Part shown: positions 1 through 61,486 of the stretch, in pieces | Layout: every line of letters starts with the position of its first letter | How positions within the stretch are numbered: position 1 is the stretch's first letter | DNA from: Nitrospira sp. | GTDB taxonomy: Bacteria; Nitrospirota; Nitrospiria; SBBL01; JAADHI01 | NCBI GenBank assembly: GCA_027020665.1 | Contig: JALUVJ010000039.1 | Span: 1 to 61,486 of the forward strand | Reading direction: 5' to 3' | Length of the DNA: 61,486 bases | Position numbers and translations under genes: made by a program | Notes under the pieces: model-generated | Told to the model about the DNA's origin: nothing | The model's input: the letters and a program-made list of their open reading frames with translations, nothing else | Database searches by the model: none

Positions 1-144
1 AACTGTGGAATCATCAATCTCGACTGTTGCAACCTCGGTATCACCGTCATCACAAAAAAGCAAGCAGAAGGCTTCGCTTTTTGAAGCGGTGCCGAAAACC
101 AAGGCCAATCCCATGAATGCGGCTAAAATCGTCATCTTTTTCAT
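1..144 (-). CDS. Partial CDS: N-terminal 48 codons of a small secreted protein; the gene runs off the window start
   Basis: Absent from the ORF track because it is under 60 aa. The reverse-strand ATG at 144 is preceded by AGGAG (153-157, 8-nt spacer). It translates as MKKMTILAAFMGLALVFGTASKSEAFCLLFCDDGDTEVATVEIDDSTV with no stop before position 1. The N-terminus looks like a Sec signal. Confidence 0.4.
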   Translation of the reverse strand, partial: MKKMTILAAFMGLALVFGTASKSEAFCLLFCDDGDTEVATVEIDDSTV

Positions 145-594
145 TTTATGTTCTCCTTTTCGTATTTGTTGTTTGTGAGTTGTTGTTTTATCTTTCTTAT
201 CACTTTTTACGTCCATGACGGTATTTTGTAAAAGCAACTTGCGTGCCAAAGTGGAATATCCCGTAAGACACCCGTTTATTAAGACCTTTCGGCAACAGGG
301 CTCAGGCCCGGGTAAAAATCTTTCTATTTCCGGAAACATTTTTTGGAATCAGGAAAAAATGAATCGGCTTTAGCGCATCCGTCGCATTAACCCGAATCAA
401 CAGACATGATCCATGCCGCCTCAAATGACATAAATATCCTTAATATATGGCTTATTTGTTCGCTCCGCCTCATTTTTATTGAAAAATCACAAAATCGCCG
501 TATCATTGGCCCAACTCATGCATTGGAAGGCAAGCATGGTATTTCAAACACTTTGCATGAAACCCTTAATTTAGATTCAAAAAGGAGATTACGC

Positions 595-3024
595 ATGTTT
601 TTTCAGGAGAAAAAGAAACGCACTTCATTAAAAACCCCCACAATGTTCCTCATGGCTTTATTGTTGACCTTGTCAAGTTGTACGAGTTCACCTTCATCCA
701 AAACAGGGGCACCTGCTTGTCCGGAGGGCCCTCCGACACTTGCGGCAGGAAGCGCACCCGGCTCCTTCCTCTTTTATAAGGGATGCGGATTGTGGGCCAC
801 CGACCCCGATGCGCCCGATGCGCCGGGCCAAGTGGAATCCGATTTTCAGCAAGGCACACTTGACCGGCTCGCAAACGGCACATGGGATACCGTGGCGGAA
901 AAAATCACAGACCGACGACTGTATGCCATGATTTATGCGAAGGCAGACGGGAAGATCTACAAGGTCAATGCGGTCAAGGGCGCCGCGCCGATCCCGACGC
1001 AAGTTTCAAACGAAAACCGTGCGGACAAACTCTGCCAGGTTTTTGTCCTGCCGGACTACGCCGACATGAATAACTCACAATATGTCTATACCGTGCCCGG
1101 CCCCGATCAGGACTGCGGTACGAGTGACGACAACTACACAAAAATGATTAAATTCGGCATGAGCGCATCGGAAATACCGGTGATCCTTCCAAAAACAAGT
1201 GAAGTCTCACCCGTTATCGACCTCGTAGACAAAAACAACGGCGCCATCATCGGCTGGCTTGCAACCAAACAGCGGACACAGAAACGCCTTCCGAATCGGA
1301 GCTTTTCGGTCGAAGACGTCAATACCAACATGTTGAGCATGCCGGCAGGCTTCGGTTTTTTCACGGGCACACCCATTCAGGTTTCCGGGGAGAACTTACC
1401 CGGCGGGCTCGTGCCCGGAGTCTATCTCGCCGACCCGGATGACGGAGACAATCCCGATTTATTTAAACTCAAAGTACAATTTAAGCGCATCACCCTCAAA
1501 GACGGCGACACCCTTGATGTCGAGCTGGGGCCTTCTCTGCAACGCATCGCAGATATCGAAGCAGCCATCGGAAACCGAGAAGTCGAAAAACACGAAATCA
1601 TTGAAGAGGAAGTCGAGATCACCTCTTCCGGCTCCGGAACCATCAACCGCATTGCGCAATACATCAACTTACACCGCTGCGATATTAACTTAGAGAATTG
1701 CGGCGAACCGATTAAAGAAACCCTTTTTAAAACCTTTTGCGCGGAAGCGGGTTTTGATCAGATCGGCAGTGAAGGCCAGCTCCTCGGAAAGCCCTTTCGT
1801 GTCGGCGCCTACGACCGTTTTAACAATCCGCTCCCGGGCGAAGGGGTCGATTGGACAAGGCTTGACAATCCGAAATACGATGACGAAGACAAAACAACAA
1901 CGGACGGCAATGGAAAGTCATTTTTCACCGGCCGGATGGGCGATGACGACCAAGTCGCAGGCTGGAATATTTTTCGGGCCCGCGTCGCCGGCATCGGCTT
2001 TCCGCTTCAATTTTCAGCAAGGAAGGACTCCGACCCTGAGGGAGCCCCCACGCCGCCTTCCTGCAAAACCAAGGAAGAGTTTTTCATCCTAAGCGTACAG
2101 GCCTTGGGTTACGGCAACTTATTCCGCGGACAGTTGGTCATCCGAATCGACCTGCGCTTCAAACCGCAGCCGGGCGATGACGATAAAGAACTTGCGGATA
2201 AAACCGGCAGCAAAGGCCTGCTTTACACTTACGATATCGCCTCAGGGAATTTATCCGCCACGGAAAAATATACTTCCGTCGAACTCTACTCAGATGGCGG
2301 CGCGGCCGCCTTCCCAGAGGGCATTCCATTCAACGCGGATCGAACATACCTCTTTTTTGCCGACAGAGGCACGCTCTATAAACTTCCTTTGGACGGCAGT
2401 GCAAACGAAACCGCACTTGTTTTCGAACCCCGTCAGTTTGTTGAAATCGAACCCGTCAACAATCACGTGGTCTACAGTCTCATCGACCTCAGTCCGGCAC
2501 AACCCATTTCCAGCTTAAAGTCAGTCTCAAAAAACGGCGGTTTTCCCAATACCCTGCACGCAGACACGACACGCTTTTTCCTGCCCATCGCAACCGACCG
2601 GGACTGGGACCGGGTTTATTTTCAAACCCTCGGCCCCGATCCGGACAATCCGGGTATTCTCTCAAAGATTTTTCTTTCAAGAGAAGACGGCTCCGATCTG
2701 AAAGAAACAAGAGACGCCACGATGGCCGGACGCACCGCATCCAGAATCATCTCCATCGTTAACTGTGAGCCTCAGATCTTCTCTTGCGAAGGCGGAACAC
2801 TGGTTTCAACAAAGGGAAACGATCCAAGCGATCAAATCAGCTTGGGAACAATTCCCTCCGACATTACGGCGATGTTCTTTGAAGGTTTTGGAGAACACGT
2901 CCTTGGGGAAGGGGAACCCGGAGAAGGCGGAAATAACCGGGATATGTTCTACATCAAGGGGGATGAGGCCGGCTCACTGAAACGTGTCACCGCTACCAGC
3001 GACACAAACGAAAGCTTCCCGTGA
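595..3024 (+). CDS. Large orphan lipoprotein (about 809 aa) with no recognisable catalytic family
   Basis: ORF 406..3024. The preferred ATG at 595 has AAAGGAG at 581-587. The N-terminus MFFQEKKKRTSLKTPTMFLMALLLTLSSC is a signal peptide with lipobox LSSC. The body is D/G/P-rich with propeller-like stretches such as LYKLPLDGSANETALVFEP. Confidence 0.75.
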   Translation: MFFQEKKKRTSLKTPTMFLMALLLTLSSCTSSPSSKTGAPACPEGPPTLAAGSAPGSFLFYKGCGLWATDPDAPDAPGQVESDFQQGTLDRLANGTWDTVAEKITDRRLYAMIYAKADGKIYKVNAVKGAAPIPTQVSNENRADKLCQVFVLPDYADMNNSQYVYTVPGPDQDCGTSDDNYTKMIKFGMSASEIPVILPKTSEVSPVIDLVDKNNGAIIGWLATKQRTQKRLPNRSFSVEDVNTNMLSMPAGFGFFTGTPIQVSGENLPGGLVPGVYLADPDDGDNPDLFKLKVQFKRITLKDGDTLDVELGPSLQRIADIEAAIGNREVEKHEIIEEEVEITSSGSGTINRIAQYINLHRCDINLENCGEPIKETLFKTFCAEAGFDQIGSEGQLLGKPFRVGAYDRFNNPLPGEGVDWTRLDNPKYDDEDKTTTDGNGKSFFTGRMGDDDQVAGWNIFRARVAGIGFPLQFSARKDSDPEGAPTPPSCKTKEEFFILSVQALGYGNLFRGQLVIRIDLRFKPQPGDDDKELADKTGSKGLLYTYDIASGNLSATEKYTSVELYSDGGAAAFPEGIPFNADRTYLFFADRGTLYKLPLDGSANETALVFEPRQFVEIEPVNNHVVYSLIDLSPAQPISSLKSVSKNGGFPNTLHADTTRFFLPIATDRDWDRVYFQTLGPDPDNPGILSKIFLSREDGSDLKETRDATMAGRTASRIISIVNCEPQIFSCEGGTLVSTKGNDPSDQISLGTIPSDITAMFFEGFGEHVLGEGEPGEGGNNRDMFYIKGDEAGSLKRVTATSDTNESFP

Positions 3025-3063
3025 TCTGAAAAGAGCCTTTTCACCCTAAAAAAATTCACGGAA

Positions 3064-3120
3064 CCCCCCTCGACGATAAGTCGAGGGGGGTCGCGGAGGG
3101 TCGATTGAAATCGACTTTAT
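3064..3120 (+). terminator. Two consecutive hairpins downstream of the lipoprotein gene (terminator-like)
   Basis: CCCCCCTCGAC-GATAA-GTCGAGGGGGG forms a perfect 11-bp stem (3064-3090). GTCGATT-GA-AATCGAC (3100-3115) follows and is itself followed by TTTAT. Confidence 0.5.
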
Positions 3121-3313
3121 CCGATGCCGACACGCCCTAACCGAAAAAAATCTACTCCCACTCTATTATCAATAAGCCTTTTTTATCTTTTATATTCAAT
3201 GGGTTGTTTTCCTGCTAAACGGCAATACCATGAAAAATACTGTTCAGAAAATGCCGCGAATCGAGGGAAAATTTTTCAAAACGGCATTACATCTCTTTCC
3301 GTTTCAGGTCCTT

Positions 3314-3589
3314 CTACGCAGCCTTCACCTTCACGGTTTTTCCAATCCGAGCCAGCATATTGACCAGTTTGTCGATAGTAAACTTGTCAATCTTACCGCG
3401 CATCAGATCACTAATTCTCGGCTGGTAAACACCAAACACCTCTGCAGCTTCTTTCTGATCGAGTCCTGCTTCCTCGATATACTGACGCAGTGTAATCATC
3501 AATTCTGAACGAATCTTCAGGTTCTGCGCCATCGCCGGATCATCCTCCAGCGCCTCAAATACATTGCGGTAACCTTTTGAAATCGTCAT
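3314..3589 (-). CDS. higA: XRE-family HTH antitoxin, HigA-like
   Basis: 91 aa. The HTH segment is GLDQKEAAEVFGVYQPRISDLMRGKIDKFTIDKLVNML. It overlaps the upstream toxin gene by 4 nt (ATGA), with toxin-first order as in higBA modules. Confidence 0.8.
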   Translation of the reverse strand: MTISKGYRNVFEALEDDPAMAQNLKIRSELMITLRQYIEEAGLDQKEAAEVFGVYQPRISDLMRGKIDKFTIDKLVNMLARIGKTVKVKAA

Positions 3590-3909
3590 TGCTGTTTCCT
3601 CTGTTCTGCCAAGGCCTTGTACCTGGCTTTCACCAGCTCTATATCCGCCTTGCGTATTTTCTGTGACTTCTTTTGAAAAGCATGTAATACGTAAATGGCC
3701 TCTTCGAATCGAGCGACATAGATCACCCGGAAAATACCGCCCTTATCCTTGATCCGGATTTCAACAGCCCCTGCACCAACGTTATTCATTGGCTTCCAGT
3801 CACTTGGCTGCAACCCGGCCTGGACATTACTCAGCTCAAAGCCTGCATCCCGACGTGCGCCAGCCGGGAACCGCCTGAGATCGTCCAATGAACTGCCCAC
3901 AAAGCACAC
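3586..3909 (-). CDS. higB: HigB-like toxin (Gp49-like, RelE/ParE superfamily)
   Basis: 107 aa. VGSSLDDLRRFP and FRVIYVARFEEAIYVLHAFQKKSQKIRKADIELVKARYKAL match the conserved core of Gp49/HigB-type killer proteins. It is translationally coupled to the antitoxin. Confidence 0.75.
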   Translation of the reverse strand: MCFVGSSLDDLRRFPAGARRDAGFELSNVQAGLQPSDWKPMNNVGAGAVEIRIKDKGGIFRVIYVARFEEAIYVLHAFQKKSQKIRKADIELVKARYKALAEQRKQQ

Positions 3910-4145
3910 GTCTTTCGTAATGTTAATTATACAGAATTTTATATATTATTGTACTTTGGCAGGTCGGGCGCTTGGTAAAATATGCTGGATTACCAATACC
4001 TTGAGAGGCTCGGCATACTGGCCATGGTATTTGGAACACTATACTGATCATGAGTACCGGGATACCATAAGCTATCCCATTGAAAAAATGGGGAATAATT
4101 GCTTGTCGATGCCTGCTAGTGCCAGACGTTGCCCGTGAGTACCGG

Positions 4146-5678
4146 TCACTCCCACTCAATTGTGCCGGGGGGTTTGGAGGAGACGTCATAGACCACGCGG
4201 TTGACGCCTTGCACTTCGTTGATGATGCGGTTGGCGATGCGCTTTAAAACATCGTGGGGGAATTCATACCAATCCGCCGTCATGCCGTCCTGGCTGGTGA
4301 CGGCGCGCAAGGCGACGGCGTTTTCATAGGTGCGCTCATCTCCCATCACGCCCACGCTCTGAATGGGCAGATAAACGGCAAAGGCTTGCCAGATTTCATC
4401 GTACAGTCCGGCAGCCCGGATTTCTTCCTTAAAAATCGCATCGGCTTCACGCAGCCGATCCAGCCGCTCCGGCGTCACCTTGCCGACGACACGCACGGCC
4501 AAACCGGGACCGGGAAAGGGATGCCGGTAGAGCAGCGCTGCCGGGATGCCGAGTTCGACCCCCAGTTTACGGACTTCATCTTTAAACAGTGTGCGCAGGG
4601 GTTCGACCACTTTCATGCGCATGCGTTTCGGCAAGCCGCCGACATTGTGATGGGTTTTGATGGTGGCGGACGGGCCTTTGACCGAAACGGATTCGATCAC
4701 GTCGGGATACAAAGTGCCCTGGACCAAAAAGTTCACCTTGCCGACTTTGTGCGCGGCTTCGTCAAAAACGGAAATAAAGGTACGCCCGATGATTTTTCGT
4801 TTTTTCTCCGGCGCGGTGACTTTCGCCAGTTTCGAGAGGAACTGCCGGGAGGCGTCGATTTTTTTGATATTCAATTTGAGCTGTTTTTTAAAGGTGCGCA
4901 TGACGGTGTCGGCCTCGTTTTTCCGAAGCAAGCCGTTGTCCACAAAAATACAGGTCAAGCGTTTGCCGATGACCCGCTGCACCAATACGGCCGCAACAGA
5001 CGAATCCACGCCGCCGCTTAAGGCGCAGAGGGCCTTGCCGTCTCCAATGGTGTTTGCAATCTCTTCTTCCGCCAAATGAATAAACGACCCCATGTCCCAT
5101 CCGGGTTTGCAGCCGCAAATAGAATACAGGAAGTTTTGCAGGATTTTTAAGCCGTCCGGCGTGTGCACCACTTCGGGATGAAATTGCAGGGCGTAAAAAC
5201 GCCGCTTTGCATCTTGAATGGCCGCCGCCGGAGAATTGCCCGTTTTTGCAATCGCCCGAAAGCCGGCCGGGATTTTTTCGATGCGATCCCCGTGACTCAT
5301 CCACACCGGCGTTGCTTTAGACAAGCCCTTAAATAAAGAAGAACGATGATCCAGTTTTAATTCGGCCCGGCCGTATTCCCGTTTTTGGGACTTTGCAACC
5401 ACACCGCCCAAGACATGTGTCATCAACTGCATACCGTAACAAATCCCCAGGACAGGAATCCCCAGTTCAAACACACCGGGATCACAAATCGGTGCCCCTT
5501 TCGCCATGACGGAGGAAGGCCCGCCCGAAAGAATCAGACCCGTCGCTTTGTGTTGTTTGATTTCATCCAAAGAAAGGTAAAAGGGAACGATTTCGGAATA
5601 GACCTTGCTTTCCCGCACCCGCCGCGCGATCAGCTGCGTATATTGCGAACCAAAATCAAGAATCAGTATTTTTTGCAT
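4146..5678 (-). CDS. guaA: GMP synthase (glutamine-hydrolysing)
   Basis: [23 protein letters not shown] is the canonical N-terminus, so the start is taken at 5678 rather than the ORF start 5720. Also present are the GATase domain (GICYGMQ), the ATP-PPase SGGVDSS motif and the C-terminal GTIEWE. Confidence 0.95.
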
Positions 5679-5724
5679 GGAATTCGAAGACGAAGCTTTC
5701 TCTCTATAAAAATAAGGCAAAACA

Positions 5725-5856
5725 CCTCTATTTCAGCCGATCATGCGGCGCTTGCTGCGTTGAAAATCCCTTCGGAATGCTCACCGGCAGGCATCAGCTC
5801 CGCTCTCTTAGTGATGCTTATCTTGCCATCACAGCATGATCGGCTGAAAATAGAGG
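5725..5856. repeat. 132-nt palindromic element between guaB and guaA with 22/23-nt inverted termini
   Basis: CCTCTATTTCAGCCGATCATGC (5725-5746) matches the reverse complement of GCATGATCGGCTGAAAATAGAGG (5834-5856). They are identical except for one extra T. Confidence 0.8.
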
Positions 5857-5861
5857 CATTT

Positions 5862-7328
5862 TTAGGTGGGGCCCATCTCATAGTTGGGCGCCTCTTTCGT
5901 GATGATGACATCGTGCGGATGGCTTTCCCGAATTCCGGAAGAGGTGATGCGGACAAAGTGAGGATAGTCCCGAAGCGCGTCAATCGAAGCCGTACCGCAA
6001 TAGCCCATGCCCGCACGCAGCCCGCCGAGTAACTGAAAAACAACACCCGAAAGACTGCCCTTGCTGGGCACACGGCCTTCGATCCCTTCCGGCACCAATT
6101 TCGAAACGGGTTCGTATTCTTGGAAATAGCGGTCTTTCCCGCCCCGTTCCATTGCGCCGATGGACCCCATGCCGCGGTACACCTTGTAACTTCGGCCCTG
6201 ATATAAAACGGTTTCGCCGGGGCTTTCTTCCGTGCCCGCAAAAAGACCGCCCAACATGACGGTATGCGCCCCGGCCGCAATCGCTTTTACAATGTCACCG
6301 GAAAACTTGATGCCGCCATCCGCAATCACGGGCACCTTGTAAGGTTTGGCGGCTTTTGCACAATCGGAAATCGCGGTCAGTTGCGGCACACCGGCGCCGG
6401 CAATCACACGCGTCGTGCAAATCGACCCGGGGCCGACGCCCACTTTCAGCGCATCCACACCGCTTTTAATCAAATCAAGGGCTGCATCGCCCGTCGCAAT
6501 ATTTCCCCCGACAATCTGAAGATCCGGGTAGCGTTTTCGAATGGCTTTGATCGTATCCAAAACCGCAACGGAATGGGCGTGCGCCGTATCGACAATCACC
6601 AAATCCGCACCCGCATGCACCAGGCGTTCGACACGCTCTTCCGATTCCGCACCGATGCCCACCGCCGCCCCGACGCGCAAACGGCCCAAATGATCCTTGC
6701 AGGCATTCGGAAACTTGATCTTTTTTTCAATATCTTTGATCGTAATCAAACCTTTGAGTTCGTAATCATCGTTGACGACGAGTAATTTCTCAATCCGGTT
6801 TTTGTGGAGAATTTTCTGCGCCGCTTTCAGGGTCGTGCCTTCGGGTGAGGTAATGAGCTTGTCCTTCGTCATCACCTCTGAAACACATAAACCCATGCGC
6901 GTTTCAAAACGCAGATCCCGGTTGGTCAAAATACCCACAAGCTTTTTCCCCTGCGTCACCGGAATACCGGAAATGCGGTATTTATTCATGAGGGCCAAGG
7001 CATCCGAAAGCCGCCGGTCGGGTGAAATCGTGATCGGATCGACAATCATGCCGCTCTCCGATTTTTTCACCATATCCACTTGCGCGGCCTGATCCTCCGG
7101 CGGCATGGCACGATGCACAATCCCCACACCGCCCTCGCGGGCCATGGCAATGGCAAGACCGGATTCGGTGACCGTATCCATTGCGGCACTGATAATGGGA
7201 ATTTGCAGTTTGATGCGGCGGGTCAGCTTGGTTTCGAGCTTGACTTCGCGGGGCATGACGGAAGAGCGGGACGGGGCCAGCAATACATCATCAAACGTTA
7301 GGCCTTCTTGCAATTTCTCTGGCAGCAT
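5862..7328 (-). CDS. guaB: IMP dehydrogenase
   Basis: 488 aa. It has a CBS pair insert, the catalytic loop [11 protein letters not shown], and [17 protein letters not shown]. Confidence 0.95.
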
Positions 7329-7402
7329 GTGCTCCGAATCACCCCAAAAAGAATAAGCTCATTTCTATCATACGACCTGTCCGAGGTCAACAAATCCGAC
7401 AA

Positions 7403-8887
7403 CTATTTTTGCCCCCAGCCTTCTTGTTTCGAAGCATACCACATCATCTTTTTCACCCAAGGCAATAGCAAGTAGGCAGGAAAGGCCAGAAAAAATGTGA
7501 GCAAAAAATAAGCCCCGTATCCGAACGATTCCGCGCCAAAACCACCGGCCCAACCCGCAACGGAACGACTCAAAGCAAAAACGGAAGAAAGCAGGGCATA
7601 TTCGGTCGCGGAACGCTGCTTGTTCACAATCGCCATTAAAAACGCCAGAAAAGCCGCCGTACCCAAACCGCCGGTGAACGATTCAATCGCGCTGGCGCTA
7701 TACATCATGAGCTTCGTCTGAAGCGGCACCATCCCATGCTCGATCCCCGTCGGAATCACCGTCGCCACAAAGGCATAACCCAGGTTTGAAATCGCCTGAA
7801 ACAGGCCCAAAAACCAAAGCGATTTAAAAATACCGATGCGATCGGTAATCCATCCGCCTACAATCCCGCCCAAGATCGAAAGCACGAGGCCGATATTCAC
7901 TGAGACCAAACCGATTTCCGTCGCAGTGAATCCCGCATCCACCCAAAAAGGTTTGATCATGAAGCCCATCGAACTGTCGGCCAATTTAAAGATGAGAATA
8001 AAGACAATCACAGGGATAAAATAAGGCCGCCGCAGCATCTCCATCAGCGTGCCGAACATCGGACCTTCCGTCATGTGCTCAAGTGACTCGCTTTCATCGG
8101 ATTGACTTGAAAACTTACGACTCAAGGCGCTGCTTCCCCACAGGAAGGCCGCAAGGGCAAAAGCCATCGGCCAAAACAGGACATGGTTTTCAGACCACTT
8201 CGTCGCGGTATTCATCAGCCAAAGTGTACCCAGCAAAAAAAGCAGTACCGTGCCGAATGCGGAAGGGTGATGGAAAATAGCACGCAGTTCCGCCCCTAAA
8301 GGCTGCGATGTTTTGGATTGAAAGGATTTTTCCTCCGGCGCGCGAAGACAAAAAACCCCGAGCAAGGCTAAAATCCCCGCCGCGCTCACATAGGCCCCCG
8401 GCCAAGTGATAAGATCGCTTAAGATCAAAATAAAACCGGAGGCCAACATGCCGACACGGTAAAACCCGATGCGCAGCCCATTCGCCAAACCCAGTTCACC
8501 TTTGTCGAGCAATTCAATCGAATAACCGTCAATTGCAATGTCGTTCGTGGCGGAAAGCAACGTAAAGGCCCCGATCGCCCACCAAACCCAGGGACCAAAA
8601 CCGGACTTGAGGGCAAAGAGCAGCATGACTGCGCCCATCAAGCCATCCACAAAAAACATCCAGCGCCGGTGCCGCCGATAATGATCAATCGCGGGCGCCC
8701 AAAGAAACTTCAAGGTCCAGGAAAGCCCCAAGAGCGACATAAAACCAATCTGCCAAAGCGCGACGCCCTCTTGCCTAAAATACACCGGGAAAAGATCGTA
8801 AAAAATACCGAGCGGAAATCCCTCGGAAAAATAAAGAATCCCGATCCAGAACATCTTTTTTTTGAGCAGTTTGGGTCGTCGGGTCAA
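7403..8887 (-). CDS. AmpG-family MFS permease (muropeptide/PAT family)
   Basis: 494 aa and polytopic. The N-terminal YFSEGFPLG...LKFLWAPAIDHY pattern is typical of AmpG-type transporters. Confidence 0.75.
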   Translation of the reverse strand: MTRRPKLLKKKMFWIGILYFSEGFPLGIFYDLFPVYFRQEGVALWQIGFMSLLGLSWTLKFLWAPAIDHYRRHRRWMFFVDGLMGAVMLLFALKSGFGPWVWWAIGAFTLLSATNDIAIDGYSIELLDKGELGLANGLRIGFYRVGMLASGFILILSDLITWPGAYVSAAGILALLGVFCLRAPEEKSFQSKTSQPLGAELRAIFHHPSAFGTVLLFLLGTLWLMNTATKWSENHVLFWPMAFALAAFLWGSSALSRKFSSQSDESESLEHMTEGPMFGTLMEMLRRPYFIPVIVFILIFKLADSSMGFMIKPFWVDAGFTATEIGLVSVNIGLVLSILGGIVGGWITDRIGIFKSLWFLGLFQAISNLGYAFVATVIPTGIEHGMVPLQTKLMMYSASAIESFTGGLGTAAFLAFLMAIVNKQRSATEYALLSSVFALSRSVAGWAGGFGAESFGYGAYFLLTFFLAFPAYLLLPWVKKMMWYASKQEGWGQK

Positions 8888-8964
8888 AGCGGTTTTCAGC
8901 CTAAATCAGATCAAATAGGGAAAGGGCGACTGAGTGGATTTGGATTTATAATATCACGTTATAT

Positions 8965-9030
8965 GGAAAACCGCTTCCGATTCAAGATCAGCAGCCCGAA
9001 AAAACAATTTAGGGCGTCATCAGAGCTTCC
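8965..9030. repeat. Copy of the GGAAGC...GATTAAG / CTTAATCAG...CTTCC intergenic palindromic repeat family (divergent)
   Basis: GGAAAACCGCTTCCGATTCAAG...TTTAGGGCGTCATCAGAGCTTCC. It shares both end motifs with the elements at 47997, 58971 and 53530, and it contains TTAGGGCGT. Confidence 0.5.
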
Positions 9031-9201
9031 TATGCATATCGGGCGTATACTGTAGGCTTACACGGTAATGATACAAATCCGTGAATCCATATCGTGGGAC
9101 GAAATGCATACCCGCCGCAGCCGCATCTTAAGAAAACGGGCTTGAGCGATAGAAATCGCCGGGAATCAGCAACAGAAGGTTCGTAGCAATACGGTTATCG
9201 C

Positions 9202-9819
9202 TTATTGCGGGCCGGAATAGTAGGGATTGTTGCCGCCCGCATGGTCGGTCACATCCATAACGTTTTGAATCGTGGGCACGGCTTTTTTAATCGCCGTAAT
9301 GACACCTTGCTGCAAAGTCACGCTGGCCATACCGCAACCCTGACAGCCGCCGCCCAAACGCACATAGGCAACCTGATCCTTCACATCCACTAAGGTGACC
9401 TGACCGCCGTGAGAGGCGACACCCGGATTAATTTCGGTATCCAACACCTTCTGTACGGCAATGGCTTCCGGACTGTTTAAATTGGCTGGTGTTTCAGGTG
9501 CGCTTGCCGGAGTACTGACGACTTTTGGATTATCAACTTTGAACCCGTTCTGTTGCAAGGTCTGAATAAAGTCGATTTTCACATCTTCCAGAAACTTTCC
9601 GTTTTTCTGTTCCATGAAAACCTTGATGCCATTGGCTTCAACGGAAATATCGCCCGGCTCTTCTTTGCCCGCTTCAACAAAGGCAAGCCCGTACTCAACA
9701 TTGGGGATCGCCCCTTTCATGCTCAGCCGAAGTCCGGCAATCGTTTTCTGATGATCCTCTTTTTGTTGCCTCATTAGGACATCGATACGTTTTTTCGCAA
9801 AATCTGTAATTTCAATCAT
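9202..9819 (-). CDS. nfuA: NfuA-type Fe-S cluster carrier (degenerate A-type N-domain plus Nfu C-domain)
   Basis: The start at 9819 (MIEITDFAKKRI) has AGGAG upstream. The C-terminal Nfu domain has the GGCQGCGMA CxxC motif. Confidence 0.8.
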   Translation of the reverse strand: MIEITDFAKKRIDVLMRQQKEDHQKTIAGLRLSMKGAIPNVEYGLAFVEAGKEEPGDISVEANGIKVFMEQKNGKFLEDVKIDFIQTLQQNGFKVDNPKVVSTPASAPETPANLNSPEAIAVQKVLDTEINPGVASHGGQVTLVDVKDQVAYVRLGGGCQGCGMASVTLQQGVITAIKKAVPTIQNVMDVTDHAGGNNPYYSGPQ

Positions 9820-10007
9820 TTGAAACCCGTCTCCTAAAATGTCACTAAAAAGGTGCCGAAAAGGCACCTTCCGCAAGGTAATTTAAATTACTTTACCACG
9901 TGACTTTCTACGGGGTCAATTTTGAATTGCCCCATAAAATCATTGAATTTCCTGGAAAATCTTGACATCTTCCTTCAAAAAAGATAGCTTCTTTTCCGAT
10001 AAACGAT

Positions 10008-10277
10008 ATGGCGACTTTACAACGCACAGGTGCAATGCTCTTATTTTTTGTCCTCCTGGGGGGGCTCTCCGGAGGCATTCTCTCGGAAATTTTGCGCCGT
10101 ATTTCCTCACCCGGCTTTGTCCACGATATTTTCCTCAAAGGCTTTAAAATCGGATTAAATCCACCCGTCACCATAGACCTGCACATGGTTTCATTTACTT
10201 TGGGGTTTACGCTTCAGCTTAACCTGCTGACCGTGCTGGGGATTATTCTGGGGCTTTATACTTACAGACAAGCTTAG
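10008..10277 (+). CDS. Small membrane protein (DUF4321-like)
   Basis: 89 aa with two hydrophobic helices ([17 protein letters not shown]; [14 protein letters not shown]). Its stop overlaps the convergent uvrB stop. The family assignment is from memory only. Confidence 0.45.
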
Positions 10278-12268
10278 ACTTCCAAAATTTCCATCTCTTG
10301 AAGCCTGTTAATCCGGTCACGCAGCGCCGCCGCCCGTTCAAATTCCAAAAGCCGCGCGGCTTCCCGCATTTCGCACTCAAGTGTTTTAATCCGCTTCGCG
10401 CGCTCTTTTTGCGGCAGATAGGCCGTATCAGGCTCGGCAACCAGCGCCTCAGACGGGACTTCGCCGTAAGCCTCTTCCCGCAAACTCATCGGAATGGATT
10501 TAACAATGGATTCGGGCGTGATGCCGTGTGCTTCATTGTAAGCTATTTGGGTTTTGCGGCGGCGATTCGTTTCATCGATCGCAAGCTGCATGGACTGCGT
10601 AACCTGATCGCCATAAAAAATAACCCGGCCCGAAGCATTGCGCGCCGCGCGCCCGGCCGTCTGGATCAGCGAGCGATAAGAGCGCAAAAAGCCTTCTTTG
10701 TCCGCATCCAAGATCGCAACCAGCGAAACTTCGGGTAAATCAAGCCCTTCCCGCAAAAGGTTGATGCCGATCAGTACATCAAATTCCCCCAAACGCAGCG
10801 CGCGAATGACCTCCATGCGCTCAATCGTTTTGATATCGGAATGCAAATAACGCACTTTGATACCGATTTCTTCGTAATATTCGCAAAGATCCTCCGCCAT
10901 GCGTTTGGTGAGTGTTGTGACCAATACGCGCTCCGAACGCGCCGTGCGCAAACGAATTTCTTCATGCAGATCATCCACTTGCCCCTTTGCGGGCCGCACG
11001 AGAATTTCGGGATCGATTAAACCCGTCGGGCGAATCACCTGCTCCACGACCTCGCCGCCACTGTGCTCAAGCTCGTAAGGGCCGGGCGTTGCGGAAACAT
11101 AGATCGTCTGCTCCATCAATTGTTCAAATTCCTCAAATTGCAGCGGGCGGTTATCCAAAGCGGAGGGCAGACGAAACCCATAATTCACCAGATTTGTTTT
11201 TCGCGCACGATCCCCGCGAAACATGGCACCGACCTGCGGCACAGTCGCATGACTTTCATCAATCACCAACAGAAAATCTTTCGGAAAATAATCAAAAAGT
11301 GTCGGCGGCGGCTGACCGGGATCGCGGCCCGAAAAATGACGGGAATAATTTTCAATGCCGTTGCAATAACCGATCTCCCGAATCATCTCCAAATCAAAGC
11401 CCGTGCGCTGTTCGATACGCTGCGCCTCCAGATGCATGTTCCGCTCTTTGAAATACCTGATCCGGATTTGCAAATCGGCTTCGATTTCTTCAAGAGCCTT
11501 TTCAAGCCGTTCGGGCAAAATGACATAGTGGCTGCCGGGATAGATGGCGATTTTGGGCAATTGCCCAATGACTTGTCCCTTTAGCGAATCGATTTCGTAA
11601 ATTGACTCCACGGTATCCCCAAAAAATTCGATACGGATGGCATTGGCATCCGAAGCGGCGGGATAAACCTCGACCAAGTCGCCGCGAACCCGAAAAGTCC
11701 CGCGATGAAAATCAAGATCGTTGCGTTCGTATTGGATTTCCACCAGTTTTTTCAGGACCGTGTTGCGCTCGATCTCCTGGCCTTCTTCAAGATAAACCAA
11801 CATGCCGTGATAGGCTTCAGGCGATCCCAAACCGTAAATACAAGAAACGGACGCAACAATAATAATGTCGTTTCGCTGCAAAAGTGCCGTGGTGGCGGCA
11901 TGACGCATGCGGTCAATCGCATCATTGATTGAGGAATCTTTTTCGATCAAGGTATCCGTCTGAGGAATGTAGGCTTCGGGCTGATAATAATCGTAATAAC
12001 TCACAAAATACTCGACCGCATTTTCCGGGAAAAAGTCTTTAAATTCACGATAAAGCTGTGCGGCGAGCGTTTTATTGTGCGCGATGACCAGGGTCGGTTT
12101 TTGAACCGTTTGGATTACATTGGCCAAGGTGAAGGTCTTGCCAGAACCCGTCACGCCCAGCAAGACCTGGTGGGCATCACCGCGCCTGATGCCCTCGCTG
12201 AGTGCGGCAATGGCCTTGGGTTGATCGCCTGCCGGGGAAAATTTTGAAACCAGCTTAAATGCGGACAT
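10274..12268 (-). CDS. uvrB: Excinuclease ABC subunit B
   Basis: 664 aa. It has Walker A GVTGSGKT, helicase motifs, and the C-terminal UVR domain ([13 protein letters not shown]). Confidence 0.96.
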
Positions 12269-12270
12269 GT

Positions 12271-13140
12271 TTAAGCCTCCTGCCGGATCCGGCCGCTCCG
12301 AATATGCAGATCACGCTGCGGAAAAGGAATTTCGACCCCGCCGTCCTTCAGCTTTTTTAAAATCATGTAGTTCAGTTCACTGCGCAAAAGCAGCGGGCGT
12401 TCCGTGAAGGTATTTGTCCAGATACGGAGCTTGAAATTGAGCGCGCTGTCTGCAAATTCATCCAGCAACACTTGCGGTGCGGGATCTTGGAGTACCCCCG
12501 GATGCGACGCCGCAACACCCAAAAGGATTTCGCGAACCGCTTCGGGATCTGCGTCATAGGAGACACCCACCGGGATACTGTAACGCACCAAACGATCCGT
12601 GTGACTCCAATTTGTGACGATCGAAGAAATAAACTCGGAATTCGGCACGATAATCGAAATATTGTCATTTGTCACCACCGTCGTCGCCCGCGGAGAAATA
12701 TTGACCACATCCCCCATGATATTGTTCACCTCAATGCGGTCCCCCACCTTGATCGGCCGTTCAAACAAAATAATAATGCCGCTCACAAAGTTACTCGTGA
12801 TATTTTGCAGCCCGAAACCGACACCGATCCCCAAGGCCCCGGCAAGCACCGTGATGGCACTTAAATCCACGCCGGCAGATTGCAGGATCATCAAAAAACC
12901 GATCGTGATCAACACATAGCGGACGATGGAACCCGTCGCCTCACTGATGCCCACATCGATATTTTTCTTGGTGCGAAGTACTTGTACAATCCAAGAACGC
13001 ATCTTCGCCGTCAGGAAAAACAGCAGCGTCACCAGGAGCAGGATATAAACAACGGACCACAGCGTAAACTGGGTTTTGCCCAGCACAAACAGCGGAATAT
13101 TCAGATAGTCTCGCAGCTGACTGAAAAAAGATTGAAGCAT
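12271..13140 (-). CDS. MscS-family mechanosensitive channel
   Basis: [32 protein letters not shown] is the MscS signature region. The ATG at 13140 (MLQSFF) is preferred to the ORF start at 13248. Confidence 0.85.
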
Positions 13141-13451
13141 GTGAGGCTTTGGCCTTTCTTTTGGGGCAAAGGTGATAAATTCAAGTTTTTGAGTTCTGTT
13201 TGATGGAATATTTTGCCACAGTGCACTCACAAAAGGCCAGCCGCGCATTGTGCCCGAATTCCGAGATTGCGGAATTCGGGTTGTTCCTCAAAAGGCGGCG
13301 ACACCTTATGAAGGAAATCGGGTGAAAAATCTGATTCGACACGGATTCCAACAGTTGCGCCAATCCGTGCTCCTCCGTCATGAGGTTGGACAAAAGGTCA
13401 TCGGAAACATTTTGGGCCTGAAAAAACACCGGATGCTTTGACCCGAAGATC

Positions 13452-14456
13452 CTAAAACACGTAACTTGCAGAAAACAGCCAGCGTCGGCTTGCAAATGCG
13501 AATACCGGCCTTGAAGACCTTAGGTTCACGGCTTCAAATCCGGCACGAAGTGCGATGGTCGGCGTGGGACGCCATTCGTTTTCAATCCGGAAGCGTTGAT
13601 TTTGATCTAATCGCCCGGCGTGAAGCGGGTCATCCGTTTGCGTCGTAAAACGCTTGCGCCGAAGGTCGTATTTGAGTCGAAAATTCACACGGGGTGAAAA
13701 GTGATACCGGGTTTGAAATGACAAAACCGTGGCACGGTATGAAATATCGTCACGGCGATCGCCCACAAAACCTCCGGCGGCACGGCCGCGCTCAAAGGCG
13801 GCTTCTCCCGAAATCGTCCAATCTTCGCTGAATATATAAAACCCTGTGGGACCTAAGGCGGTGATATCGGAATCTTTTGCATTAAAGGCGTCGTTGTAGT
13901 CGAGTCGCGTGAACGCAAAAGAAAAACCGATACGGCCCCGGGACAGTTCATGATCCAGCAATAGGTTCAGGCCGCGCGAAGCCAATTCAAAGGGTGGCCC
14001 GGTATCGGCTTTGTCGAGGGGCGCGGTGGGAGTCAGATTCAAAAAGAGGCTGCCGTAGTTCCGTCTTCCGAGTGGTCCTTCGATCCCGATTTCGTAAAAA
14101 TCGGTATTTAGGACCGTATTGTCACGGTAACGGTCCATTAGAGCCAGGGCGCTCACAAAGACCTCGCCCTGCAGATAACCCAGCAGAATACGGGATGTCC
14201 AAACGGTATCTGATGTCCTTGCTTCTTTTTCCTGAAAAACATTGTCATCGTAAATAAAGCCGGTTTCAAGCGTGGCGGACCAGGGAGATTCCGGCACCTG
14301 ATCCGGTGTATCGTCAAATACCGCGCCGCTTGCGGGCGGCGCAATGGAAAATATCGTAACGATGATAAGGGCGCAGCAGAACATCAGTGCCCTCATCCAT
14401 TTTTGCATGGACTTCGAAAAGGGCCGGGGCAAGACAGAAAGGCTCAGGGTCGGCAT
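13452..14456 (-). CDS. Putative outer-membrane beta-barrel protein of unknown family
   Basis: Signal peptide (MRALMFCCALIIVTIFSIAPPASGA), alternating beta-strand pattern, and an aromatic C-terminal residue (SASYVF). It starts 6 nt after the upstream glycosyltransferase stop. Alternative starts are at 14408 and 14396. Confidence 0.6.
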   Translation of the reverse strand: MPTLSLSVLPRPFSKSMQKWMRALMFCCALIIVTIFSIAPPASGAVFDDTPDQVPESPWSATLETGFIYDDNVFQEKEARTSDTVWTSRILLGYLQGEVFVSALALMDRYRDNTVLNTDFYEIGIEGPLGRRNYGSLFLNLTPTAPLDKADTGPPFELASRGLNLLLDHELSRGRIGFSFAFTRLDYNDAFNAKDSDITALGPTGFYIFSEDWTISGEAAFERGRAAGGFVGDRRDDISYRATVLSFQTRYHFSPRVNFRLKYDLRRKRFTTQTDDPLHAGRLDQNQRFRIENEWRPTPTIALRAGFEAVNLRSSRPVFAFASRRWLFSASYVF

Positions 14457-14462
14457 CTTGTT

Positions 14463-16151
14463 TCAATCGGTCTTCAAATACGGGGATGCGGGTTTGGCTT
14501 TTTCCAAAATGCCTTCGTAAAGCGGCAGGTATTTTTGTTGCAGCACTTTATCCCAAGTAAAATGTCTTTTGATATTTTCAAAGGCATCCCGCTGCATGGA
14601 CCGCAATTGTTTCTTGCCGGGACTGCGGTAAACCGCAATGGCGCGTTTCATCGTCAGATATAAGGCATCCGCTCCGCCCAGGTATGAAAAGCCGTAACGC
14701 CGATCAAGGGTTTTTACCAACCCGCCAACGCGGTGCACAATCGGCAGGTTTCCATTGAGTTGGGCAATAAAATCCGTTAGGCCACAAGGCTCAAAACGGG
14801 AGGGAATCAGGAAAAAATCGCCCGATGCAAAAACCCGATGGGCATGGGTCGGGCTGTAACCCTCGATGAAACAGACCCGCCCTGCGTATGTTTCCGCAAG
14901 GGTTTGAAACTTTTTCACAATACGGGGATCGCCCTTGCCCAGACCCCACAAGCCGATCTTTTCATCTTCGCGCAAGAGCCGCGCGATGGCCGCATGCAAT
15001 ACATCAAAACCTTTTTGTTCACTTAAACGCCCCACAAAAGTAAAGAGGGGCCGGCCGGTCCGCTGGGTGAGACGGCCGTACTTTTTGGCCGTCTCACTAT
15101 TTTTAAAATCTTTTAACTGGGCGATGGATTTTTGTTTGCACAAGGCTTTGCCCCGCCAATCTTGTTCATCCGGCGAAAAGCCGCACGGCAGACCGAGGGC
15201 CGCTGCGCCGCAGGGGTGATAGGTTTCGATATCGATGCCGTTGGTGATGCCGGTGAGTGAAACGCCCAGTGCGGCATAACGATGGCCCAGCCAGCCCGTT
15301 TGCGCATCCAAGCCCGTTTCCCGAAGCTCGCGGGCGTAGTTTTCGCTGACGGTATTGACCGCCGTGCCGTAAATCCCGCCGGCCAGCAAAGGATCAAAAG
15401 CGCCTTCCAGGGTGCAGCCTGCCACGGCGCTTTGTGCGATGCCCGGATCAAGCCCGCAGATGTTTTGCGCATAATCCAAACCCTCTGTTTCCTGATGATA
15501 ACCCTTGCCTGCGTTGTGAAGGGTCAAGAGTGTGGGCAGATGGGCCAGGTCGGGGGGATAGCCGTCCGTCCCGGCCTGTGCAATAAAGGGAAACAAAGCC
15601 GCATGACCGTCATGGCAATGCACAAGATCGGGCCGCCATGAGACATGCGCCAAAATAAACAGCGCGGCTTTGACCAGCAAGACATTTTGTGCGAAGGAAT
15701 CGGCATACCCCCGGCCTTCCAGTGCGGGGTTTTTTAAGGCAAGTGCTTCTTCGCGGGTGTATTGATAAATGCCGTGCCGCGGGATTTTTCTTTCAGGCTG
15801 CTCGGCCAGATACCGGAAGGGATCGGCTTTGATGAGAGAAAGCGTCAATTTATTCGCGATTTTACAGGTTGCGACCCTTATTTTTTCATCCCGGACATAA
15901 GCCCCGTAATCCATGCGAACCACAAAGGAACAGAGGGGCTTAAGACTCAGTTTGTGACGAAGCAGGTACTCATCGACTTTGCGATAATGCGGTAGAACCA
16001 TTTCGGTGATAATGCCCGCATTTGCGCTGGCCCTGCAAAGGCCCCAGGTTACGTCTTTAATGCCGCCCGCACCCGCAAGGGGGCCGAACTCGCGCGCAAT
16101 GTGCAGAATGCGATGTATTTTTTTGGATGGATCCTGAGGGCGTGCAGCCAT
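14463..16151 (-). CDS. Glycogen/starch-synthase-like GT5 glycosyltransferase
   Basis: ILHIAREFGPLAGAGGIKDV corresponds to the KTGGL region, and FLIPSRFEPCGLTDFIAQLNGNLPIVHRVGGL is the C-terminal GT-B signature. The ATG at 16151 is preferred; the ORF extends to a TTG at 16193. Confidence 0.8.
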   Translation of the reverse strand: MAARPQDPSKKIHRILHIAREFGPLAGAGGIKDVTWGLCRASANAGIITEMVLPHYRKVDEYLLRHKLSLKPLCSFVVRMDYGAYVRDEKIRVATCKIANKLTLSLIKADPFRYLAEQPERKIPRHGIYQYTREEALALKNPALEGRGYADSFAQNVLLVKAALFILAHVSWRPDLVHCHDGHAALFPFIAQAGTDGYPPDLAHLPTLLTLHNAGKGYHQETEGLDYAQNICGLDPGIAQSAVAGCTLEGAFDPLLAGGIYGTAVNTVSENYARELRETGLDAQTGWLGHRYAALGVSLTGITNGIDIETYHPCGAAALGLPCGFSPDEQDWRGKALCKQKSIAQLKDFKNSETAKKYGRLTQRTGRPLFTFVGRLSEQKGFDVLHAAIARLLREDEKIGLWGLGKGDPRIVKKFQTLAETYAGRVCFIEGYSPTHAHRVFASGDFFLIPSRFEPCGLTDFIAQLNGNLPIVHRVGGLVKTLDRRYGFSYLGGADALYLTMKRAIAVYRSPGKKQLRSMQRDAFENIKRHFTWDKVLQQKYLPLYEGILEKAKPASPYLKTD

Positions 16152-16257
16152 TGTCGAAACCGGTTTGAGCAGAAGAATGTAACGCGCGGCCAACGAAACG
16201 GGGGGAAGGCTTCACCCCGGCCCGGAAGCCTGCCGACAAGACGGGGGATAGACAATC

Positions 16258-16290
16258 AAAACCGGTATCAAGATATCTTGTGCCGGTTTT
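16258..16290 (-). terminator. Intrinsic terminator-like hairpin downstream of the small secreted-protein gene
   Basis: AAAACCGG...CAAGATATCTTG...CCGGTTTT is a compound palindrome. On the minus strand the stem is followed by UUUUG. Confidence 0.45.
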
Positions 16291-16311
16291 GCCGGAAAAC
16301 GTCGCGTGCCG

Positions 16312-16668
16312 CTATTTTTTTCGGCACTCCGCCTTAAAAGCAAGAAAGGCCAGCACGTCGAGCCGTGCGTCCTGAATTTCCGGATGGGCATTGATGTATT
16401 CGGTCAGGGTTTTTTCAAATTCAACCGGCCCCATGTGTTTGATGCATTTTTCCAACCAAGGCACAATCGCCTGCTCATCCGCCATCGGTTGCACAATCGA
16501 CATGCCGTGTACAAAGCCGTTCACATAAAAGGTCCGTACCGGAGATTCCATTTTCAGGTAATTCCGCCCGGAGAAACCGTCGGTGCCCGCTGCAAAAAGC
16601 TCGCGGTGCCCGGAAGACAGAAAGAGCACAGCAGAGACCGTTGACAAAATAATAAGCAGACGTTTCAT
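16312..16668 (-). CDS. Small secreted protein of unknown function
   Basis: The ATG at 16668 has AAAGGA upstream. MKRLLIILSTVSAVLFLSSG is a signal peptide. About 118 aa. Confidence 0.55.
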   Translation of the reverse strand: MKRLLIILSTVSAVLFLSSGHRELFAAGTDGFSGRNYLKMESPVRTFYVNGFVHGMSIVQPMADEQAIVPWLEKCIKHMGPVEFEKTLTEYINAHPEIQDARLDVLAFLAFKAECRKK

Positions 16669-16733
16669 TGATCTATCCTTTCTTTTTTCGCTAAAAACAG
16701 CCGACCCCCCCTGGGTTTGCATCCGGCATCCGT

Positions 16734-17735
<1,002 letters not shown>

Positions 17736-17778
17736 CTAACGGGGGTGCCCCAAGGGATTCACGGCTAAAAACGACCTT

Positions 17779-17807
17779 ATTATGGCCACTGCCCCAAAGA
17801 CTGTCAA
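17779..17807 (-). promoter_or_regulatory. Sigma-70-type promoter candidate for trpS
   Basis: On the minus strand this reads TTGACA, 17 nt, CATAAT. The -35 is at 17802-17807 and the -10 at 17779-17784, about 44 nt upstream of the trpS ATG. Confidence 0.5.
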
Positions 17808-17852
17808 GCGAAGAAATCGGGGGGGTGTGAGGCCGTCCTTGGGCTTGAATCT

Positions 17853-17885
17853 CTCACCCAAAATCAATCGCTGATTTTGGGTGAG
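17853..17885. other. Perfect 14-bp inverted repeat (5-nt loop) in the trpS/rsmD divergent region
   Basis: CTCACCCAAAATCA-ATCGC-TGATTTTGGGTGAG. It lies upstream of the predicted trpS promoter and has no U-tract on either strand. Confidence 0.8.
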
Positions 17886-18004
17886 CTTATCCCGCTTGAA
17901 AGGTAAGGAGGGATGTGACATCATTTATTCGGGTTTTCGTCATGCGAAACAAGATCCGCGTGTGGCATTTTCACGATGGATCTCAGGGAAAAGGGAGCGT
18001 TGAC

Positions 18005-18547
18005 ATGCGCATTGTTTCGGGATCTATTAAAGGTCGCAGGCTCTTTGCCCCTTCCGGCCTGGCCTTGCGTCCGACGCCGGGCAAAGTCCGCTCCGCTTTA
18101 TTTAACATTTTGTCCGAACAAATTGCAGAAGCTTCGTTTTTAGATCTCTATGCCGGAACAGGTGCGATGGGCCTGGAAGCGCTCAGCCGGGGCGCAAAAC
18201 AGGTGACCTTCGTGGAACAAGTGCCCCGGCATCTGCAATATCTGCGAAAAAATATTGCGGCCTGCGGCATGGCGGCGCAATCGCGCGTGCGCGGCATGGC
18301 TGTGGAAGATTTTCTCCGGGCCTCAGGACAGCGTTTTGACTTGGTTTTTCTAGACCCCCCCTATACGAGCGACGCCTTTGAAAAAATATTGCCAAGTCTC
18401 CGGTCGGGTGATATGATTGCCGACACGGGATGCGTAATTATTGAGCATTTTCATAAACGTGCGCTCCCTGAAATGATTGGGAAAATCGGATTTTTAAAAC
18501 AGTATCGTTACGGAGAAACCCTCCTTTCTTTTTATGGAAAGCAATGA
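18005..18547 (+). CDS. rsmD: 16S rRNA (guanine966-N2)-methyltransferase
   Basis: MRIVSGSIKGRRL...RPTPGKVRSALFNIL, the SAM motif LDLYAGTGAMGLEALSRGA, and LDPPY. The ATG at 18005 is preferred to the ORF start at 17915. Confidence 0.85.
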   Translation: MRIVSGSIKGRRLFAPSGLALRPTPGKVRSALFNILSEQIAEASFLDLYAGTGAMGLEALSRGAKQVTFVEQVPRHLQYLRKNIAACGMAAQSRVRGMAVEDFLRASGQRFDLVFLDPPYTSDAFEKILPSLRSGDMIADTGCVIIEHFHKRALPEMIGKIGFLKQYRYGETLLSFYGKQ

Positions 18548-19046
18548 GCGGCCACAGCTTGCTGTCTACCCCGGCACATTCGACCCCATTACCAAGGGCC
18601 ATATCGACATCATAGGACGTGCGCTTCGGCTCTTTGAGCGCGTGGTGGTTGCTGTTGCGCCCAACCCCGGCAAGACACCGCTTTTTGACACCGACGAACG
18701 TCTCGCCATGATTCGGGAGGCCACAAAACAATTCGACAAGCTTTCGGTTGAAACCTTTGAAGGCCTGCTGATTCACTACATGAAACAAAGGGGGGCGATT
18801 GCCATCGTCCGGGGCATTCGCGCGGTGTCCGACTTTGAATATGAATTTCAAATGGCTTTAATGAACCGCAAGCTGGACATGAACATTGAGACGGTGTTTC
18901 TCATGCCCAGCGAGGAATTTACTTATTTATCTTCGAGTTTGATTAAAGAAGTCGCAAGCTATGGGGGAGAGATTTCCGACTTGGTCCCCGATATTGTTTC
19001 GGAAAAAATAGCGAAAAAATTATCCATGAATGCACATACAGGATAA
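18534..19046 (+). CDS. coaD: Phosphopantetheine adenylyltransferase
   Basis: LAVYPGTFDPITKGHIDII with ISSSLIKEV. It overlaps rsmD by 14 nt. Confidence 0.95.
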   Translation: MESNERPQLAVYPGTFDPITKGHIDIIGRALRLFERVVVAVAPNPGKTPLFDTDERLAMIREATKQFDKLSVETFEGLLIHYMKQRGAIAIVRGIRAVSDFEYEFQMALMNRKLDMNIETVFLMPSEEFTYLSSSLIKEVASYGGEISDLVPDIVSEKIAKKLSMNAHTG

Positions 19047-19053
19047 AATAACG

Positions 19054-20247
19054 ATGAAACTTGCAAAACGGATTTCACGCATCAAAGCCTCCGCGACGAT
19101 GGCTATGGCCGCAAGGGCGAAGGCCTTGCGCGCAGAAGGGGTTGAAATCATCGGTTTCGGTTTGGGCGAGCCCGACTTCCCGACCGCGTCCGTTGCGGCA
19201 GAGGCCGGGATTGCCGCGATTCGTGCGGGTAAAACGCGTTACACGCCGCCTGCCGGCACGGATGCGCTCAAAGACGCGATCATCCGAAAATTGAAACGCG
19301 ATAACGGGCTCGACTATCAAAAGAGCGAAATCATCGTCTCTTGCGGTGCGAAACACACGCTTTACAATATCGCACAAGTGCTTTTTGAGGCTGGAGATGA
19401 AGTCATCATTCCCGCGCCGTACTGGGTAACCTATCCCGACCAGGTTTTATTGAGCGGTGCGACTCCCGTGATTGTGGAAACGGAAGAACGCAACGGGTTT
19501 TTGATGACCCCGACCGAACTTAAAGCAGCCATCACCCCCCACACAAAGGCTCTGATTCTCAACGCTCCTTCTAACCCAACGGGTGCGATTTACAGCCGGG
19601 CCGATTATGAAGCCTTTGCCGAGCTGTTGGCGGAAGAAGATCTCTGCATTATCTCCGATGAGATTTATGAAAAATTTATTTATGACGGGGCCTCACATGC
19701 CAGCATCGCCGTAGTTTCACCGGCCCTGAAGGAAAAAACCCTTGTTGTGAACGGCGTATCCAAGGCCTATTCCATGACCGGCTGGCGCATCGGTTACGCG
19801 GCCGGCCCGGAAGCCCTCATCCGGGCCATGACCGTATTGCAAAGTCAGAGTACCTCGAACCCCGCATCCATCGCACAAAGTGCCGCACGCGCCGCACTGG
19901 ATGACGGAGCTCCTTTCAGTCAAGAGATGCTCCAGGCCTTTTCGGAAAGAAGAACCTTCATGGTCGAGACATTAAATAAAATACCGGGGATTTCCTGTCC
20001 ATCGCCCCCCGGCAGCTTTTACGTCTTCCCGAACGTGAAAGGTCTTCTGGGCAAATCACACCCCAAAGGTCTGATTAAGAATACATTGGATCTCGCAACC
20101 TTTCTTTTGGAAGAGGGCGGCGTGACCACCATTCCCGGGGAAGCCTTCGGGGCGCCCGGATATTTGAGGCTCTCTTTCGCCGCATCTAAAGAAATGCTTA
20201 ATCGCGGTTTGGAAAAAATACAGCATGCGCTCTCGCAACTGGTTTGA
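19054..20247 (+). CDS. Class-I pyridoxal-phosphate aminotransferase (aspartate aminotransferase type)
   Basis: GEPDFPT, the PLP-lysine region NGVSKAYSMTGWRIGY, and LRLSFA near the C-terminus. The ATG at 19054 is preferred. Confidence 0.9.
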   Translation: MKLAKRISRIKASATMAMAARAKALRAEGVEIIGFGLGEPDFPTASVAAEAGIAAIRAGKTRYTPPAGTDALKDAIIRKLKRDNGLDYQKSEIIVSCGAKHTLYNIAQVLFEAGDEVIIPAPYWVTYPDQVLLSGATPVIVETEERNGFLMTPTELKAAITPHTKALILNAPSNPTGAIYSRADYEAFAELLAEEDLCIISDEIYEKFIYDGASHASIAVVSPALKEKTLVVNGVSKAYSMTGWRIGYAAGPEALIRAMTVLQSQSTSNPASIAQSAARAALDDGAPFSQEMLQAFSERRTFMVETLNKIPGISCPSPPGSFYVFPNVKGLLGKSHPKGLIKNTLDLATFLLEEGGVTTIPGEAFGAPGYLRLSFAASKEMLNRGLEKIQHALSQLV

Positions 20248-20266
20248 TGAATGAGGAGGAACAGTA

Positions 20267-20551
20267 TTGCCTATTTATGAATATGAATGCACGGCTTGCA
20301 GTAAACGGACAGAACTTTTGCAAAAGGTGGATGATCCTCCCTTAGAAAAATGTCCGGACTGCGAAGGTGCGGTGCATAAGGTGGTTTCCCCTGCGGGGCT
20401 TCATTTTAAAGGCAGCGGCTGGTATATCACCGACTATGCAAAAAAGAACGGTCAATCGGCCTCAGAGCCCAAAGGAAATAAAAAACCCGAATCTTCGGCC
20501 CCCAAAAAAGCGGGCACCTCCAATAAGCCTGCGGGGGAATCAAAAGAATAA
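20267..20551 (+). CDS. FmdB-family zinc-ribbon protein
   Basis: TTG start with GAGGAGGA upstream. MPIYEYECTACSKRTE...CPDCEG gives two CxxC pairs. The tail is basic and low-complexity. Confidence 0.8.
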   Translation: MPIYEYECTACSKRTELLQKVDDPPLEKCPDCEGAVHKVVSPAGLHFKGSGWYITDYAKKNGQSASEPKGNKKPESSAPKKAGTSNKPAGESKE

Positions 20552-20560
20552 AAAAGGCGT

Positions 20561-20631
20561 TGTAAAGCGCCCAAATTTAGCACCAATCAAAAGTAGAGGT
20601 TTTTGTCATTGATAAATTTGGGGGCTTTACA
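20561..20631. other. 71-nt extended hairpin immediately 3' of the FmdB-family gene
   Basis: TGTAAAGCGCCCAAATTTA (20561-20579) pairs with TAAATTTGGGGGCTTTACA (20613-20631), 18 of 19 positions. An inner CAAT/ATTG plus CAAAA/TTTTG pairing extends it. Confidence 0.7.
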
Positions 20632-20775
20632 CCGGGCCTTAAGCTTTTTCAGCTCTTCCTGTTCGGCTGTGAGCTTCCTATTGCCTCGAAAGGCTTGACC
20701 CTGCTCCTTGCCGATTCTCTTTGATCCCACGGCCTCACATCTTGGCCTGAATTCCAAGACTCTTCCTAGCTTCGA

Positions 20776-20798
20776 CGCGCGCCGCTTCGCGGCGCGCG
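20776..20798. other. Perfect 10-bp all-GC hairpin next to the stop of the FAD-dehydrogenase gene
   Basis: CGCGCGCCGC-TTC-GCGGCGCGCG. There is no U-tract on either side, so a terminator role is uncertain. Confidence 0.7.
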
Positions 20799-20808
20799 AA
20801 CATGGGAC

Positions 20809-22086
20809 TTATTGCATGCCTTTTTTGTCAATCTGCGGCGAAGGGTTTTTACTGAAAATACTGGTAATCATATTTCGGTTTTCTTCTGCGATTACCGGTT
20901 TCGGGTTGATTTTTAGGACGATTTCAGCCGTGTCGGCGATTTGTTTTTTTGCGGGCAGGCTCTGCATGAGTTGATTCATGACTTTTTCTGCGGTGAGACG
21001 ATAGGTGGTCAGCTTGCCGCCGTAAATGGTGAGCAGGCGCGGCAGAGCGGCATCATCCGTTTTAAACTGGGTTTCGCGCGGGCGCATGCCAAAACCGCCC
21101 TTCCCCTTGGGCAAAACACGGCAGCCGGCAAAGGCCGATCGGATTTCTTTTATTTGAAAGGTCTGAAATCGGGGAAAATAGCACGCAAGGGTTTCAAGCA
21201 GATAGGCCTTTTCTTCGTGCAGGGCTTCGACCGCTGAAGGGCTGCCTTTAAAAACCGTTTCGGTCGTGCCGACCATTGTTTTCCCTTTCCAGGGCATGAC
21301 AAAAACCGGCCGCCGGTCACGCGGGGCCTCCAGATAATAAATCCCTTGCGTTATTTTTTCATCCAGTAAAATGTGCGTGCCCTGAACGAGTTCCATCGCG
21401 AGTTTTTCCGGGGAGGGCGTGATGCAATCCAAAACCGTATCCACCCAAGGGCCGGTCGCATTAACAAGTGCTGCCGTGCTACAGCTTTCTTCGCCGTCCT
21501 TATGAAGATAGCGGACCCGGTAGTGATCTTTTTCCCGAATGCCTTTCTGAAAAACAGCAGGCATACAGAGCTCAGCGCCGAGCGCCTGCGCCGAGTCCGC
21601 CACGGCCTGTGTCAAGGCCTGATCATCGGTTTGAGCATCCCAGTACTGGTAAACCGCGCAAAGATTTTTTGTCTGTAAACCATCCAAGTGATCCCAGTCT
21701 GATTTTAAAAGGCAACGGAAGCGGAAGGGTTTTCCCAGTCCTCCGAGCAGCGCGTAAAGAGAGAGGCCGAGACGCAGGGTCATTGCGTTACGTTTTGAGT
21801 TGTTATAGACCGGGATATAAAACGGCGTTAATTTAACCAAGTCGGGGGCATTTTTGAGCAAAAGCGTACGCTCTTGCAAAGATTCACGGACGAGCGAAAG
21901 CTGGCCGCTTTCGAGATAACGCAGGCCGCCGTGAATGAGCTTGCTGGAACGGCCGGACGTGCCGCTGCCGATGCCGTGTTGTTCCAGCAGGAGCACACGA
22001 TAGCCGCGTGCAGCGGCGGCTTGCGCAACGCCTGCTCCGTGAATGCCGGCCCCCACGACAATGACATCATAATGCGCTGCGCTCAA
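20809..22086 (-). CDS. FAD-dependent glycerol-3-phosphate dehydrogenase/oxidase-like protein
   Basis: YDVIVVGAGIHGAGVAQAAAARGYRVLLLEQHGIGSGTSGRSSKLIHGGLRYLE is the GlpD-type N-terminus. At 425 aa it is shorter than enterobacterial GlpD. Confidence 0.8.
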   Translation of the reverse strand: MSAAHYDVIVVGAGIHGAGVAQAAAARGYRVLLLEQHGIGSGTSGRSSKLIHGGLRYLESGQLSLVRESLQERTLLLKNAPDLVKLTPFYIPVYNNSKRNAMTLRLGLSLYALLGGLGKPFRFRCLLKSDWDHLDGLQTKNLCAVYQYWDAQTDDQALTQAVADSAQALGAELCMPAVFQKGIREKDHYRVRYLHKDGEESCSTAALVNATGPWVDTVLDCITPSPEKLAMELVQGTHILLDEKITQGIYYLEAPRDRRPVFVMPWKGKTMVGTTETVFKGSPSAVEALHEEKAYLLETLACYFPRFQTFQIKEIRSAFAGCRVLPKGKGGFGMRPRETQFKTDDAALPRLLTIYGGKLTTYRLTAEKVMNQLMQSLPAKKQIADTAEIVLKINPKPVIAEENRNMITSIFSKNPSPQIDKKGMQ

Positions 22087-22840
22087 AACAGCCTCCTTGC
22101 TTCAGCCTTGCGTCCGCCAGCATGCCGCCAATGTCCATTGTTTCAATCAAGTCCGCACCACGCGCATGAAGTGTGATCGCCCGCTCCGGATCGGTCACTT
22201 CATAAAAACACCACTGCCACGGCCCGTGCCAGAAGGGCGTTGAGGCCGTCGGGATTTTTTGATGATTGCAGATGAGAAAATCCGGCGCAAGCTCTTCGGC
22301 CCGGGCGCGGTCGCCGTCCGACCAGGTTTTTAAGACCCGGCCGATGCGCATTACTCCTGCCTCACGGGCAGCGCGCAGCGCGGCGTCATGATAGGAAATG
22401 ATGCAGGACTGTTTCAAAACAGGAGCGATGCGGGCCATGACGGCCTTTAAGACCGCAGCGACACCAAAAATCTCAAGGCTTTCTTCTTTCAGTTCGATAA
22501 AGGCCGTGACCTGCGGCCAATCGCGAAGCAAGGCAGCAACTTGCGAAAGGCCGGGAATTCTAACCTCCCGATGCAGAAATTGCTTGCCGAAACGTGCGGG
22601 GTCGTGGGCCGAAACGATTCGAATTTCTTTGTACCTTTGTTTCAGCAGGTTTTTTTGAATCCCCGTTGTCCGCGCCAGCGTGGCATCGTGGAAAACAACC
22701 GGGACGCCGTCCGCCGTGCATTGCACGTCAAATTCCACAAAACAAGCACCGCTTTTCAGGGCTTCATGTATCGAAAGCAAGGTATTTTCAGGAAAATGCG
22801 TCGCATACCCGCGATGGGCAACCAATTGAGGCACAGACAT
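22067..22840 (-). CDS. ugpQ: Cytoplasmic glycerophosphodiester phosphodiesterase
   Basis: LVAHRGYATHFPENTLLSIHEAL...VEFDVQCTADGVPVVFHD is the GDPD signature. It has no signal peptide and overlaps the downstream dehydrogenase gene by 20 nt. Confidence 0.8.
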   Translation of the reverse strand: MSVPQLVAHRGYATHFPENTLLSIHEALKSGACFVEFDVQCTADGVPVVFHDATLARTTGIQKNLLKQRYKEIRIVSAHDPARFGKQFLHREVRIPGLSQVAALLRDWPQVTAFIELKEESLEIFGVAAVLKAVMARIAPVLKQSCIISYHDAALRAAREAGVMRIGRVLKTWSDGDRARAEELAPDFLICNHQKIPTASTPFWHGPWQWCFYEVTDPERAITLHARGADLIETMDIGGMLADARLKQGGCFERSAL

Positions 22841-22875
22841 TTTTAAACCTCACAGGCATGAGTCCGGGGCAAAGC

Positions 22876-23733
22876 TCAGGCGATGATTTCGGTCCCGACG
22901 CCTTGATCCGTAAAGATCTCAAGCAGTAGGGCATGGGGCACACGTCCGTCAATAATGTGGGCTTTGCGCACGCCCTGTTCCACGCTGGACACCGCGGCTT
23001 CGATTTTAGGCATCATCCCGCCCTTGATCACACCATCCTGAATCAGTTGGACCACTTGTTTTTTGACCAGGGTGGGAATCAGCACACCGTCTTGCCCCAA
23101 AATACCGGGCACGTCCGTCAAAATAAGCAGCTTTTCGGCAGAAAGGGCGGCAGCCAGACTCCCTGCGACAAGATCCGCATTGATGTTGTAGGTTTTTCCG
23201 GTTTCATCCGCACCGATCGGTGAAATCACGGGCACAAAACGCCCTTCGTCCAGTGTCTTCAGAATTTCGGCATCCACAGATGCGACTTCCCCGACCTGCC
23301 CCATGGTTTCTTCTTTTCCCCGCAGGCGTCGGGCTTTGATGAGGCGCCCGTCTTTCCCCGTGAGGCCGACGCCTTTTCCGCCCATTTGATTAATAAGTGT
23401 GACGATTTCTTTATTCACCGTCCCGGCCAGGACCATTTCCACAACGGACATGGTTTCGGGATCGGTGACGCGCACTCCTTCGATAAATTTGGGCTCAAGC
23501 CCAAGGCGTTTCATCATGCCGGAGATTTGAGGCCCGCCCCCGTGAACGATGACGGGGTGCATGCCGACATACTTCATCAAAACAATGTCTTCGGCAAATT
23601 GGCGTTTTAAATGGGTTTCAGTCATCGCCGCGCCGCCATATTTGATGACGATGGTTTTCCCGAAAAAGGCCTGAATATAAGGCAGGGCTTCAATGAGGGT
23701 ATCGGCTTTTTTACGTAAGGATTCGTTTGTCAT
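22876..23733 (-). CDS. argB: Acetylglutamate kinase
   Basis: VIKYGGAAM, VIVHGGGPQI, and NINADLVAGSLAAAL. Confidence 0.95.
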   Translation of the reverse strand: MTNESLRKKADTLIEALPYIQAFFGKTIVIKYGGAAMTETHLKRQFAEDIVLMKYVGMHPVIVHGGGPQISGMMKRLGLEPKFIEGVRVTDPETMSVVEMVLAGTVNKEIVTLINQMGGKGVGLTGKDGRLIKARRLRGKEETMGQVGEVASVDAEILKTLDEGRFVPVISPIGADETGKTYNINADLVAGSLAAALSAEKLLILTDVPGILGQDGVLIPTLVKKQVVQLIQDGVIKGGMMPKIEAAVSSVEQGVRKAHIIDGRVPHALLLEIFTDQGVGTEIIA

Positions 23734-23777
23734 TTTAAAAATCCAAGCGGTTTCGAGCGGGGGAATTTATGGAAGTT

Positions 23778-25160
23778 CTACAGTATGTAGCGAGACAAAT
23801 CGCCATCTTTTACAACCGCGCCCATGCGTTCTTCGACATATAAGGCATCCACGACGACTTTTTTATCTTCCAATTCGGGAGCCGCAAAAGAAACCTCGTC
23901 AAGCAAACGTTCCAAAATGGTAAAAAGTCGCCGGGCCCCGATATTTTCGTCCCGCTCATTTACTTGCACTGCCGTTTCCGCAATGGCTTCGATGGCGTCG
24001 TCGGTCAAAATCAGCTCGATGCCTTCGGTCGCCAGCAGACCGACATATTGTTTTTTGAGTGAGTTTTTGGGTTCGGTGAGGATGCGGACAAATTCTTCCT
24101 TGCCAAGTGAATTGAGTTCAACGCGAATGGGAAAACGGCCTTGCAGTTCCGGAATCAAATCCGAGGGTTTTGCGGTGTGGAAGGCGCCTGCGGCAATAAA
24201 CAGGATGTGATCCGTTTTGACCATGCCGTACTTCGTATTGATCGTGGAGCCCTCCACGATGGGCAGCAAGTCGCGCTGCACGCCTTCACGGGAGACATCC
24301 GGGCCTTGCCCTTTTTCGCGGCTTGCGATTTTATCCACCTCGTCCAGAAAGATGATGCCGGAATTTTCAACCCGCTGCACGGCATCATGCACGACTTCGT
24401 CCATGTCGATCAATTTTGCGGCTTCTTCTTGATTGAGCAAATTCAGGGCCTCAGGCACTTTCACGCGGCGGCGTTTCTTTTTTCCGGGCATCATGTTGCC
24501 CAGCATGTCCCGAAGATTCATTTCCAGATCTTCCATACCGACATTGGAGATGACACCGATGGGCGGAGTGGACTTATCGGTCACATCCAGTTCCACTGAA
24601 CGTTTGTCGAGTTTTCCCTCACGGAGTTGCTGACGGAGCTTTTCACGGCTTTTTGAATAAGAATCCGTCGGCGCCGCTTCGTTTTCTCTGGATTCGCTGT
24701 AGACGCCGGTAGGCGCGCTGCGCGCGGGGGGCGGCAGCAAAAGATCGAGCAGGCGATCTTCTGCGGCTTGCGCGGCTTTTTCCTGAACGCTGGCATTGTG
24801 CCGGGCTTTGACCATGTTGACCGAAAGCTCGGCAAGGTCTCTTACCATCGACTCTACATCTCGCCCGACATAACCGACTTCGGTAAATTTGGAGGCCTCG
24901 ACCTTAATAAAGGGAGCGCCTGAAAGCTTGGCCAAGCGACGGGAGATTTCCGTTTTTCCCACACCCGTCGGGCCCATCATAATGATGTTTTTGGGCAAAA
25001 CCTCATCTTTCAGATCTTCCGGAAGACGCTGCCGTCGCCAGCGGTTTCTGAGCGCGATGGCGACCATCCGCTTGGCTTCTTTCTGCCCCACGATGTATTT
25101 GTCGAGTGCTTCGACAATTTTGCGCGGAATCAGGTTTTCATAGTCTTCGACGTCTTCCAT
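23778..25160 (-). CDS. hslU: ATP-dependent protease HslVU, ATPase subunit
   Basis: The start at 25160 ([26 protein letters not shown]) has GAGGAG upstream. It has Walker [11 protein letters not shown] and the C-terminal LSRYIL. Confidence 0.95.
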
Positions 25161-25310
25161 AGGATTCTTCTCCTCAAGGACGGATGGGGCTCCGTGCCGC
25201 CCTCCGAATTCATGCCTCTGTCTCTCTGTAGAAAAAAGGGGCATCTTAACCGGAATACCCTTAAAAAGAAAAGCTTTTTCTCGACTTGAAACAAAGGGAA
25301 TGCGATCCGT

Positions 25311-25841
25311 TTATTCAAGCACTTCGACAAGGGTTTCTTCGTTCGTATAAATGCAAATTTCCGCAGCGATCTTAAGCGCGGACTCCACAATTGCACGGGC
25401 ATCCAAATCGGAATGCGTGAGCAAAGCCGTTGCGGCAGCCTGAGCATAAGGTCCGCCCGATCCAATCGCGACAATGCCGTTTTCGGGTTCGATGACATCT
25501 CCGGTTCCCGAAATGAGCAGGGAATGGTCTTGGTCCGCGACCGCGAGCAGGGCTTCGAGCCGCCGAAGCATGCGATCCGTGCGCCAATCTTTCGCCAACT
25601 CAACGGCAGCACGCGTCAGGTTCCCGTGGTATTGTTCCAGCTTGCCTTCAAATTTTTCAAAAAGCGTGAAAGCATCCGCCGTCGCGCCTGCAAATCCGGT
25701 CAAAATCCGGTCATTAAAAATTTTCCGGACTTTTCGGGTATTGTGTTTAATCACGGTGTTGCCGAGCGTGACTTGTCCGTCACCCGCCATGGCGACCCGA
25801 CCGCCGCGCCGCACTGAAATAATCGTCGTTGAACGAATCAT
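25311..25841 (-). CDS. hslV: ATP-dependent protease HslVU, peptidase subunit
   Basis: The start at 25841 has AGGAG upstream. [27 protein letters not shown] contains the N-terminal Thr nucleophile context. Confidence 0.95.
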
Positions 25842-25973
25842 CTTTCTCCTTACATTCACGGGTGTGGAAACCCGTGAGATTAAAAGTCTCTTCATTAGAA
25901 TTAAGCATTAACCTGAAGGAAAACAAGGGCCGAATCAAACAGGAAAGAAAATGAATGCATACATTACCCTTTT

Positions 25974-26351
25974 TCAGGAGGATATCGGGGGGGCTTTTCC
26001 CTGCTGAAACAAAAAAACCACATAGGTGCCTGTGAGCTGAATCCCGCCAAGCGCCGCCAAATAAATGCCGGCCCCCCCGGAATACTGATTTTGATAATAA
26101 CTGTAAAAAACCATGCCTGTAACGATGATGGTAATAAAACCAATCAGGCCGTATACCCAATAAAGCCGCACTTTTTTTCGCAACAGTTCGAAACAGATTG
26201 CGGCAAAGCCGATGATGCCCAGCACCAAGACAATCCGGCCGTCTAACATCTGGAAGCCCCGCATTGAAATGACGAAGAGCTTGGGTTCGATCCAAGTTAA
26301 AAAACAGCTTGCGATGATAAGGAACGTATTAAAAAGAATGTAGTACGGCAC
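25974..26351 (-). CDS. Small polytopic membrane protein of unknown function
   Basis: 125 aa with four predicted hydrophobic helices. It has no recognisable motif. It is called coding from its length and hydrophobic periodicity. Confidence 0.5.
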   Translation of the reverse strand: MPYYILFNTFLIIASCFLTWIEPKLFVISMRGFQMLDGRIVLVLGIIGFAAICFELLRKKVRLYWVYGLIGFITIIVTGMVFYSYYQNQYSGGAGIYLAALGGIQLTGTYVVFLFQQGKAPPISS

Positions 26352-26567
26352 CTTGCAAAATTCCCTGCATGATCAAAAACAAGCGGGAGCATATAAAAAA
26401 ACACGGGAAAAAGCAAAACAGATTTTAACTGAAGCTTTGAAAAAACAGTCCTCAGCATCATATCAACCGCCTTTTTCCGTTTATGTTTTTGAGGAAGTGC
26501 GCATTGACCCCGAATCAAAAAGCTGTGTAAGATATTTCAGTTTTCCACCGATTGATGAAGGAGACGC

Positions 26568-27680
26568 TTGCAGCTCCCCTTACACAAAATTCACCAAGCC
26601 CTTGGCGCACAATTTGCCGTTTACGGTACATGGGAATTGCCCCGCCACTATGGCGATCCGCTTCAGGAATACCGCAGCCTTCGGGAAAATCTTGCCTTGG
26701 CCGATATTTCGCATCAGGGCCTTTTGCTGGTGACCGGAGCGGACCACACAAGCTTTTTAAACAGTCTGATTAGCAATGATCTGCCCAAGGCCGGAGAGAA
26801 TGCGGGCACTTACGCCTTTTTCCTGACCGCAAAAGGGAAAATACTTGCGGATTTTTTTCTTTATCCGCTGCCCGAAGGACTGCTGATGGTGCTGGATTAC
26901 GAAAATGTTGAAAAAACACAATCCCATTTCATGCGTTTCCGCTTGCGCAGCAAGGTTGAAATGAAGACCCCCGCCTGGGGAAGACTGCTGGTTTCCGGCC
27001 CAAAAGCCCCAAAGCTGATTGAAAAATACATCGGAGAAGGTCTGCCTGCTTTACAGGAAAAATCGTTTTTTGAAAAAGAAATTGATGGGGCGCGCTTGAT
27101 TTGCATCAAACGCTCAATCACCGGAGAAACGGACTTCCACCTTTACACGCCGCTCGAAAAACTTGAACCGTTATGGCACCGCCTGCTATCGGACGGGGCG
27201 GAATGGGATATTCGGCCCCTTGCGCAGGACGCGCTGGAAATCGCCCGCATTGAGGCAGGCGTCCCGCGCTACGGCACCGAGCTCAATGACAACATCCTTC
27301 CCGTCGAAGCTGGCCTTCAGAACGAAGGTATCAGCTACAGCAAAGGCTGCTTTCCGGGTCAGGAAGTCATTGCCCGCCTTAAAACCTACGGGCACGTCAA
27401 CCGGAAACTTTCCGGGCTTATTTTTGAGGGCGAGGATCTGCCTGAACCGGGGGCAAAGGTGTTTCAGGGCGAAAAAGCGGTGGGGTGGCTCACCTCCGCG
27501 GCCCACTCGCCGAAGGTCGGAAAAATCATTGCAATGGCTTATTTGCGACGGGAAGTGCTGAACCCCGGCATCCGACTCACCGTCTCGGTCAATTCGGCGC
27601 AGGTCTTGGCGACAGTCGCCACCCTGCCGTTTTATTCCAATCCCCTGATTTTATCGAAATCCAACGATATCGTGAGGTAA
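26568..27680 (+). CDS. ygfZ: YgfZ/GcvT-family folate-binding protein (Fe-S cluster repair type)
   Basis: TTG start with GAAGGAG upstream. It has the aminomethyltransferase-like fold and the YgfZ signature KGCFPGQEVIARL. Confidence 0.8.
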   Translation: MQLPLHKIHQALGAQFAVYGTWELPRHYGDPLQEYRSLRENLALADISHQGLLLVTGADHTSFLNSLISNDLPKAGENAGTYAFFLTAKGKILADFFLYPLPEGLLMVLDYENVEKTQSHFMRFRLRSKVEMKTPAWGRLLVSGPKAPKLIEKYIGEGLPALQEKSFFEKEIDGARLICIKRSITGETDFHLYTPLEKLEPLWHRLLSDGAEWDIRPLAQDALEIARIEAGVPRYGTELNDNILPVEAGLQNEGISYSKGCFPGQEVIARLKTYGHVNRKLSGLIFEGEDLPEPGAKVFQGEKAVGWLTSAAHSPKVGKIIAMAYLRREVLNPGIRLTVSVNSAQVLATVATLPFYSNPLILSKSNDIVR

Positions 27681-27684
27681 GCAC

Positions 27685-28017
27685 GTGGCACAGCATGAAG
27701 ACGATTGTATTATTTTATTAGAATTTTCAATGTCGCCTTTAACAAAAGGGGACAGCGTCAGCCAATACGTTTCCCGTTCACTCGAAATCATTGACAAGAG
27801 CGGTCTCCCCTATCGGCTGAATCCGATGGGCACCGTAATCGAAGGCCCTTGGATTCAGGTCATGGACGTGGTCAAGGCTTGTTTGGACCGGATGCGGGAA
27901 GACTGCGACCGCGTTTCCACTATTGTCAAAATCGATTACCGCAAAGGCAAGACGGGACGACTGGAATCCAAGGTCGCAAGCGTGCAGGAAAAACTGGGGC
28001 GAAGCCTTTCCACCTAA
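27685..28017 (+). CDS. MTH1187/YkoF-family (DUF77) thiamine-binding-type protein
   Basis: IILLEFSMSPLTKGDSVSQYV...YRLNPMGTVIEG...STIVKIDYR is the typical DUF77 pattern. GTG start. Confidence 0.75.
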   Translation: MAQHEDDCIILLEFSMSPLTKGDSVSQYVSRSLEIIDKSGLPYRLNPMGTVIEGPWIQVMDVVKACLDRMREDCDRVSTIVKIDYRKGKTGRLESKVASVQEKLGRSLST

Positions 28018-28019
28018 AA

Positions 28020-28055
28020 AAGCTCTGATTCAGTCCGGGCTGAAAAAGTCGTTCC
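28020..28055. repeat. Short divergent copy of the GGAAGC..GATTAAG repeat family
   Basis: AAGCTCTGATTCAG-TCCGGG-CTGAAAAAGTCGTTCC, lying between the DUF77 stop and the pdxB start. Confidence 0.35.
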
Positions 28056-28060
28056 ATCGG

Positions 28061-29227
28061 GTGCATCCCTTGAAAATCGTCATTGATGAAAACATCCCCT
28101 TTGGCCCAGCAGCCTTCGGAAAGCTGGGGACCGTCACGGCGCTGCCCGGTCGCGCGATTTCCCCCGAGATGGTCCGCGATGCCACGGCGCTCGTTGTGCG
28201 CTCCGTGACCTGCGTAAATGCTGCCTTGCTTCAGGGCAGCGCCGTACAATTTGTCGGCACGGCAACGGCGGGTTGTGATCACATCGACCGGGATTATCTC
28301 AGTAAAAACCGCATCCTTTTTGTCTCTGCCGCGGGTGCGAATGCCAATTCCGTTGCAGAATATGTGATCAGCGCCTTATTCATGCATGCGCAGGAACACA
28401 GCACCCCGCTTCAAGGGAAAACGCTGGGGATTATCGGTGTAGGACATGTCGGACAATTGCTGGCGCAAAAAGCGGCGGCCATCGGGATGAACCTGATTTT
28501 AAATGACCCGCCACTGCAAAGATCCGGCGGAAAACACGCGTATCGGTCCTTTGAAGAAACCTGTGCAGCCGATTTTGTGAGCCTGCACGTGCCGCTGAGT
28601 TATGACGGGCCGGACGCGACCCGCCATCTTTTGAATGAAAAAACACTGCGCGCCTTCCGCCCTGAAACGCTTGTCATCAATACTTCGCGCGGAGAAGTTG
28701 CGGATGAAGCGGCTTTATTTAAAGCGGTGAAGGCCGGACGATTGCTTCCACCCGTTCTGGATGTTTGGGCAAATGAGCCCGACATCAATTGGGATTTTGT
28801 ACGCGTGCTTGAAAGCGGAACACCGCATATCGCAGGTTATGCCTTGGACGGAAAAATCAAAAGCACACAAATAATTTATGAAGCCCTCTGTGCGGCGCTC
28901 GGCGTGATGCCCGCTTGGCCTCATGAATCTTTGGGGCTTCCCAAGGCAAGCCCTCTCCACATCGATGCCGGGACAAAAGATGCGCTCACCGTGCTCTCCA
29001 ATCTCTGCAGGCAGGCTTACGATCTTTCCGGAGACAGGGCACGCTTGACGGCTTTATTGCATCTTCCGCCCGCAGCCCGCCCCGCAGCTTTTGAGCGCTT
29101 GCGAAAAACATACCCCGTACGCAGGGAATTTCGGCACCTGCCGCTGACCGTGCAGGGTGCCTCTCTGCAACTGCATCGTCAAATCACAGGACTCGGGTTT
29201 AAACCGCAAGCGCCAAAACTCCTCTGA
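28061..29227 (+). CDS. pdxB: 4-phosphoerythronate dehydrogenase
   Basis: KIVIDENIPFG...VVRSVTCVNAALL...FVGTATAGCDHID, the NAD fingerprint GIIGVGHVG, and the dimerisation C-domain. The start is GTG at 28061 or TTG at 28070. The ORF-track start at 27923 would overlap DUF77. Confidence 0.8.
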   Translation: MHPLKIVIDENIPFGPAAFGKLGTVTALPGRAISPEMVRDATALVVRSVTCVNAALLQGSAVQFVGTATAGCDHIDRDYLSKNRILFVSAAGANANSVAEYVISALFMHAQEHSTPLQGKTLGIIGVGHVGQLLAQKAAAIGMNLILNDPPLQRSGGKHAYRSFEETCAADFVSLHVPLSYDGPDATRHLLNEKTLRAFRPETLVINTSRGEVADEAALFKAVKAGRLLPPVLDVWANEPDINWDFVRVLESGTPHIAGYALDGKIKSTQIIYEALCAALGVMPAWPHESLGLPKASPLHIDAGTKDALTVLSNLCRQAYDLSGDRARLTALLHLPPAARPAAFERLRKTYPVRREFRHLPLTVQGASLQLHRQITGLGFKPQAPKLL

Positions 29228-29352
29228 TCCATCCGTATTAAATCCAGTAAACTCGTCTCAAACGCAGTGTTTCCCCCATTTATTGAATTCTCTTATATAC
29301 TCAAAAGAGGGGCAGCGGGCGCGCCATCAAAGATGACTTACGCAGGGGTGCA

Positions 29353-30570
29353 ATGAAAACCTTTATTGCAAGACAGCCGATTTTTGATACCCGACAAGAT
29401 GTCTATGCCTATGAACTGCTCTTTCGCTCCGGCCTGGATAATTTTTTTAACGGGGACAACCTGGATCAGGCTTCTTCCAAGGTGATTGGCGACAGCGTAT
29501 TGCTTCACGGCCTGGATGTGCTCACGGCAGGGAAAAAAGCCTTTTACAATGTTACCCGCCAAACGCTCACAGACGAATATTGCGCCATGCTGCCCAAAGA
29601 TCAGACGGTTGTGGAAATTCTGGAAAACATCGAACCCGATGCGCAAACGCTTGAAGCATGCCAACGGCTCAAAGAAGCGGGCTACTCTATTGCCCTCGAC
29701 GACTTTGTCTACGAAGAGAAATTCAAACCTTTTCTCGACCTTGCAGACATTATCAAGGTGGACTTTCTTTTGTCCGATAAAGAAGAACAACGTAAAATGG
29801 CCGAACGCTTTATCCCGGAAGGTATTGAAATGTTAGCAGAAAAAGTAGAAACCTGGGAAGTTTATCAGGAAGCCAAAGAAATGGGCTACTGTTATTTTCA
29901 GGGCTATTATTTCAGCAAGCCCACCATCCTGAGTACAAAAGACATCCCCGGCTTCAAGCTCCACTACCTTCAGATTCTTCAGGAGATTCAAAAACCGGAG
30001 TTAAGTTACCAGGGCCTTGAGGCAATTATTAAGCGGGAAATGTCGCTTTCCTACAAACTGCTACGATACATCAACTCCGCTTTTTTCGGTTGGCATGTAA
30101 GCATTTCCTCCATCAACCACGCCCTCGTGCTCTTGGGGGAAGTCGAGGTCAAAAAATGGAGCTCGCTCATGGCCTTGTCCAACATGGCAGAGGGCAAGGC
30201 GGATGAATTGGTGGTTCAAGCCATTGTGCGTGCGAAATTCTGTGAATCGCTCGCACCGAAATTGGGCCTGGCCGCCCGTGCACAGGACCTTTTTTTAATG
30301 GGCATGTTTTCACTCATTGACGGTATTATGGATCGCCCCATTGAAGAGATTTTGGAAAAAATCCCGATTGAAGCCGACATCAAGGATGCACTCTTAGGGG
30401 AAGACGGCCGTCTCAACGAAATCTACAAACTGATCCTGGCCTACGAACGAGGCAATTGGGAGGCCATCCCCGGACTGCACGAAAAGCTGCGTTTGGACGA
30501 AGAAGGCATCGCCGCATTTTATTTGCAAGCCGTGGACTGGGCCAACCAAAGTTTCAAAGGGACAGATTAG
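29353..30570 (+). CDS. EAL-domain (YuxH-type) plus HDOD-domain signalling protein
   Basis: IARQPIFDTRQDVYAYELLFR, IALDDF, KVD and QGYYFSKP are EAL motifs. The C-terminal HDOD region reads KLLRYINSAFFGWHVSISSINHALVLLG. Confidence 0.85.
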   Translation: MKTFIARQPIFDTRQDVYAYELLFRSGLDNFFNGDNLDQASSKVIGDSVLLHGLDVLTAGKKAFYNVTRQTLTDEYCAMLPKDQTVVEILENIEPDAQTLEACQRLKEAGYSIALDDFVYEEKFKPFLDLADIIKVDFLLSDKEEQRKMAERFIPEGIEMLAEKVETWEVYQEAKEMGYCYFQGYYFSKPTILSTKDIPGFKLHYLQILQEIQKPELSYQGLEAIIKREMSLSYKLLRYINSAFFGWHVSISSINHALVLLGEVEVKKWSSLMALSNMAEGKADELVVQAIVRAKFCESLAPKLGLAARAQDLFLMGMFSLIDGIMDRPIEEILEKIPIEADIKDALLGEDGRLNEIYKLILAYERGNWEAIPGLHEKLRLDEEGIAAFYLQAVDWANQSFKGTD

Positions 30571-30697
30571 GGCGTGTTCTGAGCGTCCGAGAAAGAAAAA
30601 TCCGCTTATTTTCCAACACCTGATGCAATCAAAAGCGCCGCTCAATCGTTTATCCTCATGCAGGGTAAAAAACTTCAAAAAATAAAAGGAGCCGCTT

Positions 30698-31105
30698 ATG
30701 TGCAATCGCATCAAAATAAACTGTTTTCGTCTCATTCTTATTATGGTCGTGGCCTCAACAAACCTTGCTGCTTTTGCAGGCGATGATCCGTCTATTCAGG
30801 GAAGTTTACGCAAGGACATCAAAACGGCCATGCAAGATTTGATCGAACGCAATACCGTCAATGAGGTTTATCGCATTTATGATCCGATCCGGGGCAAGCT
30901 GCTTCAACTTACACTGGTGAAGCTGCATGACGGCATTGTGAAAAAGGGCGATTATTTTGTGAGTTGTGCGGATTTTAAGGATGCCGCCGGCAATCTCGTT
31001 GACCTTGATTTCTTGGTGATTCAAAACGGTAAAACCCTGATCGCCACACAGGCCGTCATCCACAAAGCCAACGGGAAAAAACGCAAATATCATCTCGAAG
31101 GATAG
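30698..31105 (+). CDS. Secreted protein of unknown function; first gene of the ECF sigma operon
   Basis: AAAGGAG upstream and signal peptide CFRLILIMVVASTNLAAFA. It ends 9 nt before the sigma-factor gene. Confidence 0.55.
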   Translation: MCNRIKINCFRLILIMVVASTNLAAFAGDDPSIQGSLRKDIKTAMQDLIERNTVNEVYRIYDPIRGKLLQLTLVKLHDGIVKKGDYFVSCADFKDAAGNLVDLDFLVIQNGKTLIATQAVIHKANGKKRKYHLEG

Positions 31106-31114
31106 GATAAACCT

Positions 31115-31603
31115 TTGCCGGAAGAAGCCTCAGACACAACAAAAACACTGTTGATTCGAGGCTATCGTTATGCCTTTTCGCTCACGCACGACCCGGCGCA
31201 AGCCGAAGACTTATTGCAAGACGCCTGGGTCGCCGTGCTGAAGGCAGGCGGCCCCCGGAAACGGGCCTACTTGTTTTCGGCCATTCGCAGCCGTTTTCTG
31301 GATCAACGGCGGCGGGAGCAGCTTATCGTCATTGAAGCCTTGGATGAACACGATGACCCTGAGGACACAAGCACGGAAGAAATAATCTTTGCCGATACAC
31401 AAATGCTGGAAAAAGCCCTGTCAACCTTGCGACCGCTGGAACGTGAAACCCTGTTACTTTCGGAGATTGAAGGGTATACGGCGCAAGAGATTGCAAGCGT
31501 GACCGGCCATCCGCGCGGCACCGTGCTCAGCCTGATTCACCGCAGCCGGAAAAAGCTCAAACAATATTTGCTTTCACAAGCGGATAAGGAAGGGCATGGC
31601 TAA
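31115..31603 (+). CDS. ECF-type RNA polymerase sigma-70 factor
   Basis: Region 2 is AEDLLQDAWVAVLK...FLDQRRR. Region 4 HTH is EGYTAQEIASVTGHPRGTVLSLIHRSRKKLK. TTG start. Confidence 0.85.
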   Translation: MPEEASDTTKTLLIRGYRYAFSLTHDPAQAEDLLQDAWVAVLKAGGPRKRAYLFSAIRSRFLDQRRREQLIVIEALDEHDDPEDTSTEEIIFADTQMLEKALSTLRPLERETLLLSEIEGYTAQEIASVTGHPRGTVLSLIHRSRKKLKQYLLSQADKEGHG

Positions 31604-32207
31604 ACGGCATATCAGCACACATTTACGTGAATATTATGAGGCGCAGCAGCCTTCCGCAAAAAGGCTGGCCCACCTTGTTACGATGGTGGAAATCGCCAAA
31701 ATGCAAGCCCCCGGAATACCGGTGATTCCGACGAAAACCCGCACGGATCATGCATCCTCAGGTTTTCGTCCGGTCTTTGTCCTTTTTTTTGCAGTGACTG
31801 CGGCGCTTGCATTTTTCTTTTTCCGGCCTACGCACGATGTGACACAAAGCGTGGCAAAAGAAATTGTGCTTAACCACAACAAGCGGCTTGCCGTGGAGTT
31901 TACGAGTGAAAACTATGCCGAACTGGGTGCAATGATGTCGAAACTCGATTTCAGCTTACTTCGCCCAAAACAAATCGAGACTCAGGGCTTTCGTGTTTTG
32001 GGAGGACGTTACTGCTCCATCCAAGGGAATCTCGCTGCCCAAATTCGCTTAGCGGATGAAACAGGCCGCATCCACACCCTTTATCAAAGCGCATTGACCG
32101 AAGATTTAAAGAAACTTCAAACCGGAGATTTAGAACAAGACGGCTTGAAACTCACACTTTGGCGGGAAGGGGGACTGTTGTTCGGTCTCGCCGGGCCGAT
32201 TAATTAG
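31596..32207 (+). CDS. Putative membrane-spanning anti-sigma factor (non-ZAS)
   Basis: It overlaps the sigma gene by 8 nt and has one TM helix (FRPVFVLFFAVTAALAFFFF) with an extracytoplasmic C-domain of about 130 aa. There is no HxxxCxxC motif. Confidence 0.6.
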   Translation: MAKRHISTHLREYYEAQQPSAKRLAHLVTMVEIAKMQAPGIPVIPTKTRTDHASSGFRPVFVLFFAVTAALAFFFFRPTHDVTQSVAKEIVLNHNKRLAVEFTSENYAELGAMMSKLDFSLLRPKQIETQGFRVLGGRYCSIQGNLAAQIRLADETGRIHTLYQSALTEDLKKLQTGDLEQDGLKLTLWREGGLLFGLAGPIN

Positions 32208-32369
32208 GGCGTGTCGACATTCAACTGGGAGGCCGTTTTTTTGAGAAATTTTTGGTCCTGACAAGGCGGTTTTTCTGCGCAATGCAAGACATTGAAATGA
32301 AAAACCCACGCCGTCAGGGCAAAAAAGAGCCGAAAAGACGCCTTGCATGTTGAATGTCGACACGCCCTA
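32205..32369. mobile_element. 165-bp MITE-like element with perfect 21-bp terminal inverted repeats
   Basis: TAGGGCGTGTCGACATTCAAC (32205-32225) is the exact reverse complement of 32349-32369. It can also be read as a TA duplication flanking 19-bp TIRs. It fills the whole gap between two convergent genes, whose stop codons (TAG) are the outermost 3 nt of each repeat. Confidence 0.6.
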
Positions 32370-33119
32370 GGCAAATGTTTGCAAATCGGGATCGATTTTG
32401 ACCACCGCCTCGGCGGGCAACAGGGCCAGTAAAGCTTGAAGCGCCTGATGCAAGTAGGGTTTTTCTTTGGACTCTAAAGTCAACACGATTTTGTGATCGC
32501 TTTTGTTGAGCTTGGGATAGGAACCCAGTTGCAGCAAAGGGTATTGAAGCAAAATGTCGTGCAAGTGGTCTGCAATCGCACTCTCGCCCAAGGCAACGTA
32601 AAGTTTCACCAGATAAAAAGGGGCTTCCCGAAAACGCTCCTTAATCGCATTGAATTTCCTGACGACCAGTTCCGGAATGCCGGGAAAAATATAGAGCTGT
32701 TTAAAATGCAGCACGGGCACACGCTGCGCCGCCGAAAAAATAAGCTCCGTGCCTTCGGGCACTTCCGTCATTTTTAATTGCGCCGCGTTGAGTCCCGGAC
32801 CGTAGTTTTCCGTCAACTGTTCAAACAAAGCGCTGTGTCTCACCAGTGCTTTGTCCACACCGACAGCAATTCCGGCCATCGTGACATCATCATGTGTCGG
32901 CCCGATGCCGCCGCAACTGAAGATCCAATCATAGCGGTTTAAGTGATCGCGAACCGTTTCAGCGATAATCGCCACTTCATCCGGAATGACTGTGACACGC
33001 TGAACCCCGACGCCGAGCGCCCGAAGTTCACGCGTGAGAAAGGGGGTGTTCACATCGGTTGTTTTTCCCGAAAGGATTTCGTTTCCGACGATAATAATGG
33101 CTGCTTTTTTTTCGGACAC
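32367..33119 (-). CDS. CinA-N-type molybdopterin-binding (MoCF_biosynth) domain protein
   Basis: AAIIIVGNEILSGKTTDVNTPFL...FSCGGIGPTHDDVT. The GTG at 33119 is preferred because the ORF-track start at 33293 would overlap the upstream gene. Confidence 0.75.
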   Translation of the reverse strand: MSEKKAAIIIVGNEILSGKTTDVNTPFLTRELRALGVGVQRVTVIPDEVAIIAETVRDHLNRYDWIFSCGGIGPTHDDVTMAGIAVGVDKALVRHSALFEQLTENYGPGLNAAQLKMTEVPEGTELIFSAAQRVPVLHFKQLYIFPGIPELVVRKFNAIKERFREAPFYLVKLYVALGESAIADHLHDILLQYPLLQLGSYPKLNKSDHKIVLTLESKEKPYLHQALQALLALLPAEAVVKIDPDLQTFA

Positions 33120-33195
33120 CGAAGTTCCCTTGTTTCCAAAAAAGGAATATAACACGATTTTGGGGAACTTGAGAATTCGTTTGCGTGAAAAGTCT

Positions 33196-34014
33196 TTAAG
33201 GAGACATCGCGCAACGAAAACCGAGGTCGGCAAAGGCTTGTTCCGGGGCGATGGATGAACGATAGGCGGTGCGATAGAAAAGGGGCAGGGCATAATGCCC
33301 TACCCTTCCCCCCCCACCACCCCGGAAAACTTTTTGTTTTTCGCCAAAAAGGGCACTTTTGAAGGTGCCGTTCGGATAGGAACGGTACCAATCATTGGTC
33401 CATTCCCAGACATTGCCCGCCATGTCCATCACGCCGTAGGGACTCATGCCTTCTTTAAAGCTGCCCACAGGCGCGATTTCTTCGGAATGCGGATGATCGG
33501 CATTTTTTTTAATTTTTTCAAAGTCATTTCCCCAGGGGAATTCGCGCCCATCCGTTCCGCGCGCGGCTTTTTCCCATTCCGCCTCACTTGGAAGTCGCTT
33601 GCCTTTCCAGCGGCAGTAGCGTTCCGCTTCATACCAATTGACCTGAGAAATGGGGAAACGTTCCTGTCCGGCGGGAATATTGCGATCCTCAAAATACGGC
33701 GGCGGACGCCATCCCGTGGCATCGATAAAGGCTTTATATTCCGCATTCGTGACTTCGTATCGGTCGATATAAAAAAGCGGGAGAGAGATCTCGTGTTGGG
33801 GATATTCATCTTTGTACCAGGGTTTTTTACTGCCCAGCTCGCCGGCCTGCTGAAATTCATCCACACGGTTGCTGCCTCGAATAAACTTGCCCGCAGGCAC
33901 CGGAACCATGCCGCGCGGCACCGGGGCCGCAGGCCCCTTCAGCACGCAACCGGACAGACCGACTGAAGTCAGAAAACAAGGCAGGACAAAAAAGAGAGAC
34001 CATGTATGCACCAT
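33196..34014 (-). CDS. FGE-sulfatase-fold lipoprotein, paralogue 1
   Basis: Lipobox LSGC; MVPVPAGKFIRGS; NVWEWTNDWY; RGGGGG...ADLGFRCAMSP. The start is uncertain (34014, 34035 or 34077). Confidence 0.8.
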   Translation of the reverse strand: MVHTWSLFFVLPCFLTSVGLSGCVLKGPAAPVPRGMVPVPAGKFIRGSNRVDEFQQAGELGSKKPWYKDEYPQHEISLPLFYIDRYEVTNAEYKAFIDATGWRPPPYFEDRNIPAGQERFPISQVNWYEAERYCRWKGKRLPSEAEWEKAARGTDGREFPWGNDFEKIKKNADHPHSEEIAPVGSFKEGMSPYGVMDMAGNVWEWTNDWYRSYPNGTFKSALFGEKQKVFRGGGGGRVGHYALPLFYRTAYRSSIAPEQAFADLGFRCAMSP

Positions 34015-34125
34015 AAAAATATAGTGCGAAAACATAAAACGACGGTCAAGCATAAAAAACGGTTTAAAGGAATTCAATACAAAAAATATTGAATATACAC
34101 AGAGAAATCTGCTTGTAAAGCGGCT

Positions 34126-34941
34126 TTAAGGAGACATCGCACAGCGAAAACCGAGGTCGGCATAGGCTTCTTCAGGCACAAGCGAGGATCGGTAGGCGGC
34201 CCGGTAAAAAAGCGGCAGTGAATAATGTCCGATACCGCCCCATCCCCCGCCGCGGAAGACCTTTTGTTTCTCGCCGAAAAGATCGGTTTGATAATCGCCG
34301 CCGGGGTAGGCCTGATACCAATCGGCCGTCCATTCCCACACATTACCCGAAAGATCAAAGGCCCCGTAGGGGCTTTCGCCTTCAGGAAATGAACCGACCT
34401 GCACGATGTCGCCAAAACCCGAATCCCCGGCATTCAATTTTTTATTGTCGTAATCATTCCCCCAGGGGAATTCCCGGCCGTCAGGACCGCGTGCGGCCTT
34501 TTCCCATTCGGCTTCGGTCGGAAGCCGCTTGCCTCGCCATTCGCAATAACGCTGCGCATCGTACCAGTTGACATCTGTCACGGGGAAATGGTCCCGGCCC
34601 GTTGGAATCCCCTGGCCGAAAAAATAAACAGGGGGGCGGGAACGGGTCTCGTCGATAAATTGTTTGTATTCGGAATTGGTGACTTCAAAGCGGTCGATAT
34701 AAAAAAGCGGCAGGTAATGCTCATGCTGCGGATGTTCATCCAGGTACCAGGGTTTCAGCGTGCCGAGTTCATTGCCCTGCCGGTGTTCATCCACTTTGTC
34801 GCTGCCCCGAATGAATTTTCCCGCAGGCACGGCCACCATGCCGAGCGGTGGGGGCTCAACCGGCACTTTTAGAAAACAACTGGAGAATAAAAGCCCGGAG
34901 AAAAACAAAAGACCAAATAAAAAAGCCAATCGCTTCAACAT
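34126..34941 (-). CDS. FGE-sulfatase-fold lipoprotein, paralogue 2
   Basis: MLKRLAFLFGLLFFSGLLFSSC has lipobox FSSC. It shares the same domain and is about two-thirds identical to paralogue 1 by eye, with an identical C-terminal ADLGFRCAMSP. Confidence 0.8.
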   Translation of the reverse strand: MLKRLAFLFGLLFFSGLLFSSCFLKVPVEPPPLGMVAVPAGKFIRGSDKVDEHRQGNELGTLKPWYLDEHPQHEHYLPLFYIDRFEVTNSEYKQFIDETRSRPPVYFFGQGIPTGRDHFPVTDVNWYDAQRYCEWRGKRLPTEAEWEKAARGPDGREFPWGNDYDNKKLNAGDSGFGDIVQVGSFPEGESPYGAFDLSGNVWEWTADWYQAYPGGDYQTDLFGEKQKVFRGGGWGGIGHYSLPLFYRAAYRSSLVPEEAYADLGFRCAMSP

Positions 34942-35013
34942 AATCCGAACATCATAATCACTCGACAAGAAAGGGTCAACCGGATAGCGTCCCTATACTG
35001 CTGTAAATTTTAA

Positions 35014-35037
35014 GGAGCCATCGGGCTTCCCGGCTCC
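35014..35037 (-). terminator. Terminator-like hairpin downstream of the diguanylate cyclase gene
   Basis: On the minus strand this reads GGAGCC-GGGAAGCCCGAT-GGCTCC followed by UUAAAAUUU. Confidence 0.4.
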
Positions 35038-35068
35038 GTAAAATTAGGTTTTCGGATCGGTCGCCCCC

Positions 35069-36361
35069 TCATAACCCTTCATCTTCTTGAGACAGCACGA
35101 CAAGGTTTCTCCCGCTTGCCTTAGCTTCATACACCGCCTTATCCGCCATCACAAAAACCTCTTCGAAGCTCGATAAGCCGCCCATCGGGAGTTGACTCAC
35201 ACCGAAGCTTCCCGTGATTTGAATGGCATTGGGTTTCAGGGCCTCGATTTTTTTTCTGAGTATCTCCGCTTTTTTTGCCGCGTCTTCCCCGGTACAGTGC
35301 GGCAAAATCAAAAGAAACTCCTCTCCACCAAAACGTGCGGCAATATCTTCCTGGCGACAGCTTTTTTTTAGCAGTGTCGCAACCTGAGTCAAGACCAGGT
35401 CTCCCGTATTATGCCCGTAGGTATCATTGATGTGCTTAAAATTATCCAAGTCGATGACAATGACGCTGAGCGGAAAGTGATGCCGACCCGCCTCGCTGAT
35501 ATATCTCGGTGCAATTTCATTGAGGCAATGCCGATTGTAAAGTCCGGTCAGGGAATCCGTCATCGCCATCTCTTTGAGATGCACCTGATGTGTCTCAACC
35601 TGATCAAGCAGCTTCTTGGTCGTAATCAAGTTTCGCACTCGCGCGGCCAGTTCGGCTGAAATCACGGGTTTCGACACGTAGTCGTTTGCGCCGCTGCGTA
35701 AGGTTTCGATTTTTCGGGCCGTATCCTTAAGACTCGAAAGCACAAGGATCGGGATCATTCGTTTATTTTCGGGCCCCCGCCGGACTTCCCGCACGAGTGC
35801 CAATCCACTCATGGGGCCGTCCAACAAAATATCCGTAATGATTAAATCATATTTTAAGGTGTTAAACTTTTGATAGGCTTCCTCACCCCCGCGTACATGC
35901 TCGATCTTAAGTCCCATGTCGGTCAGTTGGTTTTTCAGCAAGCTTGAAAGCGGGACGTTGGCGACAACACAGAGTACTTTTCCGCTTAAACTGCGTGCGG
36001 CGACGTCTTGTTCTTTAAAGGTCGTGAGGTATTTCGTGATGGCGAGCAGATCTTCTTTTCTAAAAATTTCGGTCACACCTGCGGCCATGCCTTCCTCAAA
36101 AATACATTTGTCTTCTTCTGAAGTCATCATAATCACAGGCAGGGTGAGGTTTCCTCTTGAACGCAGGGCGCGGCAAAAATCGATGCCGCTCATGTCTTCC
36201 AGGTGCAGGGCCACACAGACCAGGTCGAAGTCCGTTTCTTTAAGGCCAGCCAAGCCTTCTTTTCCTGAGGAAAGCATCAAAATCTCACAAGAACGGTCTT
36301 TGAATAAGGATTCCAGCAGGAGTTTGTATGTCAGGGTGGGTTCAACGACAAGCGCTTTCAT
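35069..36361 (-). CDS. Response regulator with two receiver domains and a GGDEF diguanylate cyclase output
   Basis: REC1 covers residues 1-120 and REC2 has YDLIITDILLDGPMSG. The GGDEF domain has YNRHCL, the active site RFGGEEF, and an upstream RxxD-type region. Confidence 0.9.
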   Translation of the reverse strand: MKALVVEPTLTYKLLLESLFKDRSCEILMLSSGKEGLAGLKETDFDLVCVALHLEDMSGIDFCRALRSRGNLTLPVIMMTSEEDKCIFEEGMAAGVTEIFRKEDLLAITKYLTTFKEQDVAARSLSGKVLCVVANVPLSSLLKNQLTDMGLKIEHVRGGEEAYQKFNTLKYDLIITDILLDGPMSGLALVREVRRGPENKRMIPILVLSSLKDTARKIETLRSGANDYVSKPVISAELAARVRNLITTKKLLDQVETHQVHLKEMAMTDSLTGLYNRHCLNEIAPRYISEAGRHHFPLSVIVIDLDNFKHINDTYGHNTGDLVLTQVATLLKKSCRQEDIAARFGGEEFLLILPHCTGEDAAKKAEILRKKIEALKPNAIQITGSFGVSQLPMGGLSSFEEVFVMADKAVYEAKASGRNLVVLSQEDEGL

Positions 36362-36562
36362 CGTTTTGTTTCCGTCGCCGGGGTCTTAGGTTTTGCCTTG
36401 AGAACACCCAAAAAGCAGGTCGCGGCATGACGAAAAAATCAACAAGGCGCCCCTGCATTAAAAAGATCTATTTAAATTAAGGTAGCACAAGTCTTGTCAG
36501 ACCGCCATTACGGGGTCTGTGTTCAACAAATTTAAGAAAACAGATGTCGAAGGAAACTTCGA

Positions 36563-37354
36563 TTAACGGTCGTGACAGACTAGGCAAAGTGTGGCGGAAG
36601 GAACTCTGAGAAAAGGACGCACCGTTTCACTGTGCGGATTGTGGCAACTGTCGCATTCAAGCATGCCGCCGGTGGTGCGTACCAGGGAAGATAAGTGTTC
36701 CGAATTGGGAACCGTTTCTACAGGCAGGTCGAGATACTGTGATGTGCCCGATGTCGGCAAAACCAAACCATCGTCCTGACGGTCCGGAAGCGCCCAATAA
36801 CGCAACTGGGTCACGGTGGGGTTCAAGGGTGTGGATTTGCCGTTCGGTTTTCTGGGGTAGGGGATGGAAATCGGGTGATCCACCCGGCTTAAAGGGGGGG
36901 CGCCGCGTTTTCCGGACATGCCGTTAAAAGGCACATCCGCGGCTGCACCGATACGCGGATTACCGACATTGATGCCGTGCATGTCCGTGCCGAGTGCGCC
37001 GTCATGACAGGAGAGGCACACCATTGAAGTCCCGGTGGGGTGATTATAAGGATGTTCACTGCGCGGCAGCGTTTGTATTGCGCGGTAAGGAGAAATCGCA
37101 GAACGATTTTGATCCCAAAGCGGCGGGGGCGTCACCGCTTTTTTTCCTGAAGCCGCTTCTTTTTTGCTCTGCCAGGGAATCGTGTCCGTATGACAGACGG
37201 TGCACGTATTTCCCTCTTTAGCGGTGGGCGCAATGAGATTATGCCCGGTTTGCAAGACCGCTTCCAGGGGCGAGGCGAAGAGTCTTCCCGCTGCGCCGGA
37301 CAACCCGATCAGCATAAAAAAGATCAACCCGGCTTGAAACTTTTGTGTGCTCAT
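36563..37354 (-). CDS. Periplasmic tetrahaem c-type cytochrome (paired-CXXCH type C-terminus)
   Basis: It has a signal peptide and four CXXCH motifs: CTVCH, CLSCH, CDSCH and CLVCH. Its start overlaps the glmM stop (ATGA). Confidence 0.85.
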
Positions 37355-38712
37355 TTTTCAGCCCCTATCTTTTTTCGGACCATCTCCGCCAAGGTTTCAG
37401 CCATTTCCGTAATGACTGTGGCATCTTCGCCTTCGATCATAATCCGGAGCAACAACTCCGTGCCCGAATAGCGCACCAATATCCGGCCGGATCCGCCCAG
37501 CTTTTGCTCGCAATCTGAAATTTTTTGCTGAATTTCAGGGATCTCGGCCAGATCCCGCTTCTCCCGCACACACACATTTTTTAAAACTTGCGGCAAAGGG
37601 GTCATGCAGTCGGTAAGTTCAGAAACAGATTTTCCGGTGCGCGCCATCAAGGCAAGAAACTGAAGTGCGGTGATGAGACCGTCTCCAGTCGTATTATAAT
37701 CTAAAAAGATGAGGTGTCCGGATTGCTCCCCGCCGAGATTATAAGCCCCGTTGAGCATACGTTCAATGACATAACGGTCACCCACCTGCGTGCGCAGCAC
37801 GTGGATCCGCTTCGGATTGAGCGCAAGTTCCACCCCCATATTACTCATTAAAGTCGTCACAAGCGTTTCGCCTTTTAAACGCCGGTCTTCCTGCATGGCC
37901 AGCGCAAAGGTAACGAGCAGCGCGTCGCCGTCCACGATTTCCCCTTTTTCATTCACAAAAATCGTCCGGTCGGCGTCTCCGTCGTGCGCGATGCCGACAT
38001 GGGCCTGATGGGCCACCACGGCCTTTTGCAGGGCCTGCGGGTAGGTCGAACCGCAATCGGCATTGATATTGGTCCCGTTGGGCTGATTGTTAATCGGGGT
38101 TACATCCGCCCCCAGTTCCTTCAGTACCGTCGGTGCGACCTTATACGCCGCGCCGTTTGCGCAGTCCACCACCACTTTCAGGCCGACTAAATCGAGACCC
38201 TTGGGCAAAGAGCGTTTCACGAACTCGATATAGCGTCCCTCAACATCATCGAGTCGAAAGACTTTACCGATTTCTTTTGCAGTCGGACGAATGGCGTCAA
38301 TTTCTCCGGAAAAGAGCAAATCTTCGATCTGGTGTTCGACGTGATCCGGCAATTTAAAACCTTCTTTTGAAAAGAATTTAATGCCGTTATCCTGAAAAGA
38401 GTTGTGTGAAGCAGAAATCATGACGGCGGCATCTACACGAAGGGAACGGGCCATAAAGGCAACGGCGGGTGTCGGCAAAGGCCCGACTAAAATCACATCG
38501 ACGCCCAAGGAGCAAATGCCGGAAGTCAGTGCGGATTCAAGCATGTAGCAGGAAAGACGGGTATCTTTTCCGATAACAATGCGGTGTCGGCCTGCTTTAT
38601 GTTTAAAAATATGGGCGGCGGCGCGGCCCAGTTTCATGGCCGTTTCAACGGTAATCGGTTCGATATTGGCAACGCCCCGAACCCCGTCCGTACCAAACAG
38701 ATTTCGCATCAA
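37351..38712 (-). CDS. glmM: Phosphoglucosamine mutase
   Basis: LFGTDGVRG, the phosphoserine loop [15 protein letters not shown], and GDGDADR. Confidence 0.95.
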
Positions 38713-38730
38713 TGCCCCACAAAAAAATGT

Positions 38731-39573
38731 TTAGTGCCCGTGCGGCTCAGCAGGTGAGCTCACAGTGGCGCGAAGCGCCTTGTCATTGATCGTGATTTTT
38801 GCCTTCTCTTTGAGCAGGTCGATTTCCGAGTTAATCATCATGCCGCGCAAATTCTGAACCTGCGTCGGCGTTAAGGTATCAAATGCCCCCGGATCACGGG
38901 TTTCGACTTTTTGGATGATATGAAAACCAAAGGGGCTTTGCACCGGCCCGCTGATTTCTCCTTCTTTGAGCGCAAAGGCAACCTTTGAAAAAGGCTCCAC
39001 CATGCGGTCTTTGGTAAAAAATCCGAGATCACCGCCTCGTGCTGCGCTGGCCGGGTCAATGGAAACTTCCTTTGCGACAGTCGCAAAATCCGCACCGTCC
39101 GTCAGCTTTTTCTTGACATCCAGTGCTTCTTTTTCCGTCTTCACCAAAACGTGGTTTGCCCGGACTTCCCCGAAATCGGATTGATTTTTTTTGTAGTAGG
39201 CCTTCATTTTGGCATCAGTGATGATATCCCGGTTGATGAGGTTCACCACTTCTCGCACCAAAATGGATTCCAAAAACTCTTTCACCTGATTTTGAATGGC
39301 AGGATCTTTGTCAAGCCCCAAGCGCTGACCTTCCTGATGAAGCACTTCGGTGGCGATGAGCATGTCCAGCAGCTCTTTTTTCATTTCATAAGTCGTAAAA
39401 TCACCTTGCCGTTCATTCGTCAGACGCCGCATCCGTTTTTCAAAAAGCTCTTTTGTAATCGAAACCCCGCCGACATTTGCAAGTTCATCTGCCGGGCCCG
39501 CAAAAAGCAGGTCTCCCCTAGAAAAAAAGAGCGTGGAAACGAGTAACACCACAGCGATTGTTAATTTATACAT
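38731..39573 (-). CDS. Periplasmic parvulin-type peptidyl-prolyl isomerase (SurA/PpiD-like)
   Basis: It has a signal peptide and the PpiC domain ANHVLVKTEKEA...GGDLGFF...FGFHIIQ. Confidence 0.85.
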   Translation of the reverse strand: MYKLTIAVVLLVSTLFFSRGDLLFAGPADELANVGGVSITKELFEKRMRRLTNERQGDFTTYEMKKELLDMLIATEVLHQEGQRLGLDKDPAIQNQVKEFLESILVREVVNLINRDIITDAKMKAYYKKNQSDFGEVRANHVLVKTEKEALDVKKKLTDGADFATVAKEVSIDPASAARGGDLGFFTKDRMVEPFSKVAFALKEGEISGPVQSPFGFHIIQKVETRDPGAFDTLTPTQVQNLRGMMINSEIDLLKEKAKITINDKALRATVSSPAEPHGH

Positions 39574-39718
39574 CTACCACCCTCCAATATTGAACAAATC
39601 AAGCGGTATTCTACCCTCATCCACAATGAAATATCAATGCTTTATCCCGGCATCCTTCGGCAAGGTTCGGGTTAAAACAACAGTTTAAAAAAGGCCTGGT
39701 ATCCCGCCTGAGAAATGC

Positions 39719-39748
39719 TTGACTTCGGGCTGATGCAAACAGTAGGAT
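39719..39748 (+). promoter_or_regulatory. Sigma-70-type promoter candidate for the pgpA-recA block
   Basis: TTGACT (39719-39724), 18 nt, TAGGAT (39743-39748), about 50 nt upstream of the pgpA GTG. Confidence 0.3.
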
Positions 39749-39797
39749 GGGCCCCGCGTTATTCGGGCAATGACGCCATCCCTAAAGAGGCTATTTT

Positions 39798-40265
39798 GTG
39801 AAATGGGCGGTTTGCATTGCAACTTGCGGCGGCATCGGATATTTCCCCCGATTTCCCGGCACGATCGGCAGCATCGCCGGGCTGCTGCTTTTTTTCCCGC
39901 TTCGGCAGATGCCGTTTATCCCTTACATTCTATTTCTCATTGCAGTCTTCACGCTGGGTGTCTGGGCCGCAAATCGGTCCGAAACCTTTTTCAATCGCAA
40001 AGATGCAAGCCACATCGTCATTGATGAAGTCCTGGCCGTCTTCTTGGTCTCCTACTTTCTACCGGCTTCATGGCCTTGGTGGCTTGCAGGGTTGATTGTT
40101 TTTCGCATTTTCGATATCTCAAAACCGCCGCCCATCCGGCGGTTTGAAACACTGTCCGGAGGCTGGGGCGTAATGGTCGATGATGTCGTTGCGGCGCTCT
40201 ACACGCTCGGACTGCTCCATCTGCTCAAGGGGGTCATCGGCGCGGGAGCTGCGGCCGTTGGATGA
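39798..40265 (+). CDS. pgpA: Phosphatidylglycerophosphatase A
   Basis: GTG start with AAAGAGG upstream. GIGYFPRFPGTIGS, FRIFDISKPPP, and GGWGVMVDDVVAALY. Confidence 0.9.
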   Translation: MKWAVCIATCGGIGYFPRFPGTIGSIAGLLLFFPLRQMPFIPYILFLIAVFTLGVWAANRSETFFNRKDASHIVIDEVLAVFLVSYFLPASWPWWLAGLIVFRIFDISKPPPIRRFETLSGGWGVMVDDVVAALYTLGLLHLLKGVIGAGAAAVG

Positions 40266-40761
40266 AATAAATCCGACATATTGTGATCATACACAGGCAC
40301 TCGAAATCGGAGCAGCCCTGCAATCCCGTCATCTGACGCTTGCAGTCGCTGAATCCTGTACGGGGGGACGCATCGCAAGCCAAATCACAGCCGTGCCGGG
40401 TGCCTCCCGCTATTTTGAGTCCGCCTACATTACCTACAGCAACAGCGCCAAAATACGGCTCTTGTCCGTACCTAAGGCACTCATTGAAAAAAAGGGAGCC
40501 GTTTCAAGCGAAGTGGCCCACGCCATGGCCGAGGGGGTGCGCAAACACGCGGGTGCGGACTTGGGGCTTTCTGTTACCGGGATCGCAGGTCCCGGTGGCG
40601 GCAGCCGGAATAAACCGGTCGGACTCGTTTATATTGCCCTATCGGATGAACATGGAACACAGACAACGCAGTTTCTTTTTTCCGGCAATCGCAACACCAT
40701 TCAACGGAAGGCAAGTGACGCGGCCCTAAAAACCCTGCTCATGCATTTAAGAACACCTTAA
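40258..40761 (+). CDS. pncC: Nicotinamide-nucleotide amidohydrolase (CinA C-terminal domain only)
   Basis: LTLAVAESCTGGRIAS, ITYSN, GISVTGIAGPGGG-type motifs, and VYIAL. The start is probably TTG at 40258, overlapping the pgpA stop; the ORF track starts at 40180. Confidence 0.85.
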   Translation: MDEINPTYCDHTQALEIGAALQSRHLTLAVAESCTGGRIASQITAVPGASRYFESAYITYSNSAKIRLLSVPKALIEKKGAVSSEVAHAMAEGVRKHAGADLGLSVTGIAGPGGGSRNKPVGLVYIALSDEHGTQTTQFLFSGNRNTIQRKASDAALKTLLMHLRTP

Positions 40762-40851
40762 TCATCAAAACGGCCCGGCACAATATCGCTTAAAAAATCA
40801 TCTCGGAAATGATATAACAGGAGAAATCGGAATGGATGATCTCGGAATGTC

Positions 40852-41469
40852 ATGGCTTCGTCTCGTCTTTTTATCGCATTTCCCCTTTCGGAAAAAATCC
40901 GCGCACAATGCCGCGCACGGCAAGATCGCGGTCGCGCGCGGATTGATGGCATCAAATGGGTGAAACCGGAACAGATGCATCTGACCCTGCTTTTTTTGGG
41001 GCAAATCGAAACGGAAACTCAAATTCAGATTGAAACAATCATTCAGGATCTTGCCGGAAAAACACCGCCTTTTTGCGTGACCATTTCCGGCATCGGCGTA
41101 TTTCCCGAAACACAGGCCCCGAAAGTCTTGTGGGCCGGTGTTTCGGAAGAAGAAACCCTCATGCGCTGCCAAATGCAACTTTCAAAAACCCTCTCCATGA
41201 TGGGTCTTCCTCCGGATGTCCGACCTTTTCGTCCGCATCTCACCCTGGCGCGCATCAAGACGCGCATCAAGAAAAAAGTCCTCAACCTGTGGATGGAAGA
41301 AGAGGCGCGTGTTCCGGACGGACATTGTATCATGGAGACACTTATGCTCATCGAAAGTCGGCCGGCGCCGGACGGCCCAAAACACATCACGCGCTTTAGT
41401 GCCGATTTATGCAAAGACATCAATGTAAATGATTCGGAAAAACCGAGCCCGACTTCGAACTCAACTTAA
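40852..41469 (+). CDS. thpR: RNA 2',3'-cyclic phosphodiesterase (2H phosphoesterase, LigT/ThpR)
   Basis: It has two HxT/S motifs, HLTLLFLG and HLTLARI. Confidence 0.8.
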   Translation: MASSRLFIAFPLSEKIRAQCRARQDRGRARIDGIKWVKPEQMHLTLLFLGQIETETQIQIETIIQDLAGKTPPFCVTISGIGVFPETQAPKVLWAGVSEEETLMRCQMQLSKTLSMMGLPPDVRPFRPHLTLARIKTRIKKKVLNLWMEEEARVPDGHCIMETLMLIESRPAPDGPKHITRFSADLCKDINVNDSEKPSPTSNST

Positions 41470-41478
41470 GGAGAAAAA

Positions 41479-42522
41479 ATGCCAGAAAAAACCGTAAAAG
41501 AAAATAACAAACAAGGCGCGCTGGAACTCGCGATGTCTCAGATTGAACGCCAGTTCGGCAAGGGTTCCATCATGCGTCTCGGTGCGGACGACGTCGCCAC
41601 AGGCGTGCCCGTTATCCCAACGGGCTCTCTCGGACTCGATATTGCGCTGGGTGTGGGCGGCGTGCCACGCGGTCGCGTCATCGAAATCTTCGGGCCGGAA
41701 TCTTCGGGAAAAACAACACTCACCCTGCACATCATCGCCGAAGCGCAAAAGCTGGGCGGCACGGCCGCCTTTATCGATGCGGAACATGCACTGGATATTC
41801 ACTATGCCCGCCGCCTGGGGGTCAATAGTGATGACTTGTTGATCTCACAGCCGGATACGGGAGAACAGGCGCTTGAAATCGCCGAAACCCTGGTTCGAAG
41901 CGGCGCACTGGATGTGGTCGTCATTGACTCGGTCGCAGCCCTCGTGCCTCGTGCGGAAATCGAAGGGGAGATGGGCGATTCCCACATGGGCTTGCAGGCC
42001 CGGCTCATGTCACAGGCCCTGCGGAAATTGACCGCGGCCATTTCACGCTCCAAAACCTGCGTCATTTTTATCAATCAAATCCGAATGAAAATCGGCGTCA
42101 TGTTCGGCAATCCCGAAACCACTACCGGCGGCAATGCGCTCAAATTTTATGCTTCCGTGCGCATGGATATCCGCCGCATCGAAACCCTCAAAGACGGACA
42201 AGAAGCGATGGGCAACCGTGTCCGGGTCAAGGTTGTGAAAAACAAGGTCTCTCCGCCTTTCCGTAAAGCCGAGTTTGATGTACTCTTTAATGTTGGGATC
42301 TCTAAAACGGGAGAGCTTTTGGATCTGGCCATCGAAAACCGGATTGCCGACCGAAGCGGCGCCTGGTATTCCTATAAGGGACAGCGTCTGGGGCAAGGCC
42401 GGGACAACGCGGTCAAAACATTGACCGAAAACCCGGAAACAGCGGCAGAAATCGAAGCGGCCATCCGCAAAACGGCCGGTCTACCGCCTGAGAAAGAAGA
42501 GAAAAAAACCGAGGGGGCTTGA
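41479..42522 (+). CDS. recA: Recombinase A
   Basis: [10 protein letters not shown], the L1/L2 loops, and [16 protein letters not shown] upstream. Confidence 0.97.
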
Positions 42523-42579
42523 GGAAGCTCTGATTAAGACCGGCTCCCTTCAGGTCACATCAAAACAGGGAGAGGGACG

Positions 42580-43725
42580 ATGAACCTTGATATCTTGTTG
42601 AAGGCATCCATCGAAAACGGCGCATCCGATCTTCATATCAAAGTGGGCGCCCCGCCGATGGCCCGCGTCAACGGCACACTTATCCCCTTGGCGCAATTTC
42701 AAAGGATGAACAAAGAAGATGTTGCCGCTTTGGCCTATTCCGTACTCAGCCCCGCACAACGTGAAATCTTTAAGCAAGACCGGGAAATTGATTTGGCTTA
42801 CAGTGCGGCGGGATTGGGGCGCTTCCGGGTCAGTATCTTCATGCAGCGGGGCACGGTCGGCGCAGTCTTTCGTGTTATCCCCAGCCGGATTTTATCTCTT
42901 CAGGATCTTGTGCTGCCGAAAGCCATCCACAAGCTCTCACAAGAACAACGCGGACTCATCCTGGTGACCGGGACGACCGGCAGCGGGAAATCCACCACAC
43001 TCGCTGCCATGGTCGATATTATCAATATCTCCCGTACGGCCAACATCATCACCATCGAAGATCCTATCGAGTTTCTTCATCGGGACAAAAAAGGTATTGT
43101 AAGTCAACGCGAAATCGGGCAGGACACCGATTCATTCGGCGGGGCGCTGCGTTCCGCCCTGCGGCAAGACCCCGATGTCATCATGGTGGGCGAAATGCGC
43201 GATTTTGAAACCATCAGCACCGCGCTCACCGCCGCAGAAACGGGACATCTGGTTTTGAGTACCTTGCATACCTTGGATGCAACCGAAACCATCAACCGCA
43301 TCGTCTCTGTATTTCCCCCTTATCATCACAGCCAGGTGCGCATGCAGCTCGCCACCGTGCTCAAGGGCATTGTCTCCATGCGTCTCATTCCACGGTCCAA
43401 AGGAGAAGGGCGTGTGCCCGCCGTGGAAATCCTGTTGGGGACACAAACGGTTTGTGAGGCAATTATCGATACGGACAAAACCCGCACGCTCAAGGACATC
43501 ATCGCGGCGGGAAAATCGCAATACGGCATGCAGACCTTTGACCAGTCGATCTACGAACATTACCAAAACGGGATGATTTCTTATGAAGAAGCACTCAAAT
43601 GGACCAGCACGCCGGAGGACTTCGCCCTAAAGGTCAAAGGCATCCAATCCACCAGCGACAGTTGGGAAAACGCACAGCAGGAAAACGGCGGCGGTGAGAC
43701 GGAATTCGAAATCGACCGTTTTTGA
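42580..43725 (+). CDS. pilT: Type IV pilus retraction ATPase, PilT family
   Basis: ASDLHI, Walker A GTTGSGKSTT, the Asp box IITIEDPIEF, Walker B PDVIMVGEMRD, and the His box LVLSTLHT. Confidence 0.88.
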   Translation: MNLDILLKASIENGASDLHIKVGAPPMARVNGTLIPLAQFQRMNKEDVAALAYSVLSPAQREIFKQDREIDLAYSAAGLGRFRVSIFMQRGTVGAVFRVIPSRILSLQDLVLPKAIHKLSQEQRGLILVTGTTGSGKSTTLAAMVDIINISRTANIITIEDPIEFLHRDKKGIVSQREIGQDTDSFGGALRSALRQDPDVIMVGEMRDFETISTALTAAETGHLVLSTLHTLDATETINRIVSVFPPYHHSQVRMQLATVLKGIVSMRLIPRSKGEGRVPAVEILLGTQTVCEAIIDTDKTRTLKDIIAAGKSQYGMQTFDQSIYEHYQNGMISYEEALKWTSTPEDFALKVKGIQSTSDSWENAQQENGGGETEFEIDRF

Positions 43726-44191
43726 GGACACGGTTGCCTCCGCGAAAAAAAACGCCTTTCGATGTCTTTCCCGTCGGGATCACAGCACGCACGAGCTTGC
43801 GCAGAAACTGCACAAAAAAGGATTTTCCAGGCCCATCGTTTTAAAAGTTATTGATGAGCTAACAACCCTGAAGCTGATTGATGACACACGTTTTATTGAA
43901 ACCTGGTCACGCTTCCGCATGACCCATCATCATTTCGGCCCCTTGCGCCTGCGTCAGGAACTGCTTCAAAAAGGTCTCCCTTCAGACGATGTCTCGGCTT
44001 ATATTCAAAGGATTTCAAATACATACCGTCCGGAAAACGAAGTTGAAAAAACGCTTCTCCGGCGATATCCGGATCTCGGGTCACTCAAAGAAAAAAACAC
44101 CTGTCGCAGGGCTTTTGATTTTTTAAAACGAAAAGGCCACGCGTCTGAGGTCATCTTTAAGGTTTTTAAGAAATACGGCTTGCTGAAATAG
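43694..44191 (+). CDS. recX: RecA regulator RecX
   Basis: CLSRRDHSTHELAQKLHKKGF and three helical repeats. The GTG start overlaps the pilT 3' end by 32 nt. Confidence 0.8.
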   Translation: MRRNSKSTVFEDTVASAKKNAFRCLSRRDHSTHELAQKLHKKGFSRPIVLKVIDELTTLKLIDDTRFIETWSRFRMTHHHFGPLRLRQELLQKGLPSDDVSAYIQRISNTYRPENEVEKTLLRRYPDLGSLKEKNTCRRAFDFLKRKGHASEVIFKVFKKYGLLK

Positions 44192-44532
44192 GGAGTCGCT
44201 CTATTCGCCTTCAAGGAAGCGCTGATTAAGTTTGGGGTGAATTTTTCGAGAGATAACATCTTCGGATTCAAGGCGCAACTTGCAGGGAATCGCCCGCTTG
44301 AAAAATCCGTTCAATCATGCGAAAAAGCAATACATGATTTGATTGGCGCTGCCTGAGGCTTGATATTTTTCCTAGGTTCTTGATAATACCTTTTGATTGG
44401 ATATAGAGAAAAGTCATTTATTTTGCTAAAATCGGTGCGGTATTTTCTTCCTTTTCGTATGCCTTGATCAGAGCTGCCTGATTTAACGATACAACAACAA
44501 ACTTTGTTTTTATTGGTACGGAGGAATCAATC

Positions 44533-46893
44533 ATGAATCGTTTGGCGTCAGACATCAAAAATATGAAAACCCACTATGCCGTGGTGGTCATCGGTTCCGG
44601 TTACGGCGGCGGCATCGCCGCTTCGCGGATGGCGCGCGCAGGACAAACGGTGTGCGTACTGGAACGCGGCAAAGAAATGTTGCCGGGAGAATATCCGGAC
44701 ACGGAATTAGAGGCCTCACAGGAGTTTCAAATCGATACGCCGAAAGGCCGCATCGGGTCCGAAACCGATCTTTTTGATATGCGTGTGAATGACGACATCA
44801 ATGTGGTCATCGGCTCCGGGTTGGGTGGGACGTCTTTAATTAATGCAAATGTCGCTGTGCGTGCCGAAGAACGCGTTTTTGAAGATCCGTGCTGGCCGCA
44901 GGCCTTTCGCAATGATTTGAAAACACTTGTAGAAGAAGGTTATCAACATGCGGAGGCCATGCTCAAACCCAACCCTTATCCCGAAGATGCGCCAAGCCTT
45001 CCCAAGCTTACAGCCATTGAAAGATCAGCAATTTGCATGAATCAAAAGACCTATCGGCTTCCGCTCAATGTCACCTTTGAAGGAAGCGCGGGCGTGAACC
45101 ATGTCGGCGTATGGCAAGATGCCTGTAATTATTGCGGCGATTGTGTTTCCGGCTGCAATGTCGGCGCAAAAAACACGACTCTGATGAATTATCTACCCGA
45201 TGCCAAGAACCATGGAGCGGAAATTTACACGCAAGTGGCCGTACGCCGATTGGAGCGGAAAAACGGCCGCTGGTTGGTCCATTATCAAATTCTAAATGCG
45301 GGACGTGAAAAGTTTGAAGCCCCGACCCTTGTTGTTGCGGCGGACAATGTCATTTTGGGCGCAGGATCGCTCGGCTCCACTGAAATTTTATTGCGCTCCA
45401 AAGCGAAGGGGCTTCCGCTTTCCGATCAGCTGGGGGCGCGCTTTAGCGGCAATGCCGATGTCTTGGGTTTTGCTTACAACAATGATTTCGAAGTGAACGC
45501 CATCGGTTTTGGGGATAACAATCCCGAAAAAATGGACCCGGTCGGCCCCTGCATTACGGGCATCATCGACATGCGCAATCAGCCGAACCTGAACGATGGT
45601 TTGGTCATTGAAGAAGGCGTCTTGCCGGGCGCGCTGGCGGGTCTGCTGCCCGCAGCCTTTTCGCTTGCAAGCAAAATGGTGGGCAAAGATACGGACGAAG
45701 GTATTATGGACGGCCTGCGTGAAAACCTGCGTGAAGTCGAAAGCATGGTGCGCGGGGCTTATCACGGTGCGGTGCGCAATACACAAACCTACCTGATTAT
45801 GGCCCACGACGACGGTCAGGGAAAAATGTCGCTTAAGGATGACCGTCTTCGCATTGATTGGCCCGGCGTCGGCACACAGCCTATTTTTGAAACGGCCAAC
45901 AAACGTTTGGAAGAGGCGACCGCTGCGGGCGGGGGCACCTATGTGAAAAATCCGCTCTGGAGTAAAATTGCAAATCACAGCCTGACGACGGTGCATCCCT
46001 TAGGGGGTTGTGTAATGGCTGAGAATGCGCAGGAGGGGGTTGTGAATCACAAGGGACAGGTTTTTTCCGGCCAAAACGGGGATGCGGTTTACGAGGGGCT
46101 TTATGTCTGCGACGGCGCAGTGTTGCCACGTTCGGTGGGCATTAATCCCTTTTTAACAATTTGTGCAGTGGCCGAACGCATCTGCGCGCTTTTGGCAGAA
46201 GATAAAAATTGGGAAATCGACTACACCCTGCCTTCTCAATCCAATGAACCGCGTGTAGAAAAGAAGTTGGGGCTTCAGTTTACCGAAACCATGCGCGGAT
46301 ATTTTTCGACCGAAGAAAAGACCGATTATCAGGAAGCCGCAAAACGGGGAAAGGCTGCCGCTTCACCTTTTAAATTCACGCTCACGGTCGTGATTGATGA
46401 CCTGGATCGGATGATTGCAGATGAAAATCATCAGGGCAATATTATCGGCAGCATGACGGCGCCTGCTTTATCTGATGCCCCCCTGAGTGTTTCCAATGGT
46501 ATTTTTAACTTGTTTGTGGAAAATCCGGAAAAACCGGATGCTTACAAAATGCGCTATCGCATGAACCTGCACGGGAAAGACGGCCAAACCTATTATTTTG
46601 AGGGATTTAAGGATATTCACGATGATCCGGGTTTTGATGTCTGGGAAGATACGACGACTTTGTATATTACCATCTACGAGGGCGAAAATGCGCAAGGGGC
46701 CGTGCTCGGCAAGGGCATTTTAAAAATTTTGCCGATGGATTTCATTACGCAACTCAAGACGGTAAAAGCCTTAAACAGCGCAAATTTCAAAGAGCGGCTG
46801 GAGGCCAAAATACGCTTTGGCAAGTTGTTCGCTGGGGGCGTCTACGACGCCTTTGTTGCGCCGCTTTTAAAAACACCGGAACGCCTTGGCTAA
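44533..46893 (+). CDS. GMC-family flavin oxidoreductase of cholesterol-oxidase type fused to an uncharacterised C-terminal module of about 208 aa
   Basis: YAVVVIGSGYGGGIAASRMA (FAD binding), CNYCGDCVSGCNVGAKN, TVHPLGGC, and LYVCDGAVLPRSVGINP. The C-terminal module (46267-46890) is homologous to the patatin C-terminus. GGAGG SD. Confidence 0.85.
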   Translation: MNRLASDIKNMKTHYAVVVIGSGYGGGIAASRMARAGQTVCVLERGKEMLPGEYPDTELEASQEFQIDTPKGRIGSETDLFDMRVNDDINVVIGSGLGGTSLINANVAVRAEERVFEDPCWPQAFRNDLKTLVEEGYQHAEAMLKPNPYPEDAPSLPKLTAIERSAICMNQKTYRLPLNVTFEGSAGVNHVGVWQDACNYCGDCVSGCNVGAKNTTLMNYLPDAKNHGAEIYTQVAVRRLERKNGRWLVHYQILNAGREKFEAPTLVVAADNVILGAGSLGSTEILLRSKAKGLPLSDQLGARFSGNADVLGFAYNNDFEVNAIGFGDNNPEKMDPVGPCITGIIDMRNQPNLNDGLVIEEGVLPGALAGLLPAAFSLASKMVGKDTDEGIMDGLRENLREVESMVRGAYHGAVRNTQTYLIMAHDDGQGKMSLKDDRLRIDWPGVGTQPIFETANKRLEEATAAGGGTYVKNPLWSKIANHSLTTVHPLGGCVMAENAQEGVVNHKGQVFSGQNGDAVYEGLYVCDGAVLPRSVGINPFLTICAVAERICALLAEDKNWEIDYTLPSQSNEPRVEKKLGLQFTETMRGYFSTEEKTDYQEAAKRGKAAASPFKFTLTVVIDDLDRMIADENHQGNIIGSMTAPALSDAPLSVSNGIFNLFVENPEKPDAYKMRYRMNLHGKDGQTYYFEGFKDIHDDPGFDVWEDTTTLYITIYEGENAQGAVLGKGILKILPMDFITQLKTVKALNSANFKERLEAKIRFGKLFAGGVYDAFVAPLLKTPERLG

Positions 46894-46964
46894 AGAGATG
46901 ATTGCATGGCGCTCGCTTTGTTTTGTAAGGATTGATCCGGCCCATCCATTTTTGGAGAAAACTT

Positions 46965-47996
46965 GTGAAGAAATTCAAGCAACGCGTCATTCCGTTCAGC
47001 GCAGGAGACGGTATGGCGCTGAACGTTATTCATGTGCAGGGGGAAAAAGCACCAACAAAAGGACCCGTGTTACTCGTGCATGGGGCGGGGGTGCGGGCCC
47101 ATCTTTTTATGCCGCCGACGGAAACAACCTTTGTTTCTTATCTTATCGACAACGGTTACGATGTTTGGATGGAAAACTGGCGCGCGTCCATTGATTTTCC
47201 CGCCAACCAATGGACGCTGGATCAAGCCGCGCTTTATGACCATCCCGAAGCCGTCAAGACCGTAGTGAAAGAAACCGGTTGCGATGAAATCAAAGCGGTC
47301 ATTCATTGTCAGGGCTCAACCAGTTTTACCATGTCCGCAATCGCAGGCTTGGTCCCGCAGGTAAAAACCATTGTAAGCAATGCCGTTTCCCTGCATCCGG
47401 TGCTGCCGCTTTGGTCTTGTTTCAAACTGAAGGTCTTCATTCCTCCGACGGAAAAATTCACTCCTTACCTCAATCCGCAATGGGGAATCTCCGCGCCCAC
47501 CCCGATTGCAAAACTGATCTCAATCGTGGTGGAGCTGACCCATCATGAGTGTGACAATTCGGTCTGCAAACAAGTGAGTTTTACTTACGGTTCCGGTTTT
47601 CCCGCGCTTTGGTCGCATGAAAATTTAAGCGAAGAAACGCATGAATGGATCAAGGGAGAATTTGCAGAAGTCTCCATTCCTTTCTTTCGGCAGATCACAG
47701 CCTGCGCCTTCAAAGGCCATTTGATTGCCGTTGAAGGAAAACCGGAGTTGCCCGCCGATTTCACCGCGCAGCCACCCAAAACAGACGCGCGTTTTGCTTT
47801 TTTCGCTGGGGAAGACAACCGCTGCTTTTTACCCAAAAGCCAAATAAAAAGTTTTGAATATTTCGACAAGCTTCGCAAAGACTATCACAGCTTACATGTG
47901 ATACCCCGCTATGGCCATCTCGATCCCTTTTTTGGAAAAAATGCCGCACAAGATGTTTTTCCGCTGATGATTCAGGAATTGGATCGTCCACACTAA
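46965..47996 (+). CDS. Lipase-like alpha/beta-fold hydrolase
   Basis: The GTG at 46965 has GGAGA upstream; the ORF track starts at 46932. PVLLVHGAGV, GYDVWMENWRAS (like acid-lipase GYDVWLGNxRGN), elbow VIHCQGST, and YGHLDPFFG. Confidence 0.8.
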   Translation: MKKFKQRVIPFSAGDGMALNVIHVQGEKAPTKGPVLLVHGAGVRAHLFMPPTETTFVSYLIDNGYDVWMENWRASIDFPANQWTLDQAALYDHPEAVKTVVKETGCDEIKAVIHCQGSTSFTMSAIAGLVPQVKTIVSNAVSLHPVLPLWSCFKLKVFIPPTEKFTPYLNPQWGISAPTPIAKLISIVVELTHHECDNSVCKQVSFTYGSGFPALWSHENLSEETHEWIKGEFAEVSIPFFRQITACAFKGHLIAVEGKPELPADFTAQPPKTDARFAFFAGEDNRCFLPKSQIKSFEYFDKLRKDYHSLHVIPRYGHLDPFFGKNAAQDVFPLMIQELDRPH

Positions 47997-48066
47997 GGAA
48001 GCCCGAATCAAGTCATGCATTATTCTTTCAAGGCAAACATTCAAGCCGGACCTCATCAGAACTTCC
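47997..48066. repeat. 70-nt palindromic intergenic repeat, full copy
   Basis: GGAAGCCCGAATCAAGTCATGCATT...CATCAGAACTTCC. It is identical at 55 of 70 positions in an ungapped alignment with 58971-59040. Confidence 0.8.
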
Positions 48067-48099
48067 CCGCCATCGGATTCGGCAGATAAGGATTAACAC

Positions 48100-48966
48100 A
48101 TGTCACTACCGAAACGACTAAAAAGACAGGAAGGGCGTTACGGCTTGGTCGACGGGATTCCCTTCGATCTGCCCGTGGCCTCCAAAGATTCCCCCGCGCT
48201 CATGGCCGCTTACAGCATTGATTACGAAAAAGCCCGAAAACTCATGCCGGGCCGGGAAGTCCATCCCTTCCGGATTTGGAACAAAGCCGTGCTTTTGATC
48301 ACGGTAATTGATTATCGCGTGACCACCATTGGCAAATATGTGGAATTCAGCATTGGCATCGGTTGCACGCAAGGCCGCAAACCCGCCCCGCCCTTGCTTC
48401 CCCTTATTTTTATGAAATCTTTCGGAACAGGCCAATACGTTTTTGATTTGCCTGTCAGTTCAGAAGTCTCGGTCAAGGGTGGAAAAGGGATTTGGGGCAT
48501 GCCCAAACATCAGGCCAATCTTAATTTTTTAATCGGCGAAAAAACGGTAAGCAGCCAATATGACCTGGACGGCCGGTTCGCGATGAAAATCGAAGTGCAG
48601 CGGAGTAAAAAAGAAAACTTCCCCGTAAATATGAGTGGGGCCAATTATTGCGCCTTTCGCGGCATGTTGATGAAATCCTATGTGTATTTTAAGGGAAAAG
48701 CGGGATTCTGTCTCTTTAAAAAAGGTTCGGCTAAACTGACCATCGGAGATCATCCGAGGCTGAAACCTTTAAAAGATCTTGATATCAGCGAAAATCCGCT
48801 CTTCAGTGGATTTTTCCCAAAAACCGACGGCGTCCTGGACGATCATTTTGAAAACTGGTTTTTGGATTCGGCAGAACTGCCGACGCAAATTCCGGAAGGT
48901 CTGGAAAGCGTGGTCCATTTAACACAAAGTCAGGAATGGCTGGAGCCGCCGAAACCCCTTGATTGA
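48100..48966 (+). CDS. Acetoacetate-decarboxylase-family (beta-cone fold) protein
   Basis: AAGGA SD. ALMAAYSIDYEKA, TTIGKYVEFSIGIG, and GKGIWGMPKHQA resemble ADC-family (PF06314-type) blocks. The assignment is from memory of the family pattern. Confidence 0.6.
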   Translation: MSLPKRLKRQEGRYGLVDGIPFDLPVASKDSPALMAAYSIDYEKARKLMPGREVHPFRIWNKAVLLITVIDYRVTTIGKYVEFSIGIGCTQGRKPAPPLLPLIFMKSFGTGQYVFDLPVSSEVSVKGGKGIWGMPKHQANLNFLIGEKTVSSQYDLDGRFAMKIEVQRSKKENFPVNMSGANYCAFRGMLMKSYVYFKGKAGFCLFKKGSAKLTIGDHPRLKPLKDLDISENPLFSGFFPKTDGVLDDHFENWFLDSAELPTQIPEGLESVVHLTQSQEWLEPPKPLD

Positions 48967-49031
48967 GGCTTCGGCGCGCTTCCACATATCCGCAAATAGA
49001 AAACAGCTGTCTTTTTTGGAGGTTAACATTC

Positions 49032-50567
49032 ATGATAAAACACAGCCCCTACGGCGCGGCAAGCGCGAACGACGCCGGACCGAAACGCGCGCTGATTTTA
49101 GCGGGCGGCGGCATGCGCTTGTCGTATCAGGCGGGCGCAATCCGCGCGTTATTGGAAGCAGAACTGTCCTTCTCTCATGTGGACAGCACTTCAGGCGGCT
49201 CGATGAATCACGCCATGCTCTTCTCCGGGCAAAGTCCCGCCGAAATGTGTGATCGCTGGCGAACCTTAAACCCCAAGGATTTTGTTTCCTTTTTGCCCCT
49301 GGAAAAATACCTGAAGCTGACAGATATTCAAGCTCTGGGCGATGCCGACAACATTACCGGGAAAGTTTTTCCGCACTTGGGCATTGAAGTGGATCGCATC
49401 CGCGCCGTACAGGGAATAGCGGGCACCTTCAATGTCTGTAATTACACAGAAAAGGTGAATGAGGTTATCCCGCACGAAAAAATCGACCGGGATTTTTTAG
49501 TGGCCGGGATGTCGCTTCCCGCCGTCATGCCGCCCGTGCGAAAAGGCGAGACACTTTACCATGATTCTGCTTTTTTGCGGGATGCAAACCTGATGGAAGC
49601 GGTACGGCGCGGCGCCGAAGAACTGTGGTTGATTTGGGTCCTCGGCAATACAAACAATTATAAGGGCGGATTTTTAGGGCTTTATGTCAACATGCTTGAG
49701 GTGAGTGCAAACGGAGCCTTGCATGAAGAATTCGCACAGATTCGGGAAATCAATGCCCGCATTGCAAAAGGAGAAGCGGCCTACGGACAGACAAAACCCA
49801 TCACGCTGCATCTCATCAAACCGGAATATCCCCTGCCGCTGGACCCCGATCTTTATTTGGGGCACATCGACAATGCCAGCCTCATTGACATGGGCTACGC
49901 CGACGCCGAAAAATATTTAAAAACCCAAACAGAATCGGGCACGGCGCTCCGACCCGCATCCACAAAAATGAAAAATCCTAAAATCGGCATTATTTTTCGC
50001 GAAACAATGCGCGGCCGTTTTTCAATGGATGAAACCGATCCCAAGCGCGGTAATAAAAAAGGACAGGATGCAGACACGCTTTTATCAATGCATGCCACCG
50101 TTCACATTGAAGACCTGTACGGCTTTTTACATGATCCGGAACATGCCGGACGGCTCACGGGGCGTATCGATTTTCCGCTATTTGGGGTAAATATTCCCGC
50201 AAAACAGGGAATTTTCAATCTATTTCATCCCTCGGATGATCCCGAAATGTTACTCATGATTTATGAACTTGCTTTTGAAGCGGCAGGTCAATCCTATTAT
50301 CTGGCCGGTCGAAAAGAGGTCCGGGACGATCCCGGATTTGATCTGTGGAAAGATACAAGCACTTTGTTCGTCCGCTTGCATCGCGGGGAGAATGCAAGCG
50401 CACCGGTCGCGGGTGCGGGGATTTTGGGCTTGAGTCTTTCGGCCTTCAAAAGCGTTTTGTCCACCATTCATGTCACACATGCCGCTTCGGAAAAAGAAAA
50501 AACAAAAGCGCTTTATGATTTTGGCCGGTTTTTTACGGGTTCACTCTGGGAATCGTATATGAAATAA
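49032..50567 (+). CDS. Patatin-like phospholipase fused to the same C-terminal module as the GMC oxidoreductase
   Basis: The ATG at 49032 has GGAGG upstream. ALILAGGGMRLSYQAG (oxyanion box), DSTSGGS (nucleophile box), and HDSAF (Asp of the dyad). The C-terminal module is at 49983-50564. Confidence 0.8.
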   Translation: MIKHSPYGAASANDAGPKRALILAGGGMRLSYQAGAIRALLEAELSFSHVDSTSGGSMNHAMLFSGQSPAEMCDRWRTLNPKDFVSFLPLEKYLKLTDIQALGDADNITGKVFPHLGIEVDRIRAVQGIAGTFNVCNYTEKVNEVIPHEKIDRDFLVAGMSLPAVMPPVRKGETLYHDSAFLRDANLMEAVRRGAEELWLIWVLGNTNNYKGGFLGLYVNMLEVSANGALHEEFAQIREINARIAKGEAAYGQTKPITLHLIKPEYPLPLDPDLYLGHIDNASLIDMGYADAEKYLKTQTESGTALRPASTKMKNPKIGIIFRETMRGRFSMDETDPKRGNKKGQDADTLLSMHATVHIEDLYGFLHDPEHAGRLTGRIDFPLFGVNIPAKQGIFNLFHPSDDPEMLLMIYELAFEAAGQSYYLAGRKEVRDDPGFDLWKDTSTLFVRLHRGENASAPVAGAGILGLSLSAFKSVLSTIHVTHAASEKEKTKALYDFGRFFTGSLWESYMK

Positions 50568-50600
50568 ACCCGCTTCCGGAAAACCTGCGTCACGTTTATT

Positions 50601-50867
50601 TTATTGATGCGTTTTTAAAGGTTTGTTCTTTTTTTTAGGCAAGAGTTCTTCTTCGATGTGCCGGATGGTTCCGCGCGGAAGCAATTGCCACGCCCGTTCG
50701 TGCAAATAGTAGAACAGGATTTTCAGCACCGCTTCAATTCCCCCGATCCCCAAAGCCACGCTGGTATCTCCGGTGATGAAATAAGCGATGCCGATTGTTG
50801 TGGCGGAGGCCAGAATCCGCCAACTCACACCCTTTAAAAGACTTCTGACATGTGTTTCCCGCTCCAT
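50601..50867 (-). CDS. DUF2061-type small membrane protein
   Basis: KGVSWRILASATTIGIAYFITGD...LKILFYYLHERAW. Confidence 0.6.
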   Translation of the reverse strand: MERETHVRSLLKGVSWRILASATTIGIAYFITGDTSVALGIGGIEAVLKILFYYLHERAWQLLPRGTIRHIEEELLPKKKNKPLKTHQ

Positions 50868-50909
50868 CTTTTCAATATAGCACAGAATGAATCTCTATTC
50901 ATAAGTCCT

Positions 50910-52007
50910 TCAAACGGCTTCTTTTCTGCCGGTCTCGTGCAGGCCCTCGCATAAAAGGCGACGGATTTCCTCTTCATCAATGACATATTCCGTATTACCG
51001 GAATCCGCGGGTAATTCGTACATCGCATCCAATAACAGGGCTTCAAGAATGGCTCGCAGCCCTCTTGCACCCGTGCCCAAAGCAATGGCTTCTTCCGCAA
51101 GCACGACCAAGGCTGCTTTTGAAAAGCGGAGTTTAAGCCCTTCAAGCTCGAATAAGCGTTCATATTGCCTGATAATGGCATGTTTCGGTTCTGTTAAAAT
51201 ACGAACGAGGTCAGAGACCTGAAGGGGATTTAAAGTGGTTGTGATGGGAAGGCGTCCCACAAATTCCGGAATCAGACCGAATTTCAAGAGATCCTCCGGC
51301 AGGATTCTCGCCTGTTGAATTTCCCGGGGTGTTTTTGCGCCGCCGAAGCCGATGACTTTTTCCTGAAGCCGCCGGGCGACGATCTGCTCGATGCCTTCAA
51401 AGGCTCCGCCACAAATAAAAAGAATGCGATCGGTCTTGATCGGAATCAATTTTTCGTGCGGATGTTTGCGGCCTCCGTTCGGTGGAACATGCACCACCGA
51501 TCCTTCGATAATTTTCAAAAGCGCCTGTTGCACCCCTTCTCCGGAGACATCCCGTGTCAGGGAGGGTGATTCATTTTTTCGCCCCACTTTGTCAATTTCG
51601 TCAATATAGACAATGCCTTGTTCACATTGCGCGATATTCCCTTCCGCCGCCTGAAGCAGACGCAGGATGACGTTTTCAACATCTTCTCCAACATATCCCG
51701 ATTGTGTCAGCGTCGTGGCATCCGAAATGGAAAGGGGAACACCCACAATTCTGGCCAGTGTTTCTGCAAAAAGGGTTTTTCCGGTTCCGGTCGGACCGAT
51801 TAAGAGCAAATTCCCTTTTTGTATCTTCAAATGCGCATCGGCTTCGTGCAGGTAAATCCGTTTATAGTGATTGTAAATGGCGACCGAAAGGATTTTTTTT
51901 GCACGTTCCTGCCCGACAATATGTTCATCCAGTCGGGCCTTGATTTCCGGGGGCCTTGGAAGCGGTTCCCGGGGTTTTTCCGCTTTTAACGGTTTCGTAT
52001 CAAACAT
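50910..52007 (-). CDS. ClpX-like AAA+ unfoldase lacking the N-terminal zinc-binding domain
   Basis: AAGGAA SD. It begins at the linker ([20 protein letters not shown]). It has Walker A GPTGTGKT, the pore loop GYVG, the RKH loop GGRKHP, and the IGF loop VIGFGG. There is no CxxC pair anywhere upstream in frame. Confidence 0.9.
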
Positions 52008-52051
52008 CGCTCTGTTCCTTTTTTTGATTGTTTGAAGCTTTGCGCCTCTTG

Positions 52052-52519
52052 TTATTGATTCTGCCGCAAAATGTCCCGAACCCGCTTTTCATGCGCTTGA
52101 CAGGTTTCGGAACGGCGGGCAAACCGGCTTAATAATTTAGAATCCGTTGCCTGGAGCAGCGGGAGAAAGATGTGTTCATCGCAGGTTTCAAGGTCTTTTA
52201 ATATTTGAAAGGCTTGCGCTTCATTGATCCCCCCTGAAATTTGCTTTTCGTATTTTGAGAGCATCGCCTCAATTTTTTGCTTTGTTTCGTGCGTGATTTC
52301 AACCGGATGCATCACCCGTGTGCCGCTTTGCAAGAGTGCTTTTTCGATCTTAAGCAAGGCGGCATGTTTCCGCTCATCCCGCGCAAGTTTTTTCCATAAC
52401 ACGGCTTTTTCGCACAGGGGTTCTCTTTGATGTGAAAATTGATCTGCGATACGCTGGTAAATCTTTGCAACACGCTGCTCTAAGGCGATCTGGAAATCGA
52501 GTGTCCCTTCCGTATTCAT
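52052..52519 (-). CDS. All-helical protein, possibly ferritin-like (one ExxH motif)
   Basis: The ATG at 52519 has GGAGAGGA upstream. [17 protein letters not shown] and [12 protein letters not shown]. The second-half metal site is not canonical. Confidence 0.5.
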
Positions 52520-52602
52520 CAATCCTCTCCCTCGCGACGATCCCCTTTGCAGGCCCCCCGGCAATCGCGTGATTGTACCGGGGAGCCTCCCCATTTGCTG
52601 AC

Positions 52603-53511
52603 TTAAGCCGCTTTCGGAAATTCCCAGGGGATTTCTTCTTCAGGTTCCCGGTAATACTCAAGGTGTTTGACAACCCAGGAAAAGACCCATCCGACATAGA
52701 AGAAGGCAAGAAGACTGAAAGCCCCGTATTCCGCAAATCCGCCCAGCCCGCCTTTTGTAAATTGCACTGAGGAGCCTTCTCCGGCATTTGAAACCCCGGG
52801 GAAAAGCTGCGACAGGGGTTGTTTTGTTTCATTTTCGATCAGGGTTAGGGCCAGACGAAAATTTCGTTCATCTTCAAAGGCTTTATTCTTGCGAAGCAAA
52901 GCAATCATGGATTTTGAAATGCTTTGATTCCGGTCGCCTTCAAGGCTGGCATAAGCAACTTGGGCCATCATGCCTGTCGTCCAATTGACTTGGGCCTGAT
53001 TTTGTATGTCCCGGCCCGCTTTTTCCTGCCGTATGCCCGCATCAATCCTGTCGGACAATCGGACCCTTTGATCAATATCCCACGCCTTGAGGGCGCCGGA
53101 AGCAATGACGGCCCCAAGTCGTTCCTGAATGCGCTCAGGACCGGTGATCGCGGCTTCTTTGTTTGCAATATCCGTAATTTTTACAATCGCCGCACCAAGT
53201 TGAGCTTGTTTTTCCATCAAGGCCCAATCAAGATGGGCCGTAGCGGCAATGCCGCTGCCGAGCGCCTCTTGTGAGATCTTTCCTGCCTGTGCCCCATCTT
53301 GAATGAAGCGTCCGGTTTCTTCCTGTATTTTTCCTTTGTTCCAACGGAGCCATGCCGCATCTTTAACGGCCTCTCCCATCTGTTCTTGAGACTTGCCGTA
53401 TTTCACTTTCAGGAACTTTATTTCAGTGGCTTGGGACGGGAAAGTCACACAGAGAAAAAGAAGCGCAGTCGCCATGCCGATGACAGCTTGTATGCTTTTT
53501 GCAAATTTCAT
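52603..53511 (-). CDS. Secreted, C-terminally membrane-anchored protein with internal repeats; unknown function
   Basis: AAGGAGGGG SD and signal peptide MKFAKSIQAVIGMATALLFLCVTFPSQA. It has repeats QEETGRFIQDGAQAG and QEKAGRDIQNQAQVN, and a C-terminal TM helix AFSLLAFFYVGWVFSWVV. Confidence 0.6.
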   Translation of the reverse strand: MKFAKSIQAVIGMATALLFLCVTFPSQATEIKFLKVKYGKSQEQMGEAVKDAAWLRWNKGKIQEETGRFIQDGAQAGKISQEALGSGIAATAHLDWALMEKQAQLGAAIVKITDIANKEAAITGPERIQERLGAVIASGALKAWDIDQRVRLSDRIDAGIRQEKAGRDIQNQAQVNWTTGMMAQVAYASLEGDRNQSISKSMIALLRKNKAFEDERNFRLALTLIENETKQPLSQLFPGVSNAGEGSSVQFTKGGLGGFAEYGAFSLLAFFYVGWVFSWVVKHLEYYREPEEEIPWEFPKAA

Positions 53512-53529
53512 CTTGACCCCTCCTTAAAA

Positions 53530-53585
53530 GAAGCGCCAATCAAGCCGTTTCCTGTTTTTTCAAGACAGGCTTAATCAGACCTTCC
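53530..53585. repeat. 56-nt copy of the palindromic intergenic repeat family
   Basis: GAAGCGCCAATCAAG-CCGTTTCCTGTTTTTTCAAGACAGG-CTTAATCAGACCTTCC. It lies 19 nt upstream of the 53511 start codon. Confidence 0.7.
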
Positions 53586-53942
53586 TTTATGTCATGTTCA
53601 TGCCGAAGTGGATGATTTCACATGCCACCGGATGGGATCTGTTGTGTTCCCGTATTTCGAATGAATAATGAATATGGTGTGCCCCCCTGTTTTCTTTAAC
53701 CGGGGGTGTGCGTTTAAAGACCCTCAGATTAATTTTGAATGCGAACAGACCCAGATTTGCTTCCAATCGCATGCGATGCGTCCTTGATAACGAAGCAAAA
53801 AAAGTGCCGAATTCAGCTTAGACGAGGGGAGAAGAAACGCTTAAAAATCAATGTCTTCGGATTTTCTACCGGTACTAAACAAGAGAACTGGGGAATTATT
53901 GAACACCGTGAGGAAAAATGAAGCCGTCAATTCCAATACATT

Positions 53943-54494
53943 TCAGTCTTGCATCGATGGCCTAACGCGCTGTTCATACTCTGAAAAACAATAGGAAATT
54001 CCGTTTTCCCAAAAGGTTTCGGAGACGGTCTTGCGCTTAAATCGGCCCTCGAAGTCAGGGAAAAAGGTATCGCACTCAAAGCTTGTGTTGATTTGTGTAA
54101 GGTATAGTTTCTCACAGCAGGACATCTGCAGGGCCGCTTCAAAAACGTGCGCCCCTCCGATGACAAAAATGCCTTCACAATCGGGCGTGTGTCCCAAAAG
54201 AGAAAACCCTGTTTTGAGCGACCGGGCGAAAAGCACGCCGGGAGGAAATCTTTGCTGCGGATTTTGCGTTAAAACAAGGTTGATCCTGTCGGGCAAAGGC
54301 CGAAATTTTTCGGGAATCGAGTCCCAGGTTTTGCGGCCCATCATCACGGCATTTTGTTTTTCCGGGTTGCGTGTTGTTGTGGTTCGTATTTTAAAATGTT
54401 TCATGTCACCCGGCAAATGCCAAGGCAGGCCCCCGCCTTTGCCGATGCCGCGTTGTAAATCAATCGCGGCGATCACGTTGAAAGACAGGCTCAT
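53943..54494 (-). CDS. folA: Dihydrofolate reductase
   Basis: IAAIDLQRGIGKGGGLPWHLPGDMKHF, VMMGRKTWDSIP, and RPLPDRINLVLT. Confidence 0.9.
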   Translation of the reverse strand: MSLSFNVIAAIDLQRGIGKGGGLPWHLPGDMKHFKIRTTTTRNPEKQNAVMMGRKTWDSIPEKFRPLPDRINLVLTQNPQQRFPPGVLFARSLKTGFSLLGHTPDCEGIFVIGGAHVFEAALQMSCCEKLYLTQINTSFECDTFFPDFEGRFKRKTVSETFWENGISYCFSEYEQRVRPSMQD

Positions 54495-54497
54495 TTT

Positions 54498-55313
54498 TTA
54501 GACCGCGATGGGGAATTTAATAAAAGGATGGTGTTGGTAATTGCAAAGCTCAATGTCGTCAAATGTAATCTCAAGCACGGGTTTCTGCACAACCTTGATT
54601 TCCGGCGGTGTTTTAGGTCTGCGCTTGAGCTGTTCTTTTAAACCTGCAACATGGTTATCGTAGATGTGCGCATCCCCCAGGGTATGCGTGAAAACCCCCG
54701 GAATCAAGTTGCATTCGCCTGCAACGAGGGTCATCAGCAAGGCATAACTTGCGATGTTGAAAGGAACCCCCAAAGCGATATCCGCAGAGCGTTGGTAAAG
54801 CTGGCAGTCGAGACGGCCATTGATGACATAAAACTGAAAAAAAGCATGACAAGGCGGCAGCGCCATGCGGTCGAGATCGCCGGCGTTCCAGGCGCTGACA
54901 ATAATGCGACGGGAATCGGGATCGTTTTTGATAAGATCGATAGCATTTTGAATCTGATCCACATGGATTTTTTGGTAGGCCTTTGTTTTTTTGTTCCAGA
55001 CAAATTTTTCCCACTTGCGCCATTGATATCCGTAAATCGGGCCCAGTTCTCCCGCGTCATCAGCCCAGGCATTCCAGATGGGCGTATGACTTTTTAAGTC
55101 TTCGTTGATGTTGGTCGCACCTTTTAAAAACCACAACAGCTCATACACAACGGCCGGAAAGAGTACTTTTTTTGTGGTTAAAAGCGGAAACCCCTGCCGC
55201 AGATCGTACTTGCTTTGACAACCAAAAACCGAGCGCGTCCCCGTTCCCGTCCGGTCGCGTTTTTGTTCGCCGTTCTCAAGAATATGACGAACCAAGTCTA
55301 AATATTGTTTCAC
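54498..55313 (-). CDS. thyA: Thymidylate synthase (ThyA type)
   Basis: [31 protein letters not shown] (catalytic Cys), and DAHIYDNH. Confidence 0.95.
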
Positions 55314-55560
55314 GTTATCCCTTATTTTTTGAGAAGGGTGCCTTGTCCGAGTGCACGATACGAAGTATCAATATCACACCCCGTGATGTCAAGAAAAACC
55401 GATCGAGAGAATCGGACGATTTTTTATTTGGGATACGGTAACAATGAGGGACGCTGCGCAATAAAAATGCTGGCAGACTTTTTTTATCTCCACTACAATA
55501 AACACATTGAGGTCACAGCGCGTAAGACTTCAAAAATACAACGGCGGCCAAAGGAAAACC

Positions 55561-55725
55561 ATGACAAAATGGGAATACAAAGCGGAGCATTTAGCTGCGG
55601 TTCAAATTGATAATCAGTTGAATTTTTTGGGGAAAGAAGGCTGGGAATTGGTGCATGTCACACATCACCCCAAAGCGGAATTTCCCTATTTTTGCATCTT
55701 AAAACGGCCGATCAGCCGGTTTTAA
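55561..55725 (+). CDS. DUF4177-type small protein
   Basis: The ATG at 55561 has AAAGGAAAA upstream. MTKWEYKAEHL...LNFLGKEGWELV is the typical pattern. Confidence 0.55.
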   Translation: MTKWEYKAEHLAAVQIDNQLNFLGKEGWELVHVTHHPKAEFPYFCILKRPISRF

Positions 55726-57221
55726 TCCCCCTTTAAGCTTTTTAAGGGCTTGCCCGCGATTTTGTTTATGAGCCGTCCGGTATTGCCCGCCGCGTAGGTG
55801 CGCACGGCCAAGTCGGGATCTTTCATGCTGTTTTTGAGCAATGACAAACTTTCCGCGCCGCCGATTTCCCCGATGGCGCGTATCGCCGCCGTGCGGACGC
55901 GCGGGGCTTCGTCTTTTAAGGCAAGCCGCACCAAAGGCAAGCCTTCCATCCCCCAAATTCTTCTGAGCGAACTCACGGCAAAATGCCGCACGCCATAGTC
56001 GGGATCTTTTAAGGCATTTTCATAAACGGCAAGACGGTTTTGGCCGAGCCGCCTGAGAGCTTCAGCCGCAGAAAGCCGCACGATCGGGCTGGGATCTTTC
56101 AGATACTTTTCAATGCGCGGAACGGCTTTTTTATCTCCCAATTTTCCCAAGGAAGTTAAGGCCGCCCCTCGTACGGCGGCATCTTCATCATTGAGCCCCT
56201 TTTCCAGTTGCGGCAGAAATTGATCCGAAGCGATGGTGCCCATTGCTTCCATGGCGGACATCCTCAATATACGGTCGGCATTGCCGCTGTAAGCCTTAAT
56301 CAGCGGGATGGCGTCCGGGTTGCCGCTTCCGCCCAGTGCGGCAACAACCGCAATCTGCGCCTCGTTCGGCAGTGTTGTAATTTCGGAGACGATTTGAAAA
56401 AAAGCCGCCTCATCCCCATTTTTTGAACGTGCGGACAGCGCCAAAAGCCGGACGGTGGGGTCGGAATCTGTTGCAAAGGTCGCCAACAACTTATTGACTT
56501 CAAGCCCTTGGTAGGTTTTGCCCAGTTGCGTCAAAACCTTCACGGCGGCCACGCGCACCATGCCGTCGGGGTCTTGCCCCGCGGCCATAATGAGTTTCAA
56601 AAAGTCCGGGCCTTCGACTTGTCCAAAGGATTCCACCGTAAAAAATCGGACAAAAGCCGCCTGATCCCGCATGCCGGGAATGATCAACGGCAATATCTCG
56701 GGATCCCCCATTTCCCCGACGGCTTTTACCGCGGCACTGCGCACAAAGTAGTTTTCATTTTCCAGGGATGTTTGAATGATCGCAAGAATAATTTCATGCA
56801 GGAGCGGCGACGAAAGTTCAGGAAAGGTTTTTTCGATCTCTGCGTGTGTGTCCAAGGCTGCGGCGACATGATCCAGCGCCACCTTCGCCCGGACTTTCAA
56901 TCGCAGCGCAGGCAGGGTATCCGGCTTTTTTTGAAGCGCCGTCTCGGCAAGGGTGACGGCCTGCGTATAATTTCCCGCTGTATAGGCTTGTTCCGCCTGT
57001 GCAAGATCCGCATCGGTTTCCGCTTCCTTTTCTTTCGGCGTACACCCGGCCTGAAACCAGAGCAGTGTAAGCATGAGTCCCGCGCCGGCCGAAAAATATT
57101 TCAATACCCTACACTTTTTTGAACAGTCTGTATTTTTCAAGAAACGCCTTCGTTCGAAGAAAGACATCATTGTAACAGGTTTGGATTCCGGTCTTTGTCT
57201 TGCCTCATTATTTGGAAGCAC
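55722..57221 (-). CDS. HEAT-repeat (PBS-lyase-type) protein with N-terminal TPR-like segment; probably exported
   Basis: It has many repeats of the form VR..A..ALG.(L/I)GD..A.P.L...L.D, for example VRSAAVKAVGEMGDPEILPLI and VRTAAIRAIGEIGGAESLSLL. A hydrophobic segment GLMLTLLWFQAGC lies near the N-terminus. The start is uncertain. Confidence 0.8.
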   Translation of the reverse strand: MLPNNEARQRPESKPVTMMSFFERRRFLKNTDCSKKCRVLKYFSAGAGLMLTLLWFQAGCTPKEKEAETDADLAQAEQAYTAGNYTQAVTLAETALQKKPDTLPALRLKVRAKVALDHVAAALDTHAEIEKTFPELSSPLLHEIILAIIQTSLENENYFVRSAAVKAVGEMGDPEILPLIIPGMRDQAAFVRFFTVESFGQVEGPDFLKLIMAAGQDPDGMVRVAAVKVLTQLGKTYQGLEVNKLLATFATDSDPTVRLLALSARSKNGDEAAFFQIVSEITTLPNEAQIAVVAALGGSGNPDAIPLIKAYSGNADRILRMSAMEAMGTIASDQFLPQLEKGLNDEDAAVRGAALTSLGKLGDKKAVPRIEKYLKDPSPIVRLSAAEALRRLGQNRLAVYENALKDPDYGVRHFAVSSLRRIWGMEGLPLVRLALKDEAPRVRTAAIRAIGEIGGAESLSLLKNSMKDPDLAVRTYAAGNTGRLINKIAGKPLKSLKGD

Positions 57222-57332
57222 AAGCTTTTAGTCAACACCTATTCCCCTCGGACTGGATCAGGCTTCTCTTGAAAAAGAAAGCAAAGCTGTGTTAATTAGA
57301 AACCCTTCATTTGTATTCGGGATTTTAAGAAC

Positions 57333-58814
57333 TTGCTGACACGATCCGCATATCTCTTTATTATTTTTTCGGCATTACTGCTCACCCCGATGCCGAGGCC
57401 CCCGGTGTTCGCGCAACTTATTCCCGCCTTTGAAATCCATTCCAAGATGCATCCTTCCAAACACAGCACCTTAAGCGGCACCGTGCATTTCGATCCCGGC
57501 GCGGGGGCAACGCATTACAAGGTCAAAATCAAGGCCTTTGGCGAAGTTATACATGTCATGCGTTTGGCCGTCGGTGAAGATTTTCAGGTGAATGCCATTG
57601 CACCCGGCTATTATGACTTGGTCATTGAAGCCAACGGCCACACAACCTTGGTAGAGGAAGATGTCATTCGCATTAAAGACAAAAAACGCACGCACATTAC
57701 GGCGCAGATGGTGAAGGCCAAAACAATTTTTCGGGACGGCGACGCCACAAAAACCATCATGTGCAGCGCCTGTCATAAAAAAATTTACAAAGAAATGATT
57801 TTTGGTGAAGGGGCCGATTTCCACACCGGCCCCTGGCCGGGGCCGGACGGCGAATTGATTCACCTGCCGGATTTACAGCGGGATTTTTACGCGAATTCCT
57901 CTCCGGAGCATTTGGCTTTTGTTTCGCCCATTGTGGTCGCCACGATTGCCAAACAACCGAAAGAAAAACAAGACGCCTGCCGATCCTGTCACGCGCCCAG
58001 CCGCATTCTTCAAGGGCCGGGCGAAGTTTCCGCCCCGAAATTACGGGATAAAAACCGTCTTGACGGTGTGACCTGTGCCAGCTGCCACCTGGATCAGGAA
58101 GGCAACGTGCGCGGAAAATATGATCTCTCTGCACCGCATCCGACTGTGCAAGACCCGCTTTTTACAGAAGCCCGCTCCGCAGAGCTTTGCGCCGCCTGTC
58201 ATCAAACCGATTATTCCGCCCCGGCACAGCAGACTTTTTTAGAATGGAAAAACGACTTTGCGCCGCAAGACAATCGTACCTGCCAAAGCTGCCACATGCC
58301 ACGTGATGTCCGGCTTTTTTCAGAAATTTTTTCCGATCGCCCCAAACGCATAATCGGCAGACATCTTTTTGCAGGCGGACACTCCCATTCCATGCTGAAA
58401 AAAGCGGCAACTTTGTCTGTCGTACAAAACCCCGCAGACCCGACACAGCTTCAAATCGGCGTAACCAATAGCGGCGCGGGACACTCCCTGCCCACGGGAC
58501 ACGCCCCAAGGGCGGTCTTGTTACATGTAAAAATTCAAGGCCCTGACGGCACCGTGCTCTTGGATTCTACAAAAAAAGGCCGTCCTCTGGCCGTTTACAC
58601 CGTGCATCCCGGCCTCGGCGCCGCATCCGATACACTGCATCCGGCCATCCGCGCCGGCGCCACTGAAAAAGTGCAGGTCAAACTCGGCGATTCACCCGGT
58701 GCTTACCGTGTCATCGCCGCGCTTTATTACGATCTGGACCGTTTGGTGGACTTTAACGACGACAATTTGCCGCTCATCGCATCCATTGAAACCCGCCTGC
58801 ATCTCGCACCTTGA
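57333..58814 (+). CDS. Pentahaem c-type cytochrome with N-terminal carboxypeptidase-regulatory-like beta-sandwich
   Basis: TTG start and a signal peptide. It has five CXXCH motifs (CSACH, CRSCH, CASCH, CAACH, CQSCH) and the NSGAGHSLPTGH motif typical of c554-like multihaem proteins. Confidence 0.85.
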   Translation: MLTRSAYLFIIFSALLLTPMPRPPVFAQLIPAFEIHSKMHPSKHSTLSGTVHFDPGAGATHYKVKIKAFGEVIHVMRLAVGEDFQVNAIAPGYYDLVIEANGHTTLVEEDVIRIKDKKRTHITAQMVKAKTIFRDGDATKTIMCSACHKKIYKEMIFGEGADFHTGPWPGPDGELIHLPDLQRDFYANSSPEHLAFVSPIVVATIAKQPKEKQDACRSCHAPSRILQGPGEVSAPKLRDKNRLDGVTCASCHLDQEGNVRGKYDLSAPHPTVQDPLFTEARSAELCAACHQTDYSAPAQQTFLEWKNDFAPQDNRTCQSCHMPRDVRLFSEIFSDRPKRIIGRHLFAGGHSHSMLKKAATLSVVQNPADPTQLQIGVTNSGAGHSLPTGHAPRAVLLHVKIQGPDGTVLLDSTKKGRPLAVYTVHPGLGAASDTLHPAIRAGATEKVQVKLGDSPGAYRVIAALYYDLDRLVDFNDDNLPLIASIETRLHLAP

Positions 58815-58970
58815 TCTTTTTGTAGTCCTGTTTGTGCCGGGGCGATCCTTGATTTTGCCTGAAATAAAGGATCGGCTTGCCGCTTCCCGCATTGACCAAT
58901 TGCCGACTTCGCGGTACCTTTTTCCAGATATCCGGATTTAAAAAAGTTATTTTGACTCATAAAAACTTAT

Positions 58971-59040
58971 GGAAGCTCCGATTAAGTCATGCATTGTTTT
59001 TTCGATGCAAAAATTCAATTCGGATTTAATCAGGACTTCC
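58971..59040. repeat. 70-nt palindromic intergenic repeat, full copy
   Basis: GGAAGCTCCGATTAAGTCATGCATT...TTTAATCAGGACTTCC. It ends 17 nt upstream of the 59057 start codon. Confidence 0.8.
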
Positions 59041-59056
59041 TCATAAAGGGTGACCC

Positions 59057-59503
59057 ATGACACAAGATGAATATTTGGAACTGGGTTTGGCTTATATTAA
59101 GAAAAAACAATGGCAATCCGCACTGGAGATTTTGAGCGAAGCTGAAAAACGACACAAAGCCGCCACCGTAGCCCCCCTGCCGCCTCTTATGCTTTCGGCC
59201 CTGGGGGTTTCACTGGCCATGGCCGAAAACAAGGTCATTTCGGGTCTGGCATTATGCGAATCCGCCGTCAAACAGGAAAGTTTCCGGGCACAATTACACT
59301 ATCATTTGGGACTGGTGCATCTCAAAAACGGCAATAAACGGGATGCCATCGCCGCTTTTTACAGAGGTTTGAAATTTAACGCGAGTCATCCCGAAACCAT
59401 CGCAAAACTCTATCAATTGGGCATCCGAAAAAGACGCTCCATCGGCTTGTTGCCGCGCGAAAATTTCCTGAATAAGATCATCGGAAAAGTGGCGAATTCA
59501 TAA
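59057..59503 (+). CDS. Small TPR-like helical repeat protein
   Basis: 148 aa. YLELGLAYIKKKQWQSALEIL and HYHLGLVHLKNGNKRDAIAAFYRGLKFN resemble TPR units. Confidence 0.5.
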   Translation: MTQDEYLELGLAYIKKKQWQSALEILSEAEKRHKAATVAPLPPLMLSALGVSLAMAENKVISGLALCESAVKQESFRAQLHYHLGLVHLKNGNKRDAIAAFYRGLKFNASHPETIAKLYQLGIRKRRSIGLLPRENFLNKIIGKVANS

Positions 59504-59596
59504 GAGCCGCTTTTCCGCCTGCGTGTCGGGTATTTTAATTTATGGCGTGCCACACATTGTGCCATTCGAAGAGGCGCAGGTTTGCCGGAATATCCC

Positions 59597-60571
59597 TTAC
59601 AGCCGCACCCTGGGATCGACCCAGGTATAAGAAATATCCGTCAGAATGAGCCCCAAAATGTAGAGCACCGAGCCTAAAAACACCATCGCACGAACGATGC
59701 TGAAATCCTGGCTGTTGATGGCATCGATGGTATAACTGCCCAAGCCGGGAATACTGAAAAAAGATTCGGTAACGAGGCTGCCCATAAAAAGCAGGGGAAT
59801 AATGACGACCACTCCGGTTAAAATCGGCACAAGGGCGTTTCGCAAGACATGTGTGAAGAGTACACGCAGCTCGGAGAGCCCTTTGGCGCGGGCCGTGCGC
59901 ACGTAGTCTTTTCCGATTTCTTCGAGAAAGATGCTGCGATACCAGCGAGTGCCGCTGCCGATACCGCTGATCAGCCCTATGATGACGGGTAAAATCAGAA
60001 ATTTAATCGCATGAAAGCCCGTATCATAACCGGAAATGGGCACCAATCGAAACATTTTGCTGAATAAAAATTGGCCGCCGATAATGTAAAAGAGCGACGA
60101 AATCGACATCATCGCCACGGCAATGACGACGCCCCAGGTGTCGATATAGCTTGCACGGAAAAAAGCAATGAGCATTGCAACGGTAATATTCACAAAAAGT
60201 CCGACAATGAGGCTCGGCACGGCAATGGCCAGGCTGGGCCACATGCGTTCACGGATGTCCGCGCCGATATTGCGGCCGTCGTCCGCAAAACCGAAATCAA
60301 ATAAAAAAAGGCGCAGGGATTTTTCAAAAAAGATGGTCTGAGTCAATTTCCCCATGCCTTCCGCCTGGGCATTGAATGCAACGGGTTTATCATAACCATG
60401 ATCGGCCTTCCACTTTTCAATGGCCTCCGGAGTGACCCGCTTCATTCCGAGATGAAGGCGCGCCATGTCATCGGGCGTATTCACAACAAAAAAGAGCAAA
60501 AAGGTCAGCAGGTTCACCCCGATTAAAATCGGGACGGCATAAAGGCTGCGCCGGATGATGTAGCTTAGCAT
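59597..60571 (-). CDS. ABC transporter permease, DppB/OppB type
   Basis: MLSYIIRRSLYAVPILIG N-terminus and the EAA-loop region YVRTARAKGLSELRVLFTHVLRNAL. Confidence 0.9.
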   Translation of the reverse strand: MLSYIIRRSLYAVPILIGVNLLTFLLFFVVNTPDDMARLHLGMKRVTPEAIEKWKADHGYDKPVAFNAQAEGMGKLTQTIFFEKSLRLFLFDFGFADDGRNIGADIRERMWPSLAIAVPSLIVGLFVNITVAMLIAFFRASYIDTWGVVIAVAMMSISSLFYIIGGQFLFSKMFRLVPISGYDTGFHAIKFLILPVIIGLISGIGSGTRWYRSIFLEEIGKDYVRTARAKGLSELRVLFTHVLRNALVPILTGVVVIIPLLFMGSLVTESFFSIPGLGSYTIDAINSQDFSIVRAMVFLGSVLYILGLILTDISYTWVDPRVRL

Positions 60572-60575
60572 GGCG

Positions 60576-61486
60576 TCAAATTCCTCGTTCTTTTTTACGG
60601 TAACTTATGATGGCCGGCGCCGTTCCGGCAAAAAAGAGGGCCGCAATGACAGCCAGCGGCCACCAGCGGGGCTTGTTCCATTCCGCCCGTTTTGCACTGC
60701 GCAAGACCGGATCTATCTTTTTATATTTCAAGGTATTGTTAGCCATCAGATTGGGTTTAATATTGCCCTGCCAGGCATGATACAAACCAAACTGTTTTGG
60801 GTGAAACCCGGAAACCCAAGGCACATCACGCCGGACAATGTCGACCATTTCGTTGATGATTTCCTGCCGTTTAGGGCTGTTTTCCATATTTTTCATTTTT
60901 TCAAAGAGGGCATCAAAACGCGGGTTGGCATAGTTCGCCGCATTTTCACCGTTTTTACGGGCTTTGGCATTGGGTCCGTAGAGCAAAAACAGGAAGTTTT
61001 CAGGATCGGGGTAGTCGGCGTTCCAGCCCCACTGAAACATTTGTGCGGTGCCTTTTAACATCTTATCTTGAAAACGGTTGTAGTCGGTATTGCGGATGAC
61101 CAGTTGAATCTGAAGTTTTTCAAATTGTTTGCGCATCCAATCAAAATTGGCCTTTACCTCCGGCCCCGTGCCGGTCGTATCAAAGTGAATGATCAACGGC
61201 TTTCCCGTTTCTTTATGCCGTCCATTCGGATAACCGGCCTCGGCCAAAAGTTTCCGGGCGGCCTCAATCGGTTTTCTTTTGGGTTTGCCATCGACCCAAT
61301 CATAAACGTAAGGGTTGATGCCCGCTTCGCCTTCGAGATAACCGAAGATGCCGGGCGGCAACGGCCCCTGCATGGCGATGCCCCGGCCATTTCGAAAGAT
61401 GGCGATCGATTCTTCCTGATCGACGGCAATGGCGATGGCCTGACGGATCAGGCGTGCGGATTCGGTATTCCCGCCCACGATGGGAT
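60576..61486 (-). CDS. Partial CDS: family-5 (peptide/nickel) ABC substrate-binding protein, C-terminal part; the gene continues past the window end
   Basis: FQWGWNADYPDPENFL is the family-5 SBP signature region. The C-terminus carries a hydrophobic helix WWPLAVIAALFFAGTAPAII. It stops 4 nt before the permease start. Confidence 0.85.
   Translation of the reverse strand, partial: PIVGGNTESARLIRQAIAIAVDQEESIAIFRNGRGIAMQGPLPPGIFGYLEGEAGINPYVYDWVDGKPKRKPIEAARKLLAEAGYPNGRHKETGKPLIIHFDTTGTGPEVKANFDWMRKQFEKLQIQLVIRNTDYNRFQDKMLKGTAQMFQWGWNADYPDPENFLFLLYGPNAKARKNGENAANYANPRFDALFEKMKNMENSPKRQEIINEMVDIVRRDVPWVSGFHPKQFGLYHAWQGNIKPNLMANNTLKYKKIDPVLRSAKRAEWNKPRWWPLAVIAALFFAGTAPAIISYRKKERGI

Follow-up and report, generated by a model that had tools for sequence, protein, structure and literature searches.

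A four-gene lipid-type cluster in a Nitrospirota bacterium and the C-terminal domain shared by two of its products

The locus and its boundaries

The window, which is the entire stretch of 61,486 nucleotides analyzed here from a Nitrospirota bacterium, contains four open reading frames on the plus strand that are embedded among recA, recX, thyA, and folA. The coordinates of the four genes, their housekeeping surroundings, and the convergent gene downstream are as described in an earlier note on this DNA, and every family motif quoted there was found in the translations. The features of the locus are as follows.

44192-44532, plus strand: intergenic spacer of 341 bp, probably the promoter region for the four genes, with TTGATA-16-GATAAT at 44360-44387 and a GGAGG preceding the ATG
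44533-46893, plus strand: gene 1 (786 amino acids), GMC flavoenzyme (GMC domain, residues 1 to about 575) with copy 1 of the shared C-terminal domain
45124-45156, plus strand: Cys198-x2-Cys201-x2-Cys204-x3-Cys208, candidate Fe-S site in the GMC domain
46264-46857, plus strand: shared C-terminal domain, copy 1 (gene 1 residues 578-775)
46965-47996, plus strand: gene 2 (343 amino acids, GTG start), acid-lipase-fold hydrolase
48100-48966, plus strand: gene 3 (288 amino acids), divergent member of the acetoacetate decarboxylase (ADC) family
49032-50567, plus strand: gene 4 (511 amino acids), patatin-like acyl hydrolase (patatin-like part, residues 1 to about 312) with copy 2 of the shared C-terminal domain
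49980-50561, plus strand: shared C-terminal domain, copy 2 (gene 4 residues 317-510)
50601-50867, minus strand: convergent DUF2061 gene, which bounds the 3' end of the cluster

The genes are separated by gaps of 71, 103, and 65 bp, none of which contains a terminator-like site. Shine-Dalgarno-like sequences (GGAGG, GGAG, AGGA, and GGAGG, respectively) precede all four starts, again in agreement with the note. The GTG start of gene 2 at 46965 is supported because the residues encoded 5' of the gene caller's ATG (47013) are kept in homologues. As to the 340-bp promoter-like region claimed upstream, the spacer is present, and TTGATA-16-GATAAT is promoter-like by its match to the consensus, but the promoter scan overall yielded 9 sites versus the 6.4 expected from shuffled sequence and is not above chance. 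Signal peptides are not visible at the N-termini of any of the four proteins, as judged by direct reading of the translations. Arranged in this way, the four genes probably constitute a single operon.

The four enzymes

Profile searches place each protein in the family named in the note, with the qualifications given below for genes 2 and 3. Gene 1 matches GMC_oxred_N (E 2e-17) and GMC_oxred_C (E 8e-12) in Pfam, and its best PDB match is the cholesterol oxidase from Streptomyces. Its best NCBIfam match is likewise cholesterol oxidase, at 157 bits versus an equivalog cut-off of 850 bits. Streptomyces ChoA, a class I enzyme with the GMC fold (PDB 1B4V and others), has the FAD-binding GxGxxG and the N- and C-terminal GMC domains in common with gene 1. 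Its catalytic His (in HPLGGC) and Asn (in GxNPF) align with His488 (45994-45996) and Asn538 (46144-46146), both of which are invariant in 69 of 69 gene 1 homologues. The alignable stretches, however, are limited to residues 16-47, 78-316, and 434-551 (E about 1e-20), and unlike ChoA, gene 1 displays an invariant CX2CX2CX3C insert and an extra C-terminal domain of 200 residues, and is without a signal peptide.

The segment CNYCGDCVSGCNVGAKN had been listed as a GMC/cholesterol-oxidase hallmark. This proved to be incorrect, for the motif is absent from Streptomyces ChoA in the alignment and its cysteines are spaced like those of an Fe-S site. All four are invariant in the 69 GMC proteins (69/69) that carry the C-terminal domain, and 11 of 11 neighboring GMC paralogues without it likewise keep Cys198, Cys204, and Cys208. 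On the basis of the cysteine pattern, rather than alignment, the motif is a candidate Fe-S cluster site. In the FAD glucose dehydrogenase from Burkholderia, Cys212, Cys218, and Cys222 hold a 3Fe-4S cluster through which electrons from FAD are relayed (PMC6719666), and the C-x5-C-x3-C spacing of these ligands, which lie near residue 200, is that observed in gene 1. The alpha subunit of the Burkholderia cepacia enzyme (BcGDH; PDB 6A2U) also has the GMC scaffold and the His/Asn pair, and, reminiscent of BcGDH complexes, genes for cytochrome c lie next to that for the GMC enzyme in some genomes with related loci. The sequence similarity to BcGDH is nonetheless limited to the N-terminal FAD motif. 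Gene 1 has a fourth cysteine, its substrate-binding part resembles cholesterol oxidase rather than the sugar dehydrogenases, and the window, unlike the FAD glucose dehydrogenase complexes, contains no gene for a hitchhiker or multihaem subunit.

Gene 2 matches Abhydrolase_1 at E 1.6e-4, which is below the Pfam cut-off. By sequence its best PDB match is gastric or lysosomal acid lipase (gastric lipase, E 1e-5). In Foldseek, human gastric lipase (1HLG) and lysosomal acid lipase/cholesteryl ester hydrolase (6V7N) provide the best folds (TM 0.74-0.77, E 1e-14), as compared to about 0.5 for other hydrolases. The sequence match with the mammalian acid lipases is N-terminal. His318 (47916-47918) and Asp320 of gene 2 lie in a Y-G-H-L-D stretch, which we take to be the equivalent of the histidine-bearing Y-x-H-L-D motif of those enzymes. 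Whereas the acid-lipase assignment holds for the fold, the nucleophile differs: it is Cys115 (47307-47309) in H-C-Q-G, a cysteine within H-C-x-G in 65 of 65 homologues, in place of the serine in G-H-S-Q-G. Additionally, an invariant Asn285 stands about where the acid residue would be expected, the cap contains an invariant H193-H194-E195-C196...C201, and the protein is cytoplasmic and bacterial. Gene 2 has a predicted acid-lipase fold with an invariant cysteine as the putative nucleophile.

With cholesterol oxidases being the best hits of gene 1 in both NCBIfam and the PDB, the resemblance of gene 2 to lysosomal acid lipase/cholesteryl ester hydrolase raises the question of steryl-ester or sterol catabolism. 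Gene 2 would then be a cholesteryl-ester hydrolase and gene 1 a cholesterol oxidase yielding a 4-en-3-one, with the other two proteins being accessory. Both activities are fused in 22 loci, and an ene-reductase neighbor at one locus, described below, would suit an enone product. We nonetheless consider this explanation unlikely given the score of gene 1 far under the equivalog cut-off, the Cys-rich motif that ChoA lacks, a hydrolase nucleophile that is Cys rather than Ser, the lack of signal peptides on all four proteins, and the absence of recurring sterol-uptake or steroid-ring degradation genes from 84 neighborhoods. The host phyla are not known to use sterols.

Gene 3 matches the Pfam ADC profile (PF06314) at E 3e-14 and 53 bits, above the cut-off of 29.8. 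The NCBIfam search returned no model, and no PDB match was found with either the single sequence or a profile. The family label of the note is correct at the level of Pfam, but the protein is only distantly similar to true acetoacetate decarboxylases, and no solved member of the superfamily, which includes Clostridium ADC, MppR, and Sbi00515, is detectable from it. Invariant residues include Lys136 (48505-48507), in G-K-G-I-W-G-M-P-K-H, and Glu82. The lysine of this W-G-x-P-K motif and the glutamate are likened to those of the superfamily and presumably stand where ADC has its Schiff-base lysine and glutamate partner. Since gene 3 is too remote from solved ADCs for residue-by-residue alignment, Lys136 is proposed as the Schiff-base lysine by motif position only. 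In contrast to ADC, the lysine is followed by His rather than Lys, the protein is longer by about 45 residues, and its gene invariably lies beside that of the Cys-hydrolase, the order being hydrolase and then ADC-like gene in all loci examined. The homologues of gene 3 number about 3000 and are 63-87% identical across phyla.

A cysteine nucleophile is also found in polyhydroxyalkanoate (PHA) synthases and intracellular depolymerases. Gene 2 indeed shows weak NCBIfam matches to PHA synthase (E 5e-4 and 1e-3), and gene 3 falls in the ADC family. PHA mobilization, with the Cys-hydrolase as depolymerase, the GMC enzyme oxidizing 3-hydroxybutyrate or 3-hydroxyalkanoate, and the ADC-like protein decarboxylating acetoacetate or 3-ketoalkanoate, would be one particular form of the 3-hydroxyacyl chemistry proposed below. 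It is rather improbable, however: the PHA-synthase matches reach about 18 bits versus cut-offs of 365-622, acid lipases (TM 0.75) are much nearer in fold to gene 2 than PhaC/PhaZ are (TM about 0.55), gene 3 has little similarity to true ADCs, the enzymes that the GMC domain most resembles act on bulky hydrophobic alcohols, and no pha genes recur in the neighborhoods. As for the sterol, hopanoid, or PHB/acetoacetate substrate suggested in the note, nothing was found that favors any of the three.

Gene 4, like patatin, PlpD, and ExoU, matches the Pfam Patatin profile (PF01734; E 5e-17, 63 bits, above the cut-off). Its GGGMR stretch corresponds to the GGGxR oxyanion box of the patatin-like phospholipases, Ser54 (49191-49193) to the serine in x-T-S-G-G, and Asp178 (49563-49565) to the dyad aspartate. 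Gly25-27, Ser54, and Asp178 do not vary across 15 homologues, 14 of which also retain Arg29. Similarity to PDB entries is marginal (E 0.06), and the shared C-terminal domain lies where PlpD has its POTRA/barrel and ExoU its membrane-localisation domain. Patatin-like phospholipases serve as effectors in several defense systems, and gene 4 could be envisaged as the membrane-degrading effector of an anti-phage defense or toxin module. This is highly improbable: none of the four proteins has a significant PADLOC match (the sole hit is a 14-bit dinucleotide-binding fold), sensor, nuclease, and cyclase partners are absent, the sequences are very highly conserved between phyla, and the genomic context is housekeeping rather than a defense island.

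A domain common to genes 1 and 4

The strongest link within the cluster was missed in the earlier note: the GMC and patatin proteins have a C-terminal domain in common. The two copies are homologous, with 37% identity over ~200 residues (E 7e-37). Conserved motifs in copy 1 include F-x-E-T-M-x-G, G-x-F-N-L-F, K-x-V-x-D-D-P-G-F-D-x-W-x-D-T-T-T-L-Y, and F-G-x-F-F-x-G, and copy 2 resembles a free-standing form seen in other genomes. No Pfam family covers the domain, and the PDB yielded no significant fold or sequence match. An AF2 model (pLDDT 90.7) displays a fold that is beta-rich and has a long helix at its C-terminus.

The domain is carried by 2569 representative proteins. The architectures observed are GMC-C, C-GMC, PAT-C, C-ABH, ABH-C, ADC-C, and Metallophos-C-ABH. 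Elsewhere it occurs on the hydrolase, the ADC-like protein, or a metallophosphoesterase, or free beside the GMC gene. One locus (L088) has the same four genes, arranged as ABH / ADC-C / GMC / PAT, with the domain on the ADC-like protein. The many invariant polar residues could mark an active site. We infer that the domain is a common substrate-binding or assembly module that would hold the enzymes to one lipid or within one complex. A functional analogy is provided by SCP2, found on peroxisomal beta-oxidation enzymes, and PLAT/C2, found on lipases and lipoxygenases. These accessory lipid-handling modules are likewise non-catalytic-looking, beta-rich, and 120-200 residues in length, and are either free or fused to different enzymes acting on the same lipid. 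No sequence or fold relationship to them is detectable, and homology is not implied.

Recurrence in other genomes

Recurrence was scanned in 78 species-genome loci, all of which were found via the shared domain. The hydrolase gene is present in 65 of the 78, the ADC-like gene in 16, and the patatin gene in 15. The GMC domain, the shared domain, and the hydrolase form one polypeptide of roughly 1150 residues in 22/78 loci, and a fusion of the shared domain with the hydrolase is present in 10/78. Neither an ADC nor a patatin gene lies nearby in the tri-fusion lineages. All four genes occur together, with unrelated flanks, in 14 of the 78 loci, from Nitrospirota, Cyanobacteriota, Acidobacteriota, Actinomycetota, and Bacteroidota, and further examples of the gene set come from Uliginosibacterium, Nitrosomonas aestuarii, and Streptomyces viridifaciens. 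In Nitrosomonas and a Burkholderiales MAG, ABH-ADC-PAT is observed with no GMC gene within 8-9 kb; hence the other three enzymes do not strictly require GMC oxidation, at least in cis. At locus L090 the GMC, hydrolase, and ADC-like genes are present with no shared domain within 8 kb, and an Old-Yellow-Enzyme ene-reductase gene follows the hydrolase/ADC-like pair.

In unrelated genomes, the four families are found together and in some cases are even fused. The ribosome-binding site of each gene might suggest four unrelated chance neighbors, but because of the recurrence across five phyla, the GMC-hydrolase fusion, the match between the two C-termini, and the joining of every pair through the shared domain, chance adjacency is effectively refuted. 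In Nostocales and a few other loci, genes for the GMC enzyme and the shared domain lie beside those for a P450, a RoxA-like cytochrome c, a metallo-beta-lactamase-fold protein, and DUF6765, as might be expected of tailoring genes for a specialized metabolite with no role in primary lipid turnover. Such a role is very unlikely: PKS, NRPS, and terpene core genes do not recur, the cross-phylum identity given above, which applies to both the hydrolase and the ADC-like protein, is unlike that of fast-evolving tailoring enzymes, and the cluster in the window sits among recA, recX, thyA, and folA.

A possible reaction scheme

On balance, and by a modest margin over even odds, we favor an operon that encodes a cytoplasmic multi-enzyme system for an ester-bound hydroxylated lipid, held together by the shared domain. 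Judging from family chemistry, the patatin (Ser54/Asp178) and the acid-lipase-fold hydrolase would cleave acyl esters, the latter through a thioester intermediate on Cys115. The GMC enzyme (His488/Asn538) would act on a secondary alcohol of this moiety, either after its release or while it is still bound, and yield a ketone, with the electrons probably passing via an Fe-S cluster (Cys198, 201, 204, and 208) to an acceptor other than O2. Lys136 of the ADC-like protein would form a Schiff base with the carbonyl, after which a C-C bond would be broken. In its most specific version, a 3-hydroxyacyl ester would give a 3-keto acid, which would in turn yield a methyl ketone and CO2, all without CoA. 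The invariant adjacency of the hydrolase and ADC-like genes and the ene-reductase of L090 were counted for ketone chemistry, and the BcGDH-like cysteine spacing and cytochrome c neighbors for the Fe-S reading.

In tomato, MKS2 is a hot-dog 3-ketoacyl thioesterase, and MKS1 is an alpha/beta hydrolase acting as a 3-keto-acid decarboxylase that yields a methyl ketone. The hydrolase/ADC-like pair may follow the same logic, namely release of a 3-keto acid followed by decarboxylation. The protein families differ, and the likeness is one of logic rather than homology.

Curated models in NCBIfam, Pfam, and PADLOC include none for the four-enzyme combination, and none of the literature searched describes it, in accord with the earlier claim that no described pathway combines the four families. 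The suggestion of one functional, undescribed lipid-type unit is likewise borne out by the co-occurrence and fusion across phyla. Given recurrence in at least five phyla and the common domain, the four enzymes are therefore functionally linked and constitute a real but uncharacterized enzyme system, which is marked by a previously uncatalogued, beta-rich C-terminal domain of ~200 residues.

Gene layout and chromosomal setting

Shown in the list below are the four genes of the cluster, the convergent gene that borders it, and the counterparts of the latter at two numbered loci from other Nitrospirota genomes.

Genes of the cluster and its downstream neighbor
44533-46893, +: gene 1, GMC oxidoreductase with the C-terminal domain (GMC-C); ORF, 786 aa
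46965-47996, +: gene 2, α/β hydrolase (ABH); ORF, 343 aa, GTG start
48100-48966, +: gene 3, ADC-like protein; ORF, 288 aa
49032-50567, +: gene 4, patatin with the C-terminal domain (PAT-C); ORF, 511 aa
50601-50867, -: DUF2061 protein
14349-14561 in L007: DUF2061 protein
10518-10730 in L033: DUF2061 protein

The four forward-strand ORFs lie at exactly the coordinates claimed in the earlier note and are separated by 71, 103, and 65 bp. The SD-like sequences GGAGG, GGAG, AGGA, and GGAGG upstream of their starts agree with its claim of a separate Shine-Dalgarno sequence for each gene, and the convergent gene that it placed downstream encodes the DUF2061 protein and ends 33 bp past the last stop codon. 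Its upstream promoter-like region fared less well. The 341-bp spacer is indeed there and contains a TTGATA-16-GATAAT match at 44360-44387, but the promoter scan overall was no better than chance. None of the three gaps within the cluster contains a terminator-like hairpin, and the terminator-like matches in 44000-51000 were dismissed because all fall within coding sequence and their count is below the shuffled expectation. For the hydrolase, the GTG start at 46965 was preferred over the ATG at 47013 chosen by the gene caller because the intervening residues, R-V-x-P-F-x-A-G-D-G, are conserved in homologues. Long antisense ORFs within the four genes (for example 45388-45996 on the reverse strand) were taken as non-coding since all of the homology is carried by the sense frames.

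The window is a metagenome contig, and the base composition of the cluster is like that of its surroundings. Among the matches listed, the closest genomes are those of Nitrospirota MAGs, in which the same four genes encode proteins 74-87% identical to those of the window. Scans of the whole 61-kb window for tRNA genes, tmRNA genes, and Rfam families at gathering score found none.

On the forward strand, recA (41479-42522) and recX (43694-44191), which are usually adjacent, are here separated by a gene for a PilT-like T2SSE ATPase (42580-43725), the end of which is overlapped by 32 bases by the recX ORF as listed with a GTG start. Pfam matches in 34533-40761 include an FGE-sulfatase, a GGDEF response regulator, a multihaem c-type cytochrome (Paired_CXXCH_1), phosphoglucomutase, a SurA-like PPIase, PgpA (phosphatidylglycerophosphatase A), and CinA. 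The gene for PgpA is the only lipid-related one in this region, and it has no other tie to the cluster. On the downstream side, 50910-52007 (-) encodes a ClpX-like AAA+ protein (AAA_2 and ClpB_D2-small) that is just 365 aa long. Its N-terminus is without the zinc-finger cysteines, and it is thus a short ClpX paralogue; it was not seen at L007, a close relative whose locus spans 20.6 kb. The folA (DHFR, 53943-54494) and thyA genes lie together at 53943-55300 (-), with a gene for a large HEAT-repeat protein further on. The DUF2061 gene, whose product is small, is convergent just downstream of the cluster site in three Nitrospirota genomes, and it may represent mere synteny or a fifth partner.

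The shared C-terminal domain and its distribution

The cluster contains a feature overlooked in the earlier note, namely a domain of ∼200 residues, hereafter the C-domain, that is shared by two of its proteins. Residues 578-775 of the GMC protein are homologous to residues 317-510 of the patatin with 37% identity (E 7e-37). Neither of the two copies in the window had a Pfam-A match at E up to 10, and 48 members gave scattered chance matches only; no NCBIfam model matched, and a C-domain profile run against PDB sequences gave nothing at E up to 1. The AF2 model (pLDDT 90.7) is predicted to contain about nine long β-strands followed by a long C-terminal helix. A Foldseek comparison of this fold with the PDB yielded no significant match (best E 0.02, TM below 0.35). 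The top sub-significant matches, to MppR, lipocalins, DUF3237 barrels, and catalase barrels, hint that the modeled fold has a lipocalin-like or barrel flavor. The match to MppR prompted a comparison with the ADC-like protein, and kinship between the two was rejected at an hhalign probability of 0.2%. The conserved motifs of the C-domain are rich in polar residues, among them E9, N83, K117, D121-D122, D126, T131, and T133, and their number argues that the domain does not serve simply as a greasy anchor.

When 1.84 billion representatives were searched with a profile, the C-domain was located in 2569 representative protein clusters. Its architectures, assigned by Pfam and local phmmer, comprise a free-standing form of about 200 aa, GMC-C, C-GMC, C-ABH, ABH-C, ADC-C, Metallophos-C-ABH, GMC-C-ABH with or without a second ABH, and PAT-C with or without a second C-domain. 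The domain is thus fused somewhere to each of the four enzyme families of the cluster, and fusions outside of these families are almost absent. Indeed, the C-domain is the signature of the four-enzyme system.

Species-representative genomes were scanned with the C-domain alignment, which gave at least 582 confirmed stretches. The ORFs of the best 78 loci among these, with flanks of up to 10 kb, were then searched with the domains of the window.

Gene content of the best 78 loci
GMC-C fusion: 76/78
Hydrolase present: 65/78
GMC-C-ABH tri-fusion (a single polypeptide): 22/78
ADC-like gene: 16/78
Patatin gene: 15/78
All four genes: 14/78
C-ABH fusion: 10/78

As can be seen, the grouping of the four families proposed from the sequence was borne out, both by the loci with all four genes and by the tri-fusions. 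Those with all four, again from the best 78 of at least 582, belong to the Nitrospirota, Cyanobacteriota (Nostoc), Acidobacteriota, Actinomycetota, and Bacteroidota, and their flanking genes are unrelated. The hydrolase gene precedes the ADC-like gene, directly adjacent, in every case. Both of these proteins are unusually conserved, with 63-87% identity across phyla, and each has about 3000 homologues. Carriers of the system include Nostoc, Streptomyces, Nitrosomonas, Pseudomonas, Acidobacteriota, and Nitrospirota. Several variants of the arrangement are given below.

Gene arrangements in selected genomes
Uliginosibacterium sp. H3: ABH, ADC, small ORF, PAT-C, GMC
Nitrosomonas aestuarii and a Burkholderiales MAG: ABH, ADC, PAT-C; GMC gene not nearby
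Streptomyces viridifaciens pKVP1: GMC-C, metallophosphoesterase-like, ABH, ADC; all annotated generically
L088, a metagenome contig: ABH, ADC-C, GMC, PAT; the same four genes with the domain on the ADC-like protein instead
L033, Nitrospirota: tri-fusion in place of the four genes, with DUF2061 and folA alongside, in the chromosomal position that the four-gene form occupies in the window and L007

The four proteins belong together. That four unrelated genes simply came to lie side by side by chance is scarcely credible given the recurrence of the cluster and the fusions.

In addition to the four families, other genes recur at the cluster, although no other gene family is common to more than 18 of the loci scanned.

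Recurrent partners at numbered loci
Metallophosphoesterase-like or PhoD-like protein: L003 8611-10095; L087 6039-7880; L073 13825-15069; L089 2434-4209
Small ORF of 130-140 aa: L037 13071-13457; L044 12820-13239; L085 9882-10274
RoxA-like dihaem cytochrome c: L073 11946-13814; L006 9717-11585; L025 13319-14986; L090 12356-15407

In 18 loci the cluster includes a gene for a metallophosphoesterase-like or PhoD-like protein, and in one numbered protein, P0247, this partner is fused to the C-domain. Its Metallophos match is weak, and neither the Streptomyces protein of 613 aa nor the L003 protein of 494 aa matched an NCBIfam model or a PDB entry. This partner might act on a phosphorylated head group. 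In 11 loci, from Acidobacteriota, Nostoc, and Uliginosibacterium, the small ORF separates the ADC-like gene from the patatin gene; although conserved, it has no Pfam or NCBIfam match, and neither the window nor its closest relative contains it. DUF6765, RoxA-like cytochrome c, and P450 proteins are recurrent partners mainly in the Nostocales. The window was also searched for further C-domain copies, the metallophosphoesterase-like protein, and DUF6765, none of which is present.

The P450 and other oxidative neighbors at some loci would suit a tailoring role in specialized metabolism. Recurring biosynthetic core genes are absent from the loci, however, and the very high conservation of the proteins speaks against such a role, which we regard as very unlikely. 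An anti-phage function has even less to commend it. Patatin effectors do exist in defense systems, but a search of PADLOC-DB 2.0 was negative, its sole match being a 14-bit one to a dinucleotide-binding fold, and the cluster sits in a housekeeping context.

Active site features of the four enzymes

The four family labels given in the earlier note, which were checked against Pfam, NCBIfam, and the PDB, are correct at the superfamily level. None of the four N-termini displays a visible signal peptide, and the system is thus taken to be cytoplasmic.

The gene 1 protein matches the Pfam families GMC_oxred_N and GMC_oxred_C. Its best curated match is the NCBIfam cholesterol oxidase equivalog NF058674, which covers two stretches of the N-terminal half only. 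The score of 157.5 bits falls below the curated cut-off of 850 for class I cholesterol oxidases, enzymes that oxidize and isomerize 3β-hydroxysteroids with O2 as acceptor. The best solved relatives are the cholesterol oxidases from Streptomyces and Brevibacterium (E about 1e-20). With Streptomyces ChoA the protein shares the GMC fold, the FAD-binding motif, and the catalytic His/Asn pair; His488 and Asn538, both invariant, align with the catalytic HPLGGC and GVNPF motifs. The sequence CNYCGDCVSGC, on the other hand, which had been listed as a hallmark of the family, aligns to a segment of ChoA that is devoid of cysteines. All four of its cysteines (Cys198, Cys201, Cys204, and Cys208) are invariant in 69 of 69 C-domain-bearing GMC proteins, and 11 of 11 neighboring GMC paralogues likewise keep Cys198, Cys204, and Cys208. 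In BcGDH, the FAD glucose dehydrogenase from Burkholderia, Cys212, Cys218, and Cys222 hold a 3Fe-4S cluster through which electrons pass from FAD to the cytochrome c subunit (PMC6719666). Their C-x5-C-x3-C spacing is that of Cys198, Cys204, and Cys208 here, a likeness of pattern only, and the gene 1 motif differs by the additional Cys201. On the basis of the cysteine pattern, the enzyme probably works as a dehydrogenase that relays electrons through an Fe-S cluster, and not as an O2-dependent oxidase. Neither a multihaem cytochrome c subunit nor a small hitchhiker subunit of the BcGDH type is encoded in or adjoining the window cluster. It is only in several other genomes that the GMC gene has a cytochrome c or RoxA-like dihaem gene as its neighbor, and in Pseudomonas sp. 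FEN, the Nostocales, and others the RoxA-like genes adjoin both the GMC and hydrolase genes. These RoxA-like proteins match PDB entry 4b2n (E 4e-13), and that from L073 has hydrophobic N-terminal segments. It is possible that they serve as electron acceptors for the GMC enzyme with its Fe-S motif.

Gene 2 gives a weak α/β-hydrolase match, and its only sequence relatives in the PDB are gastric and lysosomal acid lipases. Its AF2 model (pLDDT 83.8) has an α/β-hydrolase core and a cap with the acid lipase topology; the closest folds by Foldseek are 1hlg, 1k8q, and 6v7n (TM 0.71-0.77, E 1e-12 to 1e-14), whereas other α/β hydrolases give TM values of about 0.5. The protein differs from the acid lipases in its nucleophile elbow, where the Ser of G-x-S-x-G is missing and the sequence reads H-C-Q-G. 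Within this H-C-x-G elbow, Cys115 is Cys in 65 of 65 homologues. Other invariant residues include His318 and Asp320 (Y-x-H-x-D), Asn285, His218, and His226. The cap contains an invariant H-H-E-C-x-N-x-x-C motif (residues 193-201, window 47541-47567), which may be a metal-binding site; the model is least confident right after it, at about residues 201-220. A Cys nucleophile implies a thioester acyl-enzyme, and this leaves open acyl transfer as well as hydrolysis.

A Cys nucleophile is likewise found in PHA synthases and intracellular PHA depolymerases, and together with the ADC label of gene 3 it might suggest PHA mobilization. Gene 2, however, scores only 18-19 bits against PhaC models with cut-offs of 365 and 622, the Foldseek TM values for PhaC (9knj, 0.56) and PhaZ (8ynv, 0.55) are well under those for the acid lipases, and pha genes were not found among the neighbors. 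Such a function is accordingly improbable. Catabolism of sterols or steryl esters is suggested by the two best database matches, those to cholesterol oxidases and acid lipases. Against it stand the failed equivalog score, the Cys motif of the GMC protein, the Cys nucleophile of the hydrolase, the cytoplasmic location, and the finding of no steroid genes nearby, and we give it little more credence than PHA mobilization.

The gene 3 protein scores 53.4 bits against the Pfam ADC family PF06314 (gathering score 29.8), with residues 27-167, a stretch that spans Lys136, aligned to profile positions 19-140 of 238. No NCBIfam model matched. Searches of the PDB with the single sequence or with a 32-sequence profile gave no solved relatives, the profile returning only chance matches to viral nucleoproteins (E about 0.35). 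Lys136, in G-K-G-I-W-G-M-P-K-H, and Glu82 are invariant, and they occupy what we take to be the positions of the Schiff-base lysine and its glutamate partner in ADC. From this placement within the motif, Lys136 would be the counterpart of the catalytic lysine. In true acetoacetate decarboxylase (EC 4.1.1.4), represented by the Clostridium and Chromobacterium enzymes, an adjacent Lys lowers the pKa of the Schiff-base Lys. Here the residue directly after Lys136 is an invariant His137, not Lys.

The gene 4 protein matches the Pfam Patatin family PF01734 with 63.2 bits against a cut-off of 27.7. As in the patatin-like phospholipases, the GGGxR oxyanion box and the dyad residues Ser54 and Asp178 are kept. 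None of the 15 homologues departs from Gly25-27, Ser54, or Asp178, and Arg29 is retained in 14 of them.

Proposed chemistry and implications

From the chemistry of the respective families, the patatin and the Cys-hydrolase would cleave acyl esters, the flavoenzyme would oxidize a secondary alcohol to a ketone, and the lysine of the ADC-like protein would attack that ketone carbonyl such that a C-C bond is broken. We judge this general scheme of ester cleavage, alcohol oxidation, and Schiff-base C-C cleavage to be somewhat better than an even proposition. The simplest substrate requiring all three steps would be an ester-bound 3-hydroxyacyl group, which would yield first a 3-keto acid and from it a methyl ketone and CO2. 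Tomato MKS2/MKS1 follow an analogous logic in these last steps without homology. The invariant ABH-ADC gene pair fits the 3-hydroxyacyl version, as does an ene-reductase neighbor in L090; taken by itself this specific route is nonetheless doubtful.

The C-domain may bind a common lipid or dock the enzymes to one another. SCP2 and PLAT/C2 domains have substrate-binding or docking roles in other lipid enzymes, and the comparison is by analogy only. In the fullest version, a CoA-independent route would convert ester-bound 3-hydroxyacyl, or other secondary-alcohol lipid, groups to ketones and CO2. It would be carried out by a metabolon comprising the two acyl hydrolases, a flavin dehydrogenase that bears an Fe-S cluster and is connected to the respiratory chain, and a Schiff-base decarboxylase belonging to a new clade. 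The C-domain, shuffled by evolution among all four, would assemble these enzymes or feed them substrate. This version is advanced as a tentative and rather unlikely one. The scheme is weakened by loci with ABH, ADC, and patatin genes and no GMC gene nearby, by tri-fusion lineages in which the ADC-like and patatin genes are not nearby, and by one locus altogether without a C-domain. It also leaves unexplained the recurrent metallophosphoesterase-like, small ORF, DUF6765, RoxA-like, and P450 partners.

No paper on the four-gene cluster came up in a literature search on the combined family names, including the ADC-like superfamily, and public annotations are generic ("GMC oxidoreductase," "alpha/beta hydrolase," "acetoacetate decarboxylase family protein," "cholesterol oxidase"). 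Each of the catalytic parts belongs to a known superfamily, within which it is divergent. What appear to be undescribed are the gene combination, the Cys-nucleophile branch of the acid lipases, the cholesterol-oxidase-like branch with the Fe-S motif, and the C-domain. We regard the cluster as a probable lipid-enzyme operon of bacteria that contains a new domain family. Because several of the carriers can be cultured and manipulated genetically, the hypothesis is open to direct test.

If this reading is correct, a new domain family would be defined and a widespread mis-annotation as "cholesterol oxidase" corrected. The acid lipase fold would gain a branch with a Cys nucleophile, and the cholesterol-oxidase-like GMC enzymes would gain one that bears an Fe-S cluster. 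An unrecognized lipid-turnover or ketone-forming pathway would also be indicated. The fullest version, if true, would amount to a widespread form of lipid turnover in bacteria that has hitherto escaped notice, and methyl ketones of bacterial origin might arise from it.
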